Shown here: piece by piece, positions 1 to 44,768 of the stretch
Layout of the letters: every line of letters starts with the position of its first letter
Numbering within the stretch: position 1 is the first letter of the stretch
Source: an archaeon
GTDB taxonomy: Archaea; Iainarchaeota; Iainarchaeia; Iainarchaeales; GW2011-AR10
Assembly (NCBI GenBank): GCA_030651515.1
Contig: JAUSEO010000026.1
Location: 1-44,768 of the forward strand
Direction: 5' to 3'
Length of the DNA: 44,768 nucleotides
The notes under the pieces: model-generated
The model's input: only the letters and a program-made list of their open reading frames with translations
What the model was told of the DNA's origin: nothing
The model's database searches: none
Program-made: the position numbers and the translations under genes

Positions 1-2
1 AG

Positions 3-329
3 TTTAGGGGAAGGTTTGGAAGAAAAGACATCAGGAGAAAAAGCAAGGCCAAGTGGGCAAAGTGGCGCCACCCTCAGGGAATAGACATCAGCCTCAAGAA
101 AGAGGATGGGGCTCTTCCAAAGACTGGTTACAGGACCCCAAAAGAAATAAGGTTTTTGCACCCAAGCGGTTTTGAGGAAGCCTATGTAAGGAACACAAGT
201 GAGCTTGCCGGTATAAAAAAAGGCGCAGTTGTAAGGATTTCGGGGACCGTGGGTAAAAAAAACAGGAAAACAATCGTGGTAGCGGCAAAAGAGCTAGGCA
301 TAAGGGTTTTGAACAGGGGATTTCAATGA
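3..329 (+). CDS. rpl32e: 50S ribosomal protein L32e (5' end outside window)
   Basis: Frame is open from the window edge: ...KWAKWRHPQGIDISLKKEDGALPKTGYRTPKEIRFLHPSGFEEAYVRN... TGA at 327-329 overlaps the ATG of the next gene. Position is upstream of L19e in the canonical archaeal operon. Confidence 0.85.
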   Translation, partial: FRGRFGRKDIRRKSKAKWAKWRHPQGIDISLKKEDGALPKTGYRTPKEIRFLHPSGFEEAYVRNTSELAGIKKGAVVRISGTVGKKNRKTIVVAAKELGIRVLNRGFQ

Positions 330-754
330 ATGCTTTGAAGGCAAGAAAAGTGGCTGCACGCCTCTTGAAGCGCGGTGAAAGCAAAGTGTGGATTGACCCA
401 ACAGCATCAGCAAGGGTCAAGGAAGCGATTACAAAAGAGGATGTCCGCGCGATGATAGCTGACGGAATCATCAAAAAAAGAAAAGACGATGAAAAAACAA
501 ACCCAATCCGCGCAGGCAGGAAAAAAAGGGGAAAAACAGGCCCCGGGAAAAAAAGGGGAACCGCCAAAGCCAGGAGCCAGGAAAGAAAAAAATGGATAAA
601 GGGCGTCCGGGCGCAGAGGAAAAAACTCGTTGAGCTGCGCGAAAAAAAAGTGAATTTCAAGGTCCCGTACAGGAAAGTATACCGAATGGTAAAGGGTGGT
701 TTTTTCAAGGGGAAAAAATATGTTGAAAGTTTCGTTGCAGGTGAGAAAAAATGA
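326..754 (+). CDS. rpl19e: 50S ribosomal protein L19e
   Basis: MNALKARKVAARLLKRGESKVWIDP... is a typical L19e N-terminus, with a basic tail and the expected operon position. Confidence 0.9.
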   Translation: MNALKARKVAARLLKRGESKVWIDPTASARVKEAITKEDVRAMIADGIIKKRKDDEKTNPIRAGRKKRGKTGPGKKRGTAKARSQERKKWIKGVRAQRKKLVELREKKVNFKVPYRKVYRMVKGGFFKGKKYVESFVAGEKK

Positions 755-1254
755 CGTCGACTTTTCTGACAAAGTTCCGCAGAAGAATTGAGCAGAAAAC
801 AAATTACAAAAAAAGGCTTGCATTGCTCAAGTCCAAGACGGACCGCGTTGTAATCAGGCGCACAAACAACCAGGTAATAGTGCAGCTTGTCAAGTTTGAG
901 TCAGGCGGGGACAGGACATTGTGCAGTGCAGTTTCAAGTGAACTCAGAAAAATGGGCTGGAAGTCAAGCACCAAAAACATGCCGGCATGCTACCTCACAG
1001 GGTTTTTGTGCGGGGCAAAAGCAAAAAAGGCAGGTGCCTCCACTGCAATACTTGACATGGGCATGCATACGCCTGTACACGGTGGGAGAATTTTTGCAGC
1101 CCTGAAGGGATTCGTTGACGCCGGGATAAAAGTGCCCCTGGAGCAGGAAGTACTGCCAAAAGAAGACAGGATTTCCGGAAAGCACCTGCAAAAACCGCTT
1201 GCAGAGTTTGAAAAAGTTTTGAATGAGATAAAGTCAAAAGCAGGTGAACAATAA
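751..1254 (+). CDS. rpl18: 50S ribosomal protein L18 (uL18)
   Basis: RRRIEQKTNYKKRL...VIRRTNNQVIVQLV is the uL18 signature. Start overlaps the L19e stop. Confidence 0.9.
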   Translation: MTSTFLTKFRRRIEQKTNYKKRLALLKSKTDRVVIRRTNNQVIVQLVKFESGGDRTLCSAVSSELRKMGWKSSTKNMPACYLTGFLCGAKAKKAGASTAILDMGMHTPVHGGRIFAALKGFVDAGIKVPLEQEVLPKEDRISGKHLQKPLAEFEKVLNEIKSKAGEQ

Positions 1255-1976
1255 TGGTGGACAAGATAGCAGGAGTTCTTGAAGGCCTTGAGGGAAAAGA
1301 AGACAAAAAGGCTATAGAAGAGGTTATTTCAAAAAAAGAAAAAAAACTCGATGACTGGGTCCCGAAAACACAGAGCGGCAGGCTTGTAAGAAACGGGGAA
1401 ATTGGCTCGCTTGACGATTACTTTGCAAAAGGGCTCAAGGTCTTTGAACCGGAAGTGGTTGACTTTCTTTCCCGCGACATGGAGGAAAAAATGATTGAAT
1501 TCAAGAAAACCGCGCGCGTCACAAGAAGCGGGCGTGTTTTTTCTTTCAGGGCAGCAGTGCTTGTCGGGGACAAAAGCCAGTATGTCGGGCTTGGAGTGGG
1601 AAAAGACAAGGAACGGTTTCCTGCACTGAGGAAGGCAACGAAAAATGCAAAGCTTTCACTTGTGAAAATCCGGAGGGGTTGTGGCAGCTGGGAATGCAGG
1701 TGCAGCGAAACACACTCTGTCCCTTTCAGGGTTGAAGGAAAAAGTTCAAGCGTCAGAGTAGTCTTGATTCCAGCGCCAAAAGGAACAGGGCTTGTAGTGG
1801 GAAACAACATCAAGGATGTTTTGGTGTTTGCAGGGGTGCGCGATGTCTGGAGCAAGACTTACGGGAACACTGCAAGCAAGCTTGACTTTGTGAAAGCCAC
1901 AATAAGGGCACTCACAAGCAGTGGAAAAGTAAAGCTTTCAAAAGACATTGAGGCAAAAATGGGGGGAGCGAAGTAA
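1254..1976 (+). CDS. rps5: 30S ribosomal protein S5 (uS5)
   Basis: Has the RVTRSGRVFSFRAAVLVGD and PAPKGTGLVVGNNIKDVL blocks typical of uS5, in operon context. Confidence 0.9.
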   Translation: MVDKIAGVLEGLEGKEDKKAIEEVISKKEKKLDDWVPKTQSGRLVRNGEIGSLDDYFAKGLKVFEPEVVDFLSRDMEEKMIEFKKTARVTRSGRVFSFRAAVLVGDKSQYVGLGVGKDKERFPALRKATKNAKLSLVKIRRGCGSWECRCSETHSVPFRVEGKSSSVRVVLIPAPKGTGLVVGNNIKDVLVFAGVRDVWSKTYGNTASKLDFVKATIRALTSSGKVKLSKDIEAKMGGAK

Positions 1977-1978
1977 AA

Positions 1979-2440
1979 ATGCTGGCAGTCATAAGAATCA
2001 GGGGAACAGTGAACGTTTCCCCAAAAATAAGGAAAACGCTTGAAGTACTCCGGCTGTACAAGCCGCACCACGCAGTGCTCGTGGATGAAAAGACAACTTC
2101 CCGCAAAATGGTTGTGCTTGCAAAAGACTACGTGGCATTCGGTGAAATAAAGCCTGAAACGCTTTCAGAACTCCTTGCAAAAAGAGGCCGTGTGGCAGGA
2201 AACAAAAAAATTTCGGTGGAAAAACTCAAAGAAATAGGGGCAAAGGATTTCTCTGACCTTGCAGGAATCCTAATGGATGGCAGGAAAAAACTTTCAGAAA
2301 TTGGGATAAAAGAAGTTTTCCGCCTCAATTCACCAAAAAAAGGTTTTAGGAGAGCAGGGATAAAACAGGCTTTCCGCGCGGGCGGGAACCTCGGGTACAT
2401 GGGCGGGGAAATCAACGTGCTTTTGGGAAAAATGATGTGA
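1979..2440 (+). CDS. rpl30: 50S ribosomal protein L30 (uL30)
   Basis: MLAVIRIRGTVNVSPKIRKTLEVLRL is the uL30 N-terminal motif. Confidence 0.9.
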   Translation: MLAVIRIRGTVNVSPKIRKTLEVLRLYKPHHAVLVDEKTTSRKMVVLAKDYVAFGEIKPETLSELLAKRGRVAGNKKISVEKLKEIGAKDFSDLAGILMDGRKKLSEIGIKEVFRLNSPKKGFRRAGIKQAFRAGGNLGYMGGEINVLLGKMM

Positions 2441-2446
2441 TGCGTT

Positions 2447-2914
2447 ATGATTGACAGGAAAAGAAAAAGGAAAAACAAACTGCGCGGAAAAAGGACTTTT
2501 GGAAGCGGTGACACAAAGAACCGCAGGGGCGCGGGTTCAAGGGGCGGGAAAGGAAAAGCCGGTTCAAAAAAACACAAGTTCAGCATTTACTATGTTTTTG
2601 CCGGAAAAATACTGCGAAGGCTAAAGGCAAAGCCAAAAGGCAAAATAGTGAACGTTGAATACCTCAACCAGAAACTTGAACAATTGGCAAAAGAGAAAAA
2701 AATCGGGCAGGAAAACGGCTTGTTTGTTGTTGACGCAAAAAAACTCGGTTTTTACAAAATTCTTGGAAGGGGAATAATTACGAGAAAAATGCTTGTAAGA
2801 AACGCGCTTGTCAGCCGCAAGGCAAAAGAAAAAATTGAGGCAGCGGGCGGAAAAATAGAGCAACTTTCCGGCATTGAAGAAGCAGAAGATACAAACAGGG
2901 AAGAGGAAAACTGA
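2447..2914 (+). CDS. rpl15: 50S ribosomal protein L15 (uL15)
   Basis: Gly/Arg-rich N-terminus RGKRTFGSGDTKNRRGAGSRGGKGKAGS. Lies between L30 and SecY. Confidence 0.85.
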   Translation: MIDRKRKRKNKLRGKRTFGSGDTKNRRGAGSRGGKGKAGSKKHKFSIYYVFAGKILRRLKAKPKGKIVNVEYLNQKLEQLAKEKKIGQENGLFVVDAKKLGFYKILGRGIITRKMLVRNALVSRKAKEKIEAAGGKIEQLSGIEEAEDTNREEEN

Positions 2915-2916
2915 AA

Positions 2917-4389
2917 ATGCCTAGCATACTTGCAGTACTTGACCCGGTTTACAGGCTTTTGCCGGAAGTGAAAAAACCCGAAGTACAGGGCAGCCTCAAC
3001 AAGAGAATCACCTGGACGCTTGCAGCACTGGTTTTGTTTTTCATAATGGGAAACATCAGCGTGATTGGAATAGAGGCAAGCACTGCTGGGCAGCTTGCAC
3101 AGCTCCAGACAATACTTGCAAGCCAGATTGGAACCATAATAACAGTTGGAATCGGGCCTATTGTCCTTGCGTCCATAATCCTTCAGCTGCTTGTCGGCGG
3201 CGGGTTAATACAGGTTGACCTGACTGACACGGCAGAAAAAGCGCGGTTTACGTCCATGCAAAAACTGCTTGCAATCATTCTGTGCTTTGTTGAAGCAGGT
3301 GCTTACGTTTTCGGCGGGCTTCTCAGGCCGGCAGAGGGAATGTTTTTGTTTGTAATACTCCAGGTTGCAATTGGCTCGCTTATACTGATGTTTCTTGATG
3401 AAGTGGTTTCAAAGCACGGGATTGGTTCAGGAATCAGCCTCTTCATTGCAGGCGGGGTAGCCGGAGACGTTATCTGGAGGATATTCAACCCGCTTAACAG
3501 CCTGCGCGAACTCACTTTTTTTGGAAACGGGACAAATACTGGGGCAGGGCTAATCTGGCAGTTTTTTGCAGGCATACAATTTGACGGAGTGTTCTTGTCA
3601 TTTGTCACCAACCTTTTGCCGATTGTTTTCACGCTGGTGGTTTTCTTTGCCGTCGTGTTTGCAGAGGGAATGCACATAAACATCCCCATTGCAGTGGGAA
3701 GGGCGGGGCACAAGGCACGCTTTCCGGTAAAGTTTTTGTACGTTTCAAACATCCCTGTCATACTCGCAGCGGCATTGTTTGCAAACATTCAGCTCTGGTC
3801 AACCCTTTTGAGTGGCAGGCTTTCAACCGTGCCTGTGGTTGGGATTTTTCTTGAAAACGGGCTGAAGTTTTTGGCAACAATAGTGATTGCCCCGTTTCGC
3901 CTTGTTGAAAATTTTATCATCCAGGCTTCAAGCGAGGGGCTGGGTGTTTTCCAGACAATGGTAATGCAATTAGTACAGAGCATTACCACTTTGCAGCTTG
4001 TAGGGCTTGGGGGGCAGGTACTGCATGGCATTCTGTACATTTTTCTTTTGACCGTTTTGTGCGTTATTTTTGGAAAATTCTGGGTTGAAATGGCTGGCCA
4101 GGGGCCACAGGCTATTTCAAACCAGCTTGAAAAAAGCGGCATGTTCATCCCAGGGTTTCGAAGGGACCCAAGGGTCGTGAAGTCAATCCTTGAAAGGTAC
4201 ATCCCACCAATCAGCATCCTTGGCTCAATGTTTGTCGGGCTCTTGGCAGGGTTTGCGGACCTTACCGGTGCACTTGGAAGCGGGACAGGGATACTCCTGA
4301 CAGTTGGAATTGTTTACAGGCTTTATGAGGAGCTTGCAAAGCAGCAGTTAATCGAAATGCACCCTGTATTGGGGCAGTTCTTTGGTTGA
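2917..4389 (+). CDS. secY: Preprotein translocase subunit SecY
   Basis: 490-aa polytopic membrane protein at the canonical position after L15. Contains SecY-like blocks GIGPIVLASIILQLL and GILLTVGIVYRLYEE. Confidence 0.95.
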   Translation: MPSILAVLDPVYRLLPEVKKPEVQGSLNKRITWTLAALVLFFIMGNISVIGIEASTAGQLAQLQTILASQIGTIITVGIGPIVLASIILQLLVGGGLIQVDLTDTAEKARFTSMQKLLAIILCFVEAGAYVFGGLLRPAEGMFLFVILQVAIGSLILMFLDEVVSKHGIGSGISLFIAGGVAGDVIWRIFNPLNSLRELTFFGNGTNTGAGLIWQFFAGIQFDGVFLSFVTNLLPIVFTLVVFFAVVFAEGMHINIPIAVGRAGHKARFPVKFLYVSNIPVILAAALFANIQLWSTLLSGRLSTVPVVGIFLENGLKFLATIVIAPFRLVENFIIQASSEGLGVFQTMVMQLVQSITTLQLVGLGGQVLHGILYIFLLTVLCVIFGKFWVEMAGQGPQAISNQLEKSGMFIPGFRRDPRVVKSILERYIPPISILGSMFVGLLAGFADLTGALGSGTGILLTVGIVYRLYEELAKQQLIEMHPVLGQFFG

Positions 4390-4393
4390 GAAG
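4371..4393 (+). repeat. Direct repeat 1 (secY 3' end, includes the stop codon)
   Basis: ggggcagttctttggttgagaag recurs at 4475-4497 with one mismatch. Confidence 0.9.
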
Positions 4394-4415
4394 TATGACT
4401 AACAAAAATAGGAGT

Positions 4416-4473
4416 GTATTACTGCCCCGTTGAAAACGGGGCATATACGCGCCGTGAACCCGCGCAAGGGTTC
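4416..4473 (+). repeat. Structured intergenic element, copy A (short form)
   Basis: GTATTACTGCC-CCGTTGAAAACGG-GGCATATACGCGCCGT-GAACCCGCGCAAGGGTTC: two hairpins with conserved flanks shared with copies B-E. Confidence 0.85.
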
Positions 4474-4474
4474 T

Positions 4475-4497
4475 GGGGCAGTTTTTTGGTTGAGAAG
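4475..4497 (+). repeat. Direct repeat 2 (duplicate of secY 3' end)
   Basis: ggggcagttttttggttgagaag matches 4371-4393 at 22 of 23 positions. Confidence 0.9.
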
Positions 4498-4629
4498 GGT
4501 GAAAAAAGGTGGAAACTAACACAATGCAAAAAGCCGGAAAAAACAAAAATAAGAGGTTTTTTATTGCATTCGCTGGCAAAATATTTCACATTAGCCCGGT
4601 TTTCCCCAAATTAAAAAAGGCGGTTTTTC

Positions 4630-5154
4630 TTGGTTTTTTTTAACCCACAAATAGAGATTTCTGTCTTGGCAGCATTGCTTGCGGTAGTGAGCCAGTTTGT
4701 GCAGACAAAGTTTGGCAACCGCAAAGAAATGCTCAGGCACCAGGATGACATGAAGAAAAAACAGGACAAAATGAAAAAACTCGCCCAAAGCAGCAACCCC
4801 GGGGCGAAAAAAGAAATAGAAGAACTTGAAAAGGAAATGCTTGAATCCCTGAACGTGGTAATGAAAATGTCTACAAGAACAATGATTTATTCAATGGTGA
4901 TTTTTTTGCCGGCGTTTTTTTTGCTTGGAGTATTTTACTCTGAAGCAGTAATCAGCCTGCCGGTTCCGATTCCATGGTTTGCACAAGACCTGTCGCTTGT
5001 GAATCCGTTTACATGGTTCTCTTTTTACACACAGACCAATTGGACCGGGTGGTATGTCCTGAACTCGCTTGTGTTTAGCCTTTTGATACTTGCTCCTTTG
5101 ACAAAGTTTTTGGAAAAAAGAAAAGAGGGTGTGAAAGTTGCCGCGGCCAGCTGA
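4630..5154 (+). CDS. DUF106/EMC3-like membrane protein (archaeal YidC/Oxa1-like insertase candidate)
   Basis: TM helix, then a charged coiled segment (KKKQDKMKKL...EIEELEKEMLE), then 2 TM helices. Usual position after secY in archaeal operons. TTG start is uncertain. Confidence 0.6.
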   Translation: MVFFNPQIEISVLAALLAVVSQFVQTKFGNRKEMLRHQDDMKKKQDKMKKLAQSSNPGAKKEIEELEKEMLESLNVVMKMSTRTMIYSMVIFLPAFFLLGVFYSEAVISLPVPIPWFAQDLSLVNPFTWFSFYTQTNWTGWYVLNSLVFSLLILAPLTKFLEKRKEGVKVAAAS

Positions 5155-5482
5155 CAGGTGGAGAAAGAGGACTTTTGTGCGCACTCCAAGCGGGAAAACC
5201 CAGATGCGCTTTAAGGACAAAAAATCAAGTGAACACACATGCGGGCTGTGCGAAAACGAACTGCACGGAGTCCCAAATGGAAAGAAAAACTCTGAAGTCC
5301 TTGCAATGGCAAAAACACAGAAAAGGCCGACACGGGTTTTTGGCGGGGTCTTGTGCAGTGGATGCACTACAAGAATAATAGAGGAAGCCTCAATGGTAAA
5401 AACAAAACAGAAAGAGCTTTCAGCGGTTTCTTTTTCGGAAAAAAAGTTTGTTGAAATGGCTCTTGGAAAAATCGGTGAATGA
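5138..5482 (+). CDS. rpl34e: 50S ribosomal protein L34e
   Basis: MPRPADRWRKRTFVRTPSGKTQMRFKDKK...CGLCENELHGV fits L34e. TTG start overlaps the upstream gene end. Confidence 0.85.
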   Translation: MPRPADRWRKRTFVRTPSGKTQMRFKDKKSSEHTCGLCENELHGVPNGKKNSEVLAMAKTQKRPTRVFGGVLCSGCTTRIIEEASMVKTKQKELSAVSFSEKKFVEMALGKIGE

Positions 5483-5718
5483 AAATGAAAAGCGCGCTTG
5501 ACATCGGGAACGTCTGCATAAAGACAAAGGGACGCAAAACAGGGCAGAAAGTTGTTGTCGTGGGTTTTGAAAAAGGCTTTGCGCTCGTGCAGGGGGCTTT
5601 TGGAAAACAAAAAAAATGCAACGTGAGGCACTTGTTTCCAACGGGGAAAATGATTCACGTTACAAAGGATGAATCGGAGCAGAAAATCGCGCAGAAACTC
5701 AGAGAGGTTGAATTTTGA
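5479..5718 (+). CDS. rpl14e: 50S ribosomal protein L14e
   Basis: KOW-like IGNVCIKTKGRKTGQKVVVV...KKCNVRHLFPTGK matches the L14e pattern. Confidence 0.75.
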   Translation: MKMKSALDIGNVCIKTKGRKTGQKVVVVGFEKGFALVQGAFGKQKKCNVRHLFPTGKMIHVTKDESEQKIAQKLREVEF

Positions 5719-6254
5719 TGGCTGAAGAAAAAGAAAGCAGCAGATACATTGTCAGGATTGCAGGCAAGGACCTTAACGGGAAATTCGCCATTCCACGCGC
5801 ACTCACTGGAATAAAGGGGATTGGCCAGAGAATGGCAATGAACATTGCAATTGCATTTGAAAAGCAGAGCGGAGTGAATTATGAACTCCCGATTGGAAAA
5901 TTGCCGGAAGAACTTGACAAGAAACTTGAGGAAATTGTTCTTGCACCGCAAAAATTCGGGATTCCATCATGGGCTTTTAACCGCAAAAACGACCCGGAAA
6001 GCGGTGAAAATATACACTTTGTCCAAAATGAACTGGATTTTTCACTCCGGCAGGACTTGCAGCGCATGAGCGAAATCAAGTCCTACAAGGGACTGCGCCA
6101 CACAATTGGCCTGCCTGTAAGGGGGCAAAAAACCAAGAGCACCCACAGGGGCAAAGGGCCTGTTGTAGGGGTAACAAAGAAGGACATTATAAAGGCACAG
6201 GCACCAGCAAAGGCTGGGGCAGTGCCGGAAAAAAAGGAAGAAAAGAAAAAGTGA
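5715..6254 (+). CDS. rps13: 30S ribosomal protein S13 (uS13)
   Basis: YIVRIAGKDLNGKFAIPRALTGIKGIG...YKGLRHTIGLPVRGQKTKS. Confidence 0.9.
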   Translation: MMAEEKESSRYIVRIAGKDLNGKFAIPRALTGIKGIGQRMAMNIAIAFEKQSGVNYELPIGKLPEELDKKLEEIVLAPQKFGIPSWAFNRKNDPESGENIHFVQNELDFSLRQDLQRMSEIKSYKGLRHTIGLPVRGQKTKSTHRGKGPVVGVTKKDIIKAQAPAKAGAVPEKKEEKKK

Positions 6255-6261
6255 TTAATGA

Positions 6262-6897
6262 ATGGGCGACATAAAAAAACCAAGAAAACAGTACAGTGTC
6301 CCAAGAAAAAGGTGGGACAAGGTGCGCATTGAAAAGGAAAAGAAAACCGTTGAAGCCTACGGCCTGAAGAACAAGAGGGAGTTGCGCCGCTTTGAAACTT
6401 TTTTGCGCAACAAGAGAAAAAATGCAAGGCACCTCCTTGCACTAACAGAGGCAAAGAGGGCAAAGTCTGAAAAAGAGCTTTTTGAAAGCATTGCAAGAAT
6501 CGGGCTTCTCCCAAGGACTGCTTCAATTGATGATGTTTTGAGCCTGCAGGTGGAAGAAATCCTGGAAAAAAGGCTTGCAACAATTGTGTGGAGAAAAAAC
6601 CTTGCAAAGACAATAAAGCAGGCGCGCCAATTTATAGTGCACGGGCACATTGCAATAGGCGGGAGAAAAATCACTACACCAAACTATATCGTGAAGGCAA
6701 CTGAAGTTGACAAGATTGGCTACTACAAGAGGCCAATGCAGCTTGAACCATTCAAAGAGGATTCGCGCGAGCAGATGAAAATGGAATTTGAACAGGCAAA
6801 AGGCGAAGCACTGGGCGAAACAACTGTTGAAGAAACCATGGAAGAAACTGTTGAACCATCTTCAGTGGAACACTCGGTGAAAGGTGAGGCTCAATGA
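6262..6897 (+). CDS. rps4: 30S ribosomal protein S4 (uS4)
   Basis: MGDIKKPRKQYSVPRKRWD...YGLKNKRELRR...ARQFIVHGHIAIGGRKITTPNYIV (S4 domain). Confidence 0.9.
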   Translation: MGDIKKPRKQYSVPRKRWDKVRIEKEKKTVEAYGLKNKRELRRFETFLRNKRKNARHLLALTEAKRAKSEKELFESIARIGLLPRTASIDDVLSLQVEEILEKRLATIVWRKNLAKTIKQARQFIVHGHIAIGGRKITTPNYIVKATEVDKIGYYKRPMQLEPFKEDSREQMKMEFEQAKGEALGETTVEETMEETVEPSSVEHSVKGEAQ

Positions 6898-7280
6898 CTG
6901 CAAACAGGGGCCTTGTGCACATTTATGCTTCAAGAAACAATACGATAATCCTTCTCACTGACGAGACCGGCGCTGAAACAATTGCAAAATGCAGCGGTGG
7001 AATGGTAGTGAAGTCACAGCACAAAGAGGGAAGCCCTTATGCTGCAATGAAGGTTGCAGAAATCGTTGCAGAAAAAGCAAGGGAAAAAGGCATTAATGAA
7101 ATCAGGGTAAGAGTCAGGGGCCAGGGCGGCATACGGCCAAAAAACCCGGGCCAGGGCGCAGAAGCCGCAATTTTGAGCCTGACAAGAAACGGCATGAGGA
7201 TTAGTTCGATTGAAAATGTCACTCCTTTGCCCCACAATGGGACAAGACGGAAAAAAAGGCACCGGAGCAAGAAAAAATAA
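6894..7280 (+). CDS. rps11: 30S ribosomal protein S11 (uS11)
   Basis: GLVHIYASRNNTIILLTDETG...GINEIRVRVRGQGG...IENVTPLPHNGTRRKKR. Confidence 0.9.
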   Translation: MTANRGLVHIYASRNNTIILLTDETGAETIAKCSGGMVVKSQHKEGSPYAAMKVAEIVAEKAREKGINEIRVRVRGQGGIRPKNPGQGAEAAILSLTRNGMRISSIENVTPLPHNGTRRKKRHRSKKK

Positions 7281-7296
7281 ACGCGGGGTTTGGTTT

Positions 7297-8052
7297 ATGG
7301 AAGTGAAAAAAATATTTGAAAAAGACAACCTGACCAGGATACTGGTCAGCGGGACAAGCACGGCTTTTGTGAACAGCATCAGAAGAGCCGCAATGAGCAG
7401 CGTGCCCGTAATGGCAATAGAAAATATCCTCATTTACGAGAATTCTTCAGTAATGATTGACGAACAGCTCTGCCACAGGCTCTCACTCCTGCCGATAAAG
7501 ACAGATATTAAGGCTTACAAGAAAGGCGAGAAAGTCAAAATGGTTCTTGAAAAAGAGGGGCCGTGCACTGTGTACAGCAAGGACATCCAGAGCACGGAAC
7601 CATCAATTGAAGTCATTGACAAAAAGGTCCCGATTGTAAAGCTTGCAAAAAACCAGACACTCAAACTGGATCTTGAAGCAGTTATGGGCATTGGCAAAGA
7701 GCATGCAAAATGGCAGCCGGCGCTTGTGGCATTCAACGAGGTCCCGGACATTTCAGTCAAGTTTGCAGACCCAAAGGAACAAAAAGCTTTTTTGGCGACG
7801 GTTCCAGAAGGAGTGTTCCAGGAAAAAGGCGGAAAACTCGTGCTTACCGACCCCGTGGCAACAGACATTGATGTGGCGGCAAAAGCAGTTGAAACCGCTC
7901 CAGGGCCACAGGAATTTGAAGCAAAAGAAGGTTCTTTTGTTTTGTCAGTTGAAAACTTTGGCCAGCTTGAGACAAGCGAGCTGCTCTCTGAAGCAGCAAA
8001 CGTTTTGTCAGAGAAAGCAAAACAGTTAAAGGAGGAACTCAAAAAAATATAG
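7297..8052 (+). CDS. rpoD: DNA-directed RNA polymerase subunit D (Rpo3)
   Basis: FVNSIRRAAMSSVPVMAIENILIYENSSVMIDEQLCHRLSLLPI is a RpoD/Rpb3 dimerisation-domain motif. ATG at 7297 is preferred over the 7210 start, which overlaps rps11. Confidence 0.85.
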   Translation: MEVKKIFEKDNLTRILVSGTSTAFVNSIRRAAMSSVPVMAIENILIYENSSVMIDEQLCHRLSLLPIKTDIKAYKKGEKVKMVLEKEGPCTVYSKDIQSTEPSIEVIDKKVPIVKLAKNQTLKLDLEAVMGIGKEHAKWQPALVAFNEVPDISVKFADPKEQKAFLATVPEGVFQEKGGKLVLTDPVATDIDVAAKAVETAPGPQEFEAKEGSFVLSVENFGQLETSELLSEAANVLSEKAKQLKEELKKI

Positions 8053-8094
8053 TTATGCAGGGGTACCGAAGTGGCCAAACGGGCAGGACTTAAG

Positions 8095-8187
8095 GAACGA
8101 GCCTTTGCGTGAGCTCGCGACGCTTATGTGTCCGGCCTGGTGGCCGGACGGTAATAATGTTGCAGTCAACGCGAAAAAGTTTGAGTG
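8095..8187 (+). other. tRNA-Leu intron (37/38 site) with a bulge-helix-bulge motif
   Basis: Central 4-bp helix is CTTA (nt 32-35) paired with TGAG near the intron 3' end. It is flanked by 3-nt bulges AG|G and TG|A. Outer helix is AAC/GTT. The intron interior carries copy E of the structured element. Confidence 0.75.
8098..8158 (-). repeat. Structured element, copy E (inside the tRNA-Leu intron)
   Basis: The + strand reads CGAGCctttgcgtgaGCTCG-CGACGCTTATGTGTCC-GGCCtggtGGCC-GGACGGTAATAAT. It is colinear with the reverse complement of copy D. Confidence 0.7.
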
Positions 8188-8234
8188 ATCCTGTGGCTTA
8201 GTGCCTTCGCAGGTTCGAACCCTGCCCCCTGCAT

Positions 8235-8350
8235 GAACCCTTGCGCTTAACAAACTGGCAAAAGAAACATTGTATTATTGTTCACTTGCCCATTTGTTAT
8301 TTGTTGGTTCACGGCGCGTATATGCCCTTTCTGCAAAATGGCAGTAATAC
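8235..8350 (-). repeat. Structured element, copy B (long form); also the likely promoter of the rpl18e operon
   Basis: The - strand reads GTATTACTGCC-ATTTTGCAGAAAG-GGCATATACGCGCCGTGAACC-[59-nt insert with imperfect 13-bp inverted repeat]-GCGCAAGGGTTC. On the + strand, GCGCGTATATGCC lies about 33 nt upstream of the ATG at 8354. Confidence 0.85.
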
Positions 8351-8353
8351 AAG

Positions 8354-8731
8354 ATGATGGAAAAATTGGTGTTGTTTATGGAAAACAAAAAAATTTTGAA
8401 AAAAAGCATTGCACTTGACAAGCATGCAAAAAAAACAGGGCATGCCATCTGGAAAGACCTGGCGGAAAAAACCAAAAAGTACAAAAACCACTCCTGTGTC
8501 GTGAACCTGTCAAAGCTTGAGCATCTTGCAAAAAAATCCGGCAAAAAAAATTTTTTCGTGCTTGGAAAAGTCCTTGGAAGCGGGGAAATTGTTTCAGGAT
8601 TGAACGTGGCTGCAATTGAGTTTTCAAAAAGCGCAGTTGAAAAAATCGTGCACGCAAAAGGCAGTGCCCTGAGCGTTGAGGCATTTGTCCAGAAAAACCC
8701 GCAGAAATCAGAAGTGGTGATAGTGAAATGA
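8354..8731 (+). CDS. rpl18e: 50S ribosomal protein L18e
   Basis: AIWKDLAEKTKK...VVNLSKLEHLAKKSG...VLGKVLGSGEI...AIEFSKSAVEKI fits the L18e pattern. It heads the L18e-L13-S9-RpoN cluster. Confidence 0.8.
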   Translation: MMEKLVLFMENKKILKKSIALDKHAKKTGHAIWKDLAEKTKKYKNHSCVVNLSKLEHLAKKSGKKNFFVLGKVLGSGEIVSGLNVAAIEFSKSAVEKIVHAKGSALSVEAFVQKNPQKSEVVIVK

Positions 8732-9150
8732 TGATTATTGATGGTTCAAACCACATCTTTGGAAGGCTTGCATCAGTTGTTGCAAAAAAAGTCCTCAAAG
8801 GCGAGGACGTTTTCGTTGTGAATGCCGAAAAAGTTGTCATCACAGGTAAAAAAGAAGCCGTGATAAAGAAATTCAGGCGCAGGCTTGGGTTTGTTACAAA
8901 GGGAAACCAGGCACTTTCCCCAAAGTTTCCAAAGCACCCTGACAAATTGCTTAAGAGAAGCGTGCGCGGAATGCTTCCATACCCGGAGTTGAGGGGAAGA
9001 ATGGCGATTAAAAAATTCAAGGCATTTATTGGTGTTCCAAAAGAGTTTGAGGGAAAAAAACTTGAACAAATTCAAAGTGCCCTCAGCAAGCCGGAGCACC
9101 GGACAGTCACAGTTGGCGAGATAAGCAAGACACTTGGGGCAAAGTGGTGA
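8728..9150 (+). CDS. rpl13: 50S ribosomal protein L13 (uL13)
   Basis: IIDGSNHIFGRLASVVAKKVLKGEDVFVVNAEKVVITG. Confidence 0.9.
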   Translation: MMIIDGSNHIFGRLASVVAKKVLKGEDVFVVNAEKVVITGKKEAVIKKFRRRLGFVTKGNQALSPKFPKHPDKLLKRSVRGMLPYPELRGRMAIKKFKAFIGVPKEFEGKKLEQIQSALSKPEHRTVTVGEISKTLGAKW

Positions 9151-9155
9151 ATAAA

Positions 9156-9578
9156 ATGGCTGAGAAATCAAAAAGGAAAAGAAAAGGCATTACTGCAAAA
9201 GCCAAGAAAAAAATGGCTGTTGCGCGCGCAGTTATCCGCCCAGGAAAAGGAATTGTGAGGATAAACAAGGTGAACCTCAAGGCAATTCAGCCGGAAGAGA
9301 TACAGGAGTTCATTTCCGAGCCCCTTGAAATTGCAAAGGACATTGCAAAAGAAGTCAACATTGACGTGACTGCAAAAGGCGGGGGAATGATGGGCCAGGC
9401 AGTTGCTTCAAGAACAGCAATTGCAAAGTCCCTTCTTGAATTCAAGTCAAACGAGAAACTGAGGGCTGCATTTTTGGCTTACGACAGGATGCTTTTGGTT
9501 GACGACCCAAGGCGGGTTGAAACAAAGAAGCCTCTTGGAACAAAAGCAAGGAAAAAGAAACAAAAAAGCAAAAGGTGA
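9156..9578 (+). CDS. rps9: 30S ribosomal protein S9 (uS9)
   Basis: KKKMAVARAVIRPGKGIVRINK...GGGMMGQAVASRTAIAKSL...DPRRVETKKPLGTKARKKKQKSKR. A GTG at 9144 is an alternative start. Confidence 0.9.
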   Translation: MAEKSKRKRKGITAKAKKKMAVARAVIRPGKGIVRINKVNLKAIQPEEIQEFISEPLEIAKDIAKEVNIDVTAKGGGMMGQAVASRTAIAKSLLEFKSNEKLRAAFLAYDRMLLVDDPRRVETKKPLGTKARKKKQKSKR

Positions 9579-9586
9579 TTGTCTGT

Positions 9587-9784
9587 ATGATGGTACCAGT
9601 AAGATGTTTTACCTGCGGAAAAATGATTGGGGAAAAATACGAAGAGTACGTGAAACGGGTTACAGAGAAAAACGAGGAACCCGCACAGGCAATGACGGAC
9701 CTTGGAATCACGAGGTACTGCTGCAGGAGAACTCTTTTCACGCACGTTGACCTGATTGATGAAGTCATACAGTACCCGGTCTAA
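9587..9784 (+). CDS. rpoN: DNA-directed RNA polymerase subunit N (Rpo10)
   Basis: MMVPVRCFTCGKMIGEKYEEY...LGITRYCCRRTLFTHVDLID. Confidence 0.9.
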   Translation: MMVPVRCFTCGKMIGEKYEEYVKRVTEKNEEPAQAMTDLGITRYCCRRTLFTHVDLIDEVIQYPV

Positions 9785-9800
9785 AAGAGGATGAAAAAAA

Positions 9801-10520
9801 ATGGAAAAAACCACGGACGAACAGGCGCAACAGCCACAGCAAACGCTCCTTGTCGATTCTGAAAAATACTTAAAGAGCGGCGTGCACATCGGAACGCGCT
9901 TCAAGTCAAGCGACATGAAAAAATATATTTACAAAATGAGAAAAGACAGCCTAAACGTCATGGACATCCAGACAATTGACCAGAGGATAAAGTTTGCAGC
10001 CAAGTTTTTGGCGCGCTTTCCGGCGCAAAAAATAGCGGTTGTTGCACGCAGGCTTTATGCAAGGACTCCTGCACAGGAGTTTGCAAAGGCAATCGGGGCA
10101 AAAGAAATCACGGGGCGATTTGTTCCGGGAACATTCACGAATTATTCCTGTTCAAGGTTTTTTGAGCCACAAGTAGTCGTGATTGTTGAACCGGAGCTTG
10201 ACAAGCAGGCGATTTCTGAGGCAAGCAAAATAAACGCGCCAGTTGTTGCACTTGCTTCGACAAACAATTCCCTGCAGAACATTGACATTGCAGTGCCGTC
10301 CAACAACAAGGGGCGCAAAAGCCTTGCCCTTGTGATGTGGCTTTTAGGCCGCGAGTACTTAAAGGAAACAAAAGCGATTGAAAACGACTCAGAGTACACA
10401 AAAAAAGTGGAAGACTTTGAGTACCAGATGAAGGACACGGACAGGGAAGAGGAAACCGAGGAACGCCCCCGGCGGCGCTTTCAGGACCGGGAAAGAAGGG
10501 AAAGACGTCCAAGGTACTAA
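9801..10520 (+). CDS. rps2: 30S ribosomal protein S2 (uS2)
   Basis: YLKSGVHIGTRFKSSDMKKYIYKMRKDSLNVMDIQ...VVIVEPELDKQAISEASKINAPVVALASTNN. Confidence 0.9.
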   Translation: MEKTTDEQAQQPQQTLLVDSEKYLKSGVHIGTRFKSSDMKKYIYKMRKDSLNVMDIQTIDQRIKFAAKFLARFPAQKIAVVARRLYARTPAQEFAKAIGAKEITGRFVPGTFTNYSCSRFFEPQVVVIVEPELDKQAISEASKINAPVVALASTNNSLQNIDIAVPSNNKGRKSLALVMWLLGREYLKETKAIENDSEYTKKVEDFEYQMKDTDREEETEERPRRRFQDRERRERRPRY

Positions 10521-10544
10521 TTCAGCCAAACTGTTGAACAAAAA

Positions 10545-10560
10545 TCAACCAATTGGTTGA
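10545..10560. promoter_or_regulatory. Perfect 16-bp palindrome TCAACCAATTGGTTGA upstream of cassette copy 1 (operator or attachment-like site)
   Basis: Read directly. A degenerate counterpart, TCAACCCAATAGTTGA, lies at 29499-29514 upstream of cassette copy 2. Confidence 0.5.
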
Positions 10561-10576
10561 GATGAGTTCAACCATA

Positions 10577-10586
10577 GATATATAAA
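10577..10586 (+). promoter_or_regulatory. TATA-box candidate for cassette copy 1
   Basis: gatatataaa lies about 40 nt upstream of the ATG at 10625, with GGAG at 10613-10616 between them. The homologous gtatttaaac sits upstream of copy 2. Confidence 0.45.
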
Positions 10587-10624
10587 TCACCTAAATGCTA
10601 AAGATGATAGTAACGGAGATTTCA

Positions 10625-11293
10625 ATGAAAAAAATAATTCCAAAACTTTTACTCGCATTTTTGTTTTTAGCAGTTACACCAACGGTTTTTGGAGCCAGTG
10701 ACTGCAATCAACACGAGGAAGGGACACACAACTGGGTACCTTATTGGGGAGGGTTACAGTTTCTAGAGAGATACGATGATTATATTATAACCTACCAAAA
10801 TTTTGCTTGGAACCAAAGGAATTTCAATAATATGAAAAATAGATATATAGATGGGAATGTAGACTACATGTACGAAATTAGAAGGCCGGGAGATGCTAAT
10901 AATAGCCCCCAAAAAGATTATTGGGATTATTGGAAGAGAACCAGGCCAGATTACTGTGAAGGCGTTTATTTTACCAATCTCCCAAACCCCATTGAAGATA
11001 ATTGGAGTGAGGAAGCAGATTGGTGGATGACTGAGTGTGATAACCTTTTTCCTTTCACACATGACCCGGATGATGAGGAATTTGAGATTAAAAGCCTAGA
11101 TGAGCACAACGAACTAGAACCTTACAAAGAATATTATGTAACTACAAAATTTTGGCGGGATCCCGAAGACAGAGGAAAAAGAATGGAAATAAGATCTGAA
11201 TCAGAGTATTGCGGAATTTTTAGTTTTCCCTTCTGTACGGATACAATTGGTTTTCACTGGTGCACAATGACCATAGACCAAATAAGAGCGTGA
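10625..11293 (+). CDS. Secreted Cys-rich protein, unknown family (P1)
   Basis: Signal peptide MKKIIPKLLLAFLFLAVTPTVFGA. Six Cys are conserved with the paralog at 30588-31211. Trp/acidic-rich. No family recognised. Confidence 0.7.
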   Translation: MKKIIPKLLLAFLFLAVTPTVFGASDCNQHEEGTHNWVPYWGGLQFLERYDDYIITYQNFAWNQRNFNNMKNRYIDGNVDYMYEIRRPGDANNSPQKDYWDYWKRTRPDYCEGVYFTNLPNPIEDNWSEEADWWMTECDNLFPFTHDPDDEEFEIKSLDEHNELEPYKEYYVTTKFWRDPEDRGKRMEIRSESEYCGIFSFPFCTDTIGFHWCTMTIDQIRA

Positions 11294-11302
11294 AGTGAAA
11301 CA

Positions 11303-12073
11303 ATGAATCTAAAACTTTTAGTAACCGGCATGATTTTTTTAATAGTAGTAATATCCATTGCCGTGGGAATCAGCACAAAAAATAATATACAACCCAATAC
11401 TAGTGGCGCCAAATTAAATGGCTACCCAGCAGAAAATTGGGAAAAAATAGAAATTTTCAGAGCGCCGAGCGGCGAGATATTCATTTCAAGTTTTCCTCTT
11501 ATTTCAAATGAAAACGAAATTCAGGCATTCAAACAAAAGTCAATAGAGAGACTAAATGGCCTACAAGAAGGGGTTGTTTACCACAATGTTGTCGTAACAT
11601 TTTCAAAAGAACTGAATGAAGAAGAAGTAAATGAACTCTCTGAAATTATCAACATTCTGAGATTAAAATACATAGCTGACCCAGAAGGAACAGGAACAAT
11701 TGGTTTTCCACTAGAGGAAGAAGAAAGAGAATATCTGGCCAATCTGGAACAGGCAATCAAAACTAAAATGTCTGACTGTTCTAATTTAGATAAAAAGCTT
11801 TCACCATTAGAAACAAGTGAAAGAGAAATCAAGAAAAAGGAACTGCTAGAACAGTGTGATGCATACAAAGACTTCAAACTCGTTAAGGGGTTTGTTGCGG
11901 CAGATGTAGTAGATTCAAAAGAAAATCTTCTTGAACTAGCAAACCATCAAAACGTGTTATTTGTTGATGTAGGCCCAATCGAACTATTAGAAAGGTACCC
12001 AAATGCATTCATTAAACCAATAAAAGATGGGTGGTATGAATATTCAAAAATAGTAAATAATGAAATTTCTTAA
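11303..12073 (+). CDS. N-terminally membrane-anchored protein, unknown family (P2)
   Basis: Single N-terminal TM (LLVTGMIFLIVVISIAVGI). Paralog at 31219-31974 shares VTFSKELNEEE, PEGTG and VDVGP-ELL blocks. Confidence 0.7.
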   Translation: MNLKLLVTGMIFLIVVISIAVGISTKNNIQPNTSGAKLNGYPAENWEKIEIFRAPSGEIFISSFPLISNENEIQAFKQKSIERLNGLQEGVVYHNVVVTFSKELNEEEVNELSEIINILRLKYIADPEGTGTIGFPLEEEEREYLANLEQAIKTKMSDCSNLDKKLSPLETSEREIKKKELLEQCDAYKDFKLVKGFVAADVVDSKENLLELANHQNVLFVDVGPIELLERYPNAFIKPIKDGWYEYSKIVNNEIS

Positions 12074-12117
12074 AGAAAAGACTGATTTTTTATTAACAAA
12101 CTAACAAAAGGTTATTG

Positions 12118-13110
12118 ATGCCTCAAAAATATGTTGATTCAAGCAAATTTATACAACAAATTGTCTTTTTTTTAAAGCCCGACAAGTGGAAATTAGCACT
12201 ATTTTCATTGGCAATTTTGCTCGGGATAATTACAAGTATGATAAGGCATGAAAACGTATTAGCCTCCTCCATGATTTTTTTTCTGCCGATTTTTATTTTT
12301 ATATTCATATCGCCGGTCTCAGCTATCATTGGAGTGATTGACCCCAAACTCAAAATCTTTGGAAATTTTTACGGGCTTATTGAAGCTAATATCATTTTTT
12401 CCATCGCCTTGTTGTTTATTTATTTCTATATTCTGGCTTGTTTTATTGTTTTTTCGTTTAAGTATTTAAGAAAAAAGTTTGATATAAAATTAATTGCCAT
12501 TTTATTGTTTCTTTTTTTTGTCTTGTCAATTTCATTTCTTGGATGGTTAGACTTGATTATCAGCCCAACTTTGGAAACAACAGTACTTTTAATAAAAAAA
12601 GTCGGAGTTTCTTTATTTTCTTCCTACATTTTTACCCTTATAGTTTTAAGTGGCCTAATTTTGCTGAAAAAATTTTTAACAATGCCATTAATTAAAAAAC
12701 TAGCAATAGTTTTATCAATTATTTTGGTTTATTTAGCAATTTTCTACCCTGCTTTCCAAGGAAACATTATTCCAAAAACATTGGACATAGAAGAACGCAA
12801 CCTTGCACTTTACGCCATAGAAGAGACAGAAAGCCAGCTTGACATACAAGGCGACGGGATACTACAGTATGAAGTTGTTAGCTTCAAAAGACCGGTAGAA
12901 CACATCGTAGTACACAACAATTTTCCAGGGAGTAACAATGTATGGCAGGAGACATGCGATGTGGAAATAAAAATGAAAACCAGGACATTTTTTGGACAGC
13001 CGTTCTATGAAATAATAGTTTACCTCAATTCCACAGAAAACTTCAATTACAATTACTGTGACTTGGAAATACCAAACGAGTGCGACTTTGACCCAAACTG
13101 CAAACCCTGA
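12118..13110 (+). CDS. Polytopic membrane protein with a Cys-containing C-terminal domain, unknown family (P3)
   Basis: About 7 hydrophobic segments, then a roughly 110-aa soluble tail (..ETCDVEIKMK..NYCDLEIPNECDFDPNCKP). A+T-rich. Confidence 0.6.
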   Translation: MPQKYVDSSKFIQQIVFFLKPDKWKLALFSLAILLGIITSMIRHENVLASSMIFFLPIFIFIFISPVSAIIGVIDPKLKIFGNFYGLIEANIIFSIALLFIYFYILACFIVFSFKYLRKKFDIKLIAILLFLFFVLSISFLGWLDLIISPTLETTVLLIKKVGVSLFSSYIFTLIVLSGLILLKKFLTMPLIKKLAIVLSIILVYLAIFYPAFQGNIIPKTLDIEERNLALYAIEETESQLDIQGDGILQYEVVSFKRPVEHIVVHNNFPGSNNVWQETCDVEIKMKTRTFFGQPFYEIIVYLNSTENFNYNYCDLEIPNECDFDPNCKP

Positions 13111-13311
13111 TTACAAACCGCGAAATACATGAACCTTGAAAAGTTCCATTGGCTCGACAAGTGGCTCTTTTAAGCTTCTTTGTCGGCGGTTTTATTGAGT
13201 GGTTCAAAGTAAAAAACAAGCCAACTTATACATAAAACGACTCTCAATTCCTTTTATAACCGTAAAAGGTAACTTTATATATTGTAAAAGCCATAAATCT
13301 AGTAGGCTTTT

Positions 13312-14169
13312 ATGTATAGCAAACCCCAAAATAACGTAAAATATGGGCATTTGCTATTAGGTTTTAAGTTTAACATATATAGGCAAATAGGCAATTTGTT
13401 TGGGCAGTGGTATTTTTTGTCTCTTGAGGAACTGAACGCGTTTTTGGCAGAGTTTGGCTTGACGGAGTATGAAACGCGCGTGCTTTCCACGCTTTTCGGG
13501 TTTGGCGAAACACATGCACCTGAAATAAGCCGGCACGCACAGGTCCCAAAAACAAGGGTTTACGACGTTTTGGAAAGGCTCACAAAAAAAGGCCTTTTGA
13601 TAGAGGTTTCAGGACGCCCAAAAAAATACAAGGCGCTTGAACCGTCAAAGGCACTTGACATGCTGCTTGAGGAATCCAAGGCACGGCTTAAAAACCTTGA
13701 AGAAAGAGCCATGCTGATTAAAGCAGGGCTTGATTTCCCGGCTGAAAAAAAAGGCGCTGAACGCGTTTTGAAAGTCAGGGAAAAAAACGATTTTTACAAG
13801 ATTTTGGTCCAGGAAATTGATTCTGCAAAAAAAAGCGTGACCGGTTTCAGTTCAGGGGTTGTATCAAATCCGCTTTTGGCTGACGCAGTGAAAAAAGCTG
13901 GTGCGCGAAACGTTGAAGTAAAAATAATTTCTGCCATAAACAAAATTGCAGACAAGGCAGGGCTTGAAGAAGGCGGCGTGGAAATCCGCATGGCTGACCA
14001 CAACCTCGACGCTTTTGTCGTTGATGGAAAAAAAGTTGTTTTGTCATTATCCGATTTGTCAGCGGAAAAAACAGGGTACCATTTCACCATCTGGCCCGAA
14101 AACGAGCACCTCGCACAAGCCCTTGGCCACTATTTCAACAAAGTCTGGGAAAAAGCCAGGACAGCCTGA
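13312..14169 (+). CDS. TrmB-family transcriptional regulator
   Basis: FGLTEYETRVLSTLFGFGETHAPEISRHAQVPKTRVYDVLERLTKKGLLIEV is a TrmB-type wHTH. The true start may be the in-frame TTG at 13417, which has a TATA-like acatatatagg at about 13373-13383. Confidence 0.75.
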   Translation: MYSKPQNNVKYGHLLLGFKFNIYRQIGNLFGQWYFLSLEELNAFLAEFGLTEYETRVLSTLFGFGETHAPEISRHAQVPKTRVYDVLERLTKKGLLIEVSGRPKKYKALEPSKALDMLLEESKARLKNLEERAMLIKAGLDFPAEKKGAERVLKVREKNDFYKILVQEIDSAKKSVTGFSSGVVSNPLLADAVKKAGARNVEVKIISAINKIADKAGLEEGGVEIRMADHNLDAFVVDGKKVVLSLSDLSAEKTGYHFTIWPENEHLAQALGHYFNKVWEKARTA

Positions 14170-14172
14170 TTT

Positions 14173-15828
14173 TTGGAGTTGTGCTTTTTTTTGGACGCGG
14201 AAACAGACTCTTACCGCTACGCGATAAAAAACGCGTACCTGCATGAAGGAAAAGCCGACCTCTCAGCAGTGGTCGGGAAAATCAAGGCGTTGGACAAAAA
14301 CGCTGACCTGAAAAAATTAATGCCCGTGATTTCAGAAGCGGTGAAGAAAGTCAACGCAATGGGCTTTGCGGAAATTGAAAACGAATACAGGCGGTTTGAA
14401 GGCGGTTATGAATTAAAGCAGCCGGGGAAAAAAGAAGGCCTGCCTGATGTCGGGCTTGAAAACATTGTCACGCGTTTTGCGCCAAACCCAAACGGCCCGT
14501 TTCACTTGGGCAATGCGCGCGCGGCAATACTCAGTGACGAGTATGCAAAAAACGGCGGCAAGTTTCTCCTGCGCTTTGACGACACTGACCCAAAAGTAAA
14601 AAAGCCGATAAAGAATGCAAAAGAAGTTTTCATGCAGGACCTTGAATGGCTGAATTGCAGTGTTGCACAGGTTTTTTTTGCCTCCGACAGGCTTGAAATG
14701 TATTACTCGTTCATGGAGAAAGCAATCAAGCTTGGCGGGGCATACGTTTGCACCTGTGAAACGGAAAAATGGAAAAAACTCACTGTCAAAAAAAAGGCCT
14801 GCCCCTGTAGGGACCGCTCACCACAGGAGCATATTAAGTTGTTTGAGGAAATGGTTTCACACAAGCTAAAAGAAGGCTCGGCAGTGCTGCGCATAAAGAC
14901 TGACATTGCCCACCCTGACCCGAGTGTGCGCGACTGGTGGGCTGCAAAAATCGTGGACAGGCCCGAACACCCAAACCCGAATGCAAAAAACAGGCACGTG
15001 TGGCCGTCATATAACTTTGCCTCGGCAATCGATGACCACGAGCTTGGAACCACGCTCATCATCCGGGGCCAGGAGCATGAACAGAACAAAACCAAGCAGG
15101 AATTTTTATACACTTACTTTGGCTGGGTTTACCCAAAGGCATTCCACTTTGGCAGGGTAAAGCTTGAGGATATGGTTCTGAGTACCTCAAAAATAAAGGC
15201 AGGAATAGAGGCAGGCATTTACACGGGTTGGGATGACATTAACCTTGGCACAATCAGGGCCCTAAGGCGCAGGGGATTCCAACCGAAAACACTGCGGGAC
15301 ATAATCCTTGAAATCGGGGTAAAGCCATCAGACACGACGATTGAGTTTGCAAAGCTTGCAGACCTGAACCGCAAAAACCTTGTTGGAAAGTTTTCAAGCA
15401 TCGAGTTCATCGAAGACCCTGCCGCGCTGGAAGTTGGTTTTTGCCCAAAAATCACGCTCGAGGATGGGACAATGCTTTCTGAGGGGACACAAAGGTTTGT
15501 TGTGCCGAAAAAAGAAATCGAGAAAGCAAAAACCGGTTCAATTATCAGGCTCAAGCACGCGTACAACGTGAAGATAAACGAGAAAAACGAGTTTGGCGCG
15601 GTTGCAGAGTTTGTCGGCACGCAAAAAATCGACGTGCCAATCGTTGCCTGGCTTTTGGAAACACGCGACCTTGAAGTTGTCATGCCGAAAAAACAGAAAT
15701 CCTTTGGAGCCATAGATGCTGGGCTTAACCTGAAAGAAGGCGAGATTGTTTACCTTGAACGGTTCGGCTACGCACGCATTGACGAGGTTGGAGAGAAAAG
15801 GGTTATTGCGTGGTTTGCACACAAGTAA
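14173..15828 (+). CDS. gltX: Glutamyl-tRNA synthetase (archaeal type)
   Basis: RFAPNPNGPFHLGNARAAILSDEYAK..LRFDDTDP is the class I GlxRS HIGH region. Length of about 550 aa fits. TTG start. Confidence 0.9.
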   Translation: MELCFFLDAETDSYRYAIKNAYLHEGKADLSAVVGKIKALDKNADLKKLMPVISEAVKKVNAMGFAEIENEYRRFEGGYELKQPGKKEGLPDVGLENIVTRFAPNPNGPFHLGNARAAILSDEYAKNGGKFLLRFDDTDPKVKKPIKNAKEVFMQDLEWLNCSVAQVFFASDRLEMYYSFMEKAIKLGGAYVCTCETEKWKKLTVKKKACPCRDRSPQEHIKLFEEMVSHKLKEGSAVLRIKTDIAHPDPSVRDWWAAKIVDRPEHPNPNAKNRHVWPSYNFASAIDDHELGTTLIIRGQEHEQNKTKQEFLYTYFGWVYPKAFHFGRVKLEDMVLSTSKIKAGIEAGIYTGWDDINLGTIRALRRRGFQPKTLRDIILEIGVKPSDTTIEFAKLADLNRKNLVGKFSSIEFIEDPAALEVGFCPKITLEDGTMLSEGTQRFVVPKKEIEKAKTGSIIRLKHAYNVKINEKNEFGAVAEFVGTQKIDVPIVAWLLETRDLEVVMPKKQKSFGAIDAGLNLKEGEIVYLERFGYARIDEVGEKRVIAWFAHK

Positions 15829-15837
15829 TATAAATTT
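15826..15837 (+). promoter_or_regulatory. TATA-box candidate for the 15858 gene
   Basis: taatataaattt lies about 25-30 nt upstream of the GTG at 15858, implying a leaderless or short-leader transcript. Confidence 0.45.
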
Positions 15838-15857
15838 AAAATCGCCAATAGTTATTC

Positions 15858-18623
15858 GTGTCCTTGGAAGAAAACAGCCTTGTCAAGACAATCCTACTTC
15901 TTGGCGCAATTTTATTCGGAGTCATCTTGATCATAGGCGCCATAATGCTGCTTGTCTTCCAAAAACCCGCAACTCCAACTACGTTCTGCGGGGACGGAAA
16001 AATCAACGACGAGGAACACTGCGAAGGCTCTTCCTTGCAGGGCTTCACCTGCATGGATTTCGGGTTAAGCGGCGGCACTCTTTCCTGTGGCAGCGGCACC
16101 TGCAAGTTTGACCTCTCAAAGTGCGAGCGCGAAAACATCCTGGACCCTGATGACAACCAGCCACAGCCTACGGAGGGATTGTGCATTTCTTTTGACGGCC
16201 TGACAGGCAAAACAGGCGCAGAGGCCGCACCACGCATGGCAACGTCGTGGGACTGGAGTGGCGCAAACAATTGCTTTATCGGGCTTGAAACCCAGGAGAA
16301 AGAACTTGGCGGGGTTAGTTATTGCGACTCGGCGCAGTTTGTCATACGCGTGTTTGAGGAACTGGAAAAAATGGAAACCAGCAAAGAGGCATCCAAGACT
16401 TTTTTCGCTGCACTGATAGCCGACGGCGTTTCTGAGGACTTCCGCAAGGACTTCTACCATTATTACAAGGAGCTCGCGTTTTTCGACCCGCCGTCTTTTT
16501 TCCTTGAAAACGCGCAAATCATCCTCGAAGAGGAACTGCTAGTGTTTGAACCACAACAGGTTGAAGAACCGGGGATTTACGAGGTCACGATAAGGCAGGA
16601 TGGCGCAAGTATTGTAGTGGAAATGAAACTTTTCAATAAGCCAATAAACCCGAGTGCGTTTTACTATTTTCCAATCGACGGCGAACTTGGGCTGAACAGG
16701 AGGGAGGATGAGACGCAACCGGACCGCGTTGGCTATGGCACGGGTTTTTCAGGTGACACATTCGTGTTTGGCGGTGTTACAATAGACCAAAATGTCATCT
16801 CGACAAACAGAAACGTTTCAGTGAGGAAAATAAATTCCTTTTTTGAGGCAAATGTTGAAAAAAGGGGCTATGCCCTGGACCTCGACCTTGAAAAAGGGAC
16901 ACTTGACGTTTACGCGTCAACCCCAAACGGCATAATGATTGACTTTAGCACTCTTGAAGGAGACGCAAAAAGGCTTGGGGCGCCTTTTTACCTCATAAAC
17001 GGTGACACCAAGGAAATAATGGCCGTGCCGCAGAATGTTTCCGAGTGGCGTTTTTTGTACTCCAAAAACCACTGCAGTGAAAAAGAAGCGCCTTTTCTGG
17101 GCAAAACATTCACGGACACGGTGCTTGAAAACAATGAATGCTTTACGGCAACCGGCCCTAGTTCAGTGGCTTATCCAAGCGTTTTAAGCGAGTTTGGGGG
17201 TCCGAACGCGGACGCGGTCATCGGAACCGTGATTTATGCAACCGACAGGTTTGTCCTACAGGGGGATTGCGGGACAAAAATCATCAGCCCAGAGGAAAGC
17301 CCGGAGCCTGGCAACAGCGCGTTCATCAACCACGTGGCAGTGGAAAATGACGTGGAATTCGGGAAAATTTCTCTTGGCGAGAAATGCATTTACGATGAAC
17401 CCCAAGGCAAAAAAGCCGTCGTGTTCTGGAATGAAAACCACGTTTTGAATGATTTTCCAACCTGCTCCAACTGCGCTTGTGTAAGCGACGAACTCGTATC
17501 AAGGATAATCGCAACAGGCTCAAAGCAGGAAGTGGTATACCCCGGTGTTTCGGTTTCTTTCTGGGTGCAGTTTGACGTGCGGTCCCCGATTTCACAGGCC
17601 GACATCGAGCTGTTTGTAAAAAAGCCTGACGGGAAAGAAATACGGGAAAGCCTGTCTTTTTTTGACAACGGTTCAAGCAACGATTTTGCGTACAACGACG
17701 GGATTTACGGCTCAACAATACCCGAGGGTTTCAAAGAGACGGGGGAGTATTATTTTTACTTCCGGGCAAAGGACGTTTACGGGAATGAAATGGAAAGCAA
17801 ACCAGCGGTGTTGCGGGTTGTTGAAAGGTCCGCGTGCGAAATAATACACTTTGGGGGAGAACTTGACAAACAATTGAACATTTTCATTGTCGGGGATAAC
17901 TGGGCGGAAAACCCTAGTGATTACTTGAACGAGGCAGTCGAGGCAAAAAACGGTTTTTTGAAAACACCCCCAGTGGACTCTTACCAAGGCGCGATTAACA
18001 TCATCACCATAAATGGGCCAGCGGACCTGGGTTGCACTGAAAGCGATAGGTATGCAGCCGGTCAGGTGGGCGGGGAAATACGTTATATCCGGGCGCTTAG
18101 GTGCGACGCTGAAAAAGTAGTGGCTGCGGCTGTTTCATGCGGCCTGCCATTCAAGGCAAGGGACGGGCCATTTGGGGACAAGGTGCTTGTCCTTTCCCAA
18201 ACAGGCACTGGATATAACCCTGCGCGTTTTGTCTCGAATGCTGACTTGTCAGGCCACATTGCAAGGGCGGGTGTTTTCCAAAACGACAGGTCACCCCAGG
18301 CACAAAGAACTGCAGTGCACGAACTGGGGCACACTTTTGGGTTGCTGGATTATTACTGGGACTTTGTCGGAGAGGCACTCGGCATAGAGTGGGACAATGG
18401 TTTTGCATGCATGAACAAAGAGGAAACAAACTGCATAATGTGCAACCTGGCTGAAAGTTCAAGGCAGGCTTATGACTGCACCACCACTTACAGGGACAAG
18501 TGCAACCTGTCAATCGACCAAGAGGAAGCTGAAGCGCCTTTCGGCATCTGCCCTGACAACCAGAAAGAATTAAACGATTATGAATACATGCAGGATTTTT
18601 TCTCAAAGCTTGAGGAGAGGTGA
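15858..18623 (+). CDS. Large membrane-anchored/secreted protein with a Cys-rich CGDG repeat and a C-terminal M64-like HEXXH zinc-metallopeptidase domain
   Basis: N-terminal TM (ILLLGAILFGVILIIGAIMLLVF). CGDGKINDEEHCEGSS...C repeat. NIFIVGDNWAE...AVHELGHTFGLLDYYW resembles peptidase M64. Confidence 0.7.
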   Translation: MSLEENSLVKTILLLGAILFGVILIIGAIMLLVFQKPATPTTFCGDGKINDEEHCEGSSLQGFTCMDFGLSGGTLSCGSGTCKFDLSKCERENILDPDDNQPQPTEGLCISFDGLTGKTGAEAAPRMATSWDWSGANNCFIGLETQEKELGGVSYCDSAQFVIRVFEELEKMETSKEASKTFFAALIADGVSEDFRKDFYHYYKELAFFDPPSFFLENAQIILEEELLVFEPQQVEEPGIYEVTIRQDGASIVVEMKLFNKPINPSAFYYFPIDGELGLNRREDETQPDRVGYGTGFSGDTFVFGGVTIDQNVISTNRNVSVRKINSFFEANVEKRGYALDLDLEKGTLDVYASTPNGIMIDFSTLEGDAKRLGAPFYLINGDTKEIMAVPQNVSEWRFLYSKNHCSEKEAPFLGKTFTDTVLENNECFTATGPSSVAYPSVLSEFGGPNADAVIGTVIYATDRFVLQGDCGTKIISPEESPEPGNSAFINHVAVENDVEFGKISLGEKCIYDEPQGKKAVVFWNENHVLNDFPTCSNCACVSDELVSRIIATGSKQEVVYPGVSVSFWVQFDVRSPISQADIELFVKKPDGKEIRESLSFFDNGSSNDFAYNDGIYGSTIPEGFKETGEYYFYFRAKDVYGNEMESKPAVLRVVERSACEIIHFGGELDKQLNIFIVGDNWAENPSDYLNEAVEAKNGFLKTPPVDSYQGAINIITINGPADLGCTESDRYAAGQVGGEIRYIRALRCDAEKVVAAAVSCGLPFKARDGPFGDKVLVLSQTGTGYNPARFVSNADLSGHIARAGVFQNDRSPQAQRTAVHELGHTFGLLDYYWDFVGEALGIEWDNGFACMNKEETNCIMCNLAESSRQAYDCTTTYRDKCNLSIDQEEAEAPFGICPDNQKELNDYEYMQDFFSKLEER

Positions 18624-18636
18624 AAGATTGAAAAAA

Positions 18637-19344
18637 ATGCTGTTGTTTGCGGTTTTTCTTTCAGTGGTTGTTTTTGCACAGTCACAGGAAAAAGTCCTGA
18701 TTGTTTCAATAATGTTCAACGAGGGGCAGATGTCGTTTGGCAATGCCTTTACACAAAAAGGAGTGTATGCCTCGGAGATGAACGATGGCACTGTAAGTGG
18801 AAAAATTTATTCAGTCGAGGGAGATGAAGTGTTTTCCTTCAAATTTGAGCCAAATAATAAGATTGTTGTGGAAGATTTAGGAGTCATAGAAGAAGGGAGT
18901 TTCAAGGAAGTCCTTGTTTTGCCATATTATGAGAATGCTGAAAAAATCGTTTTCTTCAACGAAGAGACTGGGCAAGAGATAGTTGTTCCAATAGCGTTTT
19001 TGTCAAAACTCTGCGGAAACAAAACCTGTGATGCTTCAGAAGCATTTGGAAACTGCCCCTCCGACTGTCCAAGCGGGGGGCAGGACAGTTATTGTGACAG
19101 GGAAAATGACGGTGTTTGTGACCCCGACTGCGACCCCAAGTTGTTTGACTCTGACTGCCAACAACCAAGCGATGCAGGGCTTTCAGAACAAAAAGTTGAT
19201 GAAATCGTAAGGCAAAAAACCGGGCAAAAGGAAAGCAAAGTGGAAAGTTTTCCAATTGAGATGCTTGGCATTGGAATTGCCGCGATTATGGTTTTAATAG
19301 TTTTAGGCTTCATTTTTTTAAGGAAAAAAACAGGCAATGAGTGA
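18637..19344 (+). CDS. Secreted protein with a Cys/Asp-rich segment and a C-terminal TM anchor
   Basis: Signal MLLFAVFLSVVVFAQS. CGNKTCDASEAFGNCPSDCPSGGQDSYCDRENDGVCDPDCDP. C-terminal GIGIAAIMVLIVLGFIFLRKK. Confidence 0.65.
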   Translation: MLLFAVFLSVVVFAQSQEKVLIVSIMFNEGQMSFGNAFTQKGVYASEMNDGTVSGKIYSVEGDEVFSFKFEPNNKIVVEDLGVIEEGSFKEVLVLPYYENAEKIVFFNEETGQEIVVPIAFLSKLCGNKTCDASEAFGNCPSDCPSGGQDSYCDRENDGVCDPDCDPKLFDSDCQQPSDAGLSEQKVDEIVRQKTGQKESKVESFPIEMLGIGIAAIMVLIVLGFIFLRKKTGNE

Positions 19345-19349
19345 AAAAA

Positions 19350-19805
19350 ATGGTTTTTGGTTTTGGCGAGGGAAAAATAGAAATCAGGCTTGAGAAAACA
19401 ATGTTTGCGCCCGGTGAGGTGATTCGCGGGAAAATCGTGCTTTCTTTGAACAACCCAAAACAGGCGCGCAGGCTGAGGCTTGTCTTCACTGGAATTGACA
19501 AAGTCACTGAAAGGGCAACCATGGGCAGCAGGCCCTCCACGAGGACAACTGACAGGGTGTTCCACTCATTTGCAGTGGACCTTGACGGGGAAAAAGAATA
19601 CAATGGAACACTGGAGTATGACTTTGAAATCGCGGTCCCGAATATCCCGCAGGCAGCCATGCCTGAAGGAATACTTGGGACTGCACTGGCCGCGGCAAGC
19701 CTTTTATCCGGAAACGTCAGGGGAAGGGAATGGGTTTTGAATGCCTCGCTTGACTGCCCGGGCTTTGACATAAACCGAAAAGTGCAGATACAGGTTAACC
19801 AATAG
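19350..19805 (+). CDS. Spo0M/arrestin-N-like protein
   Basis: GFGEGKIEIRLEKTMFAPGEVIRGKIVLSLNNPKQARRLRLVFTG resembles the Spo0M family N-terminus. A GTG at 19341 is an alternative start. Confidence 0.5.
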   Translation: MVFGFGEGKIEIRLEKTMFAPGEVIRGKIVLSLNNPKQARRLRLVFTGIDKVTERATMGSRPSTRTTDRVFHSFAVDLDGEKEYNGTLEYDFEIAVPNIPQAAMPEGILGTALAAASLLSGNVRGREWVLNASLDCPGFDINRKVQIQVNQ

Positions 19806-20004
19806 GTTTCAGTTTTAGTTCCCTTATTTTTTGTTTTCCGTTTTTTGTCTTTGCAAGCCTTTGATAAAAAAGATTAGCGTTTTCAATCTGCGCATTGATG
19901 AATGGAGTGAGCTGGCGCTGACAGTTCCTCATGTCTTGCTTGCACTTCAACGCCCACCATTCAATGTGGTCAAAAAGTTTTTTCACCTTCATTTCAGCCG
20001 CCAA
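19795..20004 (-). CDS. Small ORF (69 aa) coupled to the upstream nucleotidyltransferase-fold gene
   Basis: Its start overlaps the stop region of the 19994-20563 gene by 11 nt. It fills the otherwise empty 19806-19993 gap. No recognisable motif. Confidence 0.3.
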   Translation of the reverse strand: MAAEMKVKKLFDHIEWWALKCKQDMRNCQRQLTPFINAQIENANLFYQRLAKTKNGKQKIRELKLKPIG

Positions 20005-20563
20005 GCCTGTATTTTTTTACGAGTTTTTTCAGTTCACCGATTTTTTTCTCATCAAGTTTTTCAGAGTAAATTATCCTCAAATGCCTTCCATCTTCAAGGT
20101 CCTTTGGGCTTTTCAGCAGTTCTTCTTTGAAAGCAATGTTTGTTTCAATGCTTGAAAAATAAAATGGAAGATTGGTTAAAGGGAGTTTTACTCTTTCAAC
20201 TATTTGTTTTTCGTCAAGCGCGTCTTTTGCAAACTTTACCCCCATTTCCGGGATAAACTGGTTCTTTCTTGTATAACGCAAGGCCATGTTTTCACTCAGG
20301 TAATCGTTAAACAAATCCAAGGGGTTTGCCCCCTGAATGCATTCAAAACCAGATTTTAAGAGGTCATTGTGTAGTTGTTTGAAGTTTTCAAAAAAAAGCT
20401 TTTCAATAATAAGGTCAATGTCTTCTGTGCCCCTGCTCCGCCCATGGAAAATAGCGACAAACCCAGAGACAATAACATATTTTACTTTGTTTTTGTCCAC
20501 GACTTGTATGAAGTCTTCGACAAACTTGTTCAGGATATTTTTGTCTTTTATCTGCCTTTCCAT
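19994..20563 (-). CDS. Nucleotidyltransferase-fold protein (MNT/AbiEii-like)
   Basis: VSGFVAIFHGRSRGTEDIDLII matches the G[SR]-x(n)-D-x-D minimal NTase motif. One of the few - strand genes, in an A+T-rich stretch. Confidence 0.55.
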   Translation of the reverse strand: MERQIKDKNILNKFVEDFIQVVDKNKVKYVIVSGFVAIFHGRSRGTEDIDLIIEKLFFENFKQLHNDLLKSGFECIQGANPLDLFNDYLSENMALRYTRKNQFIPEMGVKFAKDALDEKQIVERVKLPLTNLPFYFSSIETNIAFKEELLKSPKDLEDGRHLRIIYSEKLDEKKIGELKKLVKKYRLGG

Positions 20564-20668
20564 TAAATAGAATGGCTTTAAAACTGTTTAAATTGGTTTT
20601 GGAAATGAGCTTTGACATAAACAAAAAGGTACAAATACAGGTAACTGCTTAGTAATTAATGTGGAAAA

Positions 20669-21202
20669 ATGCGGAAAGTTGCCTTGATTTTTTTACTGGG
20701 GCTTGCCTTGAATGTTTTTGCAGGTCCGCTTGGCCAAGTGGATATAAGGGTTGAAACTTTCAAGCAATACCCTGGTGAAGAGTCAAGTGTTTTTTACCAG
20801 GACAATGAAATATTCACCGAGATTACAGTTATTAACAATTCTTCCACTAGCCTTGAACTGGAGGTTAATTATGAACTTGACTCTGCGGAGGGGGAATTTG
20901 GGGCTATTCAAAGAAGCAAGCAATTAAGTGTGCCTGCAAAGGAATCACGTTCTTTTTCCGACTTGTTCCAGGTGCCGATGGGAGAGGGGATTGCTTCAGG
21001 GACGTTTATAGTAAAAGCCAGTGCAAAAGAGGAAAACCAAAACCTAGGCCAGGGGGGTTCTGTGACCGGGGACGCGTTTATAACCATTTTTTCAGGAAAC
21101 GGGAATGGCGAGGCATTAAATGTGGATGAAACCGGTTTTTTTCTTCTGCCAATAATCGGGTTTATGGCTCTTTTTTTACTCAAAAAAAAGGATTCTTTTT
21201 GA
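20669..21202 (+). CDS. Secreted beta-rich protein with a C-terminal TM anchor
   Basis: Signal MRKVALIFLLGLALNVFAG. C-terminal FFLLPIIGFMALFLLKKK. Confidence 0.6.
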   Translation: MRKVALIFLLGLALNVFAGPLGQVDIRVETFKQYPGEESSVFYQDNEIFTEITVINNSSTSLELEVNYELDSAEGEFGAIQRSKQLSVPAKESRSFSDLFQVPMGEGIASGTFIVKASAKEENQNLGQGGSVTGDAFITIFSGNGNGEALNVDETGFFLLPIIGFMALFLLKKKDSF

Positions 21203-21275
21203 ATGCCTTTAAAAACCTTGCCGCGGGTAAAATCAGTATATTCCAGAGCTTTTGAGCCTATTTGGCCTTGTTTTT

Positions 21276-21304
21276 AAGCCTGTGATGTTTTTTAACGGAG
21301 GTTT
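21276..21304 (+). promoter_or_regulatory. Kink-turn (C/D-like) hairpin in the rpl7ae 5' leader, overlapping the GGAGG ribosome-binding site
   Basis: AAGCC-TGT-GA-TG-[TTTTTTAA]-CG-GA-GGTTT gives a C-stem AAGCC/GGTTT, a 3-nt bulge, tandem G.A/A.G, then U.G and G-C pairs. The ATG is at 21311. Confidence 0.55.
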
Positions 21305-21310
21305 TGTTTT

Positions 21311-21691
21311 ATGGCGCAGTTTGTCAAATTCAGTGTCCCAAAAGAGCTTGCAGAAAAGCAATTGGGGATAATTGAGAAAGTCAAAAAGACCGGAAAGCTC
21401 CGCATAGGGAGCAATGAGGTCACAAAAGCCATTGAGCGCGGCACAGCAAAGCTTGTTTTTATTGCCGAGGACGTCAGCCCGCCGGAAATAGTAATGCACA
21501 TCCCCATATTGTGCACTGAAAAAAATGTTCCTTTTTCTTACGTTTCAACAAAAAAAGAGCTTGGAGAAAAGCTTGGATTGAAAGCTTCAGCTTCTTCCGT
21601 TGCAATCGTGAACGAAGGGGCTTCAAAAAAGGAAATCGAGGACTTGGCGAAAAAGCTTTCGGAACTCAAAAGTCCAGAACCCAAAAAGTGA
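21311..21691 (+). CDS. rpl7ae: 50S ribosomal protein L7Ae
   Basis: VPKELAEKQLGIIEKVKKTGKLRIGSNEVTKAIERGTAKLVFIAEDVSPPEIVMHIPILC. Confidence 0.9.
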   Translation: MAQFVKFSVPKELAEKQLGIIEKVKKTGKLRIGSNEVTKAIERGTAKLVFIAEDVSPPEIVMHIPILCTEKNVPFSYVSTKKELGEKLGLKASASSVAIVNEGASKKEIEDLAKKLSELKSPEPKK

Positions 21692-21697
21692 TGACTC

Positions 21698-21904
21698 ATG
21701 GATAGGGGAACGCCGGCAGAAGTTGTGGAAATAATCCAGCGCACTGGAGTGTACGGGGAAATCGTGCAAGTGCTCTGCAAAATCCTTGAAGGCCCTGAAC
21801 AGGGAAGGGTAAAGCGGAGAAACATCAAGGGCAGCGTGAAAAAAGGCGACATCATTGTTCTTTTAAGCACTGAAAGGGAAGCCAAAGAAATAAAGGCAAG
21901 GTAA
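21698..21904 (+). CDS. rps28e: 30S ribosomal protein S28e
   Basis: [41 protein letters not shown]. Confidence 0.9.
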
Positions 21905-21919
21905 AAAAAGTGATTCCGG

Positions 21920-22120
21920 ATGGCAAAGTGTTCTTTTTGTGGAAACGAGCTTGAGCGCGGCACAGGGAAAATTTTTGTAAAAAAGGAAGGAAGCATTTCT
22001 TTTTTTTGTTCACGCAAGTGCGAAAAAAACCTGCACAAGCTTGGAAGAAACCCCCAGAAGGTAAGGTGGACAGAAAAATACAGGAAAGTAAAGGAAACTC
22101 TTTTGAAAAGCAAAAAATGA
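21920..22120 (+). CDS. rpl24e: 50S ribosomal protein L24e
   Basis: [37 protein letters not shown]. Confidence 0.9.
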
Positions 22121-22131
22121 AGTGTGGTTAA

Positions 22132-22602
22132 ATGGCAATGGAGAAAACGCTTGTAATCATAAAGCCTGATGCACTGAACCGCTCAATTGTCGGGGAAATA
22201 ATTTCGCGCTTTGAAAAAAAAGGCCTGAAAATCGCTGCAATGAAAATGCAGAAGCTTCACGAGGAAAAACTCCGCGAGCACTACGCAAAGCACAGGGACA
22301 AGGCTTTTTTCCAGGATCTCGTAAAATACATGAGTTCAATTCCATCCGTCCTCGTTGTGCTTGAGGGAAAGGAAGCAGTTGAAGTTGTAAGGAAAATGAC
22401 GGGGCACACCGTTGGAAGAAAGGCAGAGCCTGGGACAATTAGAGGCGACTATTCGATGTCTGTTCAGTTAAACATCGTGCATGCATCTGACTCTGTCGAA
22501 GAAGCAAAAAAGGAAGTCGCTCGCTTTTTTTCGGAAGGTGAAATCCAGCATTATTCAAAGCTTGATTTTGACTGGGTTTACTCAAACGACGAAAAAAAGT
22601 GA
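22132..22602 (+). CDS. ndk: Nucleoside diphosphate kinase
   Basis: EKTLVIIKPDALNRSIVGEIISRFEKKGLKI...GTIRGDYS...NIVHASDS. Confidence 0.9.
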   Translation: MAMEKTLVIIKPDALNRSIVGEIISRFEKKGLKIAAMKMQKLHEEKLREHYAKHRDKAFFQDLVKYMSSIPSVLVVLEGKEAVEVVRKMTGHTVGRKAEPGTIRGDYSMSVQLNIVHASDSVEEAKKEVARFFSEGEIQHYSKLDFDWVYSNDEKK

Positions 22603-22608
22603 CCACCA

Positions 22609-23040
22609 TTGGACGTTCTGCTGAGAAAAACTGATGATTCTGCGCGCGTGCCTGCTTTTGCACACGAGGGTGACTCCGGCCTTGACATTTATTCCCTTGA
22701 GGACACGGAATTAAAGCCGCTTGAACGAAAGCTTGTCCGAACAGGCATAAGCATTGAAATGCCGCATGGAGTGGAAGCACAGGTTCGGCCAAAGTCAGGG
22801 CTTGCACTGGAGCATGGCATAACGCTTCTGAACACGCCTGGAACGATTGACAGTTCTTACCGCGGGGAAATAAAGGTGCTCATGATTAACCTTGGAGACA
22901 AGACTTACAGGGTAGGGAAAAACAAAAAGATTGCACAACTCGTGTTTGCACGCGTGGAAAAGCCCCGCATAGTTGAAGTTGGCTCGTTGTCTGACACGAC
23001 CAGAAAAGACGGCGGGTTTGGCTCCACTGGCTTAGATTAA
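22609..23040 (+). CDS. dut: dUTP diphosphatase (trimeric dUTPase)
   Basis: HEGDSGLDIYS...NTPGTIDSSYRGEIKVLMINLG...RKDGGFGSTG. Non-ATG start. Confidence 0.85.
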   Translation: MDVLLRKTDDSARVPAFAHEGDSGLDIYSLEDTELKPLERKLVRTGISIEMPHGVEAQVRPKSGLALEHGITLLNTPGTIDSSYRGEIKVLMINLGDKTYRVGKNKKIAQLVFARVEKPRIVEVGSLSDTTRKDGGFGSTGLD

Positions 23041-23052
23041 GTGATTTTTTTT

Positions 23053-24804
23053 ATGATTCGAAAACCAATCATCACAGTGCTTGGGCACGTTGACTCGGGA
23101 AAAACAAGCCTGCTTGACTCAATCAGGGGAACTGCTGTCTCGAAAAAAGAAGCCGGCGGCATCACCCAGCACATTGGGGCAACGGAAGTCCCGATTGCAT
23201 TGGTGAAAAACCTTGCAGGAAAACTCCTGGAAAAATACAAGTTCAACCTCGCCATACCCGGACTCTTGTTCATTGACACGCCGGGGCATGAAGCATTCAC
23301 TAACCTGCGCAAACGCGGCGGGAGCATTGCTGACCTCGCGATTCTTGTCGTTGACATAAACAAGGGCCTTGAAAAGCAGTCAATTGAAGCAATTGACATC
23401 CTGCGCGGGTTCAAAACCCCGTTCATTGTTGTTGCAAACAAGGTTGACACTATCAAGGGCTGGCAGCCAAATGAGGGTTCTGTTTCTGAGTCGTTAAAAG
23501 ACCAGCACCCGAATGTTCTTGTGGAGCTTGACAAAAAAATTTACGAACTTGTCGGACAGCTTCACTCGCATGGATTTGTTTCAGAGCGTTTTGACAACGT
23601 CAAGGACTTTACAAAAGAAATCTCAATCATTCCAGCCAGCGCAAAAAAACGCGAGGGATTGCCGGAGATTCTTTTGTTCCTGGCAGGCTTGAGCCAGAGG
23701 TATCTTGAAAAAAAACTGGAGGCACACCAGTCTGACAAGGCAAGGGGGACAGTGCTTGAAGTCAAAGATGAAAATGGAATAGGGAAAACAATTGACGTGA
23801 TTCTTTACGAGGGAAAGCTTGTCGTCGGCGAAGAAATAGTTGTAGGCGGGAAAAATGGCGCGATTGAAACACGCGTGCGTGCTCTCCTTGAACCAACGCC
23901 GTTTTCGGAGAGGAAAAACAGTTCTGACCTGTTCCGCAGCGTGAAAGAGGTTTTTTCCGCGTCCGGGGTGAAAGTGAGTGCGCCAGGGCTTGAGGAAGCG
24001 CTTGCAGGGGCACCCGTGCGCGCAAAGACACCCCAGGCGGTTAAAGAGGTTTCAGAGGAACTCAAAAACATCATTGTTGACTCGCAGACAAACGGCATTG
24101 TAGTCAAGGCAGATACTCTTGGGTCCCTTGAAGCCTTGTCGGTTTTGCTTGCACAAAAGGGAATCACAATAAGAAAGGCCGGCATTGGGGTTGTCTCCAA
24201 GCGGGACTTCATGGAGGCGGCTGCCGTGCACCAAAAAGACCCTTACAAGGGAGTGATTTTTGCGTTTAACGTGGAAATTGACCCGGAAGTGCCACTGGAA
24301 GCCGAAAAAAAGGGCATAAAAATTTTTGCAAGCAACATTATTTACAGGATTCTGGAGGACTATTCTAAGTGGGTGCAGGAGGAAAAGGAACGGCAGAAAA
24401 ACCAGAAGATGACCTTTGCAATCACCCCTTTCAGGGTAAGGGTTCTCCCAAACCACGTTTTCAGGGCCTCAAAGCCAGCCGTTGTGGGAGTAAAGGTTGA
24501 AGCCGGAAAACTGAAACCCGGCGTTGCCCTTGCAAGAAACGGGGAAAAAGTGGGCACGGTGCGGGAAATCCAGTCACATGGAAAAAACATGCCAGAAGCA
24601 TTAAGTGGAAGCGAGGTTGCAATCTCCATTGAGGGGGGAGTATTCGGGAAAAACTTTGCAGAAAACGACGAGCTTTTTCCTTTTCTTTCAAAAAGGCAGT
24701 TGGAGCTTTTGGAGGAACTGAAGGGCTTTCTGAATGACGAGGAACTTGAAGTGCTTGAAGAGATTAAACAAAAACAGCAAAAAAACAATGAGGAGGGAGA
24801 ATAA
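23053..24804 (+). CDS. infB: Translation initiation factor aIF5B (IF-2)
   Basis: RKPIITVLGHVDSGKTSLLD...FIDTPGHEAF...VVANKVD GTPase motifs, about 585 aa. A GTG at 23041 is an alternative start. Confidence 0.9.
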   Translation: MIRKPIITVLGHVDSGKTSLLDSIRGTAVSKKEAGGITQHIGATEVPIALVKNLAGKLLEKYKFNLAIPGLLFIDTPGHEAFTNLRKRGGSIADLAILVVDINKGLEKQSIEAIDILRGFKTPFIVVANKVDTIKGWQPNEGSVSESLKDQHPNVLVELDKKIYELVGQLHSHGFVSERFDNVKDFTKEISIIPASAKKREGLPEILLFLAGLSQRYLEKKLEAHQSDKARGTVLEVKDENGIGKTIDVILYEGKLVVGEEIVVGGKNGAIETRVRALLEPTPFSERKNSSDLFRSVKEVFSASGVKVSAPGLEEALAGAPVRAKTPQAVKEVSEELKNIIVDSQTNGIVVKADTLGSLEALSVLLAQKGITIRKAGIGVVSKRDFMEAAAVHQKDPYKGVIFAFNVEIDPEVPLEAEKKGIKIFASNIIYRILEDYSKWVQEEKERQKNQKMTFAITPFRVRVLPNHVFRASKPAVVGVKVEAGKLKPGVALARNGEKVGTVREIQSHGKNMPEALSGSEVAISIEGGVFGKNFAENDELFPFLSKRQLELLEELKGFLNDEELEVLEEIKQKQQKNNEEGE

Positions 24805-25290
24805 ATGAAGTTTGTCATCTCGGACTCAAAAAACGGGAAAAGTTATTCAAAAACCGTTGAGGACGCAAAATCCCTTTACGGGAAAAAAGTCGGGGACATG
24901 GTTGAATTGTCCGGGTTTGGGCTTTCCGGCCTTGAAGCAAAAATAACCGGCGGAAGCGACAGGCAGGGCTTTCCAATGAAGGCAGACCTTGTCGGGACAA
25001 TGAGGAAAAAAATCTTTATCACCACCAACAGGAAAAAAGGGACAAAAATGCGCGTTTCACGCAGGGGAAACACTATCAGCGTTGAAACTGCACAGTTAAA
25101 CCTTATTGTCACAAAAACCGGCAGCGCAAACCTTGCAGAGCTTTTGCCGCAGGAAAAGAAAGAGGAAAAGAGTGGCGGAAGCATCAAGGAAGAAATGATC
25201 AAGCAGTCACTAGAAGTTGCAGGAACTACAAAGGCAGCAGAAGCAATGTCAAAAGAAGAATTCAAGAAAGGGGACAAGAAAAGGGGCTAA
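24805..25290 (+). CDS. rps6e: 30S ribosomal protein S6e
   Basis: MKFVISDSKNGKSY...KITGGSDRQGFPMK...RVSRRGNTIS. Confidence 0.9.
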   Translation: MKFVISDSKNGKSYSKTVEDAKSLYGKKVGDMVELSGFGLSGLEAKITGGSDRQGFPMKADLVGTMRKKIFITTNRKKGTKMRVSRRGNTISVETAQLNLIVTKTGSANLAELLPQEKKEEKSGGSIKEEMIKQSLEVAGTTKAAEAMSKEEFKKGDKKRG

Positions 25291-25298
25291 AGGTACAA

Positions 25299-26495
25299 AT
25301 GGCTAAAGAGCAACCGGCACAGGCAGAAGTCAACATCGGCATGGTTGGCCACGTTGACCATGGGAAAACTACGCTTGTCAAAGCATTGACAGGCAAGTGG
25401 ACTGACACCCACAGCGAGGAAATGAAAAAAGGAATCTCCATCCGCCTGGGTTACGCAAACGCCGTGTTCTACAAGTGCGAAAAATGCGGTAAATATTCCG
25501 CCGTGCCAAAGTGCAGTGAATGCGGCTCCACTGGAAAAGTCTCGCGCAAAGTGAGTTTTGTTGACGCACCAGGGCACGAGACACTCATGGCAACAATGCT
25601 TAGCGGCGCCACGCTCATGAACGGGGCAGTGCTTGTGATTGCCGCAAACGAGCCGTGCCCGCAGCCAAGAACCGAAGAACACTTAATGGCGCTCAAAATG
25701 AGCGGGATAAAAGAAGTTGTTGTTGTCCAGAACAAGGTTGACCTTGTTGACAAGCAAAAAGCAGTTGAAAACCACAAGCAGATAAAAAACCTCCTCAAAG
25801 AATATGGTTACGAGAACCCGCCAATTATTCCAACTGCAGCAAGCTTTGGAATAAACATTGACACGCTCGTTGAGGCGATTGAGACCACGATTAAGTCCCC
25901 CAAGTTTGATTCTGGGAAAAAACCCAAGATGTTTGTTGCCCGGAGTTTTGACATCAACAAGCCTGGGGCAAAGCCAAGGGAACTTCACGGAGGCGTGCTT
26001 GGAGGAAGCCTCATACAAGGAGAATTAAAAAAGGGGGACGAGATTGTGATTACCCCGGGTTTGAACGGGAAAAAACTTTTAACAAAAATCGTTGAACTGC
26101 GCGTTGAAGAAGGGCATATTGAAAAAGCGCGGCCAGGTGGGCTGATTTCAATTGAGACAAACCTTGACCCAAGCCTTGCAAAATCAGATGAAATGAAGGG
26201 CCAAATGGTTTCATTTGAAGGGGTGCTACCAGAACCCGTGACCACAATCAAGCTCTCGGTTGAACAGATAAAGAGGCTCATTACGCGCACGGTTCCGGAA
26301 ATAAAAGTCAACGACTTTGTAGTTTTGACTGTCGGAACAATGACAGTGATTGGCACAGTTATAAAACAAACAAAGAAAAACGAGTTTGAATTTGCACTGC
26401 GCTCACCTGTAGTGATTGAGAAAAGCCAGCGCGTTGCGATAAGCAAAAGGGATGGAAACAGTTGGAGGTTGGCGGCTTATGGAACATTTAACTAG
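25299..26495 (+). CDS. eif2g: Translation initiation factor aIF2 gamma subunit
   Basis: NIGMVGHVDHGKTTLVKALTG...C-x2-C zinc ribbon...FVDAPGHETLM...QNKVDL. Confidence 0.9.
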   Translation: MAKEQPAQAEVNIGMVGHVDHGKTTLVKALTGKWTDTHSEEMKKGISIRLGYANAVFYKCEKCGKYSAVPKCSECGSTGKVSRKVSFVDAPGHETLMATMLSGATLMNGAVLVIAANEPCPQPRTEEHLMALKMSGIKEVVVVQNKVDLVDKQKAVENHKQIKNLLKEYGYENPPIIPTAASFGINIDTLVEAIETTIKSPKFDSGKKPKMFVARSFDINKPGAKPRELHGGVLGGSLIQGELKKGDEIVITPGLNGKKLLTKIVELRVEEGHIEKARPGGLISIETNLDPSLAKSDEMKGQMVSFEGVLPEPVTTIKLSVEQIKRLITRTVPEIKVNDFVVLTVGTMTVIGTVIKQTKKNEFEFALRSPVVIEKSQRVAISKRDGNSWRLAAYGTFN

Positions 26496-26859
26496 GATTG
26501 CACTGGACACAAACGTTTTATTGTCAATAGAGAAATTCAAGGTTGACGTTTTTTCACAGCTTCGCGGGCAGTTCGGGAAAGTGGAATTCCTTGTCCCAAA
26601 AAGCGTTGTGGAAGAGCTTGAAAAACTGGGTTCCAAAAGCATGTCTTTAAAGAAAAGCTCAAATGTGGCACTGGAATTGTTAAAGAAAAACAAGGCAAAA
26701 ACAGTGGAAAAAACGGGGAAAAACGCTGACGAGGATTTATTAGCTCTTTCCTCAAATGCATGGATTGCAACAAGTGACAAAAAGCTTTTAAAAAAGGTCC
26801 TGCAAAGACAGGGAAGGGTTTTAATCTTAAGGCAGAAAAAATTTATGCAGGCCAACTAA
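26479..26859 (+). CDS. PIN-domain protein (Fcf1/Utp24-like, conserved neighbour of aIF2gamma)
   Basis: IALDTNVLLSIEKFKVDVFSQL...FLVPKSVVEELEKL...ADEDLLAL..IATSDKKLLKK. Confidence 0.7.
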   Translation: MEHLTRIALDTNVLLSIEKFKVDVFSQLRGQFGKVEFLVPKSVVEELEKLGSKSMSLKKSSNVALELLKKNKAKTVEKTGKNADEDLLALSSNAWIATSDKKLLKKVLQRQGRVLILRQKKFMQAN

Positions 26860-26861
26860 AA

Positions 26862-26883
26862 AAACCCTTGCGCGGGTTTTAAA
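26862..26883 (+). terminator. Hairpin AAACCC-TTGCGC-GGGTTT plus T-run after the PIN gene (also hairpin 2 of element copy C)
   Basis: A 6-bp stem followed by TTTT on the + strand, and by T7 on the - strand. Confidence 0.45.
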
Positions 26884-26971
26884 ACTTTGGCAATTGAAGC
26901 AAATATTCGATATTTCTTTTGCCAAAGTTTTACGGCGCATATTTGCCTGGTCTTTGACCAGGCAGTAATAT
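26862..26971 (-). repeat. Structured element, copy C (long form); also the likely promoter of the rpo7 operon
   Basis: The - strand reads ATATTACTGCC-TGGTCAAAGACCA-GGCAAATATGCGCCGT-[perfect 13-bp inverted repeat AAAACTTTGGCAA, 25-nt spacer]-AAACCCGCGCAAGGGTTT. On the + strand, GCGCATATTTGCC lies about 36 nt upstream of the ATG at 26977. Confidence 0.85.
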
Positions 26972-26976
26972 TGGAT

Positions 26977-27645
26977 ATGATTTTGGAGTACGAAAAAAAA
27001 GGGGTGGAAAATTTGTTTTCAATTCACACATTCAACGACACTGTAAGGGTTGCGCCAAACCAGTTGTCAAGCGACATGAAAAAAATCGTTAAAAAAAACC
27101 TCCAAAAAGAATACGAGGGGGTTTTGGACGAAGAAATAGGGGTAGTGGTTGCGGTTACAGGCGTTGAAAAAGTCGGCGAAGGGAAAATTGTCCCAGGAGA
27201 CCCCGGGGTTTATTACTCAGTGGATTTCAATGCCCTTACTTACAAGCCGGAAATACAGGAAGTCGTTGAAGGCATGGTTTCACAGATAACCGAGTTTGGC
27301 GCCTTTGTGAAAATCGGCCCGATGGAAGCACTCACGCATGTGAGCCAGGTAATGGATGATTACATTAACTTTGATGGAAAAAACCAGACATTGTCCGGAA
27401 AAGAATCAGGGAAAAAACTGAAAACAGAGGACACTGTTCTTGCAAGGATTGTGACTGTAAGCCTGCGGGGAACGGTTTCAGGATCCAAAATCGGCCTGAC
27501 AATGAGGCAGTTTGGGCTTGGGAAAAAAGAATGGAAAAAGCTTGACGAAAAAATGAAGGACAAAAAAATCAAGAGCCCGCCAAAACAGGAAAAAATTCCA
27601 GGGCCAAGAGCGCCAAAGGAAAGCAGGGGGGGTAACAGGAAATGA
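26977..27645 (+). CDS. rpoE: DNA-directed RNA polymerase subunit E' (Rpo7)
   Basis: FSIHTFNDTVRVAPNQL...VEGMVSQITEFGAFVKIGPMEALTHVSQV (S1 domain). Start is uncertain, either ATG 26977 or a downstream TTG. Confidence 0.8.
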   Translation: MILEYEKKGVENLFSIHTFNDTVRVAPNQLSSDMKKIVKKNLQKEYEGVLDEEIGVVVAVTGVEKVGEGKIVPGDPGVYYSVDFNALTYKPEIQEVVEGMVSQITEFGAFVKIGPMEALTHVSQVMDDYINFDGKNQTLSGKESGKKLKTEDTVLARIVTVSLRGTVSGSKIGLTMRQFGLGKKEWKKLDEKMKDKKIKSPPKQEKIPGPRAPKESRGGNRK

Positions 27646-27836
27646 AACAGGGAAAAGCCTGCAGGCAATGCAGGAAAGTGATAGAAGAGGGCGACAAGTG
27701 CCCTGTATGCGGTGGCACGGCTTTCACTACTTTTTGGAGAGGTTACGTTGTCATAATTGACCCGGAAAAATCAGAAATATCAAAAAAAATGGGGATAAGT
27801 ACAATCGGAAAACATGCATTGAGGCTAAGCAGGTGA
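27642..27836 (+). CDS. spt4: Transcription elongation factor Spt4 (RpoE'')
   Basis: KACRQCRKVIEEGDKCPVCGG...WRGYVVIIDPEKSEISKKMGI. Confidence 0.85.
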   Translation: MKQGKACRQCRKVIEEGDKCPVCGGTAFTTFWRGYVVIIDPEKSEISKKMGISTIGKHALRLSR

Positions 27837-27843
27837 TTCACTC

Positions 27844-28167
27844 ATGGACTTAAAAATCGTTTCAAGACACAAAAACCCGTTCCTTGAAAGGGAGGAAATA
27901 ATTTTTGAGGGGCAAAGTGACAAGCAGACTCCCTCAAGAAAAGACATAAAGGAGAGGCTCATTGCACTTACGAATTCCTCTCAGGATACAATGCTTGTGA
28001 AAAAAATTGAAAACGAGTTTGGCTCGCACGAGTTCTCCGGAACAGCGTTTGTCTACCAGACCGCGGACAAAATGAAAAAAACCCACAGGGCATACGTGCT
28101 AAAAAAAGAGGGGCTGTTGAAGGAAGAGCCAAAAAAAGAAGCTGCAAAACAAGAGGGAAAAAAGTGA
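27844..28167 (+). CDS. rps24e: 30S ribosomal protein S24e
   Basis: KNPFLEREEIIFEGQSDKQTPSRKDIKERL...FGSHEFSGTAFVY. Confidence 0.85.
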   Translation: MDLKIVSRHKNPFLEREEIIFEGQSDKQTPSRKDIKERLIALTNSSQDTMLVKKIENEFGSHEFSGTAFVYQTADKMKKTHRAYVLKKEGLLKEEPKKEAAKQEGKK

Positions 28168-28173
28168 CTGAAA

Positions 28174-28359
28174 ATGGCTGACAAAAAAAAACCAGGCAAG
28201 CAAAAAAAAGCAGAATTCTACACCATAAGTGGTGACACAGTCAAAAGGGCAAAAAAAACCTGCCCCAAATGCGGTGCAGCAGTTTTCATGGCAGAGCACA
28301 AGGACCGCTTTGGGTGCGGAAAGTGCGCTTACACTGAATGGAAAACAGGGGGAAAATAA
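28174..28359 (+). CDS. rps27ae: 30S ribosomal protein S27ae
   Basis: CPKCGAAVFMAEHKDRFGCGKCAYTEW zinc ribbon. Confidence 0.85.
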   Translation: MADKKKPGKQKKAEFYTISGDTVKRAKKTCPKCGAAVFMAEHKDRFGCGKCAYTEWKTGGK

Positions 28360-28882
28360 AATTGCCCCCATCCAACAGCTGCTGATTGATTTCACGTTTA
28401 TTCTTTTTCCATTCTTAGTTTTTAAAGCGGAAAAAAAAGAGCCCTTCAGGGAACTTGGGTTGTACTCACGCGGCTTTAAAGAAGACGCGTTCAACACACT
28501 AAAGCTTTTTGCCGCACTTGTAGCAATCACAGTTGCAATTTCAATTGCTGCTTCTTTCCTGAACGCAAATGACCTGGACAAGGTTTACGATACTGTTAAC
28601 AGGATTAAAAATACTGACCTGCCGTTCCTTGGCTACCTGCTTGTCGCGGGGGTAGTGGCAGAAGAAATTTTTTTCAGGGGGTTTCTTGCAAAAAAAACGG
28701 GGGCAGTTGTTTCAAGCATTGTTTTTGGGGCACTTCACGCGTCCTATGGCTCGGCAGTGGAAATAATCGGGGCAATCGTACTTGGGTATGTTTTGGCGAA
28801 AGCATTTGAAAAAAACAAAAACATTTTCCCAAACATTGCTGCACACTTCTTGTACAATTTGACAGTGGTGCTTATGGTATGA
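28229..28882 (+). CDS. CPBP-family intramembrane metalloprotease (CAAX protease-like)
   Basis: AEEIFFRGFL, FGALHA and AAHFLYN motifs with multiple TMs. The start is unresolved. The only ATG/GTG/TTG in-frame starts lie inside rps27ae. Confidence 0.6.
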   Translation: MVTQSKGQKKPAPNAVQQFSWQSTRTALGAESALTLNGKQGENKIAPIQQLLIDFTFILFPFLVFKAEKKEPFRELGLYSRGFKEDAFNTLKLFAALVAITVAISIAASFLNANDLDKVYDTVNRIKNTDLPFLGYLLVAGVVAEEIFFRGFLAKKTGAVVSSIVFGALHASYGSAVEIIGAIVLGYVLAKAFEKNKNIFPNIAAHFLYNLTVVLMV

Positions 28883-29496
28883 AGACAATTGTTGTCTCAG
28901 CAAAAGATTTTTCAAAAGCCATTACAAGTACAGTTTCATGCCTCAAAAACGGCGGGATTGCAGTTATTCCAACCGAGACAAGCTATGGCCTGGCGGCGCT
29001 TGCATCAGACAAAAAAGCTGTCAGAAAAATCCACCGTGCAAAAAAACAGCCTTCAACAAAAGCTGTTTCAATCATTGTGCCAAGCCTTAAAGTGGCGGAA
29101 AAATACGGCGTGCTTGGAAAAGACGCGAAAAGGCTTGTGGAAAAGTTCATGCCCGGGCCGTTGACCCTGGTCGTGCCTGCAAAAAAAACTGCAGCCCACC
29201 TGGGTGGAAAAAGCATTGCGTTTCGCATTTCCTCAAACAAGTTTGCCCATGCACTGTGCACAAAACTCGGAGACGCAATCACTGCCACGTCTGCAAACAT
29301 CCATGGGGAGCCGGACATTTACTCTGCAAAAAAAGCGCGGCAGGTTTTTGGTGAAAAGGCAGCTGTCATTGTTGACGCCGGGAAACTGCCAAAGCGCAGG
29401 CCAAGCACGGTTTATGACACCACCACAAGCAGGGTACTACGAATTGGAAAGATTTCCGAAAAGCAAATAAAAAATGCTCTGCAAAAGATAAAGTAA
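28879..29496 (+). CDS. sua5: L-threonylcarbamoyladenylate synthase (Sua5/TsaC, YrdC domain only)
   Basis: GGIAVIPTETSYGLAALASD...KKQPSTKAVSIIV...PGPLTLVV...SANIHGEP. Confidence 0.85.
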   Translation: MKTIVVSAKDFSKAITSTVSCLKNGGIAVIPTETSYGLAALASDKKAVRKIHRAKKQPSTKAVSIIVPSLKVAEKYGVLGKDAKRLVEKFMPGPLTLVVPAKKTAAHLGGKSIAFRISSNKFAHALCTKLGDAITATSANIHGEPDIYSAKKARQVFGEKAAVIVDAGKLPKRRPSTVYDTTTSRVLRIGKISEKQIKNALQKIK

Positions 29497-29526
29497 AATC
29501 AACCCAATAGTTGAATACAATTCAAC

Positions 29527-30536
29527 TGTAATGTCAACCTTTTAACGTAACATTCTTCTTTTTTGAAGTCTTTTTGTTGTGCAAGGAGGGTGTAGTGGGT
29601 TTATCCGATTTTTTTGAGTGGGGGAAGAAGTCCCCCACTACTTTAGATTTTATATGAGACTATTGTCAGAAGAACGTCGTTTTTTGATAAAAGCTTTACG
29701 GAAAAAAGTTCCAGTGAACATGATAGCTAAAGTTTTTGGAGTGAACCGTAAAACCGTCTGGTATTGGGGTAAACAAGATGCGAGGACTGGTTTAATTGAT
29801 AAACCGAGGAATAAAGCCAGAAAAATCACTCTTCAGGTTGAATTGACTATTTTGTTTTTGAGAGTCATGTTCAAGTGGGGAACTGCAAGAATTCAACAGG
29901 GTCTTTTTGATTTACCGGATTTCATGAAAAAGGAAATGGAAAATCCGGTACAACGTGTAAAATTGTCCAGACAGTCAATTAATGAGGTTTTACGAAAACA
30001 TCACTTAAATGGTTTTACCAGAGAACAAAAGGCTTGGAAATTTTTCAGGGCTTCCCAACCTAATGAATTATGGCAGTTAGACCTAAAAGGGCCGTTTACA
30101 GTTCAAGGACAAAAATGGTACTTCCTAATTTGTATAGACGATTACAGCCGTTACATTGTTACCGCTGACCAGTTTGACCACTGTCCCAACATTCAGGAAA
30201 TACTGGGTTCCATTCAACCATCCATTAACCAGTTTCACCCAAAAAATATTCTGACGGACAATAACCCATTCAAACAGGACTGGGCAGAAAAATTAAAACA
30301 ACAAGGAATAAACGCTTTATTCGCACACCCTTATTATCCTCAAGACAAGGGAAAAGTCGAACGTTGCATCCGAAACCTTGCAGAAGAATTCGTCAACCTC
30401 TTACTCAAATTTCCTCATTGGTTAAACGGAAAACTCAAACAATGGGTAGAATGGTACAATAACCACCGTTACCACCGAGGAATTAAAGGATATCCTGTAA
30501 CCCTGTTTTATGGGGAGTTAAAGACTTGACTTTACA
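29527..30536 (+). mobile_element. Insertion sequence (rve/DDE, IS481-like), 1010 bp
   Basis: IRL is TGTAATGTCAACCTTTTAAC (29527-29546). The reverse complement of IRR is TGTAAAGTCAAGTCTTTAAC (30517-30536). They match at 16 of 20 positions with TG..CA termini. A 5-bp direct repeat TCAAC flanks the element (29522-29526 and 30537-30541). Single transposase ORF. Confidence 0.8.
29654..30529 (+). CDS. DDE transposase/integrase (rve domain) with N-terminal HTH
   Basis: HTH is NMIAKVFGVNRKTVWYW. Catalytic residues are WQLDLKG (D), ILTDNNPF (D) and PQDKGKVERC (E). The stop lies inside IRR. Confidence 0.85.
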   Translation: MRLLSEERRFLIKALRKKVPVNMIAKVFGVNRKTVWYWGKQDARTGLIDKPRNKARKITLQVELTILFLRVMFKWGTARIQQGLFDLPDFMKKEMENPVQRVKLSRQSINEVLRKHHLNGFTREQKAWKFFRASQPNELWQLDLKGPFTVQGQKWYFLICIDDYSRYIVTADQFDHCPNIQEILGSIQPSINQFHPKNILTDNNPFKQDWAEKLKQQGINALFAHPYYPQDKGKVERCIRNLAEEFVNLLLKFPHWLNGKLKQWVEWYNNHRYHRGIKGYPVTLFYGELKT

Positions 30537-30587
30537 TCAACCAAACGTATTTAAACCACAAAGGAAGAAAATACTAAATGGCCTTAG

Positions 30588-31211
30588 ATGAAAAAATTGC
30601 TTGCAAAAGTTGCGCTTGTTTTAGGGGTTCTATTTATTTCTGGCACAGCCTTTGGCGCTAAAGCTTGTACTGAACATGAAGAAGGGACTCACGACTGGGT
30701 GCCGGATTGGGATGGAAATGTGAGTTTTATATATCGTGAGGATTCAACTATTACTCATCAAACTTTTTCTTGGGTTCAAAACAATTTGGATAATTTTATG
30801 AGCAAAAATGCATATTACCAATATGAACTCAAGCGACCAGATAAAGAAGAGTACTGGGACTATTGGAAACTGATAATCCCGTTTGTTTGTATACGCAAGG
30901 GCTATTTTACTAATCTCCCAAACCCGATTGAAGACCAATGGTCGGAAGAAACGGACCTGTGGTTTATTTTAGGATGCGGAAGACCTTCATGGGGGTTTGA
31001 CGAAGAATTTGAAATTAAAAGCCTAGACCCAAATGCACTGACAGCTGACGTTACATATTTTGTAGATGCAAACTTTTGGCGCGATACTGAAGACAGGGGA
31101 AAACCAATGACTTTGCAGTCTGAATCCGAATTTTGTGGCATTAATTATTTTTGTAATCGTGGCCAGGTATTCCACTGGTGTGAAATGACAGAGCAGAGGA
31201 TAACTGGGTGA
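30588..31211 (+). CDS. Secreted Cys-rich protein, paralog of P1 (P1')
   Basis: Signal MKKLLAKVALVLGVLFISGTAFGA. Shares C-x-HEEGTH-WVP, YWDYWK, YFTNLPNPIED-WSEE, EEFEIKSLD, FWRD-EDRGK, SESE-CGI and FHWC-MT with 10625-11293. Confidence 0.7.
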   Translation: MKKLLAKVALVLGVLFISGTAFGAKACTEHEEGTHDWVPDWDGNVSFIYREDSTITHQTFSWVQNNLDNFMSKNAYYQYELKRPDKEEYWDYWKLIIPFVCIRKGYFTNLPNPIEDQWSEETDLWFILGCGRPSWGFDEEFEIKSLDPNALTADVTYFVDANFWRDTEDRGKPMTLQSESEFCGINYFCNRGQVFHWCEMTEQRITG

Positions 31212-31218
31212 AACAAAA

Positions 31219-31974
31219 ATGGATCGAAAAATATTGTTGGTCGGAGTCATTTTAAGTATTTTAGTTTCAGTTGGATTTGCTGTTAGCATAGCAACAAAAG
31301 GTGATTTGAGTTTGTTAGGACTAAAAGTACCTGACAAGGAAGAACTCCAGGTAGTCAATGCATTCAAAGAAAATGGCGAAACCATTGAAATAGTTCAGAC
31401 TCCAACTGACCAAATAGCAATTGCAAGCAGGGCAATGCCTTCCACTGAAAGTGAATTACTTGCATTTAAGCAAAAGTCAGTGGAGCGGTTAAATTTGCTT
31501 TCAACTGGAGTCACTTACCAGGCTATAGTTACCTTTTCAAAAGAATTAAACGAAGAAGAACTCAAAGAACTTTCTAAAATAGTATCTATTTATAGGGTAA
31601 AATTTGTTTCTTTCCCCGAAGGCACTGGTGCCGTAGAGTTTCCAGTACCAGAAACATATTTTGAAGAGCTTGAACAAAGAATCAATTCCATGTTTTCTGA
31701 CAAAGGGGATATTTGTTCCAAGGAAGTTTTAGCCACAAAAGGGGAAGCAGCAAAAAAGCAATGTGATTCTTATAAGAATTATAAAGCTCTCAAAGGCTTT
31801 ATTGCAGCCGACACAATAGTTGGTTCCAAAGAACAGTTAATGAATCTTGCAAGAACCGAAAATGTTTTAGTAGTTGACGTTGGGCCTGTCGAACTATTAC
31901 AACAATATCCCGGCGCATTTATTATGCCAACAAAAGACATTTGGTATGAGTACTCAAAAATAACCAATTCATAA
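31219..31974 (+). CDS. N-terminally anchored protein, paralog of P2 (P2')
   Basis: Shares AFKQKS-ERLN, VTFSKELNEEE, PEGTG, LKGF-AAD, NVL-VDVGP-ELL and WYEYSKI with 11303-12073. Confidence 0.7.
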   Translation: MDRKILLVGVILSILVSVGFAVSIATKGDLSLLGLKVPDKEELQVVNAFKENGETIEIVQTPTDQIAIASRAMPSTESELLAFKQKSVERLNLLSTGVTYQAIVTFSKELNEEELKELSKIVSIYRVKFVSFPEGTGAVEFPVPETYFEELEQRINSMFSDKGDICSKEVLATKGEAAKKQCDSYKNYKALKGFIAADTIVGSKEQLMNLARTENVLVVDVGPVELLQQYPGAFIMPTKDIWYEYSKITNS

Positions 31975-32001
31975 AAGCCTTAAGGCACCCTAAAATCTCT
32001 A

Positions 32002-32991
32002 ATGAAGAAAAAAATCGTCTGCTTAGGCTTGGAGTCAACAGCCCATACCTTTGGGGCGGGAATAGTCGACGAAAAGTGCAATGTCTTAGCCAACGAGAAA
32101 AGCGCGTTTAGGACAGAGAAGGGCGGGATAAAGCCAAGCGAGGCTTTTGACCACCACTGCAAAAACGCGATTGGCGTAATCCGGGGGGCTTTTGAGAAAA
32201 GCGGGCTTTCAATGAAAGACATTGAGGTTGTAGCCTTCTCCCAGGGGCCGGGGCTTGGCCCGTGTTTGCGGACTTCTGCAGTGATAGCGCGCACGCTTGC
32301 ACTTGCCCACAACAAGCCTCTTGTAGGGGTAAACCATGCCCTGGCGCACATTGAAATGGCCAAGAAAAAATGCTCCGCAAAAGACCCTGTCGTGGTCTAC
32401 ACAAGCGGCGGAAACACGCAGATACTCGTGCTTGAGGAAAAGCGGTACCGCGTGCTTGGCGAGACCCTTGACATAGGCGTTGGGAACCTGCTTGACAGTT
32501 TTGGGAGAAGCCTTGGCCTTGGTTTTCCCGCAGGGCCAAAGATTGACGAAATGTATTTTGAGTCAGACAATTACGTTGAACTCCCTTACTCGGTGAAGGG
32601 AATGGACCTGCAGTTCACTGGGCTTTTGACTTCAGCAGAAAAAAAAATCGGGACTGTGCCGGAAAAAGATTTGTCTTACTCACTCATGCACACGGCATTC
32701 TGCATGATTGCAGAAGTCACTGAGCGCGCTCTTGCATTCACTGGCAAAAAAGAAGTTCTTCTCACTGGTGGAGTGGCCTGTTCAAAAGCACTGCAGAAAG
32801 TGCTTGGCGAAATGTGTGAAGCACGCAAAGCAAAGCTGCTTGTCTGCCCGCCTGCATACGCGGTTGACAACGGCGCAATGATTGCCTGGACCGGGTTGAT
32901 TGCCTTCCGCGCGGGAAAGACGACAAAAATTTCTGAATCAAAAACTATTCAGCGTTTTCGGCCGGACAGCGTGGAAATTGCGTGGGGTTAA
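32002..32991 (+). CDS. kae1: tRNA N6-adenosine threonylcarbamoyltransferase Kae1
   Basis: CLGLESTAHTFGAGIV...FSQGPGLGPCLRTSAVIARTLA...VGVNHALAHIE...TGGVACSKAL. Confidence 0.9.
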   Translation: MKKKIVCLGLESTAHTFGAGIVDEKCNVLANEKSAFRTEKGGIKPSEAFDHHCKNAIGVIRGAFEKSGLSMKDIEVVAFSQGPGLGPCLRTSAVIARTLALAHNKPLVGVNHALAHIEMAKKKCSAKDPVVVYTSGGNTQILVLEEKRYRVLGETLDIGVGNLLDSFGRSLGLGFPAGPKIDEMYFESDNYVELPYSVKGMDLQFTGLLTSAEKKIGTVPEKDLSYSLMHTAFCMIAEVTERALAFTGKKEVLLTGGVACSKALQKVLGEMCEARKAKLLVCPPAYAVDNGAMIAWTGLIAFRAGKTTKISESKTIQRFRPDSVEIAWG

Positions 32992-33312
32992 TCAGCGTTT
33001 GAATTTTTTTATTACTTCTTTTTCAAGTGCAGCCAGGGATTTTTCAACCGCGGTCAAAATGTTCCATTCATCGTGAGTTGCATCAAAAGAATGGCCGGGG
33101 CAGACAAGGCGGGAGTGAATGGAGTATTTTCTCCTTTCCCCTTCAATTTCATGCTCTTTGACGTGGATTGAAAGCCTCGTGTCAGGGTGCTTGATTATTC
33201 TGGCAAGTTTTCTGAAAGTATTGAATGCCTTTGTTTCAGCCTTTGCCTTTTCAAAACTGTCCGTATCGTGAAAACCGATAAATTCAACGTTTAACTGTTC
33301 AGGCTCCATCAT
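32992..33312 (-). CDS. HPF/RaiA (S30AE)-like ribosome-associated protein candidate
   Basis: 106 aa. The pattern LNVEFIGFHDTDSF..KAF.TF.KLARI...LSIHVKEH....YSIHSRLVCPGHSFDATHDEWNILTAVEKSLAALEKEVIKKFKR is colinear with bacterial HPF (beta-alpha-beta3-alpha). Judged by eye only. Confidence 0.45.
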   Translation of the reverse strand: MMEPEQLNVEFIGFHDTDSFEKAKAETKAFNTFRKLARIIKHPDTRLSIHVKEHEIEGERRKYSIHSRLVCPGHSFDATHDEWNILTAVEKSLAALEKEVIKKFKR

Positions 33313-33403
33313 AGTTCAACCACAAATTTAATTTTGACAAACGTGGTTAAAAATTGTTTTCCTCCAGAAAAAAAGCAACATTCTACATAAAAAAATTTAT
33401 TTT

Positions 33404-33691
33404 TCATTTTTTTGCAGAGCGAAAATCAGAAGTGTACGAGTAGAGCTTTACGACGATTGCCAAGGCGCATAGGAACAGGAAAAGTTTTAACTGCCAGGGA
33501 AGTTTTTCTGCCCCCGGAAAAGACAGGCTTGGGTCAAAGAGAAAAAGAACCGACACCAAAATGAAGGCGGTTAAAACCAATTCAACTACTACAAGCCCAA
33601 CGTGGCGCTTGTCTTTGCGCGCTTGGCGGACTTTTTCCTTTATGCCCTCGTTTGCCCGGCGGGTTATTTCACGGATTTTTGCTGTTGGCAT
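33404..33691 (-). CDS. Small membrane protein (2 TM), unknown
   Basis: Basic N-terminus, then LVVVELVLTAFILVSVLFLF and LFLFLCALAIVVKLY. Confidence 0.45.
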   Translation of the reverse strand: MPTAKIREITRRANEGIKEKVRQARKDKRHVGLVVVELVLTAFILVSVLFLFDPSLSFPGAEKLPWQLKLFLFLCALAIVVKLYSYTSDFRSAKK

Positions 33692-33706
33692 GGCAAAAGA
33701 AAAGAC

Positions 33707-34627
33707 TCATTTGTTGTTTAAATTAGTTTCATTCTTTAGTTTATCTAAAACATCGTCAGAAGACATTATTTCAATTGCCCCGAATTCTTGAATAGCCTGT
33801 TTAATTCCTTCGTTTGGCAAAATATGCAATGCTAATGACGGCACAAAAATTGGAACTTTTTGTTTATATGCAGTTTTTGTTTGAACCATAGCACCACCCA
33901 TAGCGCCACTTGCAATATTTATGATTCCATTAGATATGCCTGACGTGATTCTGTTCCTTTGTACGAACGAATAATTTGCACCACCAAAATTTGGCGAATA
34001 TTCGCTAACTAGTAGCCCTCTTTCCTTGATTGTATTTAATAATTTTTTATTTTCTTCAGGGTATAGATTAAAAAAACCCGTTCCCATAATCGAAATAGTT
34101 TTCCCACCAGTTTGCTGTAAGACTGCATTGTGTGCAGCTGTATCGATTCCAAGTGCTCCGCCACTAACAATAACTACCCCCTTTTTTGCTAAATTGCTTG
34201 CAATAACCGATGTCAAATCTAGTGCTTTTTCCGAGGCAGTACGACTTCCAACAATAGCAATTTTATTTTCACTATATAATAGGGATTTGTCACCCCAGAG
34301 GAATAAAAAGATTGGAGGTAAAGGGATGTTTTTCAACTGGCGAGGATAATCTTTATCGAATAAGGTAAGTATTTCGATTTTGTTTTTTTTGCAGTCATGT
34401 ATAGTTTTTAGATAATTTTCGTCAGATGCACTTTTGAGTTTTTCAATCTCTTTTACCATTAAATTAGTAATACCTTTAGTTTTTTCTAAATCTAAATTAG
34501 CAGCATTAAATACTCCGTCAATAGTTTCAAATCTTTGAACTAAATATAAGATTCGTGATGGTCCAAGACCATGAACATTATTTAATTTCATCAATTTTAC
34601 GAGTTGAGAATCAGTAAGTTCAGTCAT
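33707..34627 (-). CDS. dprA: DprA/Smf-like (SLOG/Rossmann) DNA-processing protein
   Basis: IAIVGSRTASEKALD...VIVSGGALGIDTAAHNAVL...ISIMGTGFFNLYPEEN...SEYSP...FVQRNRITSGIS..INIASGAMGGAMVQ. The N-terminus is HhH-like. Confidence 0.8.
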   Translation of the reverse strand: MTELTDSQLVKLMKLNNVHGLGPSRILYLVQRFETIDGVFNAANLDLEKTKGITNLMVKEIEKLKSASDENYLKTIHDCKKNKIEILTLFDKDYPRQLKNIPLPPIFLFLWGDKSLLYSENKIAIVGSRTASEKALDLTSVIASNLAKKGVVIVSGGALGIDTAAHNAVLQQTGGKTISIMGTGFFNLYPEENKKLLNTIKERGLLVSEYSPNFGGANYSFVQRNRITSGISNGIINIASGAMGGAMVQTKTAYKQKVPIFVPSLALHILPNEGIKQAIQEFGAIEIMSSDDVLDKLKNETNLNNK

Positions 34628-35235
34628 TATTTCCCACCCATTTCATTGATGCCTAAACATAATGCTGTAACACTACACGTAGATTTGCTTTTTTTTAACA
34701 ATTTGGCGCATTCGAGTAAATGTATCCCTGTCGTTTTAGTATCATCCAACAGCAAAATGTTTGTTTCTTGCGAATCTAACTTGCGAGTCAGAACCATAGT
34801 ATCTTTGATGCTAGTATATCTATCATATAAACTGGCAGTGTATGAAAATTTTTTAGTCTCTTTTATTCGCTTAATTATGTTTTCATTCTTAAAAGAATTT
34901 TTCTTTGCGAGTTTGACTGCAAGCGGTAATAATGTAGGTGAATATTCATCTATTTTTGAAGAAGGCAATACGATTAAAAGGTCGATTTCTTGAAAACGAT
35001 TGTGTGAAATTATAGCTTGTAATGCGGGTAAAAAATAGTCGGAGAGGTCTTTTGTTTTTGATTCTATAATTTTTTCGGAATACTCATCACTTTTTGTATT
35101 TTTTTTAAAATATTTTCTGGGTGCATGAACTGGCACTTTAAGACCTGGATATAGCCGATACCAGTTAGCAGAGTCTGTTTCCCAGGGATATTTTCTTTGC
35201 GTACCAGTCAAATTAACTTCAATAAAACCCCCCAT
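34627..35235 (-). CDS. Phosphoribosyltransferase-like protein (ComF/ComFC-like, no zinc finger)
   Basis: PRPP-loop-like NILLLDDTKTTGIHLLECAKLL. Its stop TAA overlaps the dprA ATG by 1 nt (TAATG). Confidence 0.65.
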   Translation of the reverse strand: MGGFIEVNLTGTQRKYPWETDSANWYRLYPGLKVPVHAPRKYFKKNTKSDEYSEKIIESKTKDLSDYFLPALQAIISHNRFQEIDLLIVLPSSKIDEYSPTLLPLAVKLAKKNSFKNENIIKRIKETKKFSYTASLYDRYTSIKDTMVLTRKLDSQETNILLLDDTKTTGIHLLECAKLLKKSKSTCSVTALCLGINEMGGK

Positions 35236-35251
35236 CAAATCCCCTTTTTAG

Positions 35252-35302
35252 CTATTATAATAACGTTTTCTTATTATAATAACGTTTTCTTATTATAATA
35301 TC
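35252..35302. repeat. Tandem direct repeat, 2.6 copies of the 19-bp unit TTATTATAATAACGTTTTC, in the promoter region of the PRTase-dprA operon
   Basis: Read directly. Each unit carries a TATA-like TTATTATAATAA. The last unit ends about 20 nt upstream of the ATG at 35235 (- strand). Confidence 0.85.
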
Positions 35303-35386
35303 TTTACTAGAGACCTTACTGCCGGTGCCAATTTTGTGTAAAAGGTAGCCTTTATTTACGCAACATGCTCTAACCTTATCCAAAAT

Positions 35387-35824
35387 TTATTCTTTTTGTT
35401 CTCCTTCAAACCCAAGTTCGCGGTCAAGTTCCTGGGCAGTTTTCTTCATTTTCTGGAAAATTCGCTCGATGTCTTCCTCGATTTCCTCTATAGTGCGGAG
35501 CATGCTTGAACTGCGCGGGAAATAAGACCTGCCCTGCCTTACAATGAGGCCGGAGCGCTGGAGGTTGTTTAAGTGGTTGATTATTGAGCCGCGGCTCATT
35601 TCAAGCCTCTTTGCCAGAAAAGTTGAAGTTAACGGTTTTTGTGCTTCAGAACCCTTTACAACTTCTTTAAAGACAGAGGAAGCGGTTTTCCCGCGGGCTA
35701 TTGGCTCGAAAAAGCCAAAAGACTGGCAAATCCAGTCCAATTCCGCAAAAGGGTCATGCGAAAAAGGCTTCTCCACCCTTTTAATCACGATTTTAAAGGA
35801 TGCCCGCCTAATGTTTTCCGGCAT
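35387..35824 (-). CDS. Winged-helix transcriptional regulator, divergent from grpE-dnaK-dnaJ
   Basis: LTSTFLAKRLEMSRGSIINHLNNLQRSGLIVRQGRSYF is an HTH/wing. A TTG at 35848 is an alternative start. Confidence 0.6.
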   Translation of the reverse strand: MPENIRRASFKIVIKRVEKPFSHDPFAELDWICQSFGFFEPIARGKTASSVFKEVVKGSEAQKPLTSTFLAKRLEMSRGSIINHLNNLQRSGLIVRQGRSYFPRSSSMLRTIEEIEEDIERIFQKMKKTAQELDRELGFEGEQKE

Positions 35825-35911
35825 AAAAGAAAGAGCCCCCCAAAACAAATAAAAGAGTTTTGTTTAAAAAAGTTTGTAATTGATTAAATATTTTAGTCAA
35901 AAGTGTTTTTG

Positions 35912-36478
35912 ATGCATATTCACAAAAAAGACGAAAAAATGCCTCCAGAACACCAAAAAGATGGCAAAGAGGCCTTGGAGGCACGGCTTGCAGAGCTTGA
36001 AAAGGGGCTTGCGGAGCAGGTGGAAAAGGCAAACGAGTTCAAAGAGATTGCCCAGCGCGTGCAGGCAGAGTTTGAAAACTTTTCCAAACGCACGGAAAAA
36101 GAAAAGGCCGAGCACAAAAAGATTGCAGGGGCAGGCATCATTTTCGAACTTTTGGCAGCCCTTGACAGTTTTGACAGCGCGATTGAAGCCATGAAAAAGC
36201 ACGGGAAAACGGAAAAAGATGGGGGAATGCATGGACTTGTTCTTTTGAAAAAGCAGTTATTTGGAGTTCTTGAAAGGCATGGGCTTAAGGAAATTCCCGC
36301 AATTGGGGAAAAATTTGACCCGCACTTGCATGAGTGTTTTCTGAGCGTGAATGAAAAAGGAAAGGAAGATGAAATAGTTTTGGGGGAAATCCAGAAAGGT
36401 TACACGCTTAACTCGCTTGTGCTTCGGCCAAGCAAAGTGAAAATAAACAAGTTGCACGAAGAAAAAAAAGATGAGTAA
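35912..36478 (+). CDS. grpE: Nucleotide exchange factor GrpE
   Basis: Coiled N-terminus, then RVQAEFENFSKRTEKEK...LLAALDSFD...GEKFDPHLHE...GYTLNSLVLRPSKV. Confidence 0.9.
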   Translation: MHIHKKDEKMPPEHQKDGKEALEARLAELEKGLAEQVEKANEFKEIAQRVQAEFENFSKRTEKEKAEHKKIAGAGIIFELLAALDSFDSAIEAMKKHGKTEKDGGMHGLVLLKKQLFGVLERHGLKEIPAIGEKFDPHLHECFLSVNEKGKEDEIVLGEIQKGYTLNSLVLRPSKVKINKLHEEKKDE

Positions 36479-36511
36479 AAAAATCTGCATTTAATTTGGA
36501 GGTAATGAAAA

Positions 36512-38383
36512 ATGGGCAAAGTCATCGGAGTGGATTTAGGCACATCTAACAGTGCATGCGCTGTTTTGGAGGGTGGAAAGCCGCGCATTGTTCCAAGCGC
36601 GGAAGGCGCATCAGTTTACGGAAAAAGTTTTCCATCGGTTATAGCTTTTACAAAGGACGGCCAGGTTTTAGTGGGTGAACCCGCAAAGAGGCAGGCCGTG
36701 AGCAACCCTGACCGCACATTCACTGCTTTCAAGAGAAAAATGGGGACTGACTACAAATACAAAGTTGGTGGAAAAGAATACACGCCGCAACAGTTGTCCG
36801 CATTTGTCCTGCAGAAAATAAAAAAGGACGCGGAAGAGTTCCTTGGCGAAACAGTGGAAAAAGCTGTTATCACTGTCCCTGCTTACTTTGACGACAATCA
36901 AAGGCAGGCGACAAAAGACGCAGGGGCAATCGCCGGACTGGAAGTAATTAGAATAATTAATGAGCCGACATCTGCAGCACTTTCATACGGCTTGGACAAG
37001 CATGGCAAGGAACAAAAAGTCCTCGTGTTTGACTTTGGCGGCGGGACGCTGGATGTCACAATCATGGAGTTCAGCCATGGCTTGTTTGAAGTAAAAAGCA
37101 CAAGCGGCGACACGCAATTAGGCGGGACCGACATGGACAGCATACTTGTTGATTACGTAGTTGCAGAGTTCAAGAAAACGGATGGAGTGGACATTAAAAA
37201 AGATTCAATGGCTTTGCAGAGGCTGTATGAGGCGTGCGAGCGCGCAAAAATCGAGCTTTCAACGGTCATTGAAACCGACATCAATTTGCCATACATTACT
37301 GTTGGGCCTGATAATTCCCCAAAGCACTTGCATTTGAAGCTTTCACGCTCAAAGCTTGAACAATTGCTTGAGCCAATAATCAAGAGGTGCGAAAAGCCGG
37401 TTGAACAGGCTTTGGCTGATGCAAAGCTCACGCCTGCAGAGATTTCAAGGATAATCCTTGTCGGCGGCCCGACCAGAATGCCGATTGTGCAGAAGTTTGT
37501 TGAAAAAATAGTCGGCACAAAAGTCGAGCGCGGGGTTGACCCGATGGAGTGCGTTGCACAAGGCGCAGCAATCCAGGCAGGAGTGTTGTCTGGTGAAGTC
37601 AAGGACGTGCTTTTGCTTGACGTAACGCCGCTTACTCTGGGAATTGAAACCCTTGGCGGGGTGAGGACTCAGCTCATTGAAAGAAACACCACTATTCCCA
37701 CGAGGAAAAGCCAGGTTTTTTCCACGGCTGCAGAGAACCAGCCTGCAGTGGACATTCATGTCCTGCAGGGAGAGCGGCCAATGGCGCAGGACAACAAGTC
37801 ACTTGGACGGTTCCAATTGGCTGGCATTCCCCCTGCACCGCGCGGAGTGCCACAAGTGGAAGTCACGTTTGACATTGATGCAAATGGGATAGTCCACGTC
37901 ACGGCAAAGGATTTGGGCACTGGGAAGTCACAGAGCATCAAGATAATTGCAAGCCAGAAGCTTGACGAGAAAGAAATCGAGCGGATGAAAAAAGAGTCAG
38001 AACAGTTTGCGCAAGCCGATAGGAAAAGGAAAGAGGATGCTGAAATCGTGAACAACGCCGACACGCTTGCATACTCTGCGGAAAAAATGCTTGAAGAACT
38101 AAAGGAAAAAGTCCCGGCACAGACAGCAGAAAAAATACGCGGCCTTGCAGTGGAAATCAGGGAACTCGTGGCAGCCTCCACAAAGGACACTGCAAAAATA
38201 AAGTCAAAAATGGACGAGCTTAACAAAAAGATGCAGGAGTTTTCTTCAGAACTCTATAAGGGCGCTGGTGCGCATGGGCAGCAACAGGGCGGCGGAGCAA
38301 AGCAGGAAAGCGGCGGCTCACAGCAAGGCAGTGACGACAACGTGGTTGACGCGGATTTTGAAGCAAGCGATGAAAAGAAATAA
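36512..38383 (+). CDS. dnaK: Molecular chaperone DnaK (Hsp70)
   Basis: [13 protein letters not shown]...[20 protein letters not shown]...[11 protein letters not shown]...[10 protein letters not shown]. Confidence 0.95.
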
Positions 38384-38415
38384 GTTTTGCGGGTTAAAAG
38401 GCTCATTGATGATTG

Positions 38416-39543
38416 ATGGCTAAAGATTATTATTCAAACCTTGGCGTGAGCAAAAACGCGTCAGCAGAAGAGATTAAAGAGGCGTACAAACGCTTAGCCA
38501 AGCAATACCACCCTGATGTTTCCAAGGAAAAGGACGCGGAAGAAAAATTCAAGGCAATAAGCGAAGCATACAAGGTGCTAAGCGACCCGCAAAAGCGCCA
38601 GAACTATGACCAGTTCGGTGACGCGGCTGAAAGGTTTTCCGGTTTCTCCGGCTTTGAGGGTTTCACGCACTCGGAATTTGATTTCTCCGACCTGTTTGGG
38701 GACAACGGCTTTGGGGATGCATTCCGGGACCTTTTCGGACAGGGTTTCAGCGGGGCACAGCAAAGGCAAAGGACAGGGTCCGCACGCGGGCAGGACATTG
38801 GAGTAAACATGTCTGTTTCATTTGAAGAAGCCGTGCATGGGGCAACAAAAGAGTTCATGCTTGAACATGAAACTGTCTGCACAAAATGCATGGGCGAGCG
38901 GACAGATGAAAAAGATGGCAAACAAAAATGCACTACCTGCCACGGAAGCGGGGTGCAGCAGTCCACGCAGAGGACTTTTTTTGGCGTGATTTCCACCAGC
39001 ACGACTTGCGGAAAATGCAGGGGGGAAGGAACGATAATCACAAAACCGTGCCAAAAATGCAGTGGGCGCGGAAAAGAAAAAACACGCGAAAAAGTATCCG
39101 TAAAGATTCCAGCAGGGATAGACACAGGGTACAGGCTTCGTTTAACCGGGCATGGAAATGCCGGTAAAAACGGCGGGCAGACAGGCGACCTTTACGTTCT
39201 TGTGTTTGTCGAGCCGCACAAGGAATTCAAGCGCGACCACGACGACATTTTTATGGAAGCCCCGCTGTCGTTTTCACAGGCAACTCTTGGGGGAAAAATA
39301 GAAGTGCAGACAATCAATGGCACTGCAAAAGTCACTGTCCCGCCCGGCACACAGACTGGAGTGATTTTTCGGCTCAGGGAGGAAGGCGTCAAAAACTTCC
39401 GCACAGGAAAAACCGGTGACCAGTACGTGAAAGTCATACTCAGGACACCTGAAAAACTGTCAAAAAAACAAAAAGAACTCTTCGATGAACTGGGCAAAGA
39501 AGAGGGAAAAAAAGGCAAAAACAAGGGATTTTTGGGGTTTTAA
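38416..39543 (+). CDS. dnaJ: Molecular chaperone DnaJ
   Basis: J domain DYYSNLGVSKNASAEEIKEAYKRLAKQYHPD, a G/F region, and four CxxCxGxG zinc motifs. Confidence 0.95.
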   Translation: MAKDYYSNLGVSKNASAEEIKEAYKRLAKQYHPDVSKEKDAEEKFKAISEAYKVLSDPQKRQNYDQFGDAAERFSGFSGFEGFTHSEFDFSDLFGDNGFGDAFRDLFGQGFSGAQQRQRTGSARGQDIGVNMSVSFEEAVHGATKEFMLEHETVCTKCMGERTDEKDGKQKCTTCHGSGVQQSTQRTFFGVISTSTTCGKCRGEGTIITKPCQKCSGRGKEKTREKVSVKIPAGIDTGYRLRLTGHGNAGKNGGQTGDLYVLVFVEPHKEFKRDHDDIFMEAPLSFSQATLGGKIEVQTINGTAKVTVPPGTQTGVIFRLREEGVKNFRTGKTGDQYVKVILRTPEKLSKKQKELFDELGKEEGKKGKNKGFLGF

Positions 39544-39566
39544 GCCCCCAAGCAAAAGTGTGAAGT

Positions 39567-40247
39567 ATGATTTTAGAAGCAAAAACATTCAAAGAGGATT
39601 GCCAAAATGTAAAAACTTTAGCAGATACTTGTTTGTCAATTAAAAAAAACCTGAATTACCCCGTGCAAGATGTAAGAAATCAAACCTTGAACAATATAGA
39701 AAAAATTTCTGACTCTTCTCTGATGATACTTAACCTACTTGATTCTTGGGCAATTGAAAGTCCTAACCAAAAATATGTAATTAGCCGACTAATAGGACTT
39801 GAAGAACCTGATAAGTCTAATGAAGTTGTTAATATGATTAGCAAAATGACAAAACTTGGATTTGTTTTGTTGTCCCAATTTCAAATTGAAAATTGTACAA
39901 GAACACTTGCCAAAAATTTAGGAGCGCATAGCGGACAAAATAAATTTTACAGTGAAGCAAAAAGTCTAATTAATGCACTTAATCTAACGCAAGACAAATT
40001 GGAAATTCTTAATACTACTGCACTTATTAGAAATACATTGCACAATAATAGAGTCCACTATTCTTCGCATGGAACTAAAACAACAGTAATAAAGGAGGCA
40101 AGATATGAGTTCATTATCGGAGAGCATATTAATTGCGCCACTTGGAACCATATAACCCATGCTTTACAACACTCAGTTTATGTTCTAAAAGAAATTTTTC
40201 AGCACCTGCAGTTTAAATATTTTCCTTATTTTACTTATTTAAGGTGA
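39567..40247 (+). CDS. Hypothetical protein (A+T-rich, helical), adjacent to the mazEF-like pair
   Basis: No recognised family. A weak Rx4-6H-like RVHYSSH is present. Confidence 0.5.
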   Translation: MILEAKTFKEDCQNVKTLADTCLSIKKNLNYPVQDVRNQTLNNIEKISDSSLMILNLLDSWAIESPNQKYVISRLIGLEEPDKSNEVVNMISKMTKLGFVLLSQFQIENCTRTLAKNLGAHSGQNKFYSEAKSLINALNLTQDKLEILNTTALIRNTLHNNRVHYSSHGTKTTVIKEARYEFIIGEHINCATWNHITHALQHSVYVLKEIFQHLQFKYFPYFTYLR

Positions 40248-40261
40248 TTTTTGTGTCTAAC

Positions 40262-40456
40262 ATGACCATGGCTATTGAAGATAAAATGCACAAGAAGATG
40301 AGGGCACACCCTGAAGTCAAGTGGACTGAAGTTGCAAGAAAGGCTTTTGAAAAAAAACTGGCAGAACTAGAAACAGTAAAGGACCCCTGGAGGCAATACG
40401 CTTACAAAAGATGGGCCGAAGAAGGAGAGGAAGCTGACGAACTCTTTGAATTTTGA
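40262..40456 (+). CDS. Putative antitoxin (MazE/RHH-like small protein)
   Basis: About 64 aa, acidic C-terminus. The stop overlaps the start of the PemK/MazF-like gene. Confidence 0.5.
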   Translation: MTMAIEDKMHKKMRAHPEVKWTEVARKAFEKKLAELETVKDPWRQYAYKRWAEEGEEADELFEF

Positions 40457-40787
40457 ACCCGGAGACATAGTCGTAGCTGATTTGTTGTTTGCAGAACAAA
40501 TTGGAATAAAAAGAAGGCCTGCACTCGTAATAAGCAATTCAAATTACAACAAAAACTCTGAAGACGTAATCTTGCTGAAAATAACTTCAAGTGCACCCAA
40601 AACAAAGTATGACGTTTTGCTTTCAAACAAAGACCTTAAAAAAGGCAACCTAAAAACAGAAAGCAGCGTAATGGCAGACAATCCTGTAACTACATACAAA
40701 AAAATGATTGAAGCAAAGATTGGAAAAATTTCAGAACAAAAACTAAAAGAAGTAAAGCAGAAATTAAAAGAGCTTTACGAATTATAA
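40446..40787 (+). CDS. mazF: PemK/MazF-family toxin endoribonuclease
   Basis: FEPGDIVVADLLFAEQIGIKRRPALVISNSNYN...VILLKITSS fits the MazF/PemK pattern. TTG start. Confidence 0.7.
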   Translation: MNFEPGDIVVADLLFAEQIGIKRRPALVISNSNYNKNSEDVILLKITSSAPKTKYDVLLSNKDLKKGNLKTESSVMADNPVTTYKKMIEAKIGKISEQKLKEVKQKLKELYEL

Positions 40788-40860
40788 AAACGAGCCTCTA
40801 CATAACGATTGGTTGTTTGATAAGGTTTTTGTGCCTTTGGCTTGAAAAAATTGATTAGAT

Positions 40861-43266
40861 ATGGAAAACAAGTTTCTGGAAAGCGAGAAAAAGTGGCAGG
40901 AATTCTGGGAAAAAAACAATGTTTACCGTTTTGACGAAAGCTCGAAAAAACCGGTTTTCCCGATTGACACCCCGCCGCCTACTGTGAGCGGGCGGATGCA
41001 CCTGGGGCACGCGTTTTCCTACACGCAGGCAGACGCCGTGGCACGGTTTAAGAGGATGCGGGGCTTTAACGTTTTCTACCCGTTTGGGTTTGACGACAAC
41101 GGCCTTGCAACGGAAAGAATGGTTGAAAAGAACCGCAAAATCCAGGCCAAAAATTTTTCACGAAAAGAATTTGTACAGATTTGCCTGGATGAAACAAGGG
41201 GCGCGGAAAAACTCCTGGAAAGCGATTTCCGCGCGGTCGGGCTGAGCGTGGACTGGTCAAGGCTTTACCGGACTATTTCCCAGGAGTCCCAAAGGACTGC
41301 GCAATTGTCTTTCATCGAAATTTTTGAGTCAGGCAGGGCTTACCGCAAAGAGGCGCCGACAATGTGGTGCCCAAAGTGCGAGACTGCAATCGCCCAGGCT
41401 GAGCTTGAGGACGAGGAAAAAAACTCGAAACTTTTTTTTGTCTCACTGGACATCGAAGGCAGTGGGCAAATAACCATTGCAACCACGCGCCCGGAAATGA
41501 TGCCAGCGTGCGTGGGAATACACGTCAACCCGCAGGACAAAAGGTACAAAGGTTTGGTTGGAAAAAAAGTTTCACTGCCGTTTTTTGAAAGAAAAGTTCC
41601 AATCATCGCAAACCCGGACGTCAAAATGGATTTTGGAACCGGCGCTGTTTACCACTGCACTTTTGGGGGGCAGCAGGACGTTGAGTGGGCCCTTGCATTC
41701 AATGCCCCGTTAATTGAAATAATTGGAAAGAATGGAAGGCTGAACCAGAAGGCAGGGCAGTTCTCTGGGCTCAATGTCTTGGATGCACGCAAAAAAATTG
41801 TCGAGGAACTGCAAAAGATGTCGCGCATACAAAAAACAGAGGACATCGTGAACGTGACAAACGTGCATGAAAGATGCAAGACCCCAATAGAGATTCTGAC
41901 TTCACGGCAGTGGTTTGTAAAGTACCTGGATTTGAAAAGCAAGTTCATTGAACAGGCGCGGAAAATAAACTGGGCGCCACTCCACATGCGCTCACGCATG
42001 GAAAACTGGGTAAACGGCCTAAAATGGGACTGGAATATTTCAAGGCAGCGCTACTTTGGCGTGGCTTTTCCAGCGTGGTACTGCAAAAAGTGCGGGGAGA
42101 CAATCCTTGCGGAGAGGAAAAACCTGCCGGTTGACCCGCTCAAAGACTTGCCTCCGAAAAAATGCAGGTGCGGCTCAAACGAGTTTGAAGGGGAAAAGGA
42201 CGTGTTTGACACGTGGTTCACGTCTTCATTGACTCCGCAGATTGCTTTGCGTTGGAGAGAGGATGAAAAATTCTTCAAAAAAAATTTTCCCATGGGGCTT
42301 AGGGTACAGGCGCATGACATAATCAACTTGTGGGCTTTTTACACGATTGTAAAAGCATTCCTGCATGAGAAAAACGTGCCGTGGAAAAACATCATGATTT
42401 CTGGCCACGCACTTGACCCGGCGGGGCGGAAAATGTCAAAGAGCCTTGGGAACACCATTGAGCCTTTGGCAATGGTTGAAAAGTACTCGGCTGACATGCT
42501 GCGCTACTGGGCGCTGAGTGCAACGCTTGGGGATGACTTGGCGTTCCAGGAAAAAGATTTGGTTGCCGGGAAAAAGTTTTTGACAAAGCTTTCAAACGCT
42601 GCGCGGTTCGTGGCTGAATCCGGCAAGGAATTTAGCCTTTCACAGGATTTGGGAAAAGCAAAATTGAGGACAAATGACAAGTGGATTCTTTCACGGTTAA
42701 ATGAAACAATGGCCGATGCCACGAACAGCCTTGAAGAGTTCGAGTTTTCAAAGGCGCTTGCCGCAGTGAGGAATTTTTTCTGGCTCGAGTTTGCAGACCA
42801 TTACCTTGAACAGGCGAAGTACAGGGTGTATGGTTCGGATAAAGAATCCAAAACGGCCGCCCTGCTTGTCTTGAACACGGTCATGTTTGACGTGCTGAAA
42901 CTCTTGTCCCCGTTCATCCCGCATACAACTGAAGAAATTGCACAAACACATTTTCCAGGAATGCTTTCTGCAAAAAGCATTCACCTTGAAAATTGGCCGG
43001 TGGAAAGAAAGGCAGTGATGGATGAATTGGCAAAGAAAAACGGTGAACTTCTTGCATTAGTCGTGTCAGCGGTGAGGAAAGAAAAAACAGCCAAACAGGT
43101 TGCAATGAATAAAGAAGTAGCCAAGATAACCATTTTTGGGCCGTTAGAGCTTGAAAGCGTGCTTGAAGAAGTAAAGCAGACAATGAACGCAAAAGAGGTT
43201 GTGCTGGCAAAAGGAAAAGGCAGCATAGAGGTGGCAGAAGGCGTGTCACTGGAAATCGGGTTTTAG
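40861..43266 (+). CDS. valS: Valyl-tRNA synthetase
   Basis: IDTPPPTVSGRMHLGHAFSY (HIGH region), KMSKSLGN, 801 aa. Confidence 0.9.
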   Translation: MENKFLESEKKWQEFWEKNNVYRFDESSKKPVFPIDTPPPTVSGRMHLGHAFSYTQADAVARFKRMRGFNVFYPFGFDDNGLATERMVEKNRKIQAKNFSRKEFVQICLDETRGAEKLLESDFRAVGLSVDWSRLYRTISQESQRTAQLSFIEIFESGRAYRKEAPTMWCPKCETAIAQAELEDEEKNSKLFFVSLDIEGSGQITIATTRPEMMPACVGIHVNPQDKRYKGLVGKKVSLPFFERKVPIIANPDVKMDFGTGAVYHCTFGGQQDVEWALAFNAPLIEIIGKNGRLNQKAGQFSGLNVLDARKKIVEELQKMSRIQKTEDIVNVTNVHERCKTPIEILTSRQWFVKYLDLKSKFIEQARKINWAPLHMRSRMENWVNGLKWDWNISRQRYFGVAFPAWYCKKCGETILAERKNLPVDPLKDLPPKKCRCGSNEFEGEKDVFDTWFTSSLTPQIALRWREDEKFFKKNFPMGLRVQAHDIINLWAFYTIVKAFLHEKNVPWKNIMISGHALDPAGRKMSKSLGNTIEPLAMVEKYSADMLRYWALSATLGDDLAFQEKDLVAGKKFLTKLSNAARFVAESGKEFSLSQDLGKAKLRTNDKWILSRLNETMADATNSLEEFEFSKALAAVRNFFWLEFADHYLEQAKYRVYGSDKESKTAALLVLNTVMFDVLKLLSPFIPHTTEEIAQTHFPGMLSAKSIHLENWPVERKAVMDELAKKNGELLALVVSAVRKEKTAKQVAMNKEVAKITIFGPLELESVLEEVKQTMNAKEVVLAKGKGSIEVAEGVSLEIGF

Positions 43267-43327
43267 GAAGCTTTAAAAGGTAAAAAAACAAATTTGATTA
43301 GTAAAAAGCTTGGAATGGTTTTGTTTT

Positions 43328-43882
43328 ATGAAAAAGGCAATGGTTGCTTTGGCTCTTGTGGCAGTGGTTGTCTTTTTCCTTGCATTGAATGCTTTTGGTG
43401 GAAGCTTTGAACAGGGGCTTTCTGAGATACGGGCTTCAGAGCAAAAAAATGGTGTAACTGAAGGTTTTTTGGTCCCTGCAGACAAAAGGAGCCTTGAGGA
43501 ATATAAAAACGACCTCGTGTTCCTGAAAAGAAAATTCAGTTCTTCACCTGCACTGGCAGAGCTTATCGGTGTAAAGCTTGGGCTCGTTGAAACGGAAGAA
43601 AAACTGTTTTTTTTGGCGGATGAGTTTGGAAAAATAAACAAGCTTTCACCCAGCTGTGCACCGGGTGGAGAGGTTGAAATGCTCAAGAACAAGGCAACTG
43701 AAGTGAAGAAGAGTTTTAACAGCGTGCTTGCAAAAAGGAATTCTTTTGTCAAAAGCTTTCCGGTTGAATCTTCAAAAACCACAGAGGTCTCTGCAGAGGC
43801 TTTCCAGTCAACCGTGCAGGGTGCAAACAGGGGCGTTGACAGGATAGTCGAGATTCTTGACAACCAGTGCATGTTTAACTGA
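43328..43882 (+). CDS. Secreted/anchored hypothetical protein
   Basis: MKKAMVALALVAVVVFFLALNAFG signal/anchor followed by a helical body. Confidence 0.5.
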   Translation: MKKAMVALALVAVVVFFLALNAFGGSFEQGLSEIRASEQKNGVTEGFLVPADKRSLEEYKNDLVFLKRKFSSSPALAELIGVKLGLVETEEKLFFLADEFGKINKLSPSCAPGGEVEMLKNKATEVKKSFNSVLAKRNSFVKSFPVESSKTTEVSAEAFQSTVQGANRGVDRIVEILDNQCMFN

Positions 43883-43909
43883 TTGGTTTCACATTAGGGG
43901 GGATTTGTT

Positions 43910-44512
43910 TTGAAACTTTTGTTCCAGGGTGCAGAGGCAAGTGTTTTTGAAACAAGTTTTTTTGGCGAAAAGTGCGTGCTCAAAAAAAGAGAAAGCAAAG
44001 CCTACCGCGTGAAATGGCTTGACGAAAAAATAATTGCCGGGCGTACACGGCAGGAATGCCAGTTGTTGTCAAAGGCAAAAAGCGCCCAGGTAAGAGTGCC
44101 TGCAATTATTTTTGTGGACAAAAAAAAGGGGGAAATTTTTTTAGAGCACATCGGTGGAAAAACCGCAAAGAATCTGCCTGCAAAAGAGCTTGAAAAAATC
44201 TGTGCACTGATTGGCAAAAACGTTGCAAAACTGCATGATGCAGGAATGATTCACGGCGACCTTACTACCGCAAACATTGCTGAAGAAAAAAACGGGCTTG
44301 TTTTCCTTGATTTTGGGCTTGGTTTTTTTTCAGACAAAATAGAGGACAAGGCAACAGACCTCTTGGTGCTCAAAAAAACTTTTGCTGCCACGCACCACAA
44401 AGCAAAAAACGCGTGGAAAAAAACAACTGAAAGCTACATAATGAATTCTTTGAAGGGCTGGCAAGTGATTGGGCACATAACTGAAATCGAAAAACGGGCA
44501 AGGTACTCTTAG
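43910..44512 (+). CDS. bud32: KEOPS kinase Bud32
   Basis: LFQGAEASVFETSFFGEKCVLKKR...GMIHGDLTTANI...FLDFGLGFFS. TTG start preceded by AGGGGGGA. Confidence 0.85.
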   Translation: MKLLFQGAEASVFETSFFGEKCVLKKRESKAYRVKWLDEKIIAGRTRQECQLLSKAKSAQVRVPAIIFVDKKKGEIFLEHIGGKTAKNLPAKELEKICALIGKNVAKLHDAGMIHGDLTTANIAEEKNGLVFLDFGLGFFSDKIEDKATDLLVLKKTFAATHHKAKNAWKKTTESYIMNSLKGWQVIGHITEIEKRARYS

Positions 44513-44515
44513 GCC

Positions 44516-44557
44516 ACCCCCAGGGAACATTTTTATTCCTTTGCAGGGGAGTTTTTT
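44516..44557 (+). terminator. Imperfect hairpin plus T6 after bud32
   Basis: CCCCAGGGAA..TTCCTTTGCAGGGG is followed by AGTTTTTTG. Confidence 0.35.
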
Positions 44558-44593
44558 GTATAACTTTTTAGTTGTTTTTTGGCTTTTCCTGCT

Positions 44594-44629
44594 CGGTACA
44601 AACCGGCTGGGTTTGCCAGTCGGTAATAC
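44594..44629 (-). repeat. Partial structured element (copy F), head-to-head with copy D
   Basis: The + strand reads GGTACAAA-CCGGCTGGgtttgCCAGTCGG-TAATAC. It forms the palindrome CGGTAATAC-A-GTATTACCG with the start of copy D. Confidence 0.5.
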
Positions 44630-44630
44630 A

Positions 44631-44688
44631 GTATTACCGCCCTTTCGCAGAAAGGGCACATACTGCGTTGCGGACCCTGCACGGGTTC
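44631..44688 (+). repeat. Structured intergenic element, copy D (short form, diverged)
   Basis: GTATTACCGCC-CTTTCGCAGAAAG-GGCACATACTGCGTTGC-GGACCCTGCACGGGTTC. Confidence 0.8.
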
Positions 44689-44768
44689 TTGGACTGGAAA
44701 GGCGAAAAAAGCATTCAAAAATAAGGTGTTTTTTTTGGCAAAATCCGTGGAAAAAAAAGAGGAAAAAG

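Follow-up and report, generated by a model that had tools for sequence, protein, structure and literature searches.

The genomes of DPANN archaea are tiny and streamlined, and repeats and mobile DNA are considered rare in them. Among the small elements known from other genomes, MITEs have inverted termini that match those of a parent IS and make short target duplications of fixed length. REPs make no target duplication and depend on a RAYT gene (an HUH Y1 transposase). The PATEs derived from IS200/IS605 carry subterminal hairpins, insert 3′ of a fixed tetra- or pentanucleotide and leave no target duplication.

In bacteria, long direct duplications at gene 3′ ends without mobility genes are known (PMC2853133), and the same paper cites target duplications of 19–26 bp for IS1630, an autonomous DDE element of the IS30 family in Mycoplasma with inverted termini. 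Casposons target the 3′ ends of the protein gene aEF-2 and of tRNA genes, tRNA-Leu among them, and produce duplications of 14–35 nt; they are 8–20 kb long, carry Cas1 and PolB, and are also represented by small solo-repeat remnants at target sites (PMC4779613). The att cores of archaeal integrative elements (SSV-type and pNOB8-type) are typically about 40–60 nt long and bracket kilobases of DNA including the integrase (PMC3293823, PMC4090602). Transposition of tRNA introns was described in Thermoproteales by Fujishima et al. 2010; as summarised in PMC4090602, these related introns all lie in tRNA genes and are BHB-bounded.

We have analysed a direct duplication of the 3′ end of secY in a contig of 44,768 nt from a member of the Iainarchaeia (the whole of this stretch is called the window). 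The duplication looks like the insertion scar of a previously undescribed family of small repeats.

The duplicated secY end and its counterparts in relatives

The pair of 24-mers is confirmed as a real feature. The upstream copy, X1 (TGGGGCAGTTCTTTGGTTGAGAAG), and the downstream copy, X2 (TGGGGCAGTTTTTTGGTTGAGAAG), differ at one position, C4380 versus T4484, which is the third position of a Phe codon, so that the difference is synonymous. X1 begins at base 2 of a Leu codon and contains the final 17 coding bases of secY (two bases of Leu and the last five codons, encoding ..L G Q F F G), the TGA stop at 4387–4389 and GAAG. The non-coding X2 has T at the mismatch position and a TTTTTT run, as in the closest relative. 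With up to three mismatches allowed, the 24-mer pattern matched twice in the whole window and in none of 100 dinucleotide shuffles; flank tests on the repeat gave p<1/300 and p<1/500. A sequence-only reading of this DNA had reported a secY 3′ end duplicated with one mismatch around about 80 nt. Its coordinates and sequences are exact, and the gap (4394–4473) is exactly 80 nt, made of the 21-nt spacer S1 followed by element copy A. The insertion, as that reading had also proposed, preserved the end of the gene, and the secY reading frame is unbroken.

Table 1. Features of the secY locus and copies of the element in the window
Feature	Position	Strand	Basis
secY, 490 aa; ends in the upstream repeat copy	2917..4389	+	ORF list; SecY and Plug_translocon Pfam domains
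X1, upstream 24-nt direct-repeat copy; working secY end, TGA, GAAG	4370..4393	+	Pattern and flank tests
S1, 21-nt spacer from X1 to the element; unique in all sequence examined	4394..4414	+	Sequence comparison
Element copy A	4413..4473	+	Covariance model, 87.7 bits, E=1e-20; consensus fold and covariation
X2, free non-coding repeat copy; first base directly after the element 3′ end	4474..4497	+	Pattern and flank tests
Candidate continuation of the duplicated unit (weak evidence)	4542..4555	+	13/14 match to the end of S1
GTTTTTTATTGCATTCGCTGG, kept 3′ of secY in four of four relatives; putatively promoter-like; shared sequence resumes here	4556..4576	+	Comparison with relatives
EMC3/TMCO1-like gene, TTG start; syntenic in every relative	4630..5154	+	
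Element copy E, antisense in the intron (93 nt) of a Leu-UAA-like class II tRNA	8099..8160	−	Covariance model, 52.6 bits, E=1e-11; ARAGORN with introns allowed
Element copy B, long form (~57-nt hairpin within hp2), antisense; no flanking duplication	8235..8353	−	Covariance model, flank test
Element copy C, long form; fills the spacer between a PIN gene and rpoE (Rpb7); no flanking duplication	26862..26974	−	Covariance model, flank test
Element copy D, short form; nearest to the JACQJF01 copy	44628..44688	+	Covariance model

The end of S1 (4401–4414, AACAAAAATAGGAG) recurs behind X2 as AACAAAAATAAGAG with 13 of 14 bases matching (p about 0.004), which may put the length of the duplicated unit at about 45 nt, with additional sequence in its second copy; the evidence is weak because the stretch is low-complexity and A-rich. 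Comparison with the spacers of relatives gave no significant similarity that would mark either S1 or S2 as the native spacer.

Gene order (secY-EMC3-L34e) is identical in all relatives. The sequence-only reading had suggested a search there for empty sites with one copy of the repeat, and such sites were found: a single secY end and no element are present in L002/L003 (76% SecY identity), L004, L163 and L164 (about 65%). No second copy of the 24-mer was found within 400 nt in the relatives, the best matches having 7–9 mismatches in 20, and the covariance-model search 3′ of secY produced no match in these four. The window thus carries a 104-nt insertion relative to the four relatives, delimited by the repeat.

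Such a structure could be an artefact if the contig had been misjoined via the repeated 3′ half of the element, with X1 and X2 coming from separate loci. An independent Logan assembly (run SRR13727527) contains both junctions: contig L001 runs through secY, X1 and S1 into the element and ends at window position 4471, while contig L160 starts at 4445 and leads from the element through X2 to the downstream genes. The graph breaks inside the 3′ half of the element, where the two contigs overlap by 27 nt, which implies additional identical copies of this half in the sample; a repeated 27-mer is the one observation in favour of a misjoin. Against it, apart from the independent assembly, the joined order is the expected one because the gene order is the same in all relatives, and the arrangement of the element directly before X2 exists regardless. 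We regard an assembly artefact as extremely unlikely.

A lineage-restricted family of hairpin repeats

The element is 59–61 nt long and has two hairpins, a variable hp1 and hp2. In copy A, a lower stem pairs 4416–4419 with 4445–4448, hp1 pairs 4424–4431 with 4435–4442, and a conserved linker, ACGCGCCGT, precedes hp2, in which GAACCC (4456–4461) pairs with GGGTTC (4468–4473). A family search by covariance model (R2) found 12 members in three Iainarchaeia genomes. In the 12-member alignment 96.9% of cells are paired and compensatory changes occur at 14 of the 18 base pairs; none of 500 shuffles did as well. The repeats make a lineage-restricted multicopy family with both hairpins maintained by compensatory changes. 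A TATTAC motif lies 4 nt 5′ of hp1 in every strong copy.

Five copies are present in the 45-kb window, four in 20 kb of JACQJF01 and two in 21 kb of L162, and none were found in 21 kb of L165, in L004 or in L163; this patchy, lineage-restricted spread is consistent with gain and loss. Similarity is highest among A, D and the JACQJF01 copy (80–88%), and A is identical to the JACQJF01 copy throughout the 3′ half. Between copies the hairpin stems diverge strongly, and one family copy is kept at an orthologous site in two species; these observations favour a maintained function no less than mobility. In L162 the site of L161a has no element.

Searches outside the family gave little. The whole window had no Rfam match at gathering thresholds, and a permissive search of 4340–4640 returned chance-level matches only (E above 2), none on the element. 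A strict element pattern matched once in GTDB genomes and not at all in JGI metagenomes; matches to relaxed patterns (94 viral, 60 metagenome) were set aside as chance, with the rest of the element absent from them, and the element was not found in the IMG/VR contigs searched. A generic scan for TATTAC plus hairpin was too unspecific to use (45 matches versus 68 in shuffles).

Flanking duplications were detected at two of the 10 copies tested (24 and 21 nt); the other eight have none. Part of the duplication-free copies are old and conserved, and are placed antisense against tRNA 3′ ends or in a tRNA intron. Copies B and C occupy whole spacers with no space for a decayed duplication: the hp2 end of B is 1 nt from a tRNA discriminator base, and its 5′ end is 3 nt from the ATG of L18e. 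With default settings ARAGORN found no tRNA in the window, and the tRNA beside copies B and E appeared only when introns were allowed. Copy E is antisense to the strand on which the family favours G-U pairs, and the intron of a relative's tRNA has weak homology to the intron holding it. Copy D has no significant flanking duplication, the contig ending 80 nt further on; it has a possible degenerate head-to-head partner at about 44575–44629.

Several functions were considered for the element and rejected. As promoters, the reversed copies B and C put GTATATG or CATATTTG about 33–37 nt before an ATG; these boxes are weak compared with real promoters of the window, and the hairpin covariation and the orientation of A and D would be left unexplained. 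As terminators, only A (within X2) and C have a T-run after hp2. A guide-RNA role, with the element as scaffold and X2 as guide, had no support, and a CRISPR-like reading of the repeat was dismissed. So was a diversity-generating retroelement, which would have a repeat of about 100 nt differing at adenines and a nearby RT gene, given a repeat of only 24 nt, C/T as the sole difference, and no RT.

A second duplication and the possible routes of insertion

At a tRNA 3′ end in JACQJF010000049 (L005/L161) a 21-nt direct repeat with 18 of 21 bases identical, TTCGAATCTCTCTGGGGCTAT and TTCGGATCTCTCCGGAGCTAT, directly brackets a 118-nt head-to-head pair of elements. The downstream copy lies at offset 0 from the 3′ end of hp2, as at copy A. 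The locus coincides with a synteny break beside toxin-antitoxin and Orc1/Cdc6 genes, and no complete tRNA with the 3′ end of the repeat was found within 9 kb. The inner partner of the pair belongs to the tRNA-adjacent subfamily and sits in the normal geometry of that subfamily; therefore it may be native and not co-inserted. A survey of other copies for flanking duplications, which had been proposed from the sequence alone, thus produced one further case of matching geometry and eight negatives among the 10 copies tested.

We interpret the 24-mers as a target duplication made by the integration of about 80 nt ending in a small non-autonomous hairpin (MITE/REP-like) repeat at the secY/EMC3 spacer. 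This remains tentative, with a probability of roughly 45%. The sequence-only reading had offered a target- or att-type duplication caused by insertion, and both the empty relatives and the JACQJF01 case lend it support. It had also called the length atypical for DDE transposons; atypical it is, but IS1630 shows that such a length is not unheard of. In a target duplication, the hp2 end of the element would be the end joined to target DNA, and the target would have been opened by two nicks about two helical turns (21–24 nt) apart. Filling of the single-stranded gaps would then leave one copy still ending secY and one copy free, the enzyme presumably being supplied in trans. The older duplication-free copies (at tRNA 3′ ends, in the tRNA intron and in filled spacers) may have lost their duplications or arrived by another route. 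The small share of copies with a duplication (two of 10) counts against this interpretation, and so do three features of copy A: it is a monomer, it has no terminal inverted repeats, and a 21-nt spacer that is not part of the element separates it from X1.

Among the window ORFs scanned, none was an element-related gene for a transposase, integrase, Cas1, HUH protein or RT, and no Y1/HUH (RAYT) protein was found; the 44.8-kb window yielded no PolB and has no TnpA or TnpB, and neither the window nor 20 kb of L161 yielded an integrase. An rve transposase gene at 29618–30529 was rejected as mobiliser, having no inverted termini and no likeness to the element ends.

The duplication could also be a by-product of repair or replication, in which a fragment ending at hp2 was pasted in and its flank was duplicated with no dedicated transposition machinery. 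The duplications are long and variable (21 nt; 24 or possibly about 45 nt) and missing at most copies, copy A is without inverted termini, no transposase was found, and the known bacterial cases also overlap gene 3′ ends without mobility genes (PMC2853133), all of which fit this view. It is weakened by two independent events in two genomes having their junction at the identical element base (offset 0 after GGGTTC), which suggests a defined, recognised end, and by junctions that show no convincing microhomology. On balance we consider repair somewhat unlikely.

An att-type origin would have an integrative element, with a copy of the secY end as its attP, integrate in Campbell fashion; the present 80 nt would be what is left of it, miniature or deleted, and would end on the right with the hairpin element. 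The target is a gene 3′ end, and integration restored the ORF. The ancestral T is found in X2, which runs on into the downstream DNA, and not in X1, which completes secY; this matches the reported inheritance of attP/attB mismatches (PMC3293823). The JACQJF01 case involves the 3′ end of a tRNA, classically the att site in archaea, and the synteny break lies next to toxin-antitoxin and Orc1/Cdc6 genes. Against these points stand the missing integrase (window and 20 kb of L161), the lack of a complete matching tRNA within 9 kb in JACQJF01, near-identical elements at unrelated targets (secY end and tRNA end), the absence of the element from the IMG/VR contigs searched, and the need for two independent deletions, each sparing precisely the 60-nt element. 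We consider an att remnant quite unlikely.

Alternatively, the element could have resided for long in the secY–EMC3 spacer (for example as an RNA or terminator module), and the second 24-mer could stem from a later local tandem duplication of secY end, spacer and element, after which the second element was lost. In the spacer of relative L164, 11 nt identical to part of hp2 (GCGCAAGGGTT) lie directly against the conserved motif TTTTTATTG, and the locus may therefore have long held an element; the partial S1 match further downstream and the orthologous-site conservation elsewhere in the family point the same way. This route, however, requires two events, one of which must have removed the second element precisely; the element is missing from the closest relative (76%), and the JACQJF01 case with its identical junction is left unexplained. 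We find it very unlikely.

Comparison with described systems and implications

The bacterial insertions bounded by long repeats resemble the secY case in a duplication of tens of bases that is single in the empty allele, in repeats that often overlap the last bases of a gene, and in an insert without mobility genes. They are kilobase gene cassettes with repeats mostly >30 bp, whereas the secY insert is 80 nt, belongs to a structured multicopy family and lies in an archaeon.

With MITEs and REP/REPIN sequences the family shares a length of 60–120 nt, intergenic location in both orientations, hairpins with a short conserved motif on their 5′ side, head-to-head doublets (JACQJF01, possibly D) and patchiness between genomes. 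Unlike a MITE, copy A has termini (TGTATTAC... and ...GGGTTC) with no inverted match, and hp2-type ends occur on both sides only in the JACQJF01 head-to-head pair, at about 60–70% similarity. Target duplications flank two of the 10 copies (24 and 21 nt) and none of the rest, where a MITE would have one of fixed short length at every copy; the sole rve gene of the window has no ends resembling the element. The palindrome with a conserved 5′ motif (TATTAC) and the doublet in L161 agree with REP/REPIN sequences, but the 21–24 nt duplications at two copies do not fit, and no RAYT was found among the window ORFs scanned. Both classes also differ from the family in that its copies show covariation in their stems and one copy or more is conserved at an orthologous site. 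Elements of the PATE type were rejected: hairpins are present, but two copies have the 21–24 nt duplications and the flanks share no common tetranucleotide. For IS1630, at least as cited in PMC2853133, the duplication length covers the secY and JACQJF01 cases; it is a bacterial autonomous IS, however, and the only rve-domain gene of the window lacks termini matching the element.

Casposon solo repeats, judged by description, are similar in being archaeal, at gene 3′ ends and with long duplications, but no Cas1 was seen in the 44.8-kb window. Integrase att duplications (PMC3293823, PMC4090602) share with the secY case the direct repeat of a gene 3′ end and the reconstituted gene, and with JACQJF01 the tRNA 3′ end; the two cases here, by contrast, bracket 80–118 nt and no integrase.

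A bolder proposal is that the family represents a new archaeal small mobile element. Its structured hp2 would be recognised by a trans-acting integrase (Cas1-like, HUH-like or RNA-mediated from a tRNA-intron-derived RNA) and the element would be joined beside, or inserted within, the 3′ ends of genes for tRNAs and proteins, duplicating about two helical turns of the target. We hold this to be rather improbable; if true, the tRNA introns, tRNA trailers and intergenic repeats of DPANN archaea would have a common origin.

The family puts a structured 60-nt repeat, about one copy per 10 kb, within the most conserved operons (ribosomal protein/secY, rpoE and tRNA genes), and copy A carries a fresh-looking scar in which the 3′ end of the essential secY is duplicated. 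A mobile family would offer a handle on how such small genomes gain DNA; should it instead be a motif with a function as RNA or DNA, then that motif is undescribed and strongly supported by covariation. Under either reading, the pair of 24-mers should be neither annotated as secY sequence nor dismissed as an assembly error.

Mobility would also bear on the origin of archaeal tRNA introns and trailers, a question raised by intron transposition in Thermoproteales. As in that system, short sequences of close relationship are found both inside tRNA introns (copy E) and at other genomic positions, but most family copies are intergenic and copy A is without a visible BHB. A BHB-intron reading of the secY repeat was not favoured: the minimum-free-energy fold of 4350–4530 has no BHB at copy A. 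At the tRNA intron containing copy E, a BHB can be read by eye.

The repeated secY end and its counterparts in relatives

The window, 44.8 kb long, is an entire contig of a DPANN archaeon (Diapherotrites/Iainarchaeia) and carries ribosomal-protein/secY/rpoD operons. The sequence-only reading had seen in a duplicated secY 3′ end, with one mismatch and about 80 nt between its copies (X1 upstream, X2 downstream), the apparent footprint of an insertion bringing element copy A. Coordinates and sequences of the duplication were verified: the 24-mer has exactly two matches in the window at up to three mismatches (none in 100 shuffles), separated by 80 bases, and the base at which they differ is synonymous.

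Coordinates of the secY repeats, the family copies and the transposase ORF in the window
Feature	Position	Strand	Description
secY ORF	2917-4389		
X1	4370-4393		TGGGGCAGTTCTTTGGTTGAGAAG; final secY codons (L G Q F F G), TGA stop and 4 bases
X2	4474-4497		differs from X1 at one base (C4380 vs T4484)
Copy A	4413-4473		family member between X1 and X2
Copy B	8235-8353	minus	
Copy C	26862-26974	minus	
Copy D	44628-44688	plus	
Copy E	8099-8160	minus	covariance-model match, 52.6 bits
rve transposase ORF	29618-30529	plus	303 aa; rve and rve_3 integrase-core (DDE transposase) domains; between Sua5 and Kae1/TsaD genes

An independent Logan assembly (run SRR13727527) contains both the X1 and the X2 junction, and misassembly of the window contig is extremely unlikely. 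One Logan contig stops at window position 4471 and the other begins at 4445; the graph break falls within the 3′ half of the element, showing that this 27-mer occurs elsewhere in the sample too.

The comparison set consisted of the relatives' secY loci L002/L003 (SecY 76% identical), L004, L163 and L164 (∼65%). Each of these element-free loci has the secY end once rather than twice, with no second copy within 400 nt and no element downstream of secY. The motif TTTTTTATTG(T/C)ATT, conserved in all of them, resumes in the window at 4556, and the surplus of the window amounts to 104 bases: one repeat unit, a 21-nt spacer 3′ of X1 and the element. The secY end of the closest relative reads GGGGCAGTTTTTTGGGTGA, so that the non-coding X2 retains the ancestral T and the coding X1 has a synonymous C. 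The window carries an insertion relative to all compared relatives; that the element is an old resident, beside which a local duplication arose later, is very unlikely.

The 21-nt spacer has no further occurrence among the sequences compared. Between its final 14 nt and 4542-4555, 13 of 14 positions agree (p ∼0.004); the sequence is A-rich, and the original duplicated unit may conceivably have been ∼45 nt long, the element then lying exactly between both copies. Neither of the two spacers is demonstrable as native.

In the secY-EMC3 spacer of L164 (7490-7510), a locus otherwise without the element, an exact 11-mer of the second element hairpin (GCGCAAGGGTT) adjoins the conserved TTTTTATTG motif (chance expectation ∼2e-4) and may be a relic of a former occupant of the same spacer; a looser resemblance, AAAACCGCAAGTGAAGC, is seen in L002. 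The T6 run of the secY end (CAGTTTTTTGG in L002 and in X2) is broken in the functional copy (TTCTTT, window 4378-4383). If oligo-T is an archaeal terminator here, termination may, speculatively, have shifted from the secY end to X2, putting the element in the secY 3′ UTR.

Structure of the element family

The family consensus reads, 5′ to 3′, GTATTACYGCC, a variable hairpin (hp1), GGCAYATAC, the linker GCGCCGTGAA and a second hairpin, hp2 (GAACCC GCGCAA GGGTTC), with hp1 enclosed by a 4-bp lower stem, GTAT/ATAC. Copies B and C have an additional hairpin of ∼55 nt within or before hp2. Copy E was found with a covariance model made from copies A-D and one copy of another genome. The alignment of 12 members from three genomes, which is model-fitted and hence biased towards structure, has 96.9% of its cells paired and compensatory changes at 14 of 18 pairs, yet the differences in the hp1 stem are visible in the raw sequences. 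None of 500 shuffles did as well, slid controls dropped to 14–49% paired, and the G-U bias is towards the strand as written (6 vs 1). Copies A and D and the copy in JACQJF01 (GCA_016198165.1) are the most alike subgroup (80–88% identity); in its 3′ half, copy A does not differ from the JACQJF01 copy.

Rfam has no match to the element; pattern scans located the family in a single GTDB genome, and their matches in IMG/VR and the JGI metagenome collection were all chance ones. The family is undescribed and best filed as a new small-repeat/MITE-like variant, nothing categorically new. Promoter, terminator, known-RNA and guide-RNA readings of the conserved copies were tested and none was upheld.

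A 'long form' insert (∼52–57 nt, ...GGCAAGTGAACAATAA..CAATGTTTCTTTTGCCAGTTTGTT) is homologous between copy B, behind a class II, Leu-like tRNA (insert at window 8248-8306, minus), and JACQJF01 copy L161b, behind tRNA-Ile (insert at L161 17369-17433, minus). It is missing from L162b, the ortholog of L161b in a related genome, so this hairpin module was gained or lost separately within the element. Partial 'GTATTA plus hairpin' modules adjoin full copies, in tandem or head-to-head, at L162 ∼16896-16935, L161 ∼17484-17525 (element strand, 5′ of copies) and window 44575-44629, which suggests that the 5′ module is able to duplicate independently.

Flanking duplications and the origin of the insertion

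Ten copies were tested by comparing the 40 nt past the hp2 end with the 300 nt past the 5′ end against a shuffle control. Significant duplications were detected at two: copy A (24 nt) and the best copy of JACQJF010000049 (Ca. Iainarchaeum, L005/L161; 21 nt), both beginning at offset 0 after GGGTTC. In the latter, an orphan tRNA 3′ fragment contributes its T-loop, acceptor strand and discriminator as TTCGAATCTCTCTGGGGCTAT; this sequence and TTCGGATCTCTCCGGAGCTAT (18/21 identical) directly flank a 118-nt head-to-head element pair. The remaining eight copies have no flanking duplication; B and C take up the whole of their spacers, right up to the gene end on one side and the start codon on the other, leaving no room for even a decayed repeat. 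On two independent occasions an insertion is bounded by a target duplication with the hp2 end at the junction. The insertion-footprint reading is thus supported both by the single secY end of the element-free relatives and by the recurrence at a second copy.

We favour, with a probability of about 0.45, the reading that a small non-autonomous element integrated and thereby duplicated its target. The target would have been opened by staggered cuts some two helical turns apart, and filling in of the gaps would then have yielded the duplication. Long duplications at gene 3′ ends have precedents in casposons (14–35 nt duplications; tRNA-Leu and aEF-2 3′ ends as targets; solo terminal repeats; PMC4779613) and in SSV-type att sites (44 bp of tRNA 3′ end, mismatches inherited; PMC3293823). 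A further precedent is the reported spread of tRNA introns in Thermoproteales through a DNA-level mechanism not yet known (PMC4090602). The element is assignable to none of these families, each of which has a defining feature that is lacking here or beyond reach of the present data.

Insertion mediated by repair is somewhat unlikely. No mobilising enzyme was found among the window ORFs scanned; apart from one MazF toxin and one rve-domain transposase, these are housekeeping genes. The transposase was rejected as mobiliser: terminal inverted repeats and target duplication were not found around its ORF, and its ends are unlike those of the element. A remnant of att-type integration is quite unlikely. 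Toxin-antitoxin genes and Orc1/Cdc6 adjoin the tRNA fragment in L161, at a synteny break with L162, but neither an integrase nor a full tRNA partner was found in L161. The fragment itself (L161 9236-9264, plus; L005 3169-3197, minus) has a perfect T-arm (GAGAGTTCGAATCTCTC), acceptor strand and discriminator, AT-rich promoter-like sequence upstream, no 5′ half within 9 kb, and ParE and MazF as its toxin-antitoxin neighbours. Possible identities are a split-tRNA half and the att remnant of an integrated element.

Copies at tRNA genes and other repeats

Neighbour-gene look-ups covered 20 kb of JACQJF01 (L161) and the syntenic 21 kb of the related genome (L162, whose adjacent transporter is 79% identical), and both contain further family copies. 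The orthologous L161b and L162b are antisense; a single base separates hp2 from the discriminator of a tRNA-Ile(UAU) that contains an intron, and an aminoacyl-tRNA synthetase gene lies downstream. The two copies are not identical: they differ by compensatory changes in hp1 and by a 52-nt indel separating the long from the short form. Two further copies share this arrangement, in which a discriminator A is followed by T and the reverse complement of hp2: copy B, behind a class II tRNA (8056-8234), and the inner member of the JACQJF01 pair. Copy E lies antisense within the 93-nt intron of that class II tRNA; a relative's intron has a weak match with hp2 altered compensatorily from CCC/GGG to CGG/CCG.

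The orthologous pair and the compensatorily changed intron hp2 indicate that some members are old and maintained. Copies A and L161a are lineage-specific (in L162 the place of L161a is taken by a 44-nt spacer), copy B is probably so, and a third species has no copy in 21 kb (L165). This mixture fits a family mobile now or formerly and partly domesticated.

The class II tRNA (plus strand), between rpoD and L18e with its intron at the canonical position and copy B adjoining its 3′ end, was overlooked by default ARAGORN and by Rfam. It is most likely Leu-UAA, from its CTTAAG anticodon loop; ARAGORN with introns gives Ile(tat) here and Ser(tga) for the L002 homologue because the intron boundaries are ambiguous.

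Two paralogous two-gene cassettes without Pfam match (10595-12073 and 30588-31974, plus), the second directly 3′ of the rve gene, have a common 60-nt stretch (10967-11026 and 30903-30962, 77% identity). A 34-nt direct repeat (GCTTTGACATAAAC..GTRCARATACAGGT; 19762-19795 and 20609-20642, plus; 85% identity) lies ∼30–70 nt upstream of two ORF starts (19831 and 20669), likewise without Pfam match. A tandem 19-nt repeat, AAGAAAACGTTATTATAAT, is present in two copies at ∼35250-35305, upstream of the minus-strand ORF 34627-35238, in a region adjoined by a DprA (DNA_processg_A) gene (33707-34627).

What the first reader, a model, noticed from the sequence alone, without database searches (positions are those of the whole stretch)
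4416..4473. Unclassified family of structured intergenic elements with compensatory hairpin changes (5 clear copies plus 1 partial)
The same architecture recurs at these sites:
- 4416-4473 (+)
- 8235-8350 (-)
- 26862-26971 (-)
- 44631-44688 (+)
- about 8098-8158 (-), inside a tRNA intron
- 44594-44629 (-), partial

In element orientation the layout is: GTATTACYGCC, hairpin 1, GGCAnATAyGCGYYG, hairpin 2 (GAACCC-GCGCAA-GGGTTC or a variant).

The flanks are conserved. Hairpin 1 changes sequence but always pairs:
- A: CCCCGTT/AACGGGG
- B: CCATTTT/GAAAGGG
- C: CCTGGTC/GACCAGG
- D: CCCTTTC/GAAAGGG
- E: CCGGCC/GGCCGG

Hairpin 2 also covaries (GAACCC/GGGTTC, GGACCC/GGGTTC, CGAGC/GCTCG). Conserved flanks combined with covarying stems point to selection on a folded RNA (or ssDNA), not on coding sequence.

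I cannot match it to any RNA family I know. It has no C/D boxes, no GA kink-turn, and no SRP or RNase P signature blocks.
Basis: seen in the sequence. Interest (0 to 1): 0.82.

Follow-up and report, generated by a model that had tools for sequence, protein, structure and literature searches.

The report
Small folded mobile repeat in DPANN archaea
A 58-base repeat found only in a small group of tiny groundwater archaea (Iainarchaeota) keeps a conserved hairpin-plus-pseudoknot fold, comes and goes between close relatives (including inside tRNA introns), and leaves insertion scars that suggest a copy-from-the-3'-end mechanism not described in archaea.

Summary
No Rfam family matches. About 27 copies or fragments exist, all in Iainarchaeota assemblies.

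The fold has four helices:
- P1, a 4-bp closing helix (NUAU/AUAN)
- a UAC bulge
- P2, an 8-bp hairpin of variable sequence
- P3, a 6-bp hairpin whose loop (RCGC) pairs with GCGY just 3' of P1, giving an H-type pseudoknot

In 19 copies, 92% of pair cells are paired and 15 of 22 pairs change on both sides. G-U outnumbers A-C 24 to 7, so the GTATTAC...GGGTTC strand is the folded one.

The family is mobile. Sites filled here are empty in close relatives and vice versa. One copy lies in frame in rps9. The dnaK 3' end was hit up to three times.

Insertion scars:
- Flanking direct repeats of 17-24 nt in four events, and near zero in others.
- The element's 3' end always flush with the target.
- Filler bases only at the 5' end.
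- Two head-to-head dimers with both 3' ends flush.

My best reading is a non-autonomous element copied from its exact 3' end, primed by chromosomal 3'-OH ends (SINE/TPRT-like). The RNA intermediate and the enzyme are inferred, not shown.

The parts
4416..4473 (+). Copy A: complete 58-nt element, in sense orientation between secY and the EMC3/YidC-like gene
   Evidence: 82.6 bits, E = 2e-19; minimum-free-energy fold gives P1, P2 and P3. The site is empty in relatives L009 and L010.
4370..4393 (+). Left copy of the direct repeat flanking A (TGGGGCAGTTCTTTGGTTGAGAAG). It holds the last codons and stop of secY. A further 22 nt (4394-4415) look like a shortened copy of the sequence that follows the right copy.
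   Evidence: 23 of 24 identical; 0 of 300-400 shuffles reach the score
4474..4497 (+). Right copy of the direct repeat flanking A. It starts flush with the element's 3' end.
8057..8233 (+). Class II tRNA gene, most likely tRNA-Leu(UAA), with a 93-nt intron at position 37/38 (8095-8187), lying between rpoD and rpl18e
   Evidence: Read directly from the sequence. ARAGORN with introns allowed gives 8056-8234 with a 93-nt intron. Its anticodon calls (tat here, tga in L009 and L010) differ from my reading because the intron position is ambiguous.
8099..8157 (-). Copy E: complete element inside the tRNA intron, antisense to the tRNA. Its 3' end lies 3-4 nt from the 5' splice site.
   Evidence: 72.3 bits. 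Counterparts sit in the same intron in L009 and L016; a 5'-truncated copy sits there in L010 and L011.
8235..8350 (-). Copy B: element antisense to the flanking genes. Its 3' end lies 1 nt after the tRNA discriminator base. It carries a nested insert.
   Evidence: The site is empty in L009 and L010 and filled in L016 and L017.
8247..8305 (.). Nested 59-nt palindromic insert inside hairpin P3 of copy B
   Evidence: (I25)
26862..26971 (-). Copy C: element antisense between the PIN-domain gene and rpoE'. Its 3' end lies 2 nt after the PIN stop codon. It carries a nested insert.
   Evidence: The site is empty in L014, L015 and L019. It is filled in L012, L013 and L018 with a different P2.
26881..26931 (.). 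Nested 51-nt palindromic insert between the GCGCCGT block and P3 of copy C. It is homologous to the insert in B but lies in the opposite orientation relative to the host element.
   Evidence: (I25)
44631..44688 (+). Copy D: complete element downstream of the Bud32/RIO-type kinase gene, 80 nt from the contig end
   Evidence: 64.6 bits. The site is empty in L019 and L020.
44599..44629 (-). Partial copy F': the 5' end GTATTACCG plus a P3-like hairpin, with P2 and the middle block missing. It lies head-to-head with D, 1 nt between the two 5' ends.
   Evidence: Comparison with the empty site in L020 sets its limits.
44575..44589 (+). Left arm of a hairpin that existed before the insertion; the F'/D pair sits in its apex. 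The right arm is 44696-44710.
   Evidence: L020 shows the uninterrupted hairpin GCTCTTCCGGGTC-GTTAT-GGGACCGGAAAGGCG.

Best explanation
**Shown**

This is a lineage-restricted family of 58-nt non-coding interspersed elements (Candidatus Iainarchaeota, DPANN).

The strand reading GTATTAC...GGGTTC has a conserved fold:
- P1, 4 bp
- a UAC bulge
- P2, an 8-bp hairpin of free sequence
- a 4-bp pseudoknot between GCGY and the loop of P3
- P3, 6 bp

The family is mobile:
- Copies are gained and lost between genomes whose proteins are 75-94% identical.
- They sit in either orientation between essential genes, in tRNA introns, next to tRNA ends, and once in frame inside rps9.
- Resident copies are overwritten by other family members.

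Insertion scars:
- The element's 3' end is always joined flush to the target.
- Extra bases occur only at the 5' end.
- Flanking duplications vary from about 0 to at least 24 nt.
- Two head-to-head dimers have both 3' ends flush. One of them is flanked by a 21-nt duplication.

**Inferred**

New copies are made when a chromosomal 3'-OH, at a nick or at both ends of a staggered break, primes copying of a free sense-strand template from its exact 3' end. This is the geometry of target-primed reverse transcription and twin priming.

The conserved fold, above all the 3'-terminal pseudoknot, would be the handle that the copying enzyme recognises. The element itself encodes nothing and depends on an enzyme supplied in trans.

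The template is most likely RNA and the enzyme most likely a reverse transcriptase. Neither has been observed.
For: **Structure**
- 12 copies: 97.3% of pair cells paired; 13 pairs change on both sides.
- 19 copies: 92.3% paired; 15 of 22 pairs change on both sides. 0 of 500 shuffles reach these values, and versions with the partners slid by 1-3 columns collapse to 24-51% paired.
- The outer pair of P1 is G-C, A-U, U-A or G-U.
- The pseudoknot pair is C-G, U-A, G-C or U-G.

**Folded strand**
- G-U cells 24, A-C cells 7 (binomial p = 0.003).

**Restricted range**
- A scan of 185,579 species genomes gave 5 true hits, all in two Iainarchaeum MAGs.
- One hit in metagenome contigs.
- None in viral contigs.

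**Mobility: filled versus empty sites**
- A and B are filled in the window and empty in L009 and L010.
- C is filled in the window, L012 and L018, and empty in L014, L015 and L019.
- The rps9 site is filled in L009 and empty in the window and L010.
- The dnaK-dnaJ site is filled in L015, L019 and L020, and empty in the window and L012.

**Flanking duplications**

| Event | Length | Shuffle result |
|---|---|---|
| A | 24 nt | 0 of 300-400 shuffles |
| L002 dimer | 21 nt | 0 of 300-400 shuffles |
| L015 | 18-19 nt | about 0.01 |
| L019 | 17 nt | 0 of 1000 shuffles |

- In each, the repeat copy next to the element's 3' end starts at offset 0.
- Single insertions have 4-22 extra bases at the 5' end.

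**Head-to-head dimers**
- L002 and window F'/D.

**5'-truncated copy**
- L010 and L011 hold a copy with an intact, flush 3' end.

**Overwriting of resident copies**
- At site C, the window and L018 have nearly identical flanks but an entirely different P2.
- In L016, the intron copy and the B-site copy share the same 3' half.

**No promoter**
- The upstream flanks share no conserved sequence.
Against: - No reverse transcriptase, or any other candidate enzyme, was seen in about 250 kb of related DNA. The gene lists carry no RVT family. Whole genomes could not be searched.
- No transcript data exist.
- Several insertions show no detectable duplication: B, C, D/F', L009 rps9 and L020.
- Only four duplications are statistically solid.
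- The element has no A-rich or other simple 3' tail, and no internal promoter, unlike classical SINEs.
- Target-primed reverse transcription of a non-intron element is not known in archaea (my knowledge of the field; the review PMC8632793 lists group II introns, DGRs, retrons and CRISPR-associated RTs in archaea).
- G-T pairs are also tolerated in single-stranded DNA, so the strand bias does not prove an RNA.
- All the data come from metagenome assemblies. Repeats break such assemblies: L001, L016 and L017 all end inside copies.
Confidence: 0.45

Rival explanations
1. A purely DNA-based mobile element. A transposase or nuclease recognises the fold in single-stranded or cruciform DNA. Candidates are an HUH/Y1 enzyme as in IS200/IS605, REP-RAYT or rolling-circle systems, or an integrase that makes long staggered cuts. 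It cuts or copies the 58-nt unit and pastes it elsewhere.
For: - A variable-sequence hairpin directly follows a conserved TTAC/TATTAC. This recalls the REP 'GTAG + hairpin' layout, the TTAC target of IS608, and the TATT|AC nick site of CRESS Rep proteins (recalled from memory, not tested).
- The strand-specific fold also fits single-stranded DNA.
- Head-to-head pairs resemble REPINs.
- A Y1_Tnp gene exists in a relative (L011).
- Some DNA insertion sequences, such as the IS1634 and IS1549 groups, are known to make long duplications of variable length (from memory).
Against: - The two ends of a single element are not inverted repeats, so a DDE-type mechanism is unlikely.
- HUH single-strand transposons make no duplications and insert next to a fixed tetranucleotide or pentanucleotide. 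Here four events have 17-24-nt duplications, and the flanks share no motif.
- The empty rps9 site lacks TATTAC, so that motif travels with the element.
- The flanks of the L011 Y1_Tnp gene do not resemble the element.
- Filler bases on one side only do not fit a transposase that joins both ends precisely.
Confidence: 0.22
2. A host-beneficial structured RNA module that has been duplicated around the genome, for example an RNA stability, processing or termination signal, or a small RNA. On this view mobility is incidental.
For: - Sequence and fold are strongly conserved, with near-invariant unpaired bases.
- Copies cluster at gene ends and tRNA ends.
- In L008 a copy sits exactly between a stop codon and the next start codon.
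Against: - Orientation relative to the host transcription unit is about evenly split, including antisense inside tRNA introns, so many copies cannot fold as part of the host transcript.
- No gene or site carries the element consistently across relatives. Many sites are empty in genomes whose proteins are 74-86% identical (L009/L019, L014).
- There is no conserved promoter.
- One copy is being translated and is decaying inside rps9.
Confidence: 0.1
3. The apparent compensatory changes are a by-product of DNA processes. Quasi-palindrome correction by intrastrand template switching, plus gene conversion among copies, would keep the stems perfect without any selection on a fold.
For: - Whole P2 cassettes are swapped between otherwise identical loci.
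- Neighbouring copies share converted halves.
- Many 'covarying' cells are therefore inherited as blocks rather than being independent events.
Against: - This does not explain why unpaired positions are near-invariant while the stem sequences are free.
- It does not explain covariation in the 4-bp pseudoknot, or in the P1 pair that spans the whole of P2.
- It does not explain the 24:7 excess of G-U over A-C on one strand.
Confidence: 0.08
4. A mobile archaeal bulge-helix-bulge intron, excised from RNA by the tRNA splicing endonuclease wherever it lands.
For: - Copies lie in tRNA introns at the canonical 37/38 position in tRNA-Leu and tRNA-Gly(UCC).
- A 4-bp helix followed by a 3-nt bulge (P1 + UAC) looks like half of a BHB motif.
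Against: - The intron copies are antisense to the tRNA and occupy only part of a longer intron.
- Intergenic copies have no exon context.
- Removing the 58 nt from the rps9 copy breaks the reading frame, while leaving it in keeps the conserved RKRKG(L/I)TAKAKKK segment in frame.
- The flanking duplications are not expected for splicing-based mobility.
Confidence: 0.03

Closest known systems
SINEs and other non-autonomous retroposons mobilised by target-primed reverse transcription, including L1 'twin priming' inversions and endonuclease-independent insertion at breaks
   Same: - Short and non-coding.
- Subfamilies look like descendants of master copies.
- Flanking duplications vary in length.
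- The 3' junction is precise and the 5' junction ragged or filled.
- One copy is 5'-truncated.
- Inverted dimers have both 3' ends joined to the target.
- A structured 3' end could serve as the enzyme's handle, as in stringent LINE/SINE pairs and the R2 3' UTR.
   Different: - No poly(A) or simple-repeat tail.
- No internal promoter.
- Only 58 nt long.
- The host is an archaeon in which no LINE-like reverse transcriptase-endonuclease is known.
- No partner enzyme has been identified.
- No RNA has been demonstrated.
Rickettsia palindromic elements (RPE) and similar bacterial structured repeats (Correia, ERIC, BOX)
   Same: - Small structured repeats in a reduced genome.
- Found between genes, inside RNA genes, and occasionally in frame inside protein-coding genes.
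- The mechanism of spread is unknown.
   Different: - Unrelated in sequence.
- About half the size.
- Carries a covarying pseudoknot and highly conserved unpaired bases.
- Some insertions show long flanking duplications.
REP/REPIN elements with RAYT, and IS200/IS605-derived palindrome-associated elements (PATEs)
   Same: - A conserved short motif directly 5' of a hairpin whose stem varies but always pairs.
- The fold is strand-specific.
- Inverted pairs occur.
- Located outside genes.
   Different: - Those families make no flanking duplications and use a fixed target or guide tetranucleotide.
- Here duplications of 17-24 nt occur and no target motif is seen.
- No RAYT or TnpA gene is linked to the element.
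Classical MITEs (derived from DDE transposons)
   Same: - Short and non-autonomous.
- Multicopy and intergenic.
- Copies break assemblies.
   Different: - A single element has no terminal inverted repeats.
- The duplication length is not fixed.
Archaeal tRNA introns and the 'intron transposition' reported in Thermoproteales
   Same: - Related sequences occur in introns of different tRNA genes at position 37/38.
- The element enlarges introns from roughly 35-45 nt to 93-105 nt.
   Different: - The element is a passenger, antisense within a pre-existing intron.
- Most copies are not in introns at all.
3'-terminal pseudoknotted tRNA-like structures (plant viral TLS) and the 3' tRNA-like tag of the Mauriceville retroplasmid
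   Same: - The 3'-terminal strand of the element pairs into a hairpin loop, giving a coaxial stack of about 10 bp that ends exactly at the 3' terminus.
- This is a plausible 'start here' tag for a polymerase.
   Different: - No CCA end.
- No evidence of aminoacylation or of processing by tRNA enzymes.
- The resemblance is topological only and is recalled from memory.

Membership tests
Any Rfam 15 family (including twister, pistol, hatchet, hammerhead and HDV-like ribozymes, C/D and H/ACA sRNAs, and riboswitches) | Score at or above the family's gathering threshold | tested here: not met
   no matches in the whole window; in E-value mode the best matches are 19.1 bits or less, against thresholds of 40-90 bits, and all are unrelated families.
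C/D box or H/ACA sRNA | C (RUGAUGA) and D (CUGA) boxes with a kink-turn; or a pseudouridylation pocket plus K-turn plus ACA box | tested here: not met
   The sequences of all copies have no C/D boxes. An ANA triplet follows P2, but P2 is a plain 8-bp hairpin with no internal pocket and no K-turn.
DDE-type MITE | Terminal inverted repeats at the two ends of one element | tested here: not met
   The 5' end GTATTACYGCC and the reverse complement of the 3' end, GAACCCTTGCGC, are unrelated.
DDE-type MITE | Target-site duplication of fixed length | tested here: not met
   Observed lengths are 24 or more, 21, 18-19, 17, about 6, and 0-2 nt.
IS200/IS605-derived PATE or REP-RAYT element | No target duplication, and insertion next to a conserved tetranucleotide or pentanucleotide | tested here: not met
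   Four events have significant duplications, and the flanks share no motif. The empty rps9 site lacks TATTAC.
IS200/IS605-derived PATE or REP-RAYT element | An associated Y1 (HUH) transposase whose own ends resemble the repeat | tested here: inconclusive
   One Y1_Tnp gene lies in relative L011, but its flanks do not match the model (best 4.2 bits). Whole genomes could not be searched.
IS200/IS605-derived PATE or REP-RAYT element | A strand-specific hairpin with a conserved motif at its 5' foot | tested here: met
   TTAC lies directly 5' of P2 in almost all copies. The G-U:A-C ratio is 24:7.
SINE-like retroposon (target-primed or break-primed reverse transcription) | Flanking duplications of variable length, with a precise 3' junction and an imprecise 5' junction | tested here: met
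   in all four significant cases the repeat copy is flush (offset 0) with the 3' end. Single insertions have 4-22 filler bases at the 5' end.
SINE-like retroposon (target-primed or break-primed reverse transcription) | Inverted head-to-head dimers with both 3' ends joined to the target (twin priming) | tested here: met
   L002 dimer with a 21-nt duplication. Window F'/D dimer in the apex of a pre-existing hairpin.
SINE-like retroposon (target-primed or break-primed reverse transcription) | An RNA intermediate and a partner reverse transcriptase in the same genome | not testable with these tools
   No transcript data. No RVT family appears in the gene lists (about 250 kb held).
SINE-like retroposon (target-primed or break-primed reverse transcription) | An internal promoter and an A-rich or simple-repeat 3' tail | tested here: not met
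   The element ends at the last base pair of P3. Only some copies are followed by a T run. No promoter-like block is conserved.
Archaeal bulge-helix-bulge intron | Excision restores a functional exon sequence | tested here: not met
   In the rps9 copy, removing the 58 nt shifts the frame, while keeping it preserves the conserved downstream peptide. The intron copies are antisense passengers.
Cis-regulatory leader or riboswitch | A fixed orientation and position relative to a conserved downstream gene | tested here: not met
   Copies occur in both orientations next to unrelated genes: secY, rpl18e, rpoE', dnaK, rps9 and an NMNAT gene.
Rolling-circle or CRESS Rep origin | The nonanucleotide NANTATTAC in the loop of a hairpin, next to a rep gene | tested here: not met
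   TATTAC is conserved, but it spans the P1 helix and the bulge rather than a hairpin loop. No rep gene was seen, and there were no hits in viral contigs.

The most novel reading that the evidence does not exclude
This would be the first SINE-like retroposon family described in Archaea. The 58-nt RNA would carry a 3'-terminal pseudoknot that acts as a 'start here' tag for a reverse transcriptase supplied in trans. The enzyme would copy the RNA onto chromosomal 3'-OH ends, which explains the twin-primed dimers and the variable duplications. The same process would colonise and enlarge tRNA introns and land within 0-4 nt of tRNA ends, the 5' splice site and stop codons. That placement hints that positions defined at the RNA level supply the primers.
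Probability: 0.3. Interest if true: 0.9.

Novelty: new variant of a known kind. Interest (0 to 1): 0.68.

Why it matters
- **Why it is unexpected.** DPANN archaea have tiny, tightly packed genomes and are thought to carry few mobile elements. Here a 58-nt element with a conserved pseudoknotted fold is actively turning over between ribosomal-protein, RNA-polymerase and chaperone genes, and inside tRNA genes.
- **What the scars imply.** They do not fit any of the prokaryotic transposition classes tested here (DDE-type MITE, IS200/IS605 or REP, rolling-circle). They match the geometry of target-primed copying.
- **If an RNA intermediate is confirmed.** Retroposition of a non-intron element would be extended to Archaea.
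- **A testable route for intron growth.** The data suggest how archaeal tRNA introns grow and spread.
- **A new RNA motif.** The element would provide a compact new RNA motif together with its recognising enzyme.
- **Practical consequence.** The element explains assembly breaks in these MAGs. It should also be added to RNA and repeat libraries, so that the tRNA genes it invades stop being missed.

Tried and rejected
- **Rfam.** Gathering thresholds on the window, and E-value mode on the tRNA region and on copy A: nothing.
- **Portable promoter.** I considered the reverse complement of the middle block (GTATATG) as a TATA box about 30 nt upstream of rpl18e and rpoE'. I rejected this because many copies read GTATGTG or TTATGTG, copies A and D would fire away from any gene, and the true start codons lie further downstream.
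- **H/ACA sRNA.** An ANA triplet follows P2, but there is no pocket and no K-turn.
- **HDV-like, twister or pistol topology.** The helix order does not fit and no Rfam model matches.
- **IS200/IS605 link through the Y1_Tnp gene in L011.** Its flanks are unrelated to the element.
- **Viral or plasmid source.** Two scans of viral contigs returned no hits.
- **Source of the 5' filler bases.** BLAST of the fillers against all held DNA found no donor.
- **The window D/F' pair as a palindromic duplication.** Rejected: the empty site in L020 shows that the inverted flanks are the arms of a hairpin that was already there.
- **Literature.** Searches on Iainarchaeum/Diapherotrites introns, repeats and reverse transcriptases found nothing describing this family.
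- **Scan limits.** The single genome-collection scan and the single metagenome scan were both spent on one strict pattern, so diverged copies elsewhere may have been missed.
Full report
**1. Where the window comes from**

The window is an archaeal chromosome segment with the classic gene order:
- ribosomal proteins, secY, an EMC3/YidC-like gene
- rpoD, a tRNA, rpl18e, rpl13, rps9
- aIF5B, aIF2-gamma, a PIN-domain gene, rpoE'
- kae1, grpE-dnaK-dnaJ, valS, a Bud32-type kinase gene

Almost all of these genes are on the + strand. The ValRS protein matches at 100% a protein of an NCBI 'MAG: archaeon' whose longest contig is 44,768 nt, so the window is that whole contig. The closest named relative is the groundwater MAG JACQJF01, 'Candidatus Iainarchaeum archaeon' (aIF2-gamma 92% identical). 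Iainarchaeota belong to the DPANN group, kingdom Nanobdellati.

**2.

All five copies and the partial copy are at the stated coordinates.
- The 5' motif TATTACYGYC has six exact matches, all in copies. With up to 1 mismatch there are 12 matches against 3.8 expected.
- The repeat finder pairs the copies (D13, I1-I3).
- A covariance model built from 12 copies scores the window copies at E = 1e-9 to 2e-19.
- With filters off, the model finds no further full copy in the window.

- Hairpin 1 of B is the same sequence as in D with two substitutions, and has one mismatch.
- B and C are long because each holds a nested palindromic insert of 51-59 nt. The two inserts are homologous to each other but lie in opposite orientation relative to the host element.
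- The tRNA around E is missed by default ARAGORN and by Rfam. It is plain in the sequence: a class II tRNA with anticodon loop CUUAAG, discriminator A, and a 93-nt intron at 37/38. ARAGORN finds it once introns are allowed.

**3. The fold**

In element orientation the consensus is:

N-UAU | UAC | YGYC-NNNNN-(3-5-nt loop)-NNNNN-GRCA | Y | AUA-N | GCGY | YGY | RRRCCC | RCGC-AA | GGGYYY

| Helix | Pairing | Covariation |
|---|---|---|
| P1 | NUAU with AUAN | Outer pair is G-C, A-U, U-A or G-U |
| Pseudoknot | GCGY, directly after P1, with RCGC in the P3 loop | GCGC/GCGC, GCGU/ACGC, GCGG/CCGC and wobble forms |

Together the last two form a compact H-type pseudoknot whose 3' strand is the very 3' end of the element.

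Counts:
- 12 copies: 97.3% of cells paired against 84.3% in shuffles; 13 pairs change on both sides; 0 of 500 shuffles reach either value.
- 19 copies: 92.3% against 77.2%; 15 of 22 pairs; 0 of 500. Sliding the partners by 1-3 columns drops pairing to 24-51%.
- Single-sequence folds recover P1, P2 and P3.
- G-U cells outnumber A-C cells 24 to 7 (p = 0.003). The strand written above is therefore the one whose fold is maintained, even for copies that lie antisense to their host transcription unit.

No Rfam family resembles the element.

**4. Distribution**

| Search | Result |
|---|---|
| Strict pattern on one genome from each of 185,579 species | Five true hits, all in two Iainarchaeum MAGs, plus one chance hit inside a bacterial pyrF gene |
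| Metagenome contigs | One hit |
| Viral contigs | None |
| Covariance model on loci fetched around orthologues of rpoD, aIF2-gamma and valS | More copies |

In total there are about 27 copies or fragments in at least nine assemblies. Three short contigs end inside copies: L001 ends 2 nt before the end of A, and L016 and L017 end inside the B-site copy. This is the behaviour expected of a dispersed repeat.

**5. The element is mobile**

| Site | Filled | Empty |
|---|---|---|
| A (secY / EMC3-like) | window | L009 (RpoD 84%), L010 |
| B (tRNA / rpl18e) | window, L016, L017 | L009, L010 |
| C (PIN / rpoE') | window, L012, L013, L018 | L014, L015, L019 |
| rps9 5' end | L009 | window, L010 |
| dnaK / dnaJ | L015 (sense), L019 and L020 (antisense) | window, L012 |
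| D | window | L019, L020 |

- In rps9 of L009, a decaying 58-nt copy lies inside the 5' coding region. The reading frame runs through it and keeps the conserved RKRKG(L/I)TAKAKKK segment. Deleting exactly the 58 nt would shift the frame. The copy is therefore translated, not spliced.
- Orientation relative to the host genes is about evenly split.
- The upstream flanks share no promoter-like block.

**6. Resident copies are overwritten**

- At site C, the window and L018 have flanks that differ at 2 of about 50 positions. Yet P2 is completely different (CTGCCTGGTCAAAGACCAGGCA against CCGTCCCTTCGAAGAAGGGACA). L012 has a composite of two P2 modules.
- In L016, the intron copy and the B-site copy, about 130 nt apart, share the same 3' half.
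- The same P2 sequences recur at unrelated sites in different genomes: A and L008 share one; B, D and L002a share another.

Much of the covariation is therefore inherited as blocks from a pool of differing, structure-competent family members. It does not arise from slow change in place. This fits selection acting on the ability to propagate.

**7. Insertion scars**

| Event | Orientation | Repeat length | Shuffle result | Extra bases at the 5' end |
|---|---|---|---|---|
| A | sense | 24 nt of the secY 3' end (possibly about 45/83 nt with internal deletions) | 0 of 300-400 shuffles | 22, or none if the repeat is longer |
| L015 | sense | 18-19 nt of the dnaK 3' end | about 0.01 | 4-6 |
| L019 | antisense | 17 nt of the dnaK 3' end | 0 of 1000 shuffles | 5-7 |
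| L002 head-to-head dimer | both | 21 nt, starting at a stop codon | 0 of 300-400 shuffles | 1 nt between the two 5' ends |

- In every case the repeat copy next to the element's 3' end begins at offset 0.
- In the L002 dimer both outer (3') ends are flush.
- L008 has a weak 6-nt repeat spanning an ATGA stop/start overlap.
- The window F'/D dimer sits in the apex of a pre-existing hairpin with both 3' ends flush and no more than 2 nt of duplication.
- The rps9 insertion shows no duplication.
- L010 and L011 hold a 5'-truncated copy with an intact 3' end.
- Copies whose P3 ends in U's lie next to A/T runs (C, L003, L006, L020), which is compatible with microhomology at the priming end.

**8. 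Interpretation**

Four features stand out: a flush 3' end, a ragged 5' end, duplications of variable length, and inverted dimers with both 3' ends joined to the target. This is the geometry produced when chromosomal 3'-OH ends prime copying of a free template from its exact 3' terminus. It is known from target-primed reverse transcription, twin priming and break-primed insertion of non-LTR retroelements (established knowledge, not tested here).

The geometry does not fit the alternatives:
- DDE transposons need inverted ends and give a fixed duplication.
- HUH single-strand transposons give no duplication and use a fixed target.
- Bulge-helix-bulge splicing is contradicted by the rps9 frame test.

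The conserved fold on one strand, with free stem sequences and near-invariant unpaired bases, would be the recognition handle. The pseudoknot ends exactly at the 3' terminus.

The weak points are serious:
- No reverse transcriptase or other enzyme was seen in about 250 kb of related DNA.
- No transcripts are available.
- Only four duplications are solid.
- The strand bias also fits single-stranded DNA.

According to a review, reverse transcriptases in DPANN are mostly DGR-type (PMC8632793). An enzyme source is therefore conceivable but unproven.

**9. An unexplained regularity**

The element's 3' end lies within 0-4 nt of a tRNA boundary at six independent sites:

| Boundary | Copies | Orientation |
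|---|---|---|
| tRNA-Leu 3' end | B, L016 | antisense |
| tRNA-Gly(UCC) 3' end | L004a | antisense |
| tRNA-Gly(GCC) 3' end | L004d | antisense |
| 5' splice site of tRNA-Leu | E, L009, L016 | antisense |
| 5' splice site of tRNA-Gly(UCC) | L004b, gap 0 | antisense |
| tRNA-Val 5' end | L004c | sense |

It also lies 0-2 nt from stop codons (C, L019, L020). Spacers here are short, but not short enough to make this likely by survivorship alone. These boundaries are defined at the RNA level, which may be a clue to where the priming ends come from. I could not test this.

**10. Verdict**

This is a real family of structured mobile elements, absent from Rfam 15 and from the papers searched, and specific to Iainarchaeota. 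I file it as a new variant of the known kind 'small non-autonomous structured repeats'. A substantial minority reading is that it is the first archaeal SINE-like retroposon.

Noticed in passing
window 8057-8233 (+): An intron-containing class II tRNA, most likely Leu-UAA with a 93-nt intron, lies between rpoD and rpl18e. Default ARAGORN and Rfam do not see it. With introns allowed, ARAGORN finds it but assigns inconsistent anticodons (tat here, tga in L009 and L010).
   Followed up: partly
window 8247-8305 and 26881-26931: A second palindromic element of 51-59 nt is nested in copies B and C, next to or inside hairpin P3. The two inserts are homologous but lie in opposite orientation relative to their host copies. 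No free-standing copy was found in about 250 kb of held DNA.
   Followed up: partly
L009 11750-12241 (rps9): A decaying 58-nt copy lies in frame in the 5' coding region of rps9. It adds 21 residues to the N-terminus (163 aa against 142-144 aa in relatives).
   Followed up: yes
L011 5392-5766 (-): A short (124 aa) IS200-type Y1_Tnp gene in a more distant relative. The HUH motif is present, but the usual catalytic Tyr position reads FWSKGKSG. Its flanks carry GC-rich hairpins unrelated to the 58-nt element.
   Followed up: partly
L005 3-875 (-): An ORF with a LAGLIDADG_3 homing-endonuclease domain lies about 100 nt from, and divergent to, a copy of the element in JACQJF01. This is probably coincidence.
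   Followed up: no
window 44768 (contig end); L001 end; L016 and L017 ends: The window is a whole MAG contig that stops 80 nt after copy D. Three independent short contigs stop inside copies A and B. The repeat appears to break assemblies of these genomes.
   Followed up: partly
window 44575-44589 and 44696-44710; L020 12695-12725: A conserved inverted repeat (hairpin) downstream of the Bud32-type kinase gene. It is intact in L020. In the window the F'/D dimer splits it at its apex.
   Followed up: partly
window 4416-4426 and the 5' ends of the other copies: The 5' end GTATTACCGC equals the reverse complement of the universal 16S rRNA 530-loop sequence (GCGGTAATAC, the 519R primer site). It also contains the TATTAC of CRESS Rep nick sites. 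Both resemblances are recalled from memory and may be coincidence.
   Followed up: no
window 4525-4600; L009 7262-7330: A short conserved reading frame (M..KNKNKRFFIAFAGKIF..) lies between secY and the EMC3/YidC-like gene. The duplication flanking copy A includes its start.
   Followed up: no
window 15858-18623 (+); L012 1-2411; L009 15796-18831: A large conserved ORF of 921-1011 aa with no Pfam match, next to the GluRS gene in all three relatives.
   Followed up: no
L012 11623-11690 (-): At site C, the closest relative has an extra partial copy (5' end plus P2) fused to a different short hairpin (GAACCttttaacaaaaGGTTC) upstream of a full copy. The site has been hit or rearranged more than once.
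   Followed up: partly

Follow-up and report, generated by a model that had tools for sequence, protein, structure and literature searches.

A small pseudoknotted repeat shared by a tRNA-Leu(UAA) intron and intergenic sites in Iainarchaeum-type archaea

Related systems and the tRNA-Leu(UAA) locus

Archaeal C/D box sRNAs occur as tRNA-sRNA co-transcripts. They are also known from within the tRNA-Trp intron, as Singh et al. reportedly described in 2004 (a paper in the reference list of PMC4090602). Their features include a C box (RUGAUGA), a D box (CUGA), a k-turn, and guides of 10-12 nt. Canonical BHB tRNA introns (position 37/38, EndA) are characterized by strict hBHBh' geometry, a normal exon fold, and the use of the same site in orthologues. 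In Thermoproteales, transposition of tRNA introns has been described, with related sequences in the introns of different tRNAs (PMC4090602). In Caldiarchaeum, tRNA-Thr is disrupted by an integrating 1.8-kb mobile element that encodes a recombinase (PMC3293823). REP/BIME repeats, Rickettsia palindromic elements (RPE), and MITEs are short hairpin repeats found at gene ends in both orientations.

The stretch of DNA analysed here, referred to as the window, covers 44,768 nt, and RpoD homologues place it among Candidatus Diapherotrites/Iainarchaeum (DPANN). Repeat and pattern searches, together with models, locate five copies (A, I, B, C, and D) of an element of ~60 nt that consists of a pseudoknot and a hairpin, and copy I lies inside the intron of tRNA-Leu(UAA). 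In behaviour the element recalls Thermoproteales introns, Caldiarchaeum-type elements, C/D sRNAs, and REP/RPE/MITE repeats, but it departs from each of them in defining properties. The tRNA-Leu intron resembles canonical BHB introns in position, strict hBHBh' geometry, exon fold, and conservation of the site in orthologues, and it differs in being long (93 nt) and in holding a pseudoknotted module that also exists outside introns. As in Thermoproteales, the introns of two tRNAs, Leu-UAA and Gly-UCC, share related sequence, implying movement or exchange at the DNA level. Here, however, most relatives of the intron sequence are non-intronic, have no BHB, and are located in tRNA trailers and spacers, and the intron position predates the shared sequence. 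A tRNA gene, tRNA fragments, and repeated DNA occur together as in the Caldiarchaeum case, for example at L006, but the present element is non-coding, about 60 nt long, and linked to no recombinase. Like box C/D sRNAs, it is a small structured unit in a tRNA intron or beside a tRNA, placed where tRNA-processing enzymes might release it; its fold is nevertheless a pseudoknot plus a hairpin, and neither the intron nor the other copies contain TGATGA or CTGA, C, D, C', or D' boxes, a k-turn consensus, or a guide region.

The resemblance to REP/BIME, RPE, and MITE repeats extends to insertion polymorphism, nested insertions, and one in-frame coding insertion (in the S9 gene of relative L001). The present family differs in being archaeal, in having an asymmetric loop and a pseudoknot instead of a simple palindrome, and in its strong linkage to tRNAs. 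Single copies have no terminal inverted repeats of the MITE type, while the tail-to-tail pairs present at three loci look, taken together, like one unit whose inverted ends are long. As in MITEs, orthologous sites show presence/absence polymorphism, here for copies A, B, and C and for the S9-gene site of L001. A target-site duplication of fixed length does not accompany every copy: flanking direct repeats accompany 3 of 15 copies, with lengths of ~24, ~18, and 13 nt. REP/PATE (IS200/IS605-related) elements have a conserved target or guide tetranucleotide beside the hairpin and a cognate Y1 transposase. In the present family, the bases 5' of the first helix (S1) show no shared tetranucleotide, and within the related sequence compared a Y1_Tnp gene turned up in L003 alone, which has no intergenic copies.

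The tRNA-Leu(UAA) gene occupies positions 8057-8233, and its 93-nt intron lies at position 37/38. Its parts are as follows.

8057-8094, forward strand: 5' exon, from the acceptor stem to position 37 (spliced fold; ARAGORN -i)
8095-8187, forward strand: canonical (37/38) BHB intron, 93 nt (strict BHB scan)
8188-8233, forward strand: 3' exon, 46 nt, ending at discriminator A8233 (spliced fold)
BHB, 5' strand: h 8083-8088, H 8089-8092, bulge 8093-8095, h' 8096-8098
BHB, 3' strand: h' 8179-8181, H 8182-8185, bulge 8186-8188, h 8189-8194

When 8095-8187 is removed and 8057-8094 is spliced to 8188-8233, the result is a clean class II tRNA-Leu(taa) of 84 nt, which has a long variable arm and a cloverleaf whose anticodon loop reads CTTAAGA. 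The strict scan recovers the motif GCAGGA-CTTA-AG^G-AAC with GTT-TGAG-TG^A-TCCTGT, from which 93 nt are excised; it comprises an outer helix of 6 bp, a central helix of 4 bp, two 3-nt bulges, and an inner helix of 3 bp. The element contributes nothing to this BHB, which is formed by tRNA sequence together with intron-specific flanks (AAC, 8096-8098; GTTTGAG, 8179-8185). Judged by its sequence, the textbook motif should allow the archaeal splicing endonuclease to excise the intron. An unrestricted BHB scan (3+4+3 bp) was uninformative, giving ~1000 matches per strand versus ~470 in shuffles, and a scan restricted to borders was used instead.

Because of the intron, default searches miss this gene: ARAGORN without the intron option called no tRNA at the locus, and an Rfam search at the gathering score did not report tRNA-Leu. 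With the -i option, ARAGORN finds a single intron-containing tRNA at 8056-8234 with an intron of 93 nt, but sets the intron 1 nt off, so that the tRNA is miscalled Ile(tat). Calls by ARAGORN -i with the intron misplaced by 1 nt come out as Ile or Ser. The gene lies between rpoD and the L18e gene, within a cluster of ribosomal-protein and RNA-polymerase genes, and this position is conserved in all relatives; an exact-protein look-up of the window L18e protein gave no match. The tRNA-Leu(UAA) gene here is an ordinary one that looks essential and has a canonical 37/38 intron. The earlier note, made from the sequence, had proposed this tRNA, the intron at 8095-8187, and the BHB motif, and all three are confirmed by the spliced fold, ARAGORN -i, and the strict BHB scan. 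Its description of the 46-nt 3' exon as sandwiched between two direct element copies also holds, copies I and B having the same orientation, as does its placement of copy B 2 nt past the tRNA 3' end: the copy starts at 8235, and the single base T8234 separates it from discriminator A8233.

The element family and its fold

The copies in the window, and the repeat that brackets one of them, are the following.

4370-4393, reverse strand: right-hand unit, beside A, of a 24-nt direct repeat made up of the secY 3' end with its stop codon
4414-4473, reverse strand: copy A, antisense, between secY and an EMC3-like gene (80-81 bits)
4474-4497, reverse strand: second unit of this 24-nt repeat, directly adjoining the 5' end of copy A
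8099-8159, forward strand: copy I, inside the tRNA-Leu intron (model R2, 61.8 bits, E=2.6e-13)
8235-8352, forward strand: copy B (model R1, 53.9 bits; R2 finds the 3' half at 38 bits)
26862-26973, forward strand: copy C (52.8 bits)
44629-44688, reverse strand: copy D, antisense, downstream of a RIO/Bud32-type kinase gene (68-70 bits)

The element begins with S1, a 6-bp hairpin that is usually GAACCC/GGGTTC and closes the conserved loop UUGCGY. Within this loop, GCGY pairs with RCGC three bases after S1, forming the 4-bp H-type pseudoknot S2. An A/U-rich helix of 4-6 bp follows (P3, usually GUAU/AUAC), and a conserved asymmetric internal loop, with 5' R opposite 3' GUA, separates it from P4, a hairpin of 8-9 bp whose sequence differs between copies while its pairing is maintained. 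About 20 nucleotides are invariant, and they are concentrated in the loops and junctions. In copy I the helices are S1 (C)GAGC/GCTC(G), S2 GCGT/ACGC, P3 TTAT/ATAA, and P4 GTCCGGCC-TGGT-GGCCGGAC, and its minimum-energy fold recovers S1, P3, and P4 (z=-3.4). The same three helices are recovered in the minimum-energy folds of single copies generally, with z-scores from -3 to -6.

Long insertions are found only in the pseudoknot loops: 59 nt in B, ~53 nt in C, and 37 nt in L009. Copy B is interrupted between S2a and S1b by an AT-rich nested hairpin at 8247-8305. Copy C fills the spacer between a PIN-domain gene and rpoE'; its nested hairpin (about 26879-26931) comes after S1, and in the minimum-energy fold the S2 strands pair around it. 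Copy D is followed tail to tail by a degenerate inverted partner. The 24-nt repeat that brackets copy A has two matches where 0.00 are expected, and it translates as ...GQFFG followed by the stop. The idea that this flank acts as a guide antisense to secY was rejected, such flanks occurring at 3 of 15 copies and not being a feature of the family.

The fold is supported by comparison across 21 copies from the window and its relatives. In this set 92.8% of cells are paired, and in 17 of the 23 pairs both partners have changed. Covariation scores 0.429, compared with 0.149 in shuffles, of which 0 of 500 reach the observed value, and slid-partner controls stay at or below 0.10. At the fourth, variable pair of the pseudoknot, UA occurs 6 times, CG 4 times, and GC once. 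Compensatory changes are also present between orthologous intron copies of close relatives (window and L004). On the sense strand, 15 of 19 copies have a U.G wobble as the basal pair of P4. The modelled pairs contain G.U in 5 of 351 cells and A.C in 17, a balance that is ambiguous as to the folding strand, since many of these pairs come from one subfamily or close loops, to be set against the 15 U.G pairs at the P4 base.

The assignment of copy I to the family is based on R2, a covariance model built from nine non-intronic copies only. Besides the window intron, this model detects the tRNA-Gly(UCC) intron of L008 at 58 bits and the orthologous tRNA-Leu introns of L001, L004, and L002 at 43, 35.9, and 27.8 bits. 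Since R2 contains no intron sequence and still detects the intron copies, their similarity is not a training artefact, and the view taken in the earlier note that the intron interior belongs to the same family as the intergenic copies is well supported (E=2.6e-13 for the window). The further statement that copy I is closest to copy D needs qualification: D is indeed its top relative within the window, but only marginally (65% identity versus 56-63% for the others), and among all copies the closest are L008d and L013. The longest exact match between copies I and B is 6 nt.

Distribution, sites, and turnover among relatives

Scans of GTDB, JGI metagenomes, and viral contigs were carried out with a degenerate pattern that matches 4 of the 5 window copies. 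Among the 185,579 species genomes of GTDB, it found four sites only, all in two Iainarchaeum groundwater assemblies. The JGI scan gave one true match, L013; the other four of its five matches (L010, L011, L012, and L014) have no hairpin and were set aside as chance. The lone match in viral contigs, L019, is likewise a chance pattern match without a hairpin and not a family member. In the collections scanned, the family occurs in Iainarchaeum-type genomes only. The copies match no family in Rfam 15: a search of the window gave no hit to them at the gathering score and none of relevance at E<=1, and a 400-nt query (8000-8400) searched at E<=10 gave nothing relevant. A literature search found no published description of the element. 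The related sequence compared amounts to about 0.2 Mb. RpoD identity to the window is 94% for L004/L005, 84% for L001, 61% for L002, and 51-52% for L017/L018, and JACQJF01 (GCA_016198165.1), whose RpoE' is 91% identical, is a close relative of the window genome.

The family seems to prefer the borders of tRNA genes. In JACQJF01, tRNA-Gly(UCC) (L008) has a 105-nt strict-BHB intron at the canonical site that contains an element copy, and a second copy follows 2 nt after its 3' end, the same arrangement as at the window tRNA-Leu. A copy begins 2 nt after tRNA-Gly(GCC), and the neighbouring tRNA-Val is preceded by an inverted copy, which stops 1 nt short of the 5' end of that tRNA. In L006, the start of a copy lies 1 nt past a tRNA 3' fragment; this fragment is duplicated around an element pair, which is bracketed by imperfect ~18-nt repeats of the tRNA 3' end. 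In L007, a copy lies 35 nt after tRNA-Ser(CGA). Several copies begin 1-2 nt past the discriminator, at four different tRNAs, and the sense orientation is found in 8 of 9 tRNA-linked copies. Other copies (C, L009, and L015) are placed directly after stop codons, and at least four (A, D, the L001 S9-gene copy, and the copy at 6854 in L008) are antisense to the surrounding operon.

The occupied sites differ between relatives. Copy A is missing from L001 and L002, where the secY-EMC3 spacer measures ~105 nt compared with ~241 nt in the window. Copy B is present in L004/L005 and missing from L001 and L002. The site of copy C is occupied in JACQJF01 (L015) by a copy without interruption, whose P4 is completely different, together with a partial second copy; in L016, a 69% relative, the spacer is 13 nt long and contains no element. 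Conversely, L001 carries an extra 57-nt in-frame copy in the N-terminal tail of its S9 gene, which the window does not have. The mobility suggested in the earlier note is borne out to the extent that the family is dynamic, with copies gained, lost, and replaced between close relatives at these four sites. In L017, a P3-P4 module with a 13-nt flanking repeat lies antisense ~28 nt after the secY stop, the same site and orientation as copy A; the presence of this module at the secY-proximal site in such a distant relative indicates that the element family is old.

Intron and intergenic copies exchange sequence with one another. The tRNA-Leu intron of L001 starts with a 25-mer identical to window copy A and to an intergenic copy in L006. 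An exact 31-nt match exists between the L004 intron and the copy downstream of it, whereas the window pair shares only 6 nt. No transposase, integrase, or reverse transcriptase is linked to the family, and the low-GC islands of the window contain DprA and HTH genes and no transposase.

Origin of the intron and explanations of the element

Two origins had been put forward in the earlier note: that the intron arose by insertion of the element at position 37/38, or that the family is derived from a BHB intron and moves as one. The first is quite unlikely. It is in keeping with the element taking up most of the intron, with the S1 helix starting at intron nt 1-2 in L001, and with the element-bearing intron at the canonical site of a second tRNA, Gly-UCC in L008. 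However, every relative examined has a 37/38 intron in its orthologous tRNA-Leu(UAA), which lies between rpoD and the gene for L18e, and in L017 and L018 it occupies the same position with unrelated content and no model match, while in L002 only the 5' hairpin/pseudoknot part (S1 and S2) is found. Judged by these three introns, the position of the intron predates the element and is more widely shared. In addition, the BHB strands AAC and GTTTGAG of the window lie outside the element, and an insert would have needed to bring a complement of the anticodon loop by chance. The second origin finds no support in the border-restricted scan. With outer helices of at least 3 bp, no convincing BHB borders any of the 13 non-intronic copies, a low-complexity and a T-arm artefact aside, and both true introns tested as controls were found at once. 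Of the overall interpretation in the earlier note, the common family and its dynamic behaviour stand, and intron and intergenic copies are seen to exchange sequence; the insertion origin and the BHB-bounded mobile intron are not supported. The simplest reading would be an old intron with turnover of content, in which the element would be cargo; the comparison of orthologues fits a change of content in either direction.

The favoured explanation, to which slightly better than an even chance is given, is a lineage-specific mobile or recombining structured repeat that is spread and homogenised at the DNA level and prefers tRNA gene borders. According to this explanation, the tRNA-Leu intron would be old in the lineage, and the ~60-nt element would have been acquired or exchanged later as cargo. 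The family may spread by an insertion process that sometimes leaves target duplications of 13-24 nt, gene conversion between copies would homogenise it, and the fold of the element may be what the mobilising machinery recognises. Copy B would then be a recent arrival beside a tRNA whose intron already held a copy. The preference for this explanation is based on the polymorphism, variant replacement at fixed sites, nested insertions, the in-frame coding insertion, the antisense copies, and the occasional target duplications. Against it, no mobilising enzyme is linked, and the flanking duplications are few (3/15) and of unequal length. The compensatory intron changes and the U.G pair at the P4 base look like selection on the fold and would fit a functional RNA equally, and the P3-P4 module of L017 at the copy A site could mean long-term retention.

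A functional small RNA module made through tRNA processing is the main alternative, possible though rather doubtful. The splicing endonuclease and ligase would free the intron copy, probably as a circle, and RNase Z would cut trailer copies loose after the discriminator; the conserved loops (UU, RCG, and R/GUA) would bind a protein or RNA, and the family would duplicate like archaeal C/D box sRNA genes. The mostly sense orientation of tRNA-linked copies, their starts just past the discriminators of four tRNAs, and the presence of the element in introns of two different tRNAs, Leu-UAA and Gly-UCC, all point this way, as do the strong covariation, also between orthologous intron copies, and the sense-strand wobble. 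The confinement of insertions to the pseudoknot loops is likewise reminiscent of the optional stems of functional RNAs. Antisense copies at four or more sites are difficult to accommodate, neither direct reading nor Rfam reveals C/D or H/ACA boxes, and apart from the P4 base the excess of A.C over G.U would be unusual for an RNA selected on one strand. The mobile-repeat and functional-RNA explanations are not mutually exclusive.

A new class of small self-cleaving ribozyme, or of cis-regulatory RNA that senses a ligand or a protein, trimming transcripts beside tRNAs and at gene ends, is very unlikely. The layout of a hairpin-loop pseudoknot, a helix, an asymmetric loop, and a second hairpin loosely recalls pistol, the fold is compact with its ~20 invariant nucleotides mostly in loops and junctions, and the element, with optional stems of variable length in its loops, sits exactly at transcript processing points. 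Yet no Rfam model matches, even at E<=10 on the 400-nt query, the strand order is unlike that of pistol (the pseudoknot partner precedes P3 and is not inside it), and the antisense copies do not suit such a role. By-eye comparison with C/D box, H/ACA, k-turn, loop E, HDV-like, and pistol layouts gave no fit in boxes or strand order. A signal acting on downstream genes at the DNA level, for instance a promoter or some other site bound by a protein, is extremely unlikely. The TATA-like GTATATG/CATATTTG in copies B and C, ~30-35 nt upstream of an in-frame ATG (8354 and 26977), prompts this reading, but its TAT bases belong to the covarying helix P3, for which reason the motif was rejected as a promoter. 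Copies are also located in an intron, antisense in operons, and inside a coding region, and by homology the L18e gene probably starts at 8378.

It is also conceivable, though improbable, that the element represents an undescribed class of small RNA with a pseudoknot, be it a ribozyme or an sRNA that binds a protein, and that this RNA is released by tRNA processing (intron copies by excision and circularisation, trailer copies by RNase Z), re-enters the genome, and actively remodels tRNA genes. Re-entry might proceed through an RNA intermediate, given the variable target duplications of 13-24 nt. The element would load introns, flank the 3' halves of tRNAs with direct repeats, and create the tRNA fragments of L006.

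The gain of archaeal tRNA introns, changes in their content, and the origin of split and permuted tRNAs form an open field in which arguments rest mainly on similarity between intron sequences. Here, members of one structured family are found in a canonical intron, in the trailer of that tRNA, in an intron and the trailers of further tRNAs, and at ordinary intergenic sites, and exchange between the intron and intergenic copies can be seen among close relatives. The content of an intron can be replaced while its position stays fixed. With direct repeats on both sides, the tRNA 3' exon is arranged as would be expected of a precursor from which exons are lost, duplicated, or split. Very few non-coding RNAs have been described in DPANN archaea, and the element is a candidate for a new structured one. 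If the RNA-based remodelling of tRNA genes were true, the family would provide a live model for the turnover of intron content and the origin of split tRNA genes in DPANN archaea.

Nested hairpins and start codons at copies B and C

Two copies of the structured element in the window, B and C, are each interrupted by an insertion.

Window 8247-8305: insertion interrupting copy B, in the pseudoknot loop after S2a (the S2 strand in the S1 loop)
Window 26879-26931: insertion interrupting copy C, in the pseudoknot loop after S1b (the 3' strand of S1)

The two insertions are homologous to each other and form AT-rich hairpins of the pattern TTAAnAAAC-TGGCAA ... TTGCC-GTTT, but they occupy different pseudoknot loops of the element. 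The orthologue of the C site in JACQJF01 is free of the nested insertion. The insertions look like a nested hairpin repeat distinct from the element, or else like an optional domain of it.

At window 8354-8380, the longest L18e ORF begins at ATG 8354, immediately past copy B, but alignment with the sequences of relatives (ggtgttttttATGgaaaa) points to ATG 8378 as the probable conserved start. Downstream of copy C, rpoE' may start at TTG 27013 (MFSIHTF...) instead of ATG 26977.

Element copies at S9 and secY in relatives

L001 11750-11860, antisense: element copy in the ribosomal protein S9 gene of a relative with 84% RpoD identity to the window
L017 6616-6810, antisense: P3-P4 module that lies about 28 nt beyond the stop codon of secY in a distant relative (51% RpoD identity)

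The antisense copy in L001 lengthens the N-terminal tail of the S9 gene in frame, by 57 nt (19 codons). As called, the protein has 163 aa, compared with 144 aa in the window and 142 aa in L002, another relative. Either translation runs through the inserted sequence, or it actually begins at the downstream ATG.

The module in L017 reads ATATGTG-GGCTGTT-TTC-AACAGCC-CGGTAATAT. Its site and orientation are those of window copy A, the P4 loops are related, and 13 nt of the secY end are repeated on its far side. The secY-proximal module is absent from two relatives closer than L017.

tRNA-like sequences at element copies

L006 3031-3260: 3' portion of a tRNA (minus strand) with an element pair, in a relative

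This portion comprises the T-arm and acceptor strand (GAGAGTTCGAATCTCTCTGGGGCTA), preceded by an AT-rich, TATA-like stretch and followed by an element copy; no 5' half was detectable within 3 kb. On the opposite side of the element pair lies a second fragment, 20 nt long, of a similar tRNA 3' end. The 3' portion may belong to a split tRNA, as its 3' half, or may be a fragment of a tRNA pseudogene.

In the copy within the tRNA-Leu(UAA) intron, P4 and the next bases (GTGGCCGGACGG, window 8128-8149) resemble the D-arm region of the same tRNA (GTGGCCAAACGG, 8066-8083) at 10 of 12 bases. A weak Rfam tRNA-Sec alignment placed this P4 as a D-arm. The resemblance is possibly a coincidence.

A transposase in a relative and low-GC DNA in the window

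L003 5392-5766: IS200/IS605-type Y1 transposase gene (PF01797) near the ribosomal cluster of a relative with 61% RpoD identity
Window 11000-13000, 20000-21000 and 33000-36000: low-GC islands (GC 31-39%, against about 45-50% elsewhere)

No intergenic element copies were found in the roughly 47 kb of the L003 genome searched.

A 60-nt direct repeat (77% identity) occurs at window 10967-11026 and 30903-30962. Its copies lie within ORFs 10595-11293 and 30588-31211, neither with a Pfam match. The two ORFs are probably paralogues located where GC is low. In the island at 33000-36000, minus-strand genes for a DprA-like protein and an HTH regulator, along with several minus-strand ORFs that match no family, interrupt a window that is otherwise plus-strand. 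This island may have been acquired.

Follow-up and report, generated by a model that had tools for sequence, protein, structure and literature searches.

Sequence comparison of a 44,768-nt stretch of archaeal DNA (hereafter the window) brings to light two protein families, P1 and P2, that have not been described before, although as a system they may prove to be of a familiar kind (a toxin or an enzyme, for instance). Because P1 and P2 are encoded side by side or fused in other archaea and bacteria, the two proteins almost certainly cooperate in the extracellular space. We tentatively favour, at somewhat less than an even chance, a reading in which P1 and P2 (with an accessory protein, P3, in copy 1) form an extracellular two-subunit module whose anchored P2 holds the secreted P1.

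The window holds two copies of the cassette, with open reading frames lying where the earlier note had placed them:

10625-11293, forward strand: P1a, 222 aa, with a signal peptide and six Cys; a new, putatively extracellular domain family
11303-12073, forward strand: P2a, 256 aa, with an N-terminal signal-anchor transmembrane (TM) segment and a predicted alpha/beta ectodomain; conserved partner of P1
12118-13110, forward strand: P3, a polytopic membrane protein with an acidic C-terminal tail carrying four Cys
30588-31211, forward strand: P1b, 207 aa, paralog of P1a
31219-31974, forward strand: P2b, 251 aa, paralog of P2a

Pairwise protein alignment agrees with the earlier claim of a diverged duplicate pair: P1a and P1b share 46% identity across their full length (E=5e-60), P2a and P2b share 48% (E=2e-66), and these are the sole strong paralog pairs among the 55 ORFs of the window compared. 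A third P1/P2 pair, with the adjacent locus tags Q7K34_01070 and Q7K34_01075, is found on a separate 14.7-kb contig of the same MAG. The genes of each copy follow one another on the same strand with gaps of 9 nt (P1a-P2a), 41 nt (P2a-P3) and 7 nt (P1b-P2b); copy 2 is devoid of a P3-like gene, kae1 beginning at 32002 after P2b. Both cassettes are A+T-rich islands, as had been noted, with GC contents of 0.38 (P1a), 0.34 (P2a) and 0.33 (P3, the lowest of its island) against 0.44-0.48 in the flanks of cassette 1, and of 0.40 (P1b) and 0.365 (P2b) against 0.47 in sua5 and 0.51 in kae1. This low GC, together with the insertion sequence (IS) that struck one of them, gives the cassettes the look of horizontally acquired DNA. 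A recent insertion of cassette 1 marked by direct repeats was also considered and dropped, as none were found at its flanks.

The leaders of the two copies, and the element that has disrupted one of them, contain the following features:

10533-10572, no strand assigned: 40-nt imperfect palindrome in the cassette 1 leader, 81% complementary; candidate operator
10574-10587, forward strand: TATA-like box ATAGATATATAAAT, read from the sequence, about 38 nt 5' of the P1a ATG
29497-29526, forward strand: distal half of the copy-2 leader, starting directly 3' of the sua5 stop and severed from P1b by the IS
29527-30536, forward strand: IS481-like insertion sequence of 1,010 bp, with a DDE (rve) transposase at 29618-30529, terminal inverted repeats and a target duplication
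30537-30587, forward strand: proximal half of the copy-2 leader, with TATA-like box GTATTTAAAC, aligning with positions 10568-10624 of the copy-1 leader

Copy 2 had been described as lying directly after sua5. This is not the case, since the 1,010-bp element intervenes, inserted into the leader. Its terminal inverted repeats are TGTAATGTCAACCTTTTAAC and TGTAAAGTCAAGTCTTTAAC, and its 5-bp target duplication, TCAAC, occupies 29522-29526 and 30537-30541. The transposase matches rve in Pfam (3e-10); its best NCBIfam model is NF033577 (3e-38, with 132 bits falling below the curated 224-bit cutoff), an IS3 model reaches 2e-25, and the element is best called IS481-like. When it is removed in silico, the copy-2 leader is restored, beginning right at the sua5 stop and homologous to the copy-1 leader. 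Within the palindrome of the cassette 1 leader lies a perfect 16-mer palindrome, TCAACCAATTGGTTGA, at 10545-10560. It has one exact match, a 3-mismatch match at the same position of the copy-2 leader (29499-29514, where the distal half carries the degenerate palindrome TCAACCCAATAGTTGA) and another 3-mismatch match inside the IS element (30435-30450); three matches were reached in 0/100 shuffles. The leader palindrome may have a regulatory role as a candidate operator. A GGAG is present at 10613-10616, upstream of the P1a ATG, and the position of the TATA-like box ATAGATATATAAAT would favour the ATG at 10625 over that at 10595 as the P1a start. On the 3' side of cassette 1, a TrmB-like gene is located at 13312-14169; its homology to a regulator-like gene upstream in locus L008 was unsupported by comparison.

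That P1, P2 and P3 belong to no recognised family is borne out by searches of Pfam, NCBIfam, PADLOC and PHROGs, which returned nothing above noise, including no match to PADLOC defence-system models at E<=1 for P1a, P1b, P2a, P2b or P3. The profile check against Pfam and PDB proposed in the earlier note placed P1 and P2 in no known family: P1/P2 profiles of 3, 4, 10 and 40 sequences gave nothing credible among PDB sequences, and the 40-sequence P1 profile had no match there at E<=10. AlphaFold2 models built from 3-4 sequence alignments, before the distant homologs were known, were unusable (pLDDT 38.9 for P1 and 46.8 for P2), and the Foldseek search of these low-confidence models against PDB, with nothing at E<=1e-3 and TM <=0.24, was treated as meaningless. 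No P1/P2 relatives were detected in IMG/VR viral contigs, in PLSDB plasmids by tblastn, or in GTDB species-representative genomes scanned with one P1 and one P2 motif, the last being a motif-limited negative. A full HMMER scan of 1.84 billion representative proteins recovered 53 relatives of the P1 domain, one of which (P0051) looks like a repeat-driven false positive; a word-indexed search with the 40-sequence P1 profile recovered only 7 proteins.

P1a and P1b each have a single N-terminal hydrophobic segment by hydropathy, in agreement with the signal peptide claimed earlier and consistent with one ending in FGA (predicted cleavage in P1a at about FGA|S). Mature P1a is acidic (pI 4.4) with six Cys, and the six Cys reported as conserved (C27, C111, C138, C196, C204 and C213) are indeed invariant in all three MAG paralogs. 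Presence of the N-terminal Cys goes together with that of the second C-terminal Cys (table 11/6/1/12, with three rows assigned by hand; Fisher p=0.002). The sequence blocks quoted in the earlier note are present in the alignment, but the C-x-HEEGTH motif among them is limited to the three MAG paralogs; the wider family is without it, distant homologs beginning at the W-x-P motif. HEEGTH was also rejected as a zincin motif, its spacing being H-E-x-x-x-H and not HExxH, and the rest of the family missing it. The residues conserved family-wide (P1a numbering) are W37, P39, W62, E84, R87, D101, L119, P120, E129, E130, C138, E151, E152, Y170, E194, C196 and C204; the domain, of ~175 aa, has invariant Glu residues and a near-invariant Arg.

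Some P1 relatives are small secreted proteins, and in others the domain stands C-terminally behind glycan-binding or adhesion domains. P1 is stand-alone in P0010, P0011, P0016, P0059 and the window copies, with all three MAG copies free of cargo, and it is C-terminal in P0009, P0015, P0020, P0029, P0041, P0043, P0044, P0047 and P0056. This combination of C-terminal and stand-alone occurrence is not specific to toxins. In the 20 multidomain members searched against Pfam, the domains N-terminal to P1 were only CBM96, CARDB, PKD, PA14, Golvesin_C, RicinB and SBBP, and thus include carbohydrate-binding modules (CBM96, 9.7e-14; RicinB_lectin_2, 9e-51; PA14, 8.5e-15). Such C-terminal placement in heterogeneous surface proteins, next to an anchored P2 that is always encoded alongside, would also be expected if P1 were a docking tag tying diverse secreted proteins to P2 as a receptor, in the manner of cohesin and dockerin. 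We consider this very improbable: many members, including the three MAG copies, consist of P1 without cargo, P1-P2 fusions would dock onto themselves, each P1 gene has its own P2 and does not share one anchor among many cargoes, and Pfam revealed no cohesin or dockerin domains in P1, P2 or the long homologs. P1 must therefore be more than a docking tag, as its stand-alone members come without cargo.

The invariant Glu and near-invariant Arg residues of P1, and its position behind CBM96, RicinB, PA14, PKD and CARDB (an arrangement seen in numerous secreted carbohydrate-active enzymes and peptidases), raise the question of catalysis. P1 could be a hydrolase or lyase that relies on carboxylates, such as a new glycoside hydrolase, polysaccharide lyase or glutamic peptidase, with P2 serving in trans or C-terminally attached as a chaperone or propeptide-like inhibitor. 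The P1-P2 fusions are compatible with an attached prodomain, and the low-confidence AlphaFold2 model of P2 (pLDDT 46.8) has a beta-alpha-beta-beta, insert, beta-alpha-beta order that is reminiscent of subtilase I9 propeptides. We nevertheless regard this reading as quite unlikely. P1 belongs to no GH, PL, CE or peptidase catalytic family in Pfam or NCBIfam, no GH, PL or peptidase match appears even at E<=10, PDB sequences give no match, and Inhibitor_I9 (PF05922) is missing from 10 P2 members even at E<=10 in Pfam. The likeness of P2 to I9 has no statistical support, an internal duplication in P2 is unsupported (hhalign probability 4%) and was set aside, and the conserved acidic residues of P1 could be merely structural Ca2+ ligands.

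P2a and P2b each show one N-terminal TM segment by hydropathy, as had been claimed, followed by an ectodomain of ~190 aa, and some P2 homologs carry PKD or MopE-like partner domains. Of the two Cys reported as conserved in P2, just one keeps its position in all four close P2 sequences; both lie in an insert missing from the wider family and are therefore lineage-specific. Overall, the P1 signal peptide and adhesion-type partner domains, together with the P2 TM segment and PKD/MopE-like domains, support P1 and P2 as extracellular or envelope proteins. In the L017/P0013 subfamily, P1 is leaderless and P2 has no TM segment, which speaks against strict Sec export and is left unexplained by it.

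The earlier note had set conservation of the two genes as neighbours elsewhere as a test of the pair. A P2 homolog lies within two genes downstream of P1 in 7/7 of the outside loci retrieved with a separate downstream gene. By local hmmsearch, P2 is located immediately or <=2 genes downstream in L001, L005, L008, L009, L015, L016, L017 and L019, with E values from 1e-23 to 2e-46. The other three retrieved loci encode a single polypeptide with P1 followed by P2 (P0012, P0008 and L004, whose P2 parts match at E 4.7e-19, 1.8e-14 and 3.5e-20, respectively). P1 and P2 genes occur one to one, and the pairwise identity matrices of the two families are correlated (r=0.79, Mantel p~2e-4; r=0.58 without intra-MAG pairs). 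Adjacency in all retrieved two-gene loci, fusion in three proteins and co-divergence support P1 and P2 as genuine functional partners whose adjacency did not arise by chance. To judge from gene content, the module is not archaea-specific and is present in bacteria as well, because one locus shares its contig with L21/L27/L31 genes of bacterial type and a DNA ligase of NAD type, and three more adjoin LuxR-, OmpR- or MalT-type regulators.

The same loci invite comparison with polymorphic toxin and bacteriocin-like cassettes, whose general pattern is given by Zhang et al. 2012 (PMC3482391). Here P1 would be an envelope-acting toxin, either secreted alone or delivered through lectin or adhesion domains on its N-terminal side, and P2 and/or P3 would protect the producer at the outer face of its membrane. 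P1 does form the very C-terminal end of proteins whose N-terminal binding domains differ widely (among them RicinB, which is found in AB toxins), the small partner gene always follows, the nearby small polytopic membrane proteins diverge strongly, a tendency of immunity proteins, and the genome has three paralogous cassettes in low-GC islands, one adjoining an IS. Several observations make this antagonism reading, in our assessment, unlikely though still worth weighing. The N-terminus varies around a constant P1, and a constant N-terminus with varying C-terminus is not seen; no RHS, LXG, FHA, HINT or other known trafficking or pre-toxin domain is present in the 20 multidomain members; there is no PADLOC match; and P2 co-diverges smoothly with P1 and may carry PKD/MopE-like extracellular domains, which are atypical of immunity proteins. 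The three proteins that join P1 and P2 in a single chain also make a simple toxin/immunity pair less likely, since a toxin and its immunity protein are not usually fused. Of the roles proposed in the earlier note (surface or host interaction, or toxin/immunity), the surface or extracellular setting holds, given the signal peptide, TM segment and partner domains, whereas toxicity and immunity are unsupported.

P3 has hydrophobic segments throughout residues 25-219 by hydropathy, indicating several TM helices, and four Cys in its last 106 residues, which corresponds to the polytopic protein with a Cys-rich tail described earlier. Its inclusion in the cassette fits with the small polytopic membrane proteins that recur beside P1/P2 in L005, L008, L009, L015 and L017, where the P3 position matches. 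Its membership of the module is provisional, however, because P3 has no detectable homology to the membrane proteins of the other loci. P3 as a homolog of these downstream proteins was dropped, L008_g3 and L017_g3 being related only to each other (E~1e-12, the sole relation among those compared). The want of detectable P3 homologs at other loci and of P3 in copy 2 weighs against P3 as part of the module. It is conceivable, but distinctly doubtful, that P1-P2 with a variable membrane protein constitutes an unrecognised contact-dependent surface weapon or host-interaction system of archaea and bacteria; within that same doubtful proposal, P1 would be an envelope-attacking effector held by P2, with the membrane protein or P2 giving self-protection. 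If true, the system, amplified to three copies, would weigh heavily in the archaeon's dealings with its neighbours or host.

Under the two-subunit module that we favour, P1 and P2 would be encoded as a short operon, with P3 as an accessory polytopic membrane protein in copy 1. P1 would be exported via Sec to become a compact, beta-rich, acidic domain with three disulfides, one of which probably staples its N- and C-termini. P2 would be kept in the membrane by its N-terminal anchor with its alpha/beta ectodomain exposed, and would bind P1 and thereby hold it at the cell surface. The working site of P1 would be the family-wide carboxylate cluster of E84, D101, E129/E130, E151/E152 and E194, with R87, which may bind (probably via a cation) or cleave a surface polymer. 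A carbohydrate is the most likely ligand because other organisms carry the domain joined to lectin and carbohydrate-binding modules; as no enzyme, lectin or anchor family homology was found for P1 or P2 in Pfam, NCBIfam or PDB sequences, glycan binding or cleavage is read purely from these domain neighbours. The cassette may have been horizontally acquired in this archaeon and then amplified to three copies, and three copies in such islands suggest an accessory surface function relevant to lifestyle, be it attachment, polymer feeding or antagonism. P1 and P2 are thus two families outside curated libraries and solved structures, yet tied firmly to each other by comparative evidence. The ~175-aa P1 domain with its invariant carboxylate cluster and the ~190-aa P2 ectodomain give structure prediction and biochemical work a defined object, and seed alignments are supplied for both new domain families.

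Compared with known systems, the pair resembles cohesin-dockerin in having a secreted domain, C-terminal in diverse extracellular proteins, and a membrane-anchored partner, but differs in its one-to-one genes, its common cargo-less P1 and the lack of any sequence relation. Like carbohydrate-active enzymes and peptidases with appended carbohydrate-binding modules or lectins, P1 proteins have a signal peptide, then CBM96, RicinB, PA14, PKD or CARDB, and then a C-terminal domain with invariant carboxylates; unlike typical carbohydrate-active enzymes, P1 matches no GH, PL, CE or peptidase family and has an obligatory second protein, P2. P2 presumably resembles the subtilase propeptide (Inhibitor_I9) in its secondary-structure order and in a pattern like 'GF.A....L..L....V..VD.GP'. 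It differs from Inhibitor_I9 prodomains in standing C-terminal to P1 or in trans and in its extra N-terminal beta-beta-alpha unit. Unlike polymorphic toxins, P1 and P2 are without known toxin, trafficking or immunity domains, and P2 is as large as P1, extracellular, sometimes multi-domain and fused to P1 in three proteins. In the general pattern given in PMC3482391, the resemblance to polymorphic toxin and bacteriocin-immunity cassettes lies in a conserved C-terminal domain behind variable N-terminal binding or delivery regions, also found in stand-alone versions, a small partner gene directly downstream with a variable small membrane protein nearby, and several copies per genome in IS-associated islands of atypical GC.

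Both copies of the P1/P2 gene pair were confirmed where the earlier note had placed them, as the following open reading frames (ORFs):

10625-11293, plus strand: P1a, first gene of copy 1
11303-12073, plus strand: P2a, second gene of copy 1
30588-31211, plus strand: P1b, first gene of copy 2
31219-31974, plus strand: P2b, second gene of copy 2

All-against-all BLASTP of the 55 ORFs in the window gave P1a/P1b (46% full-length identity, E=5e-60) and P2a/P2b (48%, E=2e-66) as the only strong paralogs. The cassette genes are packed operon-like, with intergenic gaps of 9 nt (P1a-P2a), 41 nt (from P2a to P3, a polytopic membrane protein gene of copy 1 only) and 7 nt (P1b-P2b). Hydropathy agrees with the topology proposed earlier: every P1 and P2 has just one hydrophobic segment, at the N-terminus, and in P3 such segments run throughout residues 25-219. 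Both mature P1 and the P2 ectodomain have an acidic pI (4.4-4.8), and the six cysteines reported as conserved in P1 are invariant in the three close paralogs. Both cassettes are indeed A+T-richer than their neighbours, with a GC of 0.38, 0.34 and 0.33 for P1a, P2a and P3 and of 0.40 and 0.365 for P1b and P2b, versus 0.44-0.51 in the flanking rps2, TrmB-like, sua5 and kae1 genes.

Other low-GC stretches occur in the window. A second island (33707-35238, minus strand, ~0.33) carries a DprA/DNA_processg_A gene (1.3e-56) beside a 203-aa ORF, and a third (39567-40787, 0.31-0.33) carries a 226-aa ORF followed by a PemK/MazF-type toxin gene (3.6e-18), for which no obvious antitoxin gene was identified. 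A further stretch (19994-21202) holds a 189-aa ORF on the minus strand and a secreted ORF of 177 aa that closes with a hydrophobic stretch and then KKKDSF, a tail that could be a C-terminal sorting signal. The 203-, 226- and 189-aa ORFs have no Pfam match.

The surroundings of the two cassettes contain the following elements:

10533-10572: 40-nt palindrome upstream of P1a, with the perfect core TCAACCAATTGGTTGA
10574-10587: TATA-like box, read from the sequence, between the palindrome and P1a
28879-29496: sua5 (TsaC-type, TIGR00057), flanking cassette 2 and the IS element
29527-30536: complete IS481-like element of 1,010 bp, with an rve transposase (29618-30529) and terminal inverted repeats of ~20 bp
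32002-32991: kae1 (TsaD family), flanking cassette 2 and the IS element

The position of the TATA-like box favours the ATG at 10625 as the P1a start over the longer-ORF start at 10595. Copy 2 had been described as directly following sua5, but the IS481-like element, bordered by a 5-bp target duplication (TCAAC), intervenes. When it was cut out in silico, the copy-2 leader started at the sua5 stop codon and could be aligned with that of copy 1, the match extending over a degenerate palindrome and the TATA-like box; the duplicated unit therefore includes its own regulatory leader. The palindrome, kept in both leaders (10533-10572 and, degenerate, 29499-29514), may be an operator. Because the IS element sits between palindrome and TATA-like box, the palindrome is now split from the copy-2 promoter. 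A third match to the core, with 3 mismatches, lies within the IS element (30435-30450), and a TrmB-family regulator gene (13312-14169) is found just downstream of cassette 1, whose leader carries the palindrome. Cassette 2 lies between sua5 and kae1, both genes of the t6A pathway. This placement fits insertion, and the two genes were probably adjacent before cassette 2 and the IS element came in. Direct repeats flanking copy 1 were looked for and not found.

P1 and P2 very likely act as one unit, because they occur as fusions, are strictly adjacent and diverge together. Three independent proteins are P1-P2 fusions with the domain order matching the gene order (P0012 and P0008 from the P1-profile scan, and an ORF of locus L004; local P2-profile E-values of 4.7e-19, 1.8e-14 and 3.5e-20). 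In all retrieved P1 loci where a separate gene lies downstream, a P2 homolog is adjacent or one gene beyond, as listed here by contig locus with local hmmsearch E-values:

L005: 6.6e-26
L008: 2e-28
L009-L014, plus a truncated second copy: 1e-23
L015: 1e-30
L016: 1e-23
L017/L018: 7e-27
L019/L020: 2e-46

The two genes are thus neighbours in other genomes as well, the tally being 11 neighbouring loci (taking in L001, the two window copies and a third copy in the same MAG) and 3 fusions, with no counter-example. The P1 and P2 pairwise-identity matrices are correlated (r=0.79, Mantel p~2e-4, 11 pairs; r=0.58 without intra-MAG pairs), and both families therefore diverge as a unit. Taken with the fusions and the adjacency, this would most simply reflect a physical complex.

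In a word-indexed database of 5.8 billion proteins, P1 and P2 matched only themselves, the third pair (Q7K34_01070/01075, neighbours by locus tag, on a contig of 14.7 kb from the MAG) and one Logan contig, L001, where the P1 C-terminus is followed by P2 11 nt on. When 1.84 billion representatives were scanned in full with HMMER, the P1 profile picked up 53 proteins at E<=1e-3, of which 38 reached E<=1e-10; one of the 53, P0051, looks like a false positive caused by repeats. The JGI metagenome contigs yielded one relative, which turned out to be the third fusion. Motif-based scans of GTDB representative genomes and of viral contigs gave no relative, nor did tblastn against plasmids. Since the L009 contig also carries bacterial-type L21/L27/L31 genes and an NAD-type DNA ligase, and L003, L009 and L019 adjoin LuxR-, OmpR- or MalT-type regulators, the module is not restricted to archaea.

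Homology across the P1 family begins only at a W-x-P motif, so that the C-x-HEEGTH block, listed earlier among the conserved P1 blocks, is specific to this lineage. Conserved family-wide (P1a numbering) are W37, P39, W62, E84, R87, D101, L119, P120, E129, E130, C138, E151, E152, Y170, E194, C196 and C204. The N-terminal Cys tends to be present when the C-terminal 'WC.MT' Cys is, and absent when it is not (Fisher p=0.002, computed after manual correction of three misclassified rows), which suggests a disulfide stapling the two termini. Some members are 120-230 aa long, several with a signal peptide, a few leaderless and some fragments. The remainder (250-985 aa) usually carry the P1 domain at the extreme C-terminus, and the Pfam domains found N-terminal to it are CBM96, CARDB, PKD, PA14, Golvesin_C, RicinB lectin and SBBP beta-propeller repeats. 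In nine proteins (P0020, P0028, P0042-P0044, P0047, P0048, P0052 and P0056) a ~110-aa module with the motifs 'FEPDD.P..A..L..GE.Q...C...DEDW' and 'SSR(V/I).W.P' precedes the P1 domain. On visual inspection it is similar to a pre-peptidase C-terminal (PPC) domain; in the seven proteins scanned (all but P0028 and P0048), Pfam gave no domain there.

An N-terminal TM segment is usual in P2 homologs, and those of L016 and L015 carry extra PKD or MopE-like domains, confirming an extracellular location. The P2 cysteines that the earlier note regarded as conserved lie within a helical insert that is missing outside this lineage. A small polytopic membrane protein is encoded beside P1/P2 in L008, L009 (where it belongs to DUF6069), L015 and L017. 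The same apparently holds for L005; the corresponding third gene of L016 has a single TM segment. Among these third genes only those of L008 and L017 are demonstrable homologs (E~1e-12). P3 matches none of the small membrane proteins of other loci and is therefore treated as a positional analogue only. In L009 (11546-12828), the genes after P1-P2 are a lipoprotein-like one of 175 aa, a truncated second P2 (154 aa) and the DUF6069 protein gene, in that order, an arrangement that looks like a local duplication.

Signal peptide, membrane anchor, cysteines and partner domains place the P1-P2 unit outside the cell. We tentatively favour a membrane-tethered extracellular heterodimer, in which P2 would hold P1 at the cell surface, with the working site formed by P1's cluster of conserved carboxylates; a carbohydrate-bearing target is suggested by the lectin and CBM partner domains. 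That P1 is instead an enzyme with P2 as its prodomain or chaperone appears improbable. The earlier suggestion of a surface module, or of an effector with a membrane partner, holds as to pairing and extracellular setting, whereas its toxin/immunity version is weakened. Such an antagonism cassette would agree with the C-terminal placement of the P1 domain, the number of cassette copies, a setting marked by low GC and an IS element, and the divergence of the small membrane proteins, but it is rather unlikely in view of the P1-P2 fusions, the multidomain, extracellular P2 proteins and the absence of known toxin-trafficking domains.

A leaderless subfamily is explained by none of the heterodimer, antagonism, enzyme/prodomain and anchoring models. 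In L017 (JGI 3300041077, 10001-11667), P1 lacks a signal peptide, with a stop codon 3 codons upstream of its ATG, and P2 lacks a TM segment; the P1 cysteines and a downstream 4-TM protein are still present, and the neighbours include DpnII-MboI, NACHT/NB-ARC and large VWA proteins.

In keeping with the earlier failure to recognise a family, P1, P2 and P3 have no match in Pfam (newest models 2025), NCBIfam (June 2026), PADLOC or PHROGs, and sequence-profile searches of the PDB (2026 sequences) with P1 and P2 gave none. Models of P1 and P2 from shallow early alignments were unusable (pLDDT 38.9 and 46.8), and Foldseek with them was uninformative. The P1 and P2 families are thus outside every library searched, and to our knowledge their conserved pairing has not been described before. 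Dockerin/cohesin-like anchoring is very improbable given the P1 proteins without cargo. P1/P2 is well supported as a new module of two families, and the way to study it experimentally is clear.

Follow-up and report, generated by a model that had tools for sequence, protein, structure and literature searches.

A mobile phosphoribosyltransferase and DprA-like gene pair in an archaeon, most likely a compact relative of the ShosTA and PsyrTA antiviral modules

Does a phosphoribosyltransferase (PRTase) gene coupled to a dprA-like gene in an archaeal genome represent a remnant of natural competence, or a nucleotide-centred conflict system? Both readings had been put forward in a first-pass annotation of contig JAUSEO010000026.1, which was analysed over its full 44,768 nucleotides (hereafter the window) and whose genes, including arch_KAE1, aIF-2, aIF2-gamma, an archaeal GluRS and SecY, identify the host as archaeal. 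The first gene of the pair (34627..35235, - strand) encodes a stand-alone PRTase of 202 amino acids, which is ShosT/PsyrT/ComF-like and a putative toxin. A TTG start gives an ORF at 34627..35238, and the NCBI product of 202 amino acids uses the ATG at 35235, with a candidate Shine-Dalgarno-like motif, AAAGGGG (35241..35247, - strand), located 5 nt 5' of this ATG. The second gene (33707..34627, - strand) encodes a DprA-like protein of 306 amino acids, with a SAM-like N-domain and a Rossmann/SLOG domain, and represents a putative antitoxin. The annotation had correctly noted that the two genes overlap by 1 nt, base 34627 being common to both (TAATG), and that they are compositionally distinct, with an overall G+C content of 0.334 against 0.443 for the remaining window. 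Along the gene pair the G+C content ranges between 0.31 and 0.37, whereas kae1 and the dnaK operon have values of 0.45-0.53. Further low-G+C stretches occur in the window at 29400-31900 and 39400-41000. The neighbouring gene at 32992-33312, previously described as HPF-like, was matched by no Pfam or NCBIfam model. No tRNA was found in the window, and the promoter/terminator scan, being of a bacterial type, is uninformative for an archaeal host.

The PRTase carries an intact PRPP-binding loop, ILLLDDTKTTG, at residues 160-170 (34726..34758, - strand), in agreement with the LLLDDTKTTG motif of the annotation. Among the fifty-one members of its family, which are between 180 and 230 amino acids in length, G170 of this loop is fully conserved, and D164 and D165 almost so; the residues of ShosT equivalent to the two aspartates, D331/D332, are essential for toxicity (PMC11961720). 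The core is preceded by approximately 50 residues, which form a β-hairpin in the AF2 model (pLDDT 86). While Pfam searches returned no match, PF00156 included, the protein was matched by the PADLOC models for ShosT (PDLC03962; 2.7e-12, 45 bits) and PsyrT (1e-8), the former being only moderately specific, with control scores of 27 bits for ComF/YhgH and 16 bits for Apt/Hpt, and the latter aligning solely over positions 546-680 of 689. Across the family, the PsyrT model was matched by 51/51 members (best E 8.7e-17) and the ShosT model by 50/51. Foldseek analysis of the PRTase model identified ShosT as the best PDB match (8zvd/8zvc; 8zvd E 4.2e-6, TMq 0.63), followed by ComF (7p0h; E 1.2e-5, TMq 0.53). 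Searches of the PDB with the sequence alone or with a four-sequence profile matched the PRPP loop of OPRT/PRPP synthetase and did not find ShosT, and the tie to ShosT and ComF is thus drawn from the fold search only. Sequence likeness to E. coli ShosT is restricted to the PRPP loop, with hhalign giving 71 % probability over 49 columns for the family. Proteins of 405-422 amino acids from the representative search were considered as long ShosT forms and rejected, as P0113 showed no match to PDB ShosT and these proteins carry a Cys-rich region at the C-terminus.

An intact PRPP loop would equally be expected of a housekeeping or salvage PRTase that adjoins a DprA/SLOG nucleotide-binding protein by chance, and weak matches to OPRT (4paw; E 5e-4, profile) and ribose-phosphate diphosphokinase are consistent with such an enzyme. 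This is, however, extremely improbable when considering the lack of a PF00156 match, the limited fold likeness to Apt, Hpt and OPRT (TMq merely 0.3-0.4) and the rarity of the family, as well as the fact that the gene is compositionally foreign, mobile and coupled to DprA in a conserved manner.

The assignment of the downstream gene to DprA/Smf was confirmed by its match to PF02481 (1.3e-56). In Foldseek analysis its AF2 model (pLDDT 96) resembled Streptococcus pneumoniae DprA along the entire protein (TMq 0.80), with a lower score for E. coli ShosA (8zva; TMq 0.71), so that by fold, as well as by sequence, it is nearer to the competence protein than to ShosA. It was also matched by the PADLOC models for PsyrA (1.7e-35) and ShosA (PDLC03961; 204 bits), although the latter model is non-discriminating, since the housekeeping Smf protein of E. 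coli scores 195 bits. Two arginines, R129 and R224, align with R139 and R234 of ShosA, which bind ssDNA and are essential for antitoxicity, and are invariant in 42 sequences. In a neighbour-joining tree, the PRTase-linked archaeal DprA-like proteins and three of the next-best database matches form a clade of their own (95 % support), which is distinct from the bacterial DprAs that contain a winged-helix domain, and the window protein does not group with ShosA.

These affinities bear on the possibility that the pair is derived from ComFC and DprA and, together with RadA, handles ssDNA when DNA is taken up, recombined or repaired, in which case a DPANN archaeon would have a function akin to competence. 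Besides the second-best fold match to ComF and the proximity to competence DprA, with a TIGR00732 score of 180 bits against a cut-off of 191.15, the PRTase family profile favours E. coli ComF/YhgH (35 bits) over EcShosT (13 bits), and dprA in ultra-small genomes has been taken as a competence gene (PMC9938205). Against this, the zinc finger of ComF, the absence of which had already been noted, is lacking from the window PRTase (three Cys, no CxxC), as is any CxxC in the family (0/51 members), and the score against the comF model TIGR00201 (30.9 bits) falls far below its cut-off of 233.55. Similarly, neither comEC nor pilus genes were found among the window ORFs scanned, in agreement with the annotation. 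The pair is furthermore absent from a sister genome, where its position is a cassette hotspot, and its location varies between genomes, with defence and mobile genes as neighbours. A role of this type is accordingly considered rather unlikely, and the competence-remnant reading was not upheld.

The mobility of the pair was evident from blastn comparison with a sister Diapherotrites MAG (L025, GCA_016198165.1), which aligns to the window over 39539..35385 (84 % identity) and 33680..32008 (79 % identity), while the stretch between these syntenic blocks cannot be aligned. Together with the G+C profile, these synteny breaks delimit a cassette of 1,704 bp and 33 % G+C (33681..35384). In the sister genome the corresponding slot comprises 921 bp, with an antitoxin-like gene of 81 codons and a PIN-domain gene (VapBC-like pair), and the PRTase-DprA pair is thus a swappable cassette whose slot holds a different toxin-antitoxin (TA) cassette in a close relative. 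A search around the cassette revealed neither direct repeats nor att-like sites. The G+C content of the pair is below that of its flanks in 8/10 loci. The PRTase family is both rare and patchy, with a search for close homologues among 5.8 billion proteins recovering merely three other clusters, and with clusters of one to six members. Pattern searches with a four-sequence alignment located one GTDB locus (Bathyarchaeia) and none in IMG/VR, the latter result representing weak negative evidence given the narrow search patterns. All named members are archaeal and belong to the Diapherotrites, Woesearchaeota, Micrarchaeota, Marsarchaeota and Bathyarchaeia.

The PRTase and DprA-like genes are adjacent in all eleven contexts examined, and in nine of these they are co-directional, with an overlap of 1-8 nt or a gap of 3 nt. 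Since this pairing is conserved and the PRTase does not group with housekeeping PRTases, the proposal holds on both points by which the first-pass annotation would have judged it wrong. Neighbouring genes in the relatives include type I and type II restriction-modification systems, AbiEi/Eii, MazE/PIN, VapBC, Fic and transposases, and one pair is located amid provirus-like head-tail structural genes. A selfish addiction cassette, with the same chemistry but no antiviral role, that is retained because its loss is harmful and spreads between TA hotspots, could account for the exchange with a VapBC-like cassette and for the presence of a second TA pair in the window (MazF with a 70-amino-acid partner, 40244-40787). 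It is nevertheless an unlikely explanation, as the characterised relatives ShosTA and PsyrTA protect against phages, and the relatives of the window pair adjoin restriction-modification and Abi genes or lie in a provirus-like region.

Upstream of the PRTase, the palindrome TTATTATAATAA occurs three times (35252-35263, 35271-35282 and 35290-35301) with a period of 19 bp, which bears out the repeat-bearing upstream region described previously. By motif count, three matches were observed in the window where 0.02 would be expected, and these 12-bp A+T-rich palindromes delimit a candidate operator or promoter-like element (35252..35305). Tandem palindromes of this kind, which are newly described here, precede the module in 8/10 loci, where they are paired at a spacing of exactly 19 bp and lie 31-66 nt upstream; the background is three matches in 152 kb, with none at the 19-bp spacing. 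At L024, where the genes converge, it is the DprA-like gene that the palindromes precede. Comparable tandem palindromes were not found in the region upstream of E. coli shosA. The palindromes probably function as an operator through which the module is autoregulated, and provide a putative regulatory element that can be tested. The upstream HTH gene (35387-35848) was rejected as a regulator of the cassette, as it is a conserved, resident Diapherotrites gene adjoining grpE and lies in the syntenic block, and the downstream ORF for a membrane protein of 95 amino acids (33404-33691) was rejected in the same way. It is conceivable, but very unlikely, that the DprA-like dimer is itself the sequence-specific repressor of these palindromes and that the pair is not a TA module but a working ComFC-like/DprA unit, which passes incoming or damaged ssDNA to RadA. 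If so, DPANN and further archaea would possess a mobile pathway resembling competence or recombination.

Taken together, the PADLOC matches to ShosT/ShosA and PsyrT/PsyrA, the fold match to ShosT and the conserved pairing lend better support to the nucleotide-centred conflict system of the annotation. The cassette is most likely related to the ShosTA and PsyrTA antiviral systems of bacteria, rather than being part of a DNA-uptake pathway, and probably constitutes a minimal archaeal form of this kind of two-gene, TA-type module. By analogy with ShosT, the 202-amino-acid PRTase would bind PRPP via its conserved DD/TTG loop and disturb nucleotide metabolism, so that replication would be stressed or the DNA damaged. 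The DprA-like protein, its translationally coupled partner, presumably dimerises, as do DprA and ShosA, and may offset this damage by an indirect route, in which it binds ssDNA and brings in recombination or repair proteins, with RadA, rather than RecA, as the presumed partner in an archaeon. Viral infection could then unbalance the pair, such that the infected cell would be arrested or killed; as candidate triggers, host expression may be shut off or viral ssDNA intermediates may accumulate in large amounts. The tandem palindromes would hold the module under its own control. The cassette itself is horizontally mobile and lies in a hotspot where the sister genome has a different TA cassette.

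The analysis defines a compact and apparently archaea-restricted clade of PRTase and DprA modules, which defence surveys probably already lump under the name ShosTA. The pair is less exceptional for an archaeon than the annotation had supposed, as ShosTA is among the commonest archaeal systems in DefenseFinder-type surveys. Considering that the broad PADLOC ShosA model performs about equally on housekeeping DprA, such calls depend on a weak PRTase match and on gene adjacency. Since the residues that contact RecA and the pyrophosphatase domain of ShosTA, the only system characterised, are both missing from the archaeal clade, the published mechanism is not simply transferable to it, and RadA is the obvious candidate for the partner of the archaeal antitoxin. 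A dprA gene in a DPANN genome should not be read as evidence of competence.

Among the closest known systems is ShosTA (Shosta; E. coli APEC O1/KTE181 and P2-like prophages), formerly termed DprA-PPRT in DefenseFinder. This is the two-gene antiphage system combining a DprA-like protein and a PRTase to which the annotation had alluded, and its carriers do include P2-like phages. Like the cassette, ShosTA is a two-gene module of mobile hotspots that joins a PRTase-fold protein with a PRPP-binding DD loop to a DprA-fold (SAM and Rossmann) partner; the ssDNA-binding arginines are conserved between them, and ShosT is the closest structural counterpart of the window PRTase. The E. coli system that has been characterised is, however, not orthologous to the window pair. 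ShosT comprises 424 amino acids, with a pyrophosphatase-like domain at its N-terminus (residues 1-164), while the window protein is confined to the PRTase. In P2_4C9 shosA precedes shosT, whereas the PRTase comes first in the window. The E. coli-type ShosT model PDLC03012 misses the window PRTase, with true ShosT scoring 973 bits, and the corresponding ShosA model PDLC02997 is weak on the DprA-like protein (90 bits, compared to 765 for true ShosA and 73 for E. coli Smf). Furthermore, the RecA-contact residues K200 and R206 of ShosA align with E191 and L197 (alignment anchored on the YP motif) and are not conserved. The archaeal host would be expected to rely on RadA-type recombination and not on RecA, unlike the E. 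coli host of ShosTA.

PsyrTA (RqlHI) similarly pairs a toxin that contains a PRTase with a DprA-like antitoxin, but PsyrT spans approximately 690 amino acids and includes a RecQ-like helicase region, with the window PRTase aligning only to its C-terminal ~135 residues. The ComFC (ComF) and DprA proteins of bacterial natural transformation have the same two folds as the window pair. They differ in the zinc finger of ComFC and in the winged-helix C-domain (PF17782) of competence DprA, both of which the window proteins lack, the PRTase also falling far under the ComF family cut-off; the window genes are in addition fused into a mobile operon that is archaeal, patchy in its distribution and missing from the sister genome. 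A DprA gene and a PRTase gene also lie side by side in another mobile element, the Geobacillus/Thermus phage phiOH2. There the host is bacterial, the order is DprA then PRTase, and both proteins comprise approximately 400 amino acids with extra domains. Of the outgroups scored with the profile of the archaeal PRTase family, the phiOH2 PRTase ranks highest (81 bits, profile positions 18-191).

The phosphoribosyltransferase (PRTase; ORF A, 34627-35235 from its ATG, minus strand, 202 amino acids, identical to NCBI's product) and DprA-like (ORF B, 33707-34627, minus strand, 306 amino acids) genes share one base within TAATG. ORF A carries the PRPP loop ILLLDDTKTTG (residues 160-170), and no CxxC motif was found in its protein, in keeping with the first-pass annotation of a PRTase without the ComFC zinc finger. 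The DprA/Smf assignment of ORF B is borne out by its PF02481 match (1.3e-56), as is the distinct composition of the pair, whose G+C content of 0.31-0.37 compares with 0.45-0.53 for kae1 and for the dnaK operon. No confirmation was found for the 'HPF-like' label of the neighbouring gene (32992-33312). Archaeal host markers in the window are arch_KAE1, aIF-2, aIF2-gamma, archaeal GluRS and SecY. Homologues of the HTH gene next to the pair carry the names Candidatus Diapherotrites, Iainarchaeum or GW2011_AR10, which makes the host a DPANN archaeon.

The best fold match of the PRTase model (pLDDT 86; pTM 0.84) is the E. coli toxin ShosT (8zvd, E 4.2e-6, TMq 0.63; also 8zvc), followed by H. pylori ComF (7p0h, 1.2e-5, TMq 0.53), while Apt, Hpt, OPRT and PurF reach TMq values of just 0.3-0.4. 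Since ShosT and ComF are the best fold matches, the grouping with housekeeping PRTases that was to have spoken against a defence or competence function can be set aside. The DprA-like model (pLDDT 96) comprises a five-helix SAM-like N-domain, a Rossmann domain and a C-terminal helix, and matches the DprA proteins of S. pneumoniae (TMq 0.80) and R. palustris (0.79) and E. coli ShosA (0.71). In the alignment with ShosA, R129 and R224 of the DprA-like protein take the places of R139 and R234, two residues required for ssDNA binding and antitoxicity, K251 that of R261, and E191 and L197 those of the RecA-binding K200 and R206.

Close relatives of the PRTase occur in only three other clusters of a 5.8-billion-protein index, and among 1.84 billion representatives searched with a profile, 38 clusters reach E<=1e-30 and 138 clusters E<=1e-10. 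The pairing is conserved elsewhere, with the family PRTase adjoining a DprA-like gene in every readable context. Both genes run in the same direction, overlapping by 1-8 nt or separated by a 3-nt gap, in the window, L001-4, L005, L008, L011, L012, L014, L022 and the P0203 contig; they diverge in L023, from a Marsarchaeota MAG, and converge in L024, from a Micrarchaeota MAG. In the latter two (L023 6150-7957; L024 3958-5544) the PRTase is longer (247 and 226 amino acids) with one N-terminal CxxC, and its gene is uncoupled from the DprA-like gene, with which the palindromes described below remain. About 58 clusters (233-377 bits; 42-61 % identity; 293-323 amino acids), lacking the PF17782 winged-helix domain, make up the tight clade to which the DprA-like partner belongs; beyond it scores drop to <=182 bits, with Firmicutes DprAs from ~148 bits down. 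All named members are archaeal (Woesearchaeota, Micrarchaeota, Marsarchaeota, 'archaeon'), and the single GTDB locus with the pair is from Bathyarchaeia. In a neighbour-joining tree of DprA domains the PRTase-linked archaeal proteins form their own clade (95 % support), apart from bacterial DprAs and E. coli ShosA.

The pairs have as neighbours type I restriction-modification, a type II methylase/HNH/Vsr cluster, AbiEi/AbiEii, MazE/PIN, VapBC, Fic and transposases, and the G+C content of the pair lies below its surroundings in 8/10 loci. On a 183-kb contig (JGI 3300050336; L012 1-16543) the pair lies, in opposite orientation, with blocks of viral structural genes of head-tail type on either side (HK97-gp10-like, Phage_tube_2, Linocin_M18/capsid-like, minor capsid), and resembles a moron in a provirus.

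The upstream repeat noted in the first-pass annotation is real: the 12-bp palindrome TTATTATAATAA occurs in three copies with a 19-bp period (35252-35301), and its 3 matches in the window compare with an expectation of 0.02. In 8/10 loci two such A+T-rich palindromes of 12-14 bp (three in the window) precede the module at a spacing of exactly 19 bp, 31-66 nt ahead of the start codon, and their sequences co-vary among loci (TTATTATAATAA, CTATTATAATAG, CTAATATATTAG, GTAATATATTGC, ACATTATAATGT). Weaker versions occur in L024, L012 and L022, those of the convergent L024 lying ahead of the DprA-like rather than the PRTase gene. Across the full 152 kb of these loci only three further palindrome pairs turned up, none with the 19-bp spacing. 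Given this conservation and spacing, and a separate TATA-like box farther upstream in several loci, the palindromes are read as a putative operator for a dimeric DNA-binding protein, which would suit autoregulated toxin-antitoxin (TA) modules.

DNA-level alignment with a sister Diapherotrites MAG (L025) yields two syntenic blocks, window 39539..35385 (84 % identity; dnaJ-dnaK-grpE-HTH) and 33680..32008 (79 %; a 95-aa membrane gene, a 106-aa gene and kae1). As both flanks align, the borders of the intervening 1,704-bp cassette (33681-35384), which holds the palindromes and both genes, are exact; the HTH and 95-aa genes, considered as module parts, are resident genes inside the blocks and were rejected. 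The counterpart in L025 is 921 bp encoding an 81-aa and a PIN-domain protein, a VapBC-like TA pair, and the slot between the grpE-HTH and kae1 sides thus behaves like a TA-cassette hotspot. No att-like repeats were found flanking the cassette, nor tRNA genes in the window. A second variable low-G+C spot between sua5 and kae1 (29475-32007) encodes an rve-family transposase (29618-30529) as well as two proteins of unknown type whose N-termini resemble signal peptides (30588-31211, 31219-31974); L025 has a 173-aa gene only at this place. Within 39540-40787, a 226-aa low-G+C ORF (39567-40247) without family match is absent from L025, while the adjoining MazF/PemK toxin (40446-40787) and overlapping 70-aa antitoxin-like ORF (40244-40456) are kept there as RHH + PemK. 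Several long window ORFs, one of them of 921 amino acids, have no Pfam/NCBIfam match (15858-18623, 12115-13110, 10595-12073 and 18580-19344).

The alternative that the pair is a ComFC-DprA remnant of DNA uptake is disfavoured by the missing zinc finger, a PRTase score far under the ComF cutoff, absence from the sister genome, and locations that differ among genomes amid defence and mobile genes; as first remarked, no comEC or pilus genes were found among the window ORFs scanned. The pair is very likely a TA-type module of some sort, and, more likely than not, one serving defence. Following the published ShosTA logic (PMC11961720, PMC12961424), the PRTase would consume PRPP, disturb nucleotide metabolism and harm replication, while a DprA-like dimer would bind ssDNA and recruit repair, presumably via RadA; infection would tip the balance between the two, aborting the infected cell.

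PADLOC matched the PRTase to ShosT (PDLC03962, 2.7e-12, 45 bits) and PsyrT (1e-8), and the DprA-like protein to ShosA (PDLC03961, 1.1e-60, 204 bits) and PsyrA (1.7e-35). Controls were genuine E. coli ShosA and ShosT, taken from Peduovirus P2_4C9, and Smf, YhgH/ComF, Apt and Hpt of E. coli K-12. Housekeeping Smf (L018:2437-3561) reaches 195 bits (3.5e-58) on PDLC03961, near the window protein, so this is a generic DprA model and ShosTA calls hinge on the weak ShosT match and adjacency. With PDLC02997 the genuine ShosA reaches 765 bits, versus 90 for the window protein, and with PDLC03012 the genuine ShosT reaches 973 bits, where the window PRTase has no match. PDLC03962 gives 180 bits for E. 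coli ShosT, 45 for the window PRTase, 27 for ComF and 16 for both Apt and Hpt. The archaeal family profile gives 81 bits for the phage phiOH2 PRTase, 35 for ComF and 13 for E. coli ShosT.

In surveys with DefenseFinder-type tools ShosTA already counts as one of the most frequent systems of archaea, so that archaeal occurrence, held notable in the first-pass annotation, is unsurprising; published work on archaeal members is a correlative haloarchaeal study only. New are the delineation of a minimal archaeal clade with its differences from E. coli ShosTA, and the cassette swap and 19-bp palindrome architecture. The suggested kinship with a DprA + PRTase antiphage system holds as to kind, the pair belonging with ShosTA/PsyrTA, but not as to orthology with a characterised system, because the pyrophosphatase domain of ShosT is absent from the window PRTase, the gene order is opposite (shosA then shosT in P2_4C9, PRTase then DprA-like here) and the clade is distinct. 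Four PRTase proteins of 405-422 amino acids (P0102, P0113, P0114, P0124), considered as E. coli ShosT, are not so by sequence and form a separate family with an unknown N-domain, a PRTase domain and a zinc-ribbon-like C-terminal Cys-rich region. The provirus-like setting of the L012 pair parallels that of ShosTA in P2 hotspots. The Thermus/Geobacillus phage phiOH2 (L017 2976-5442), whose PRTase stands nearest to the archaeal family among characterisable outgroups, encodes an adjacent DprA (410 amino acids) and PRTase (401 amino acids), directly upstream of its terminase genes.
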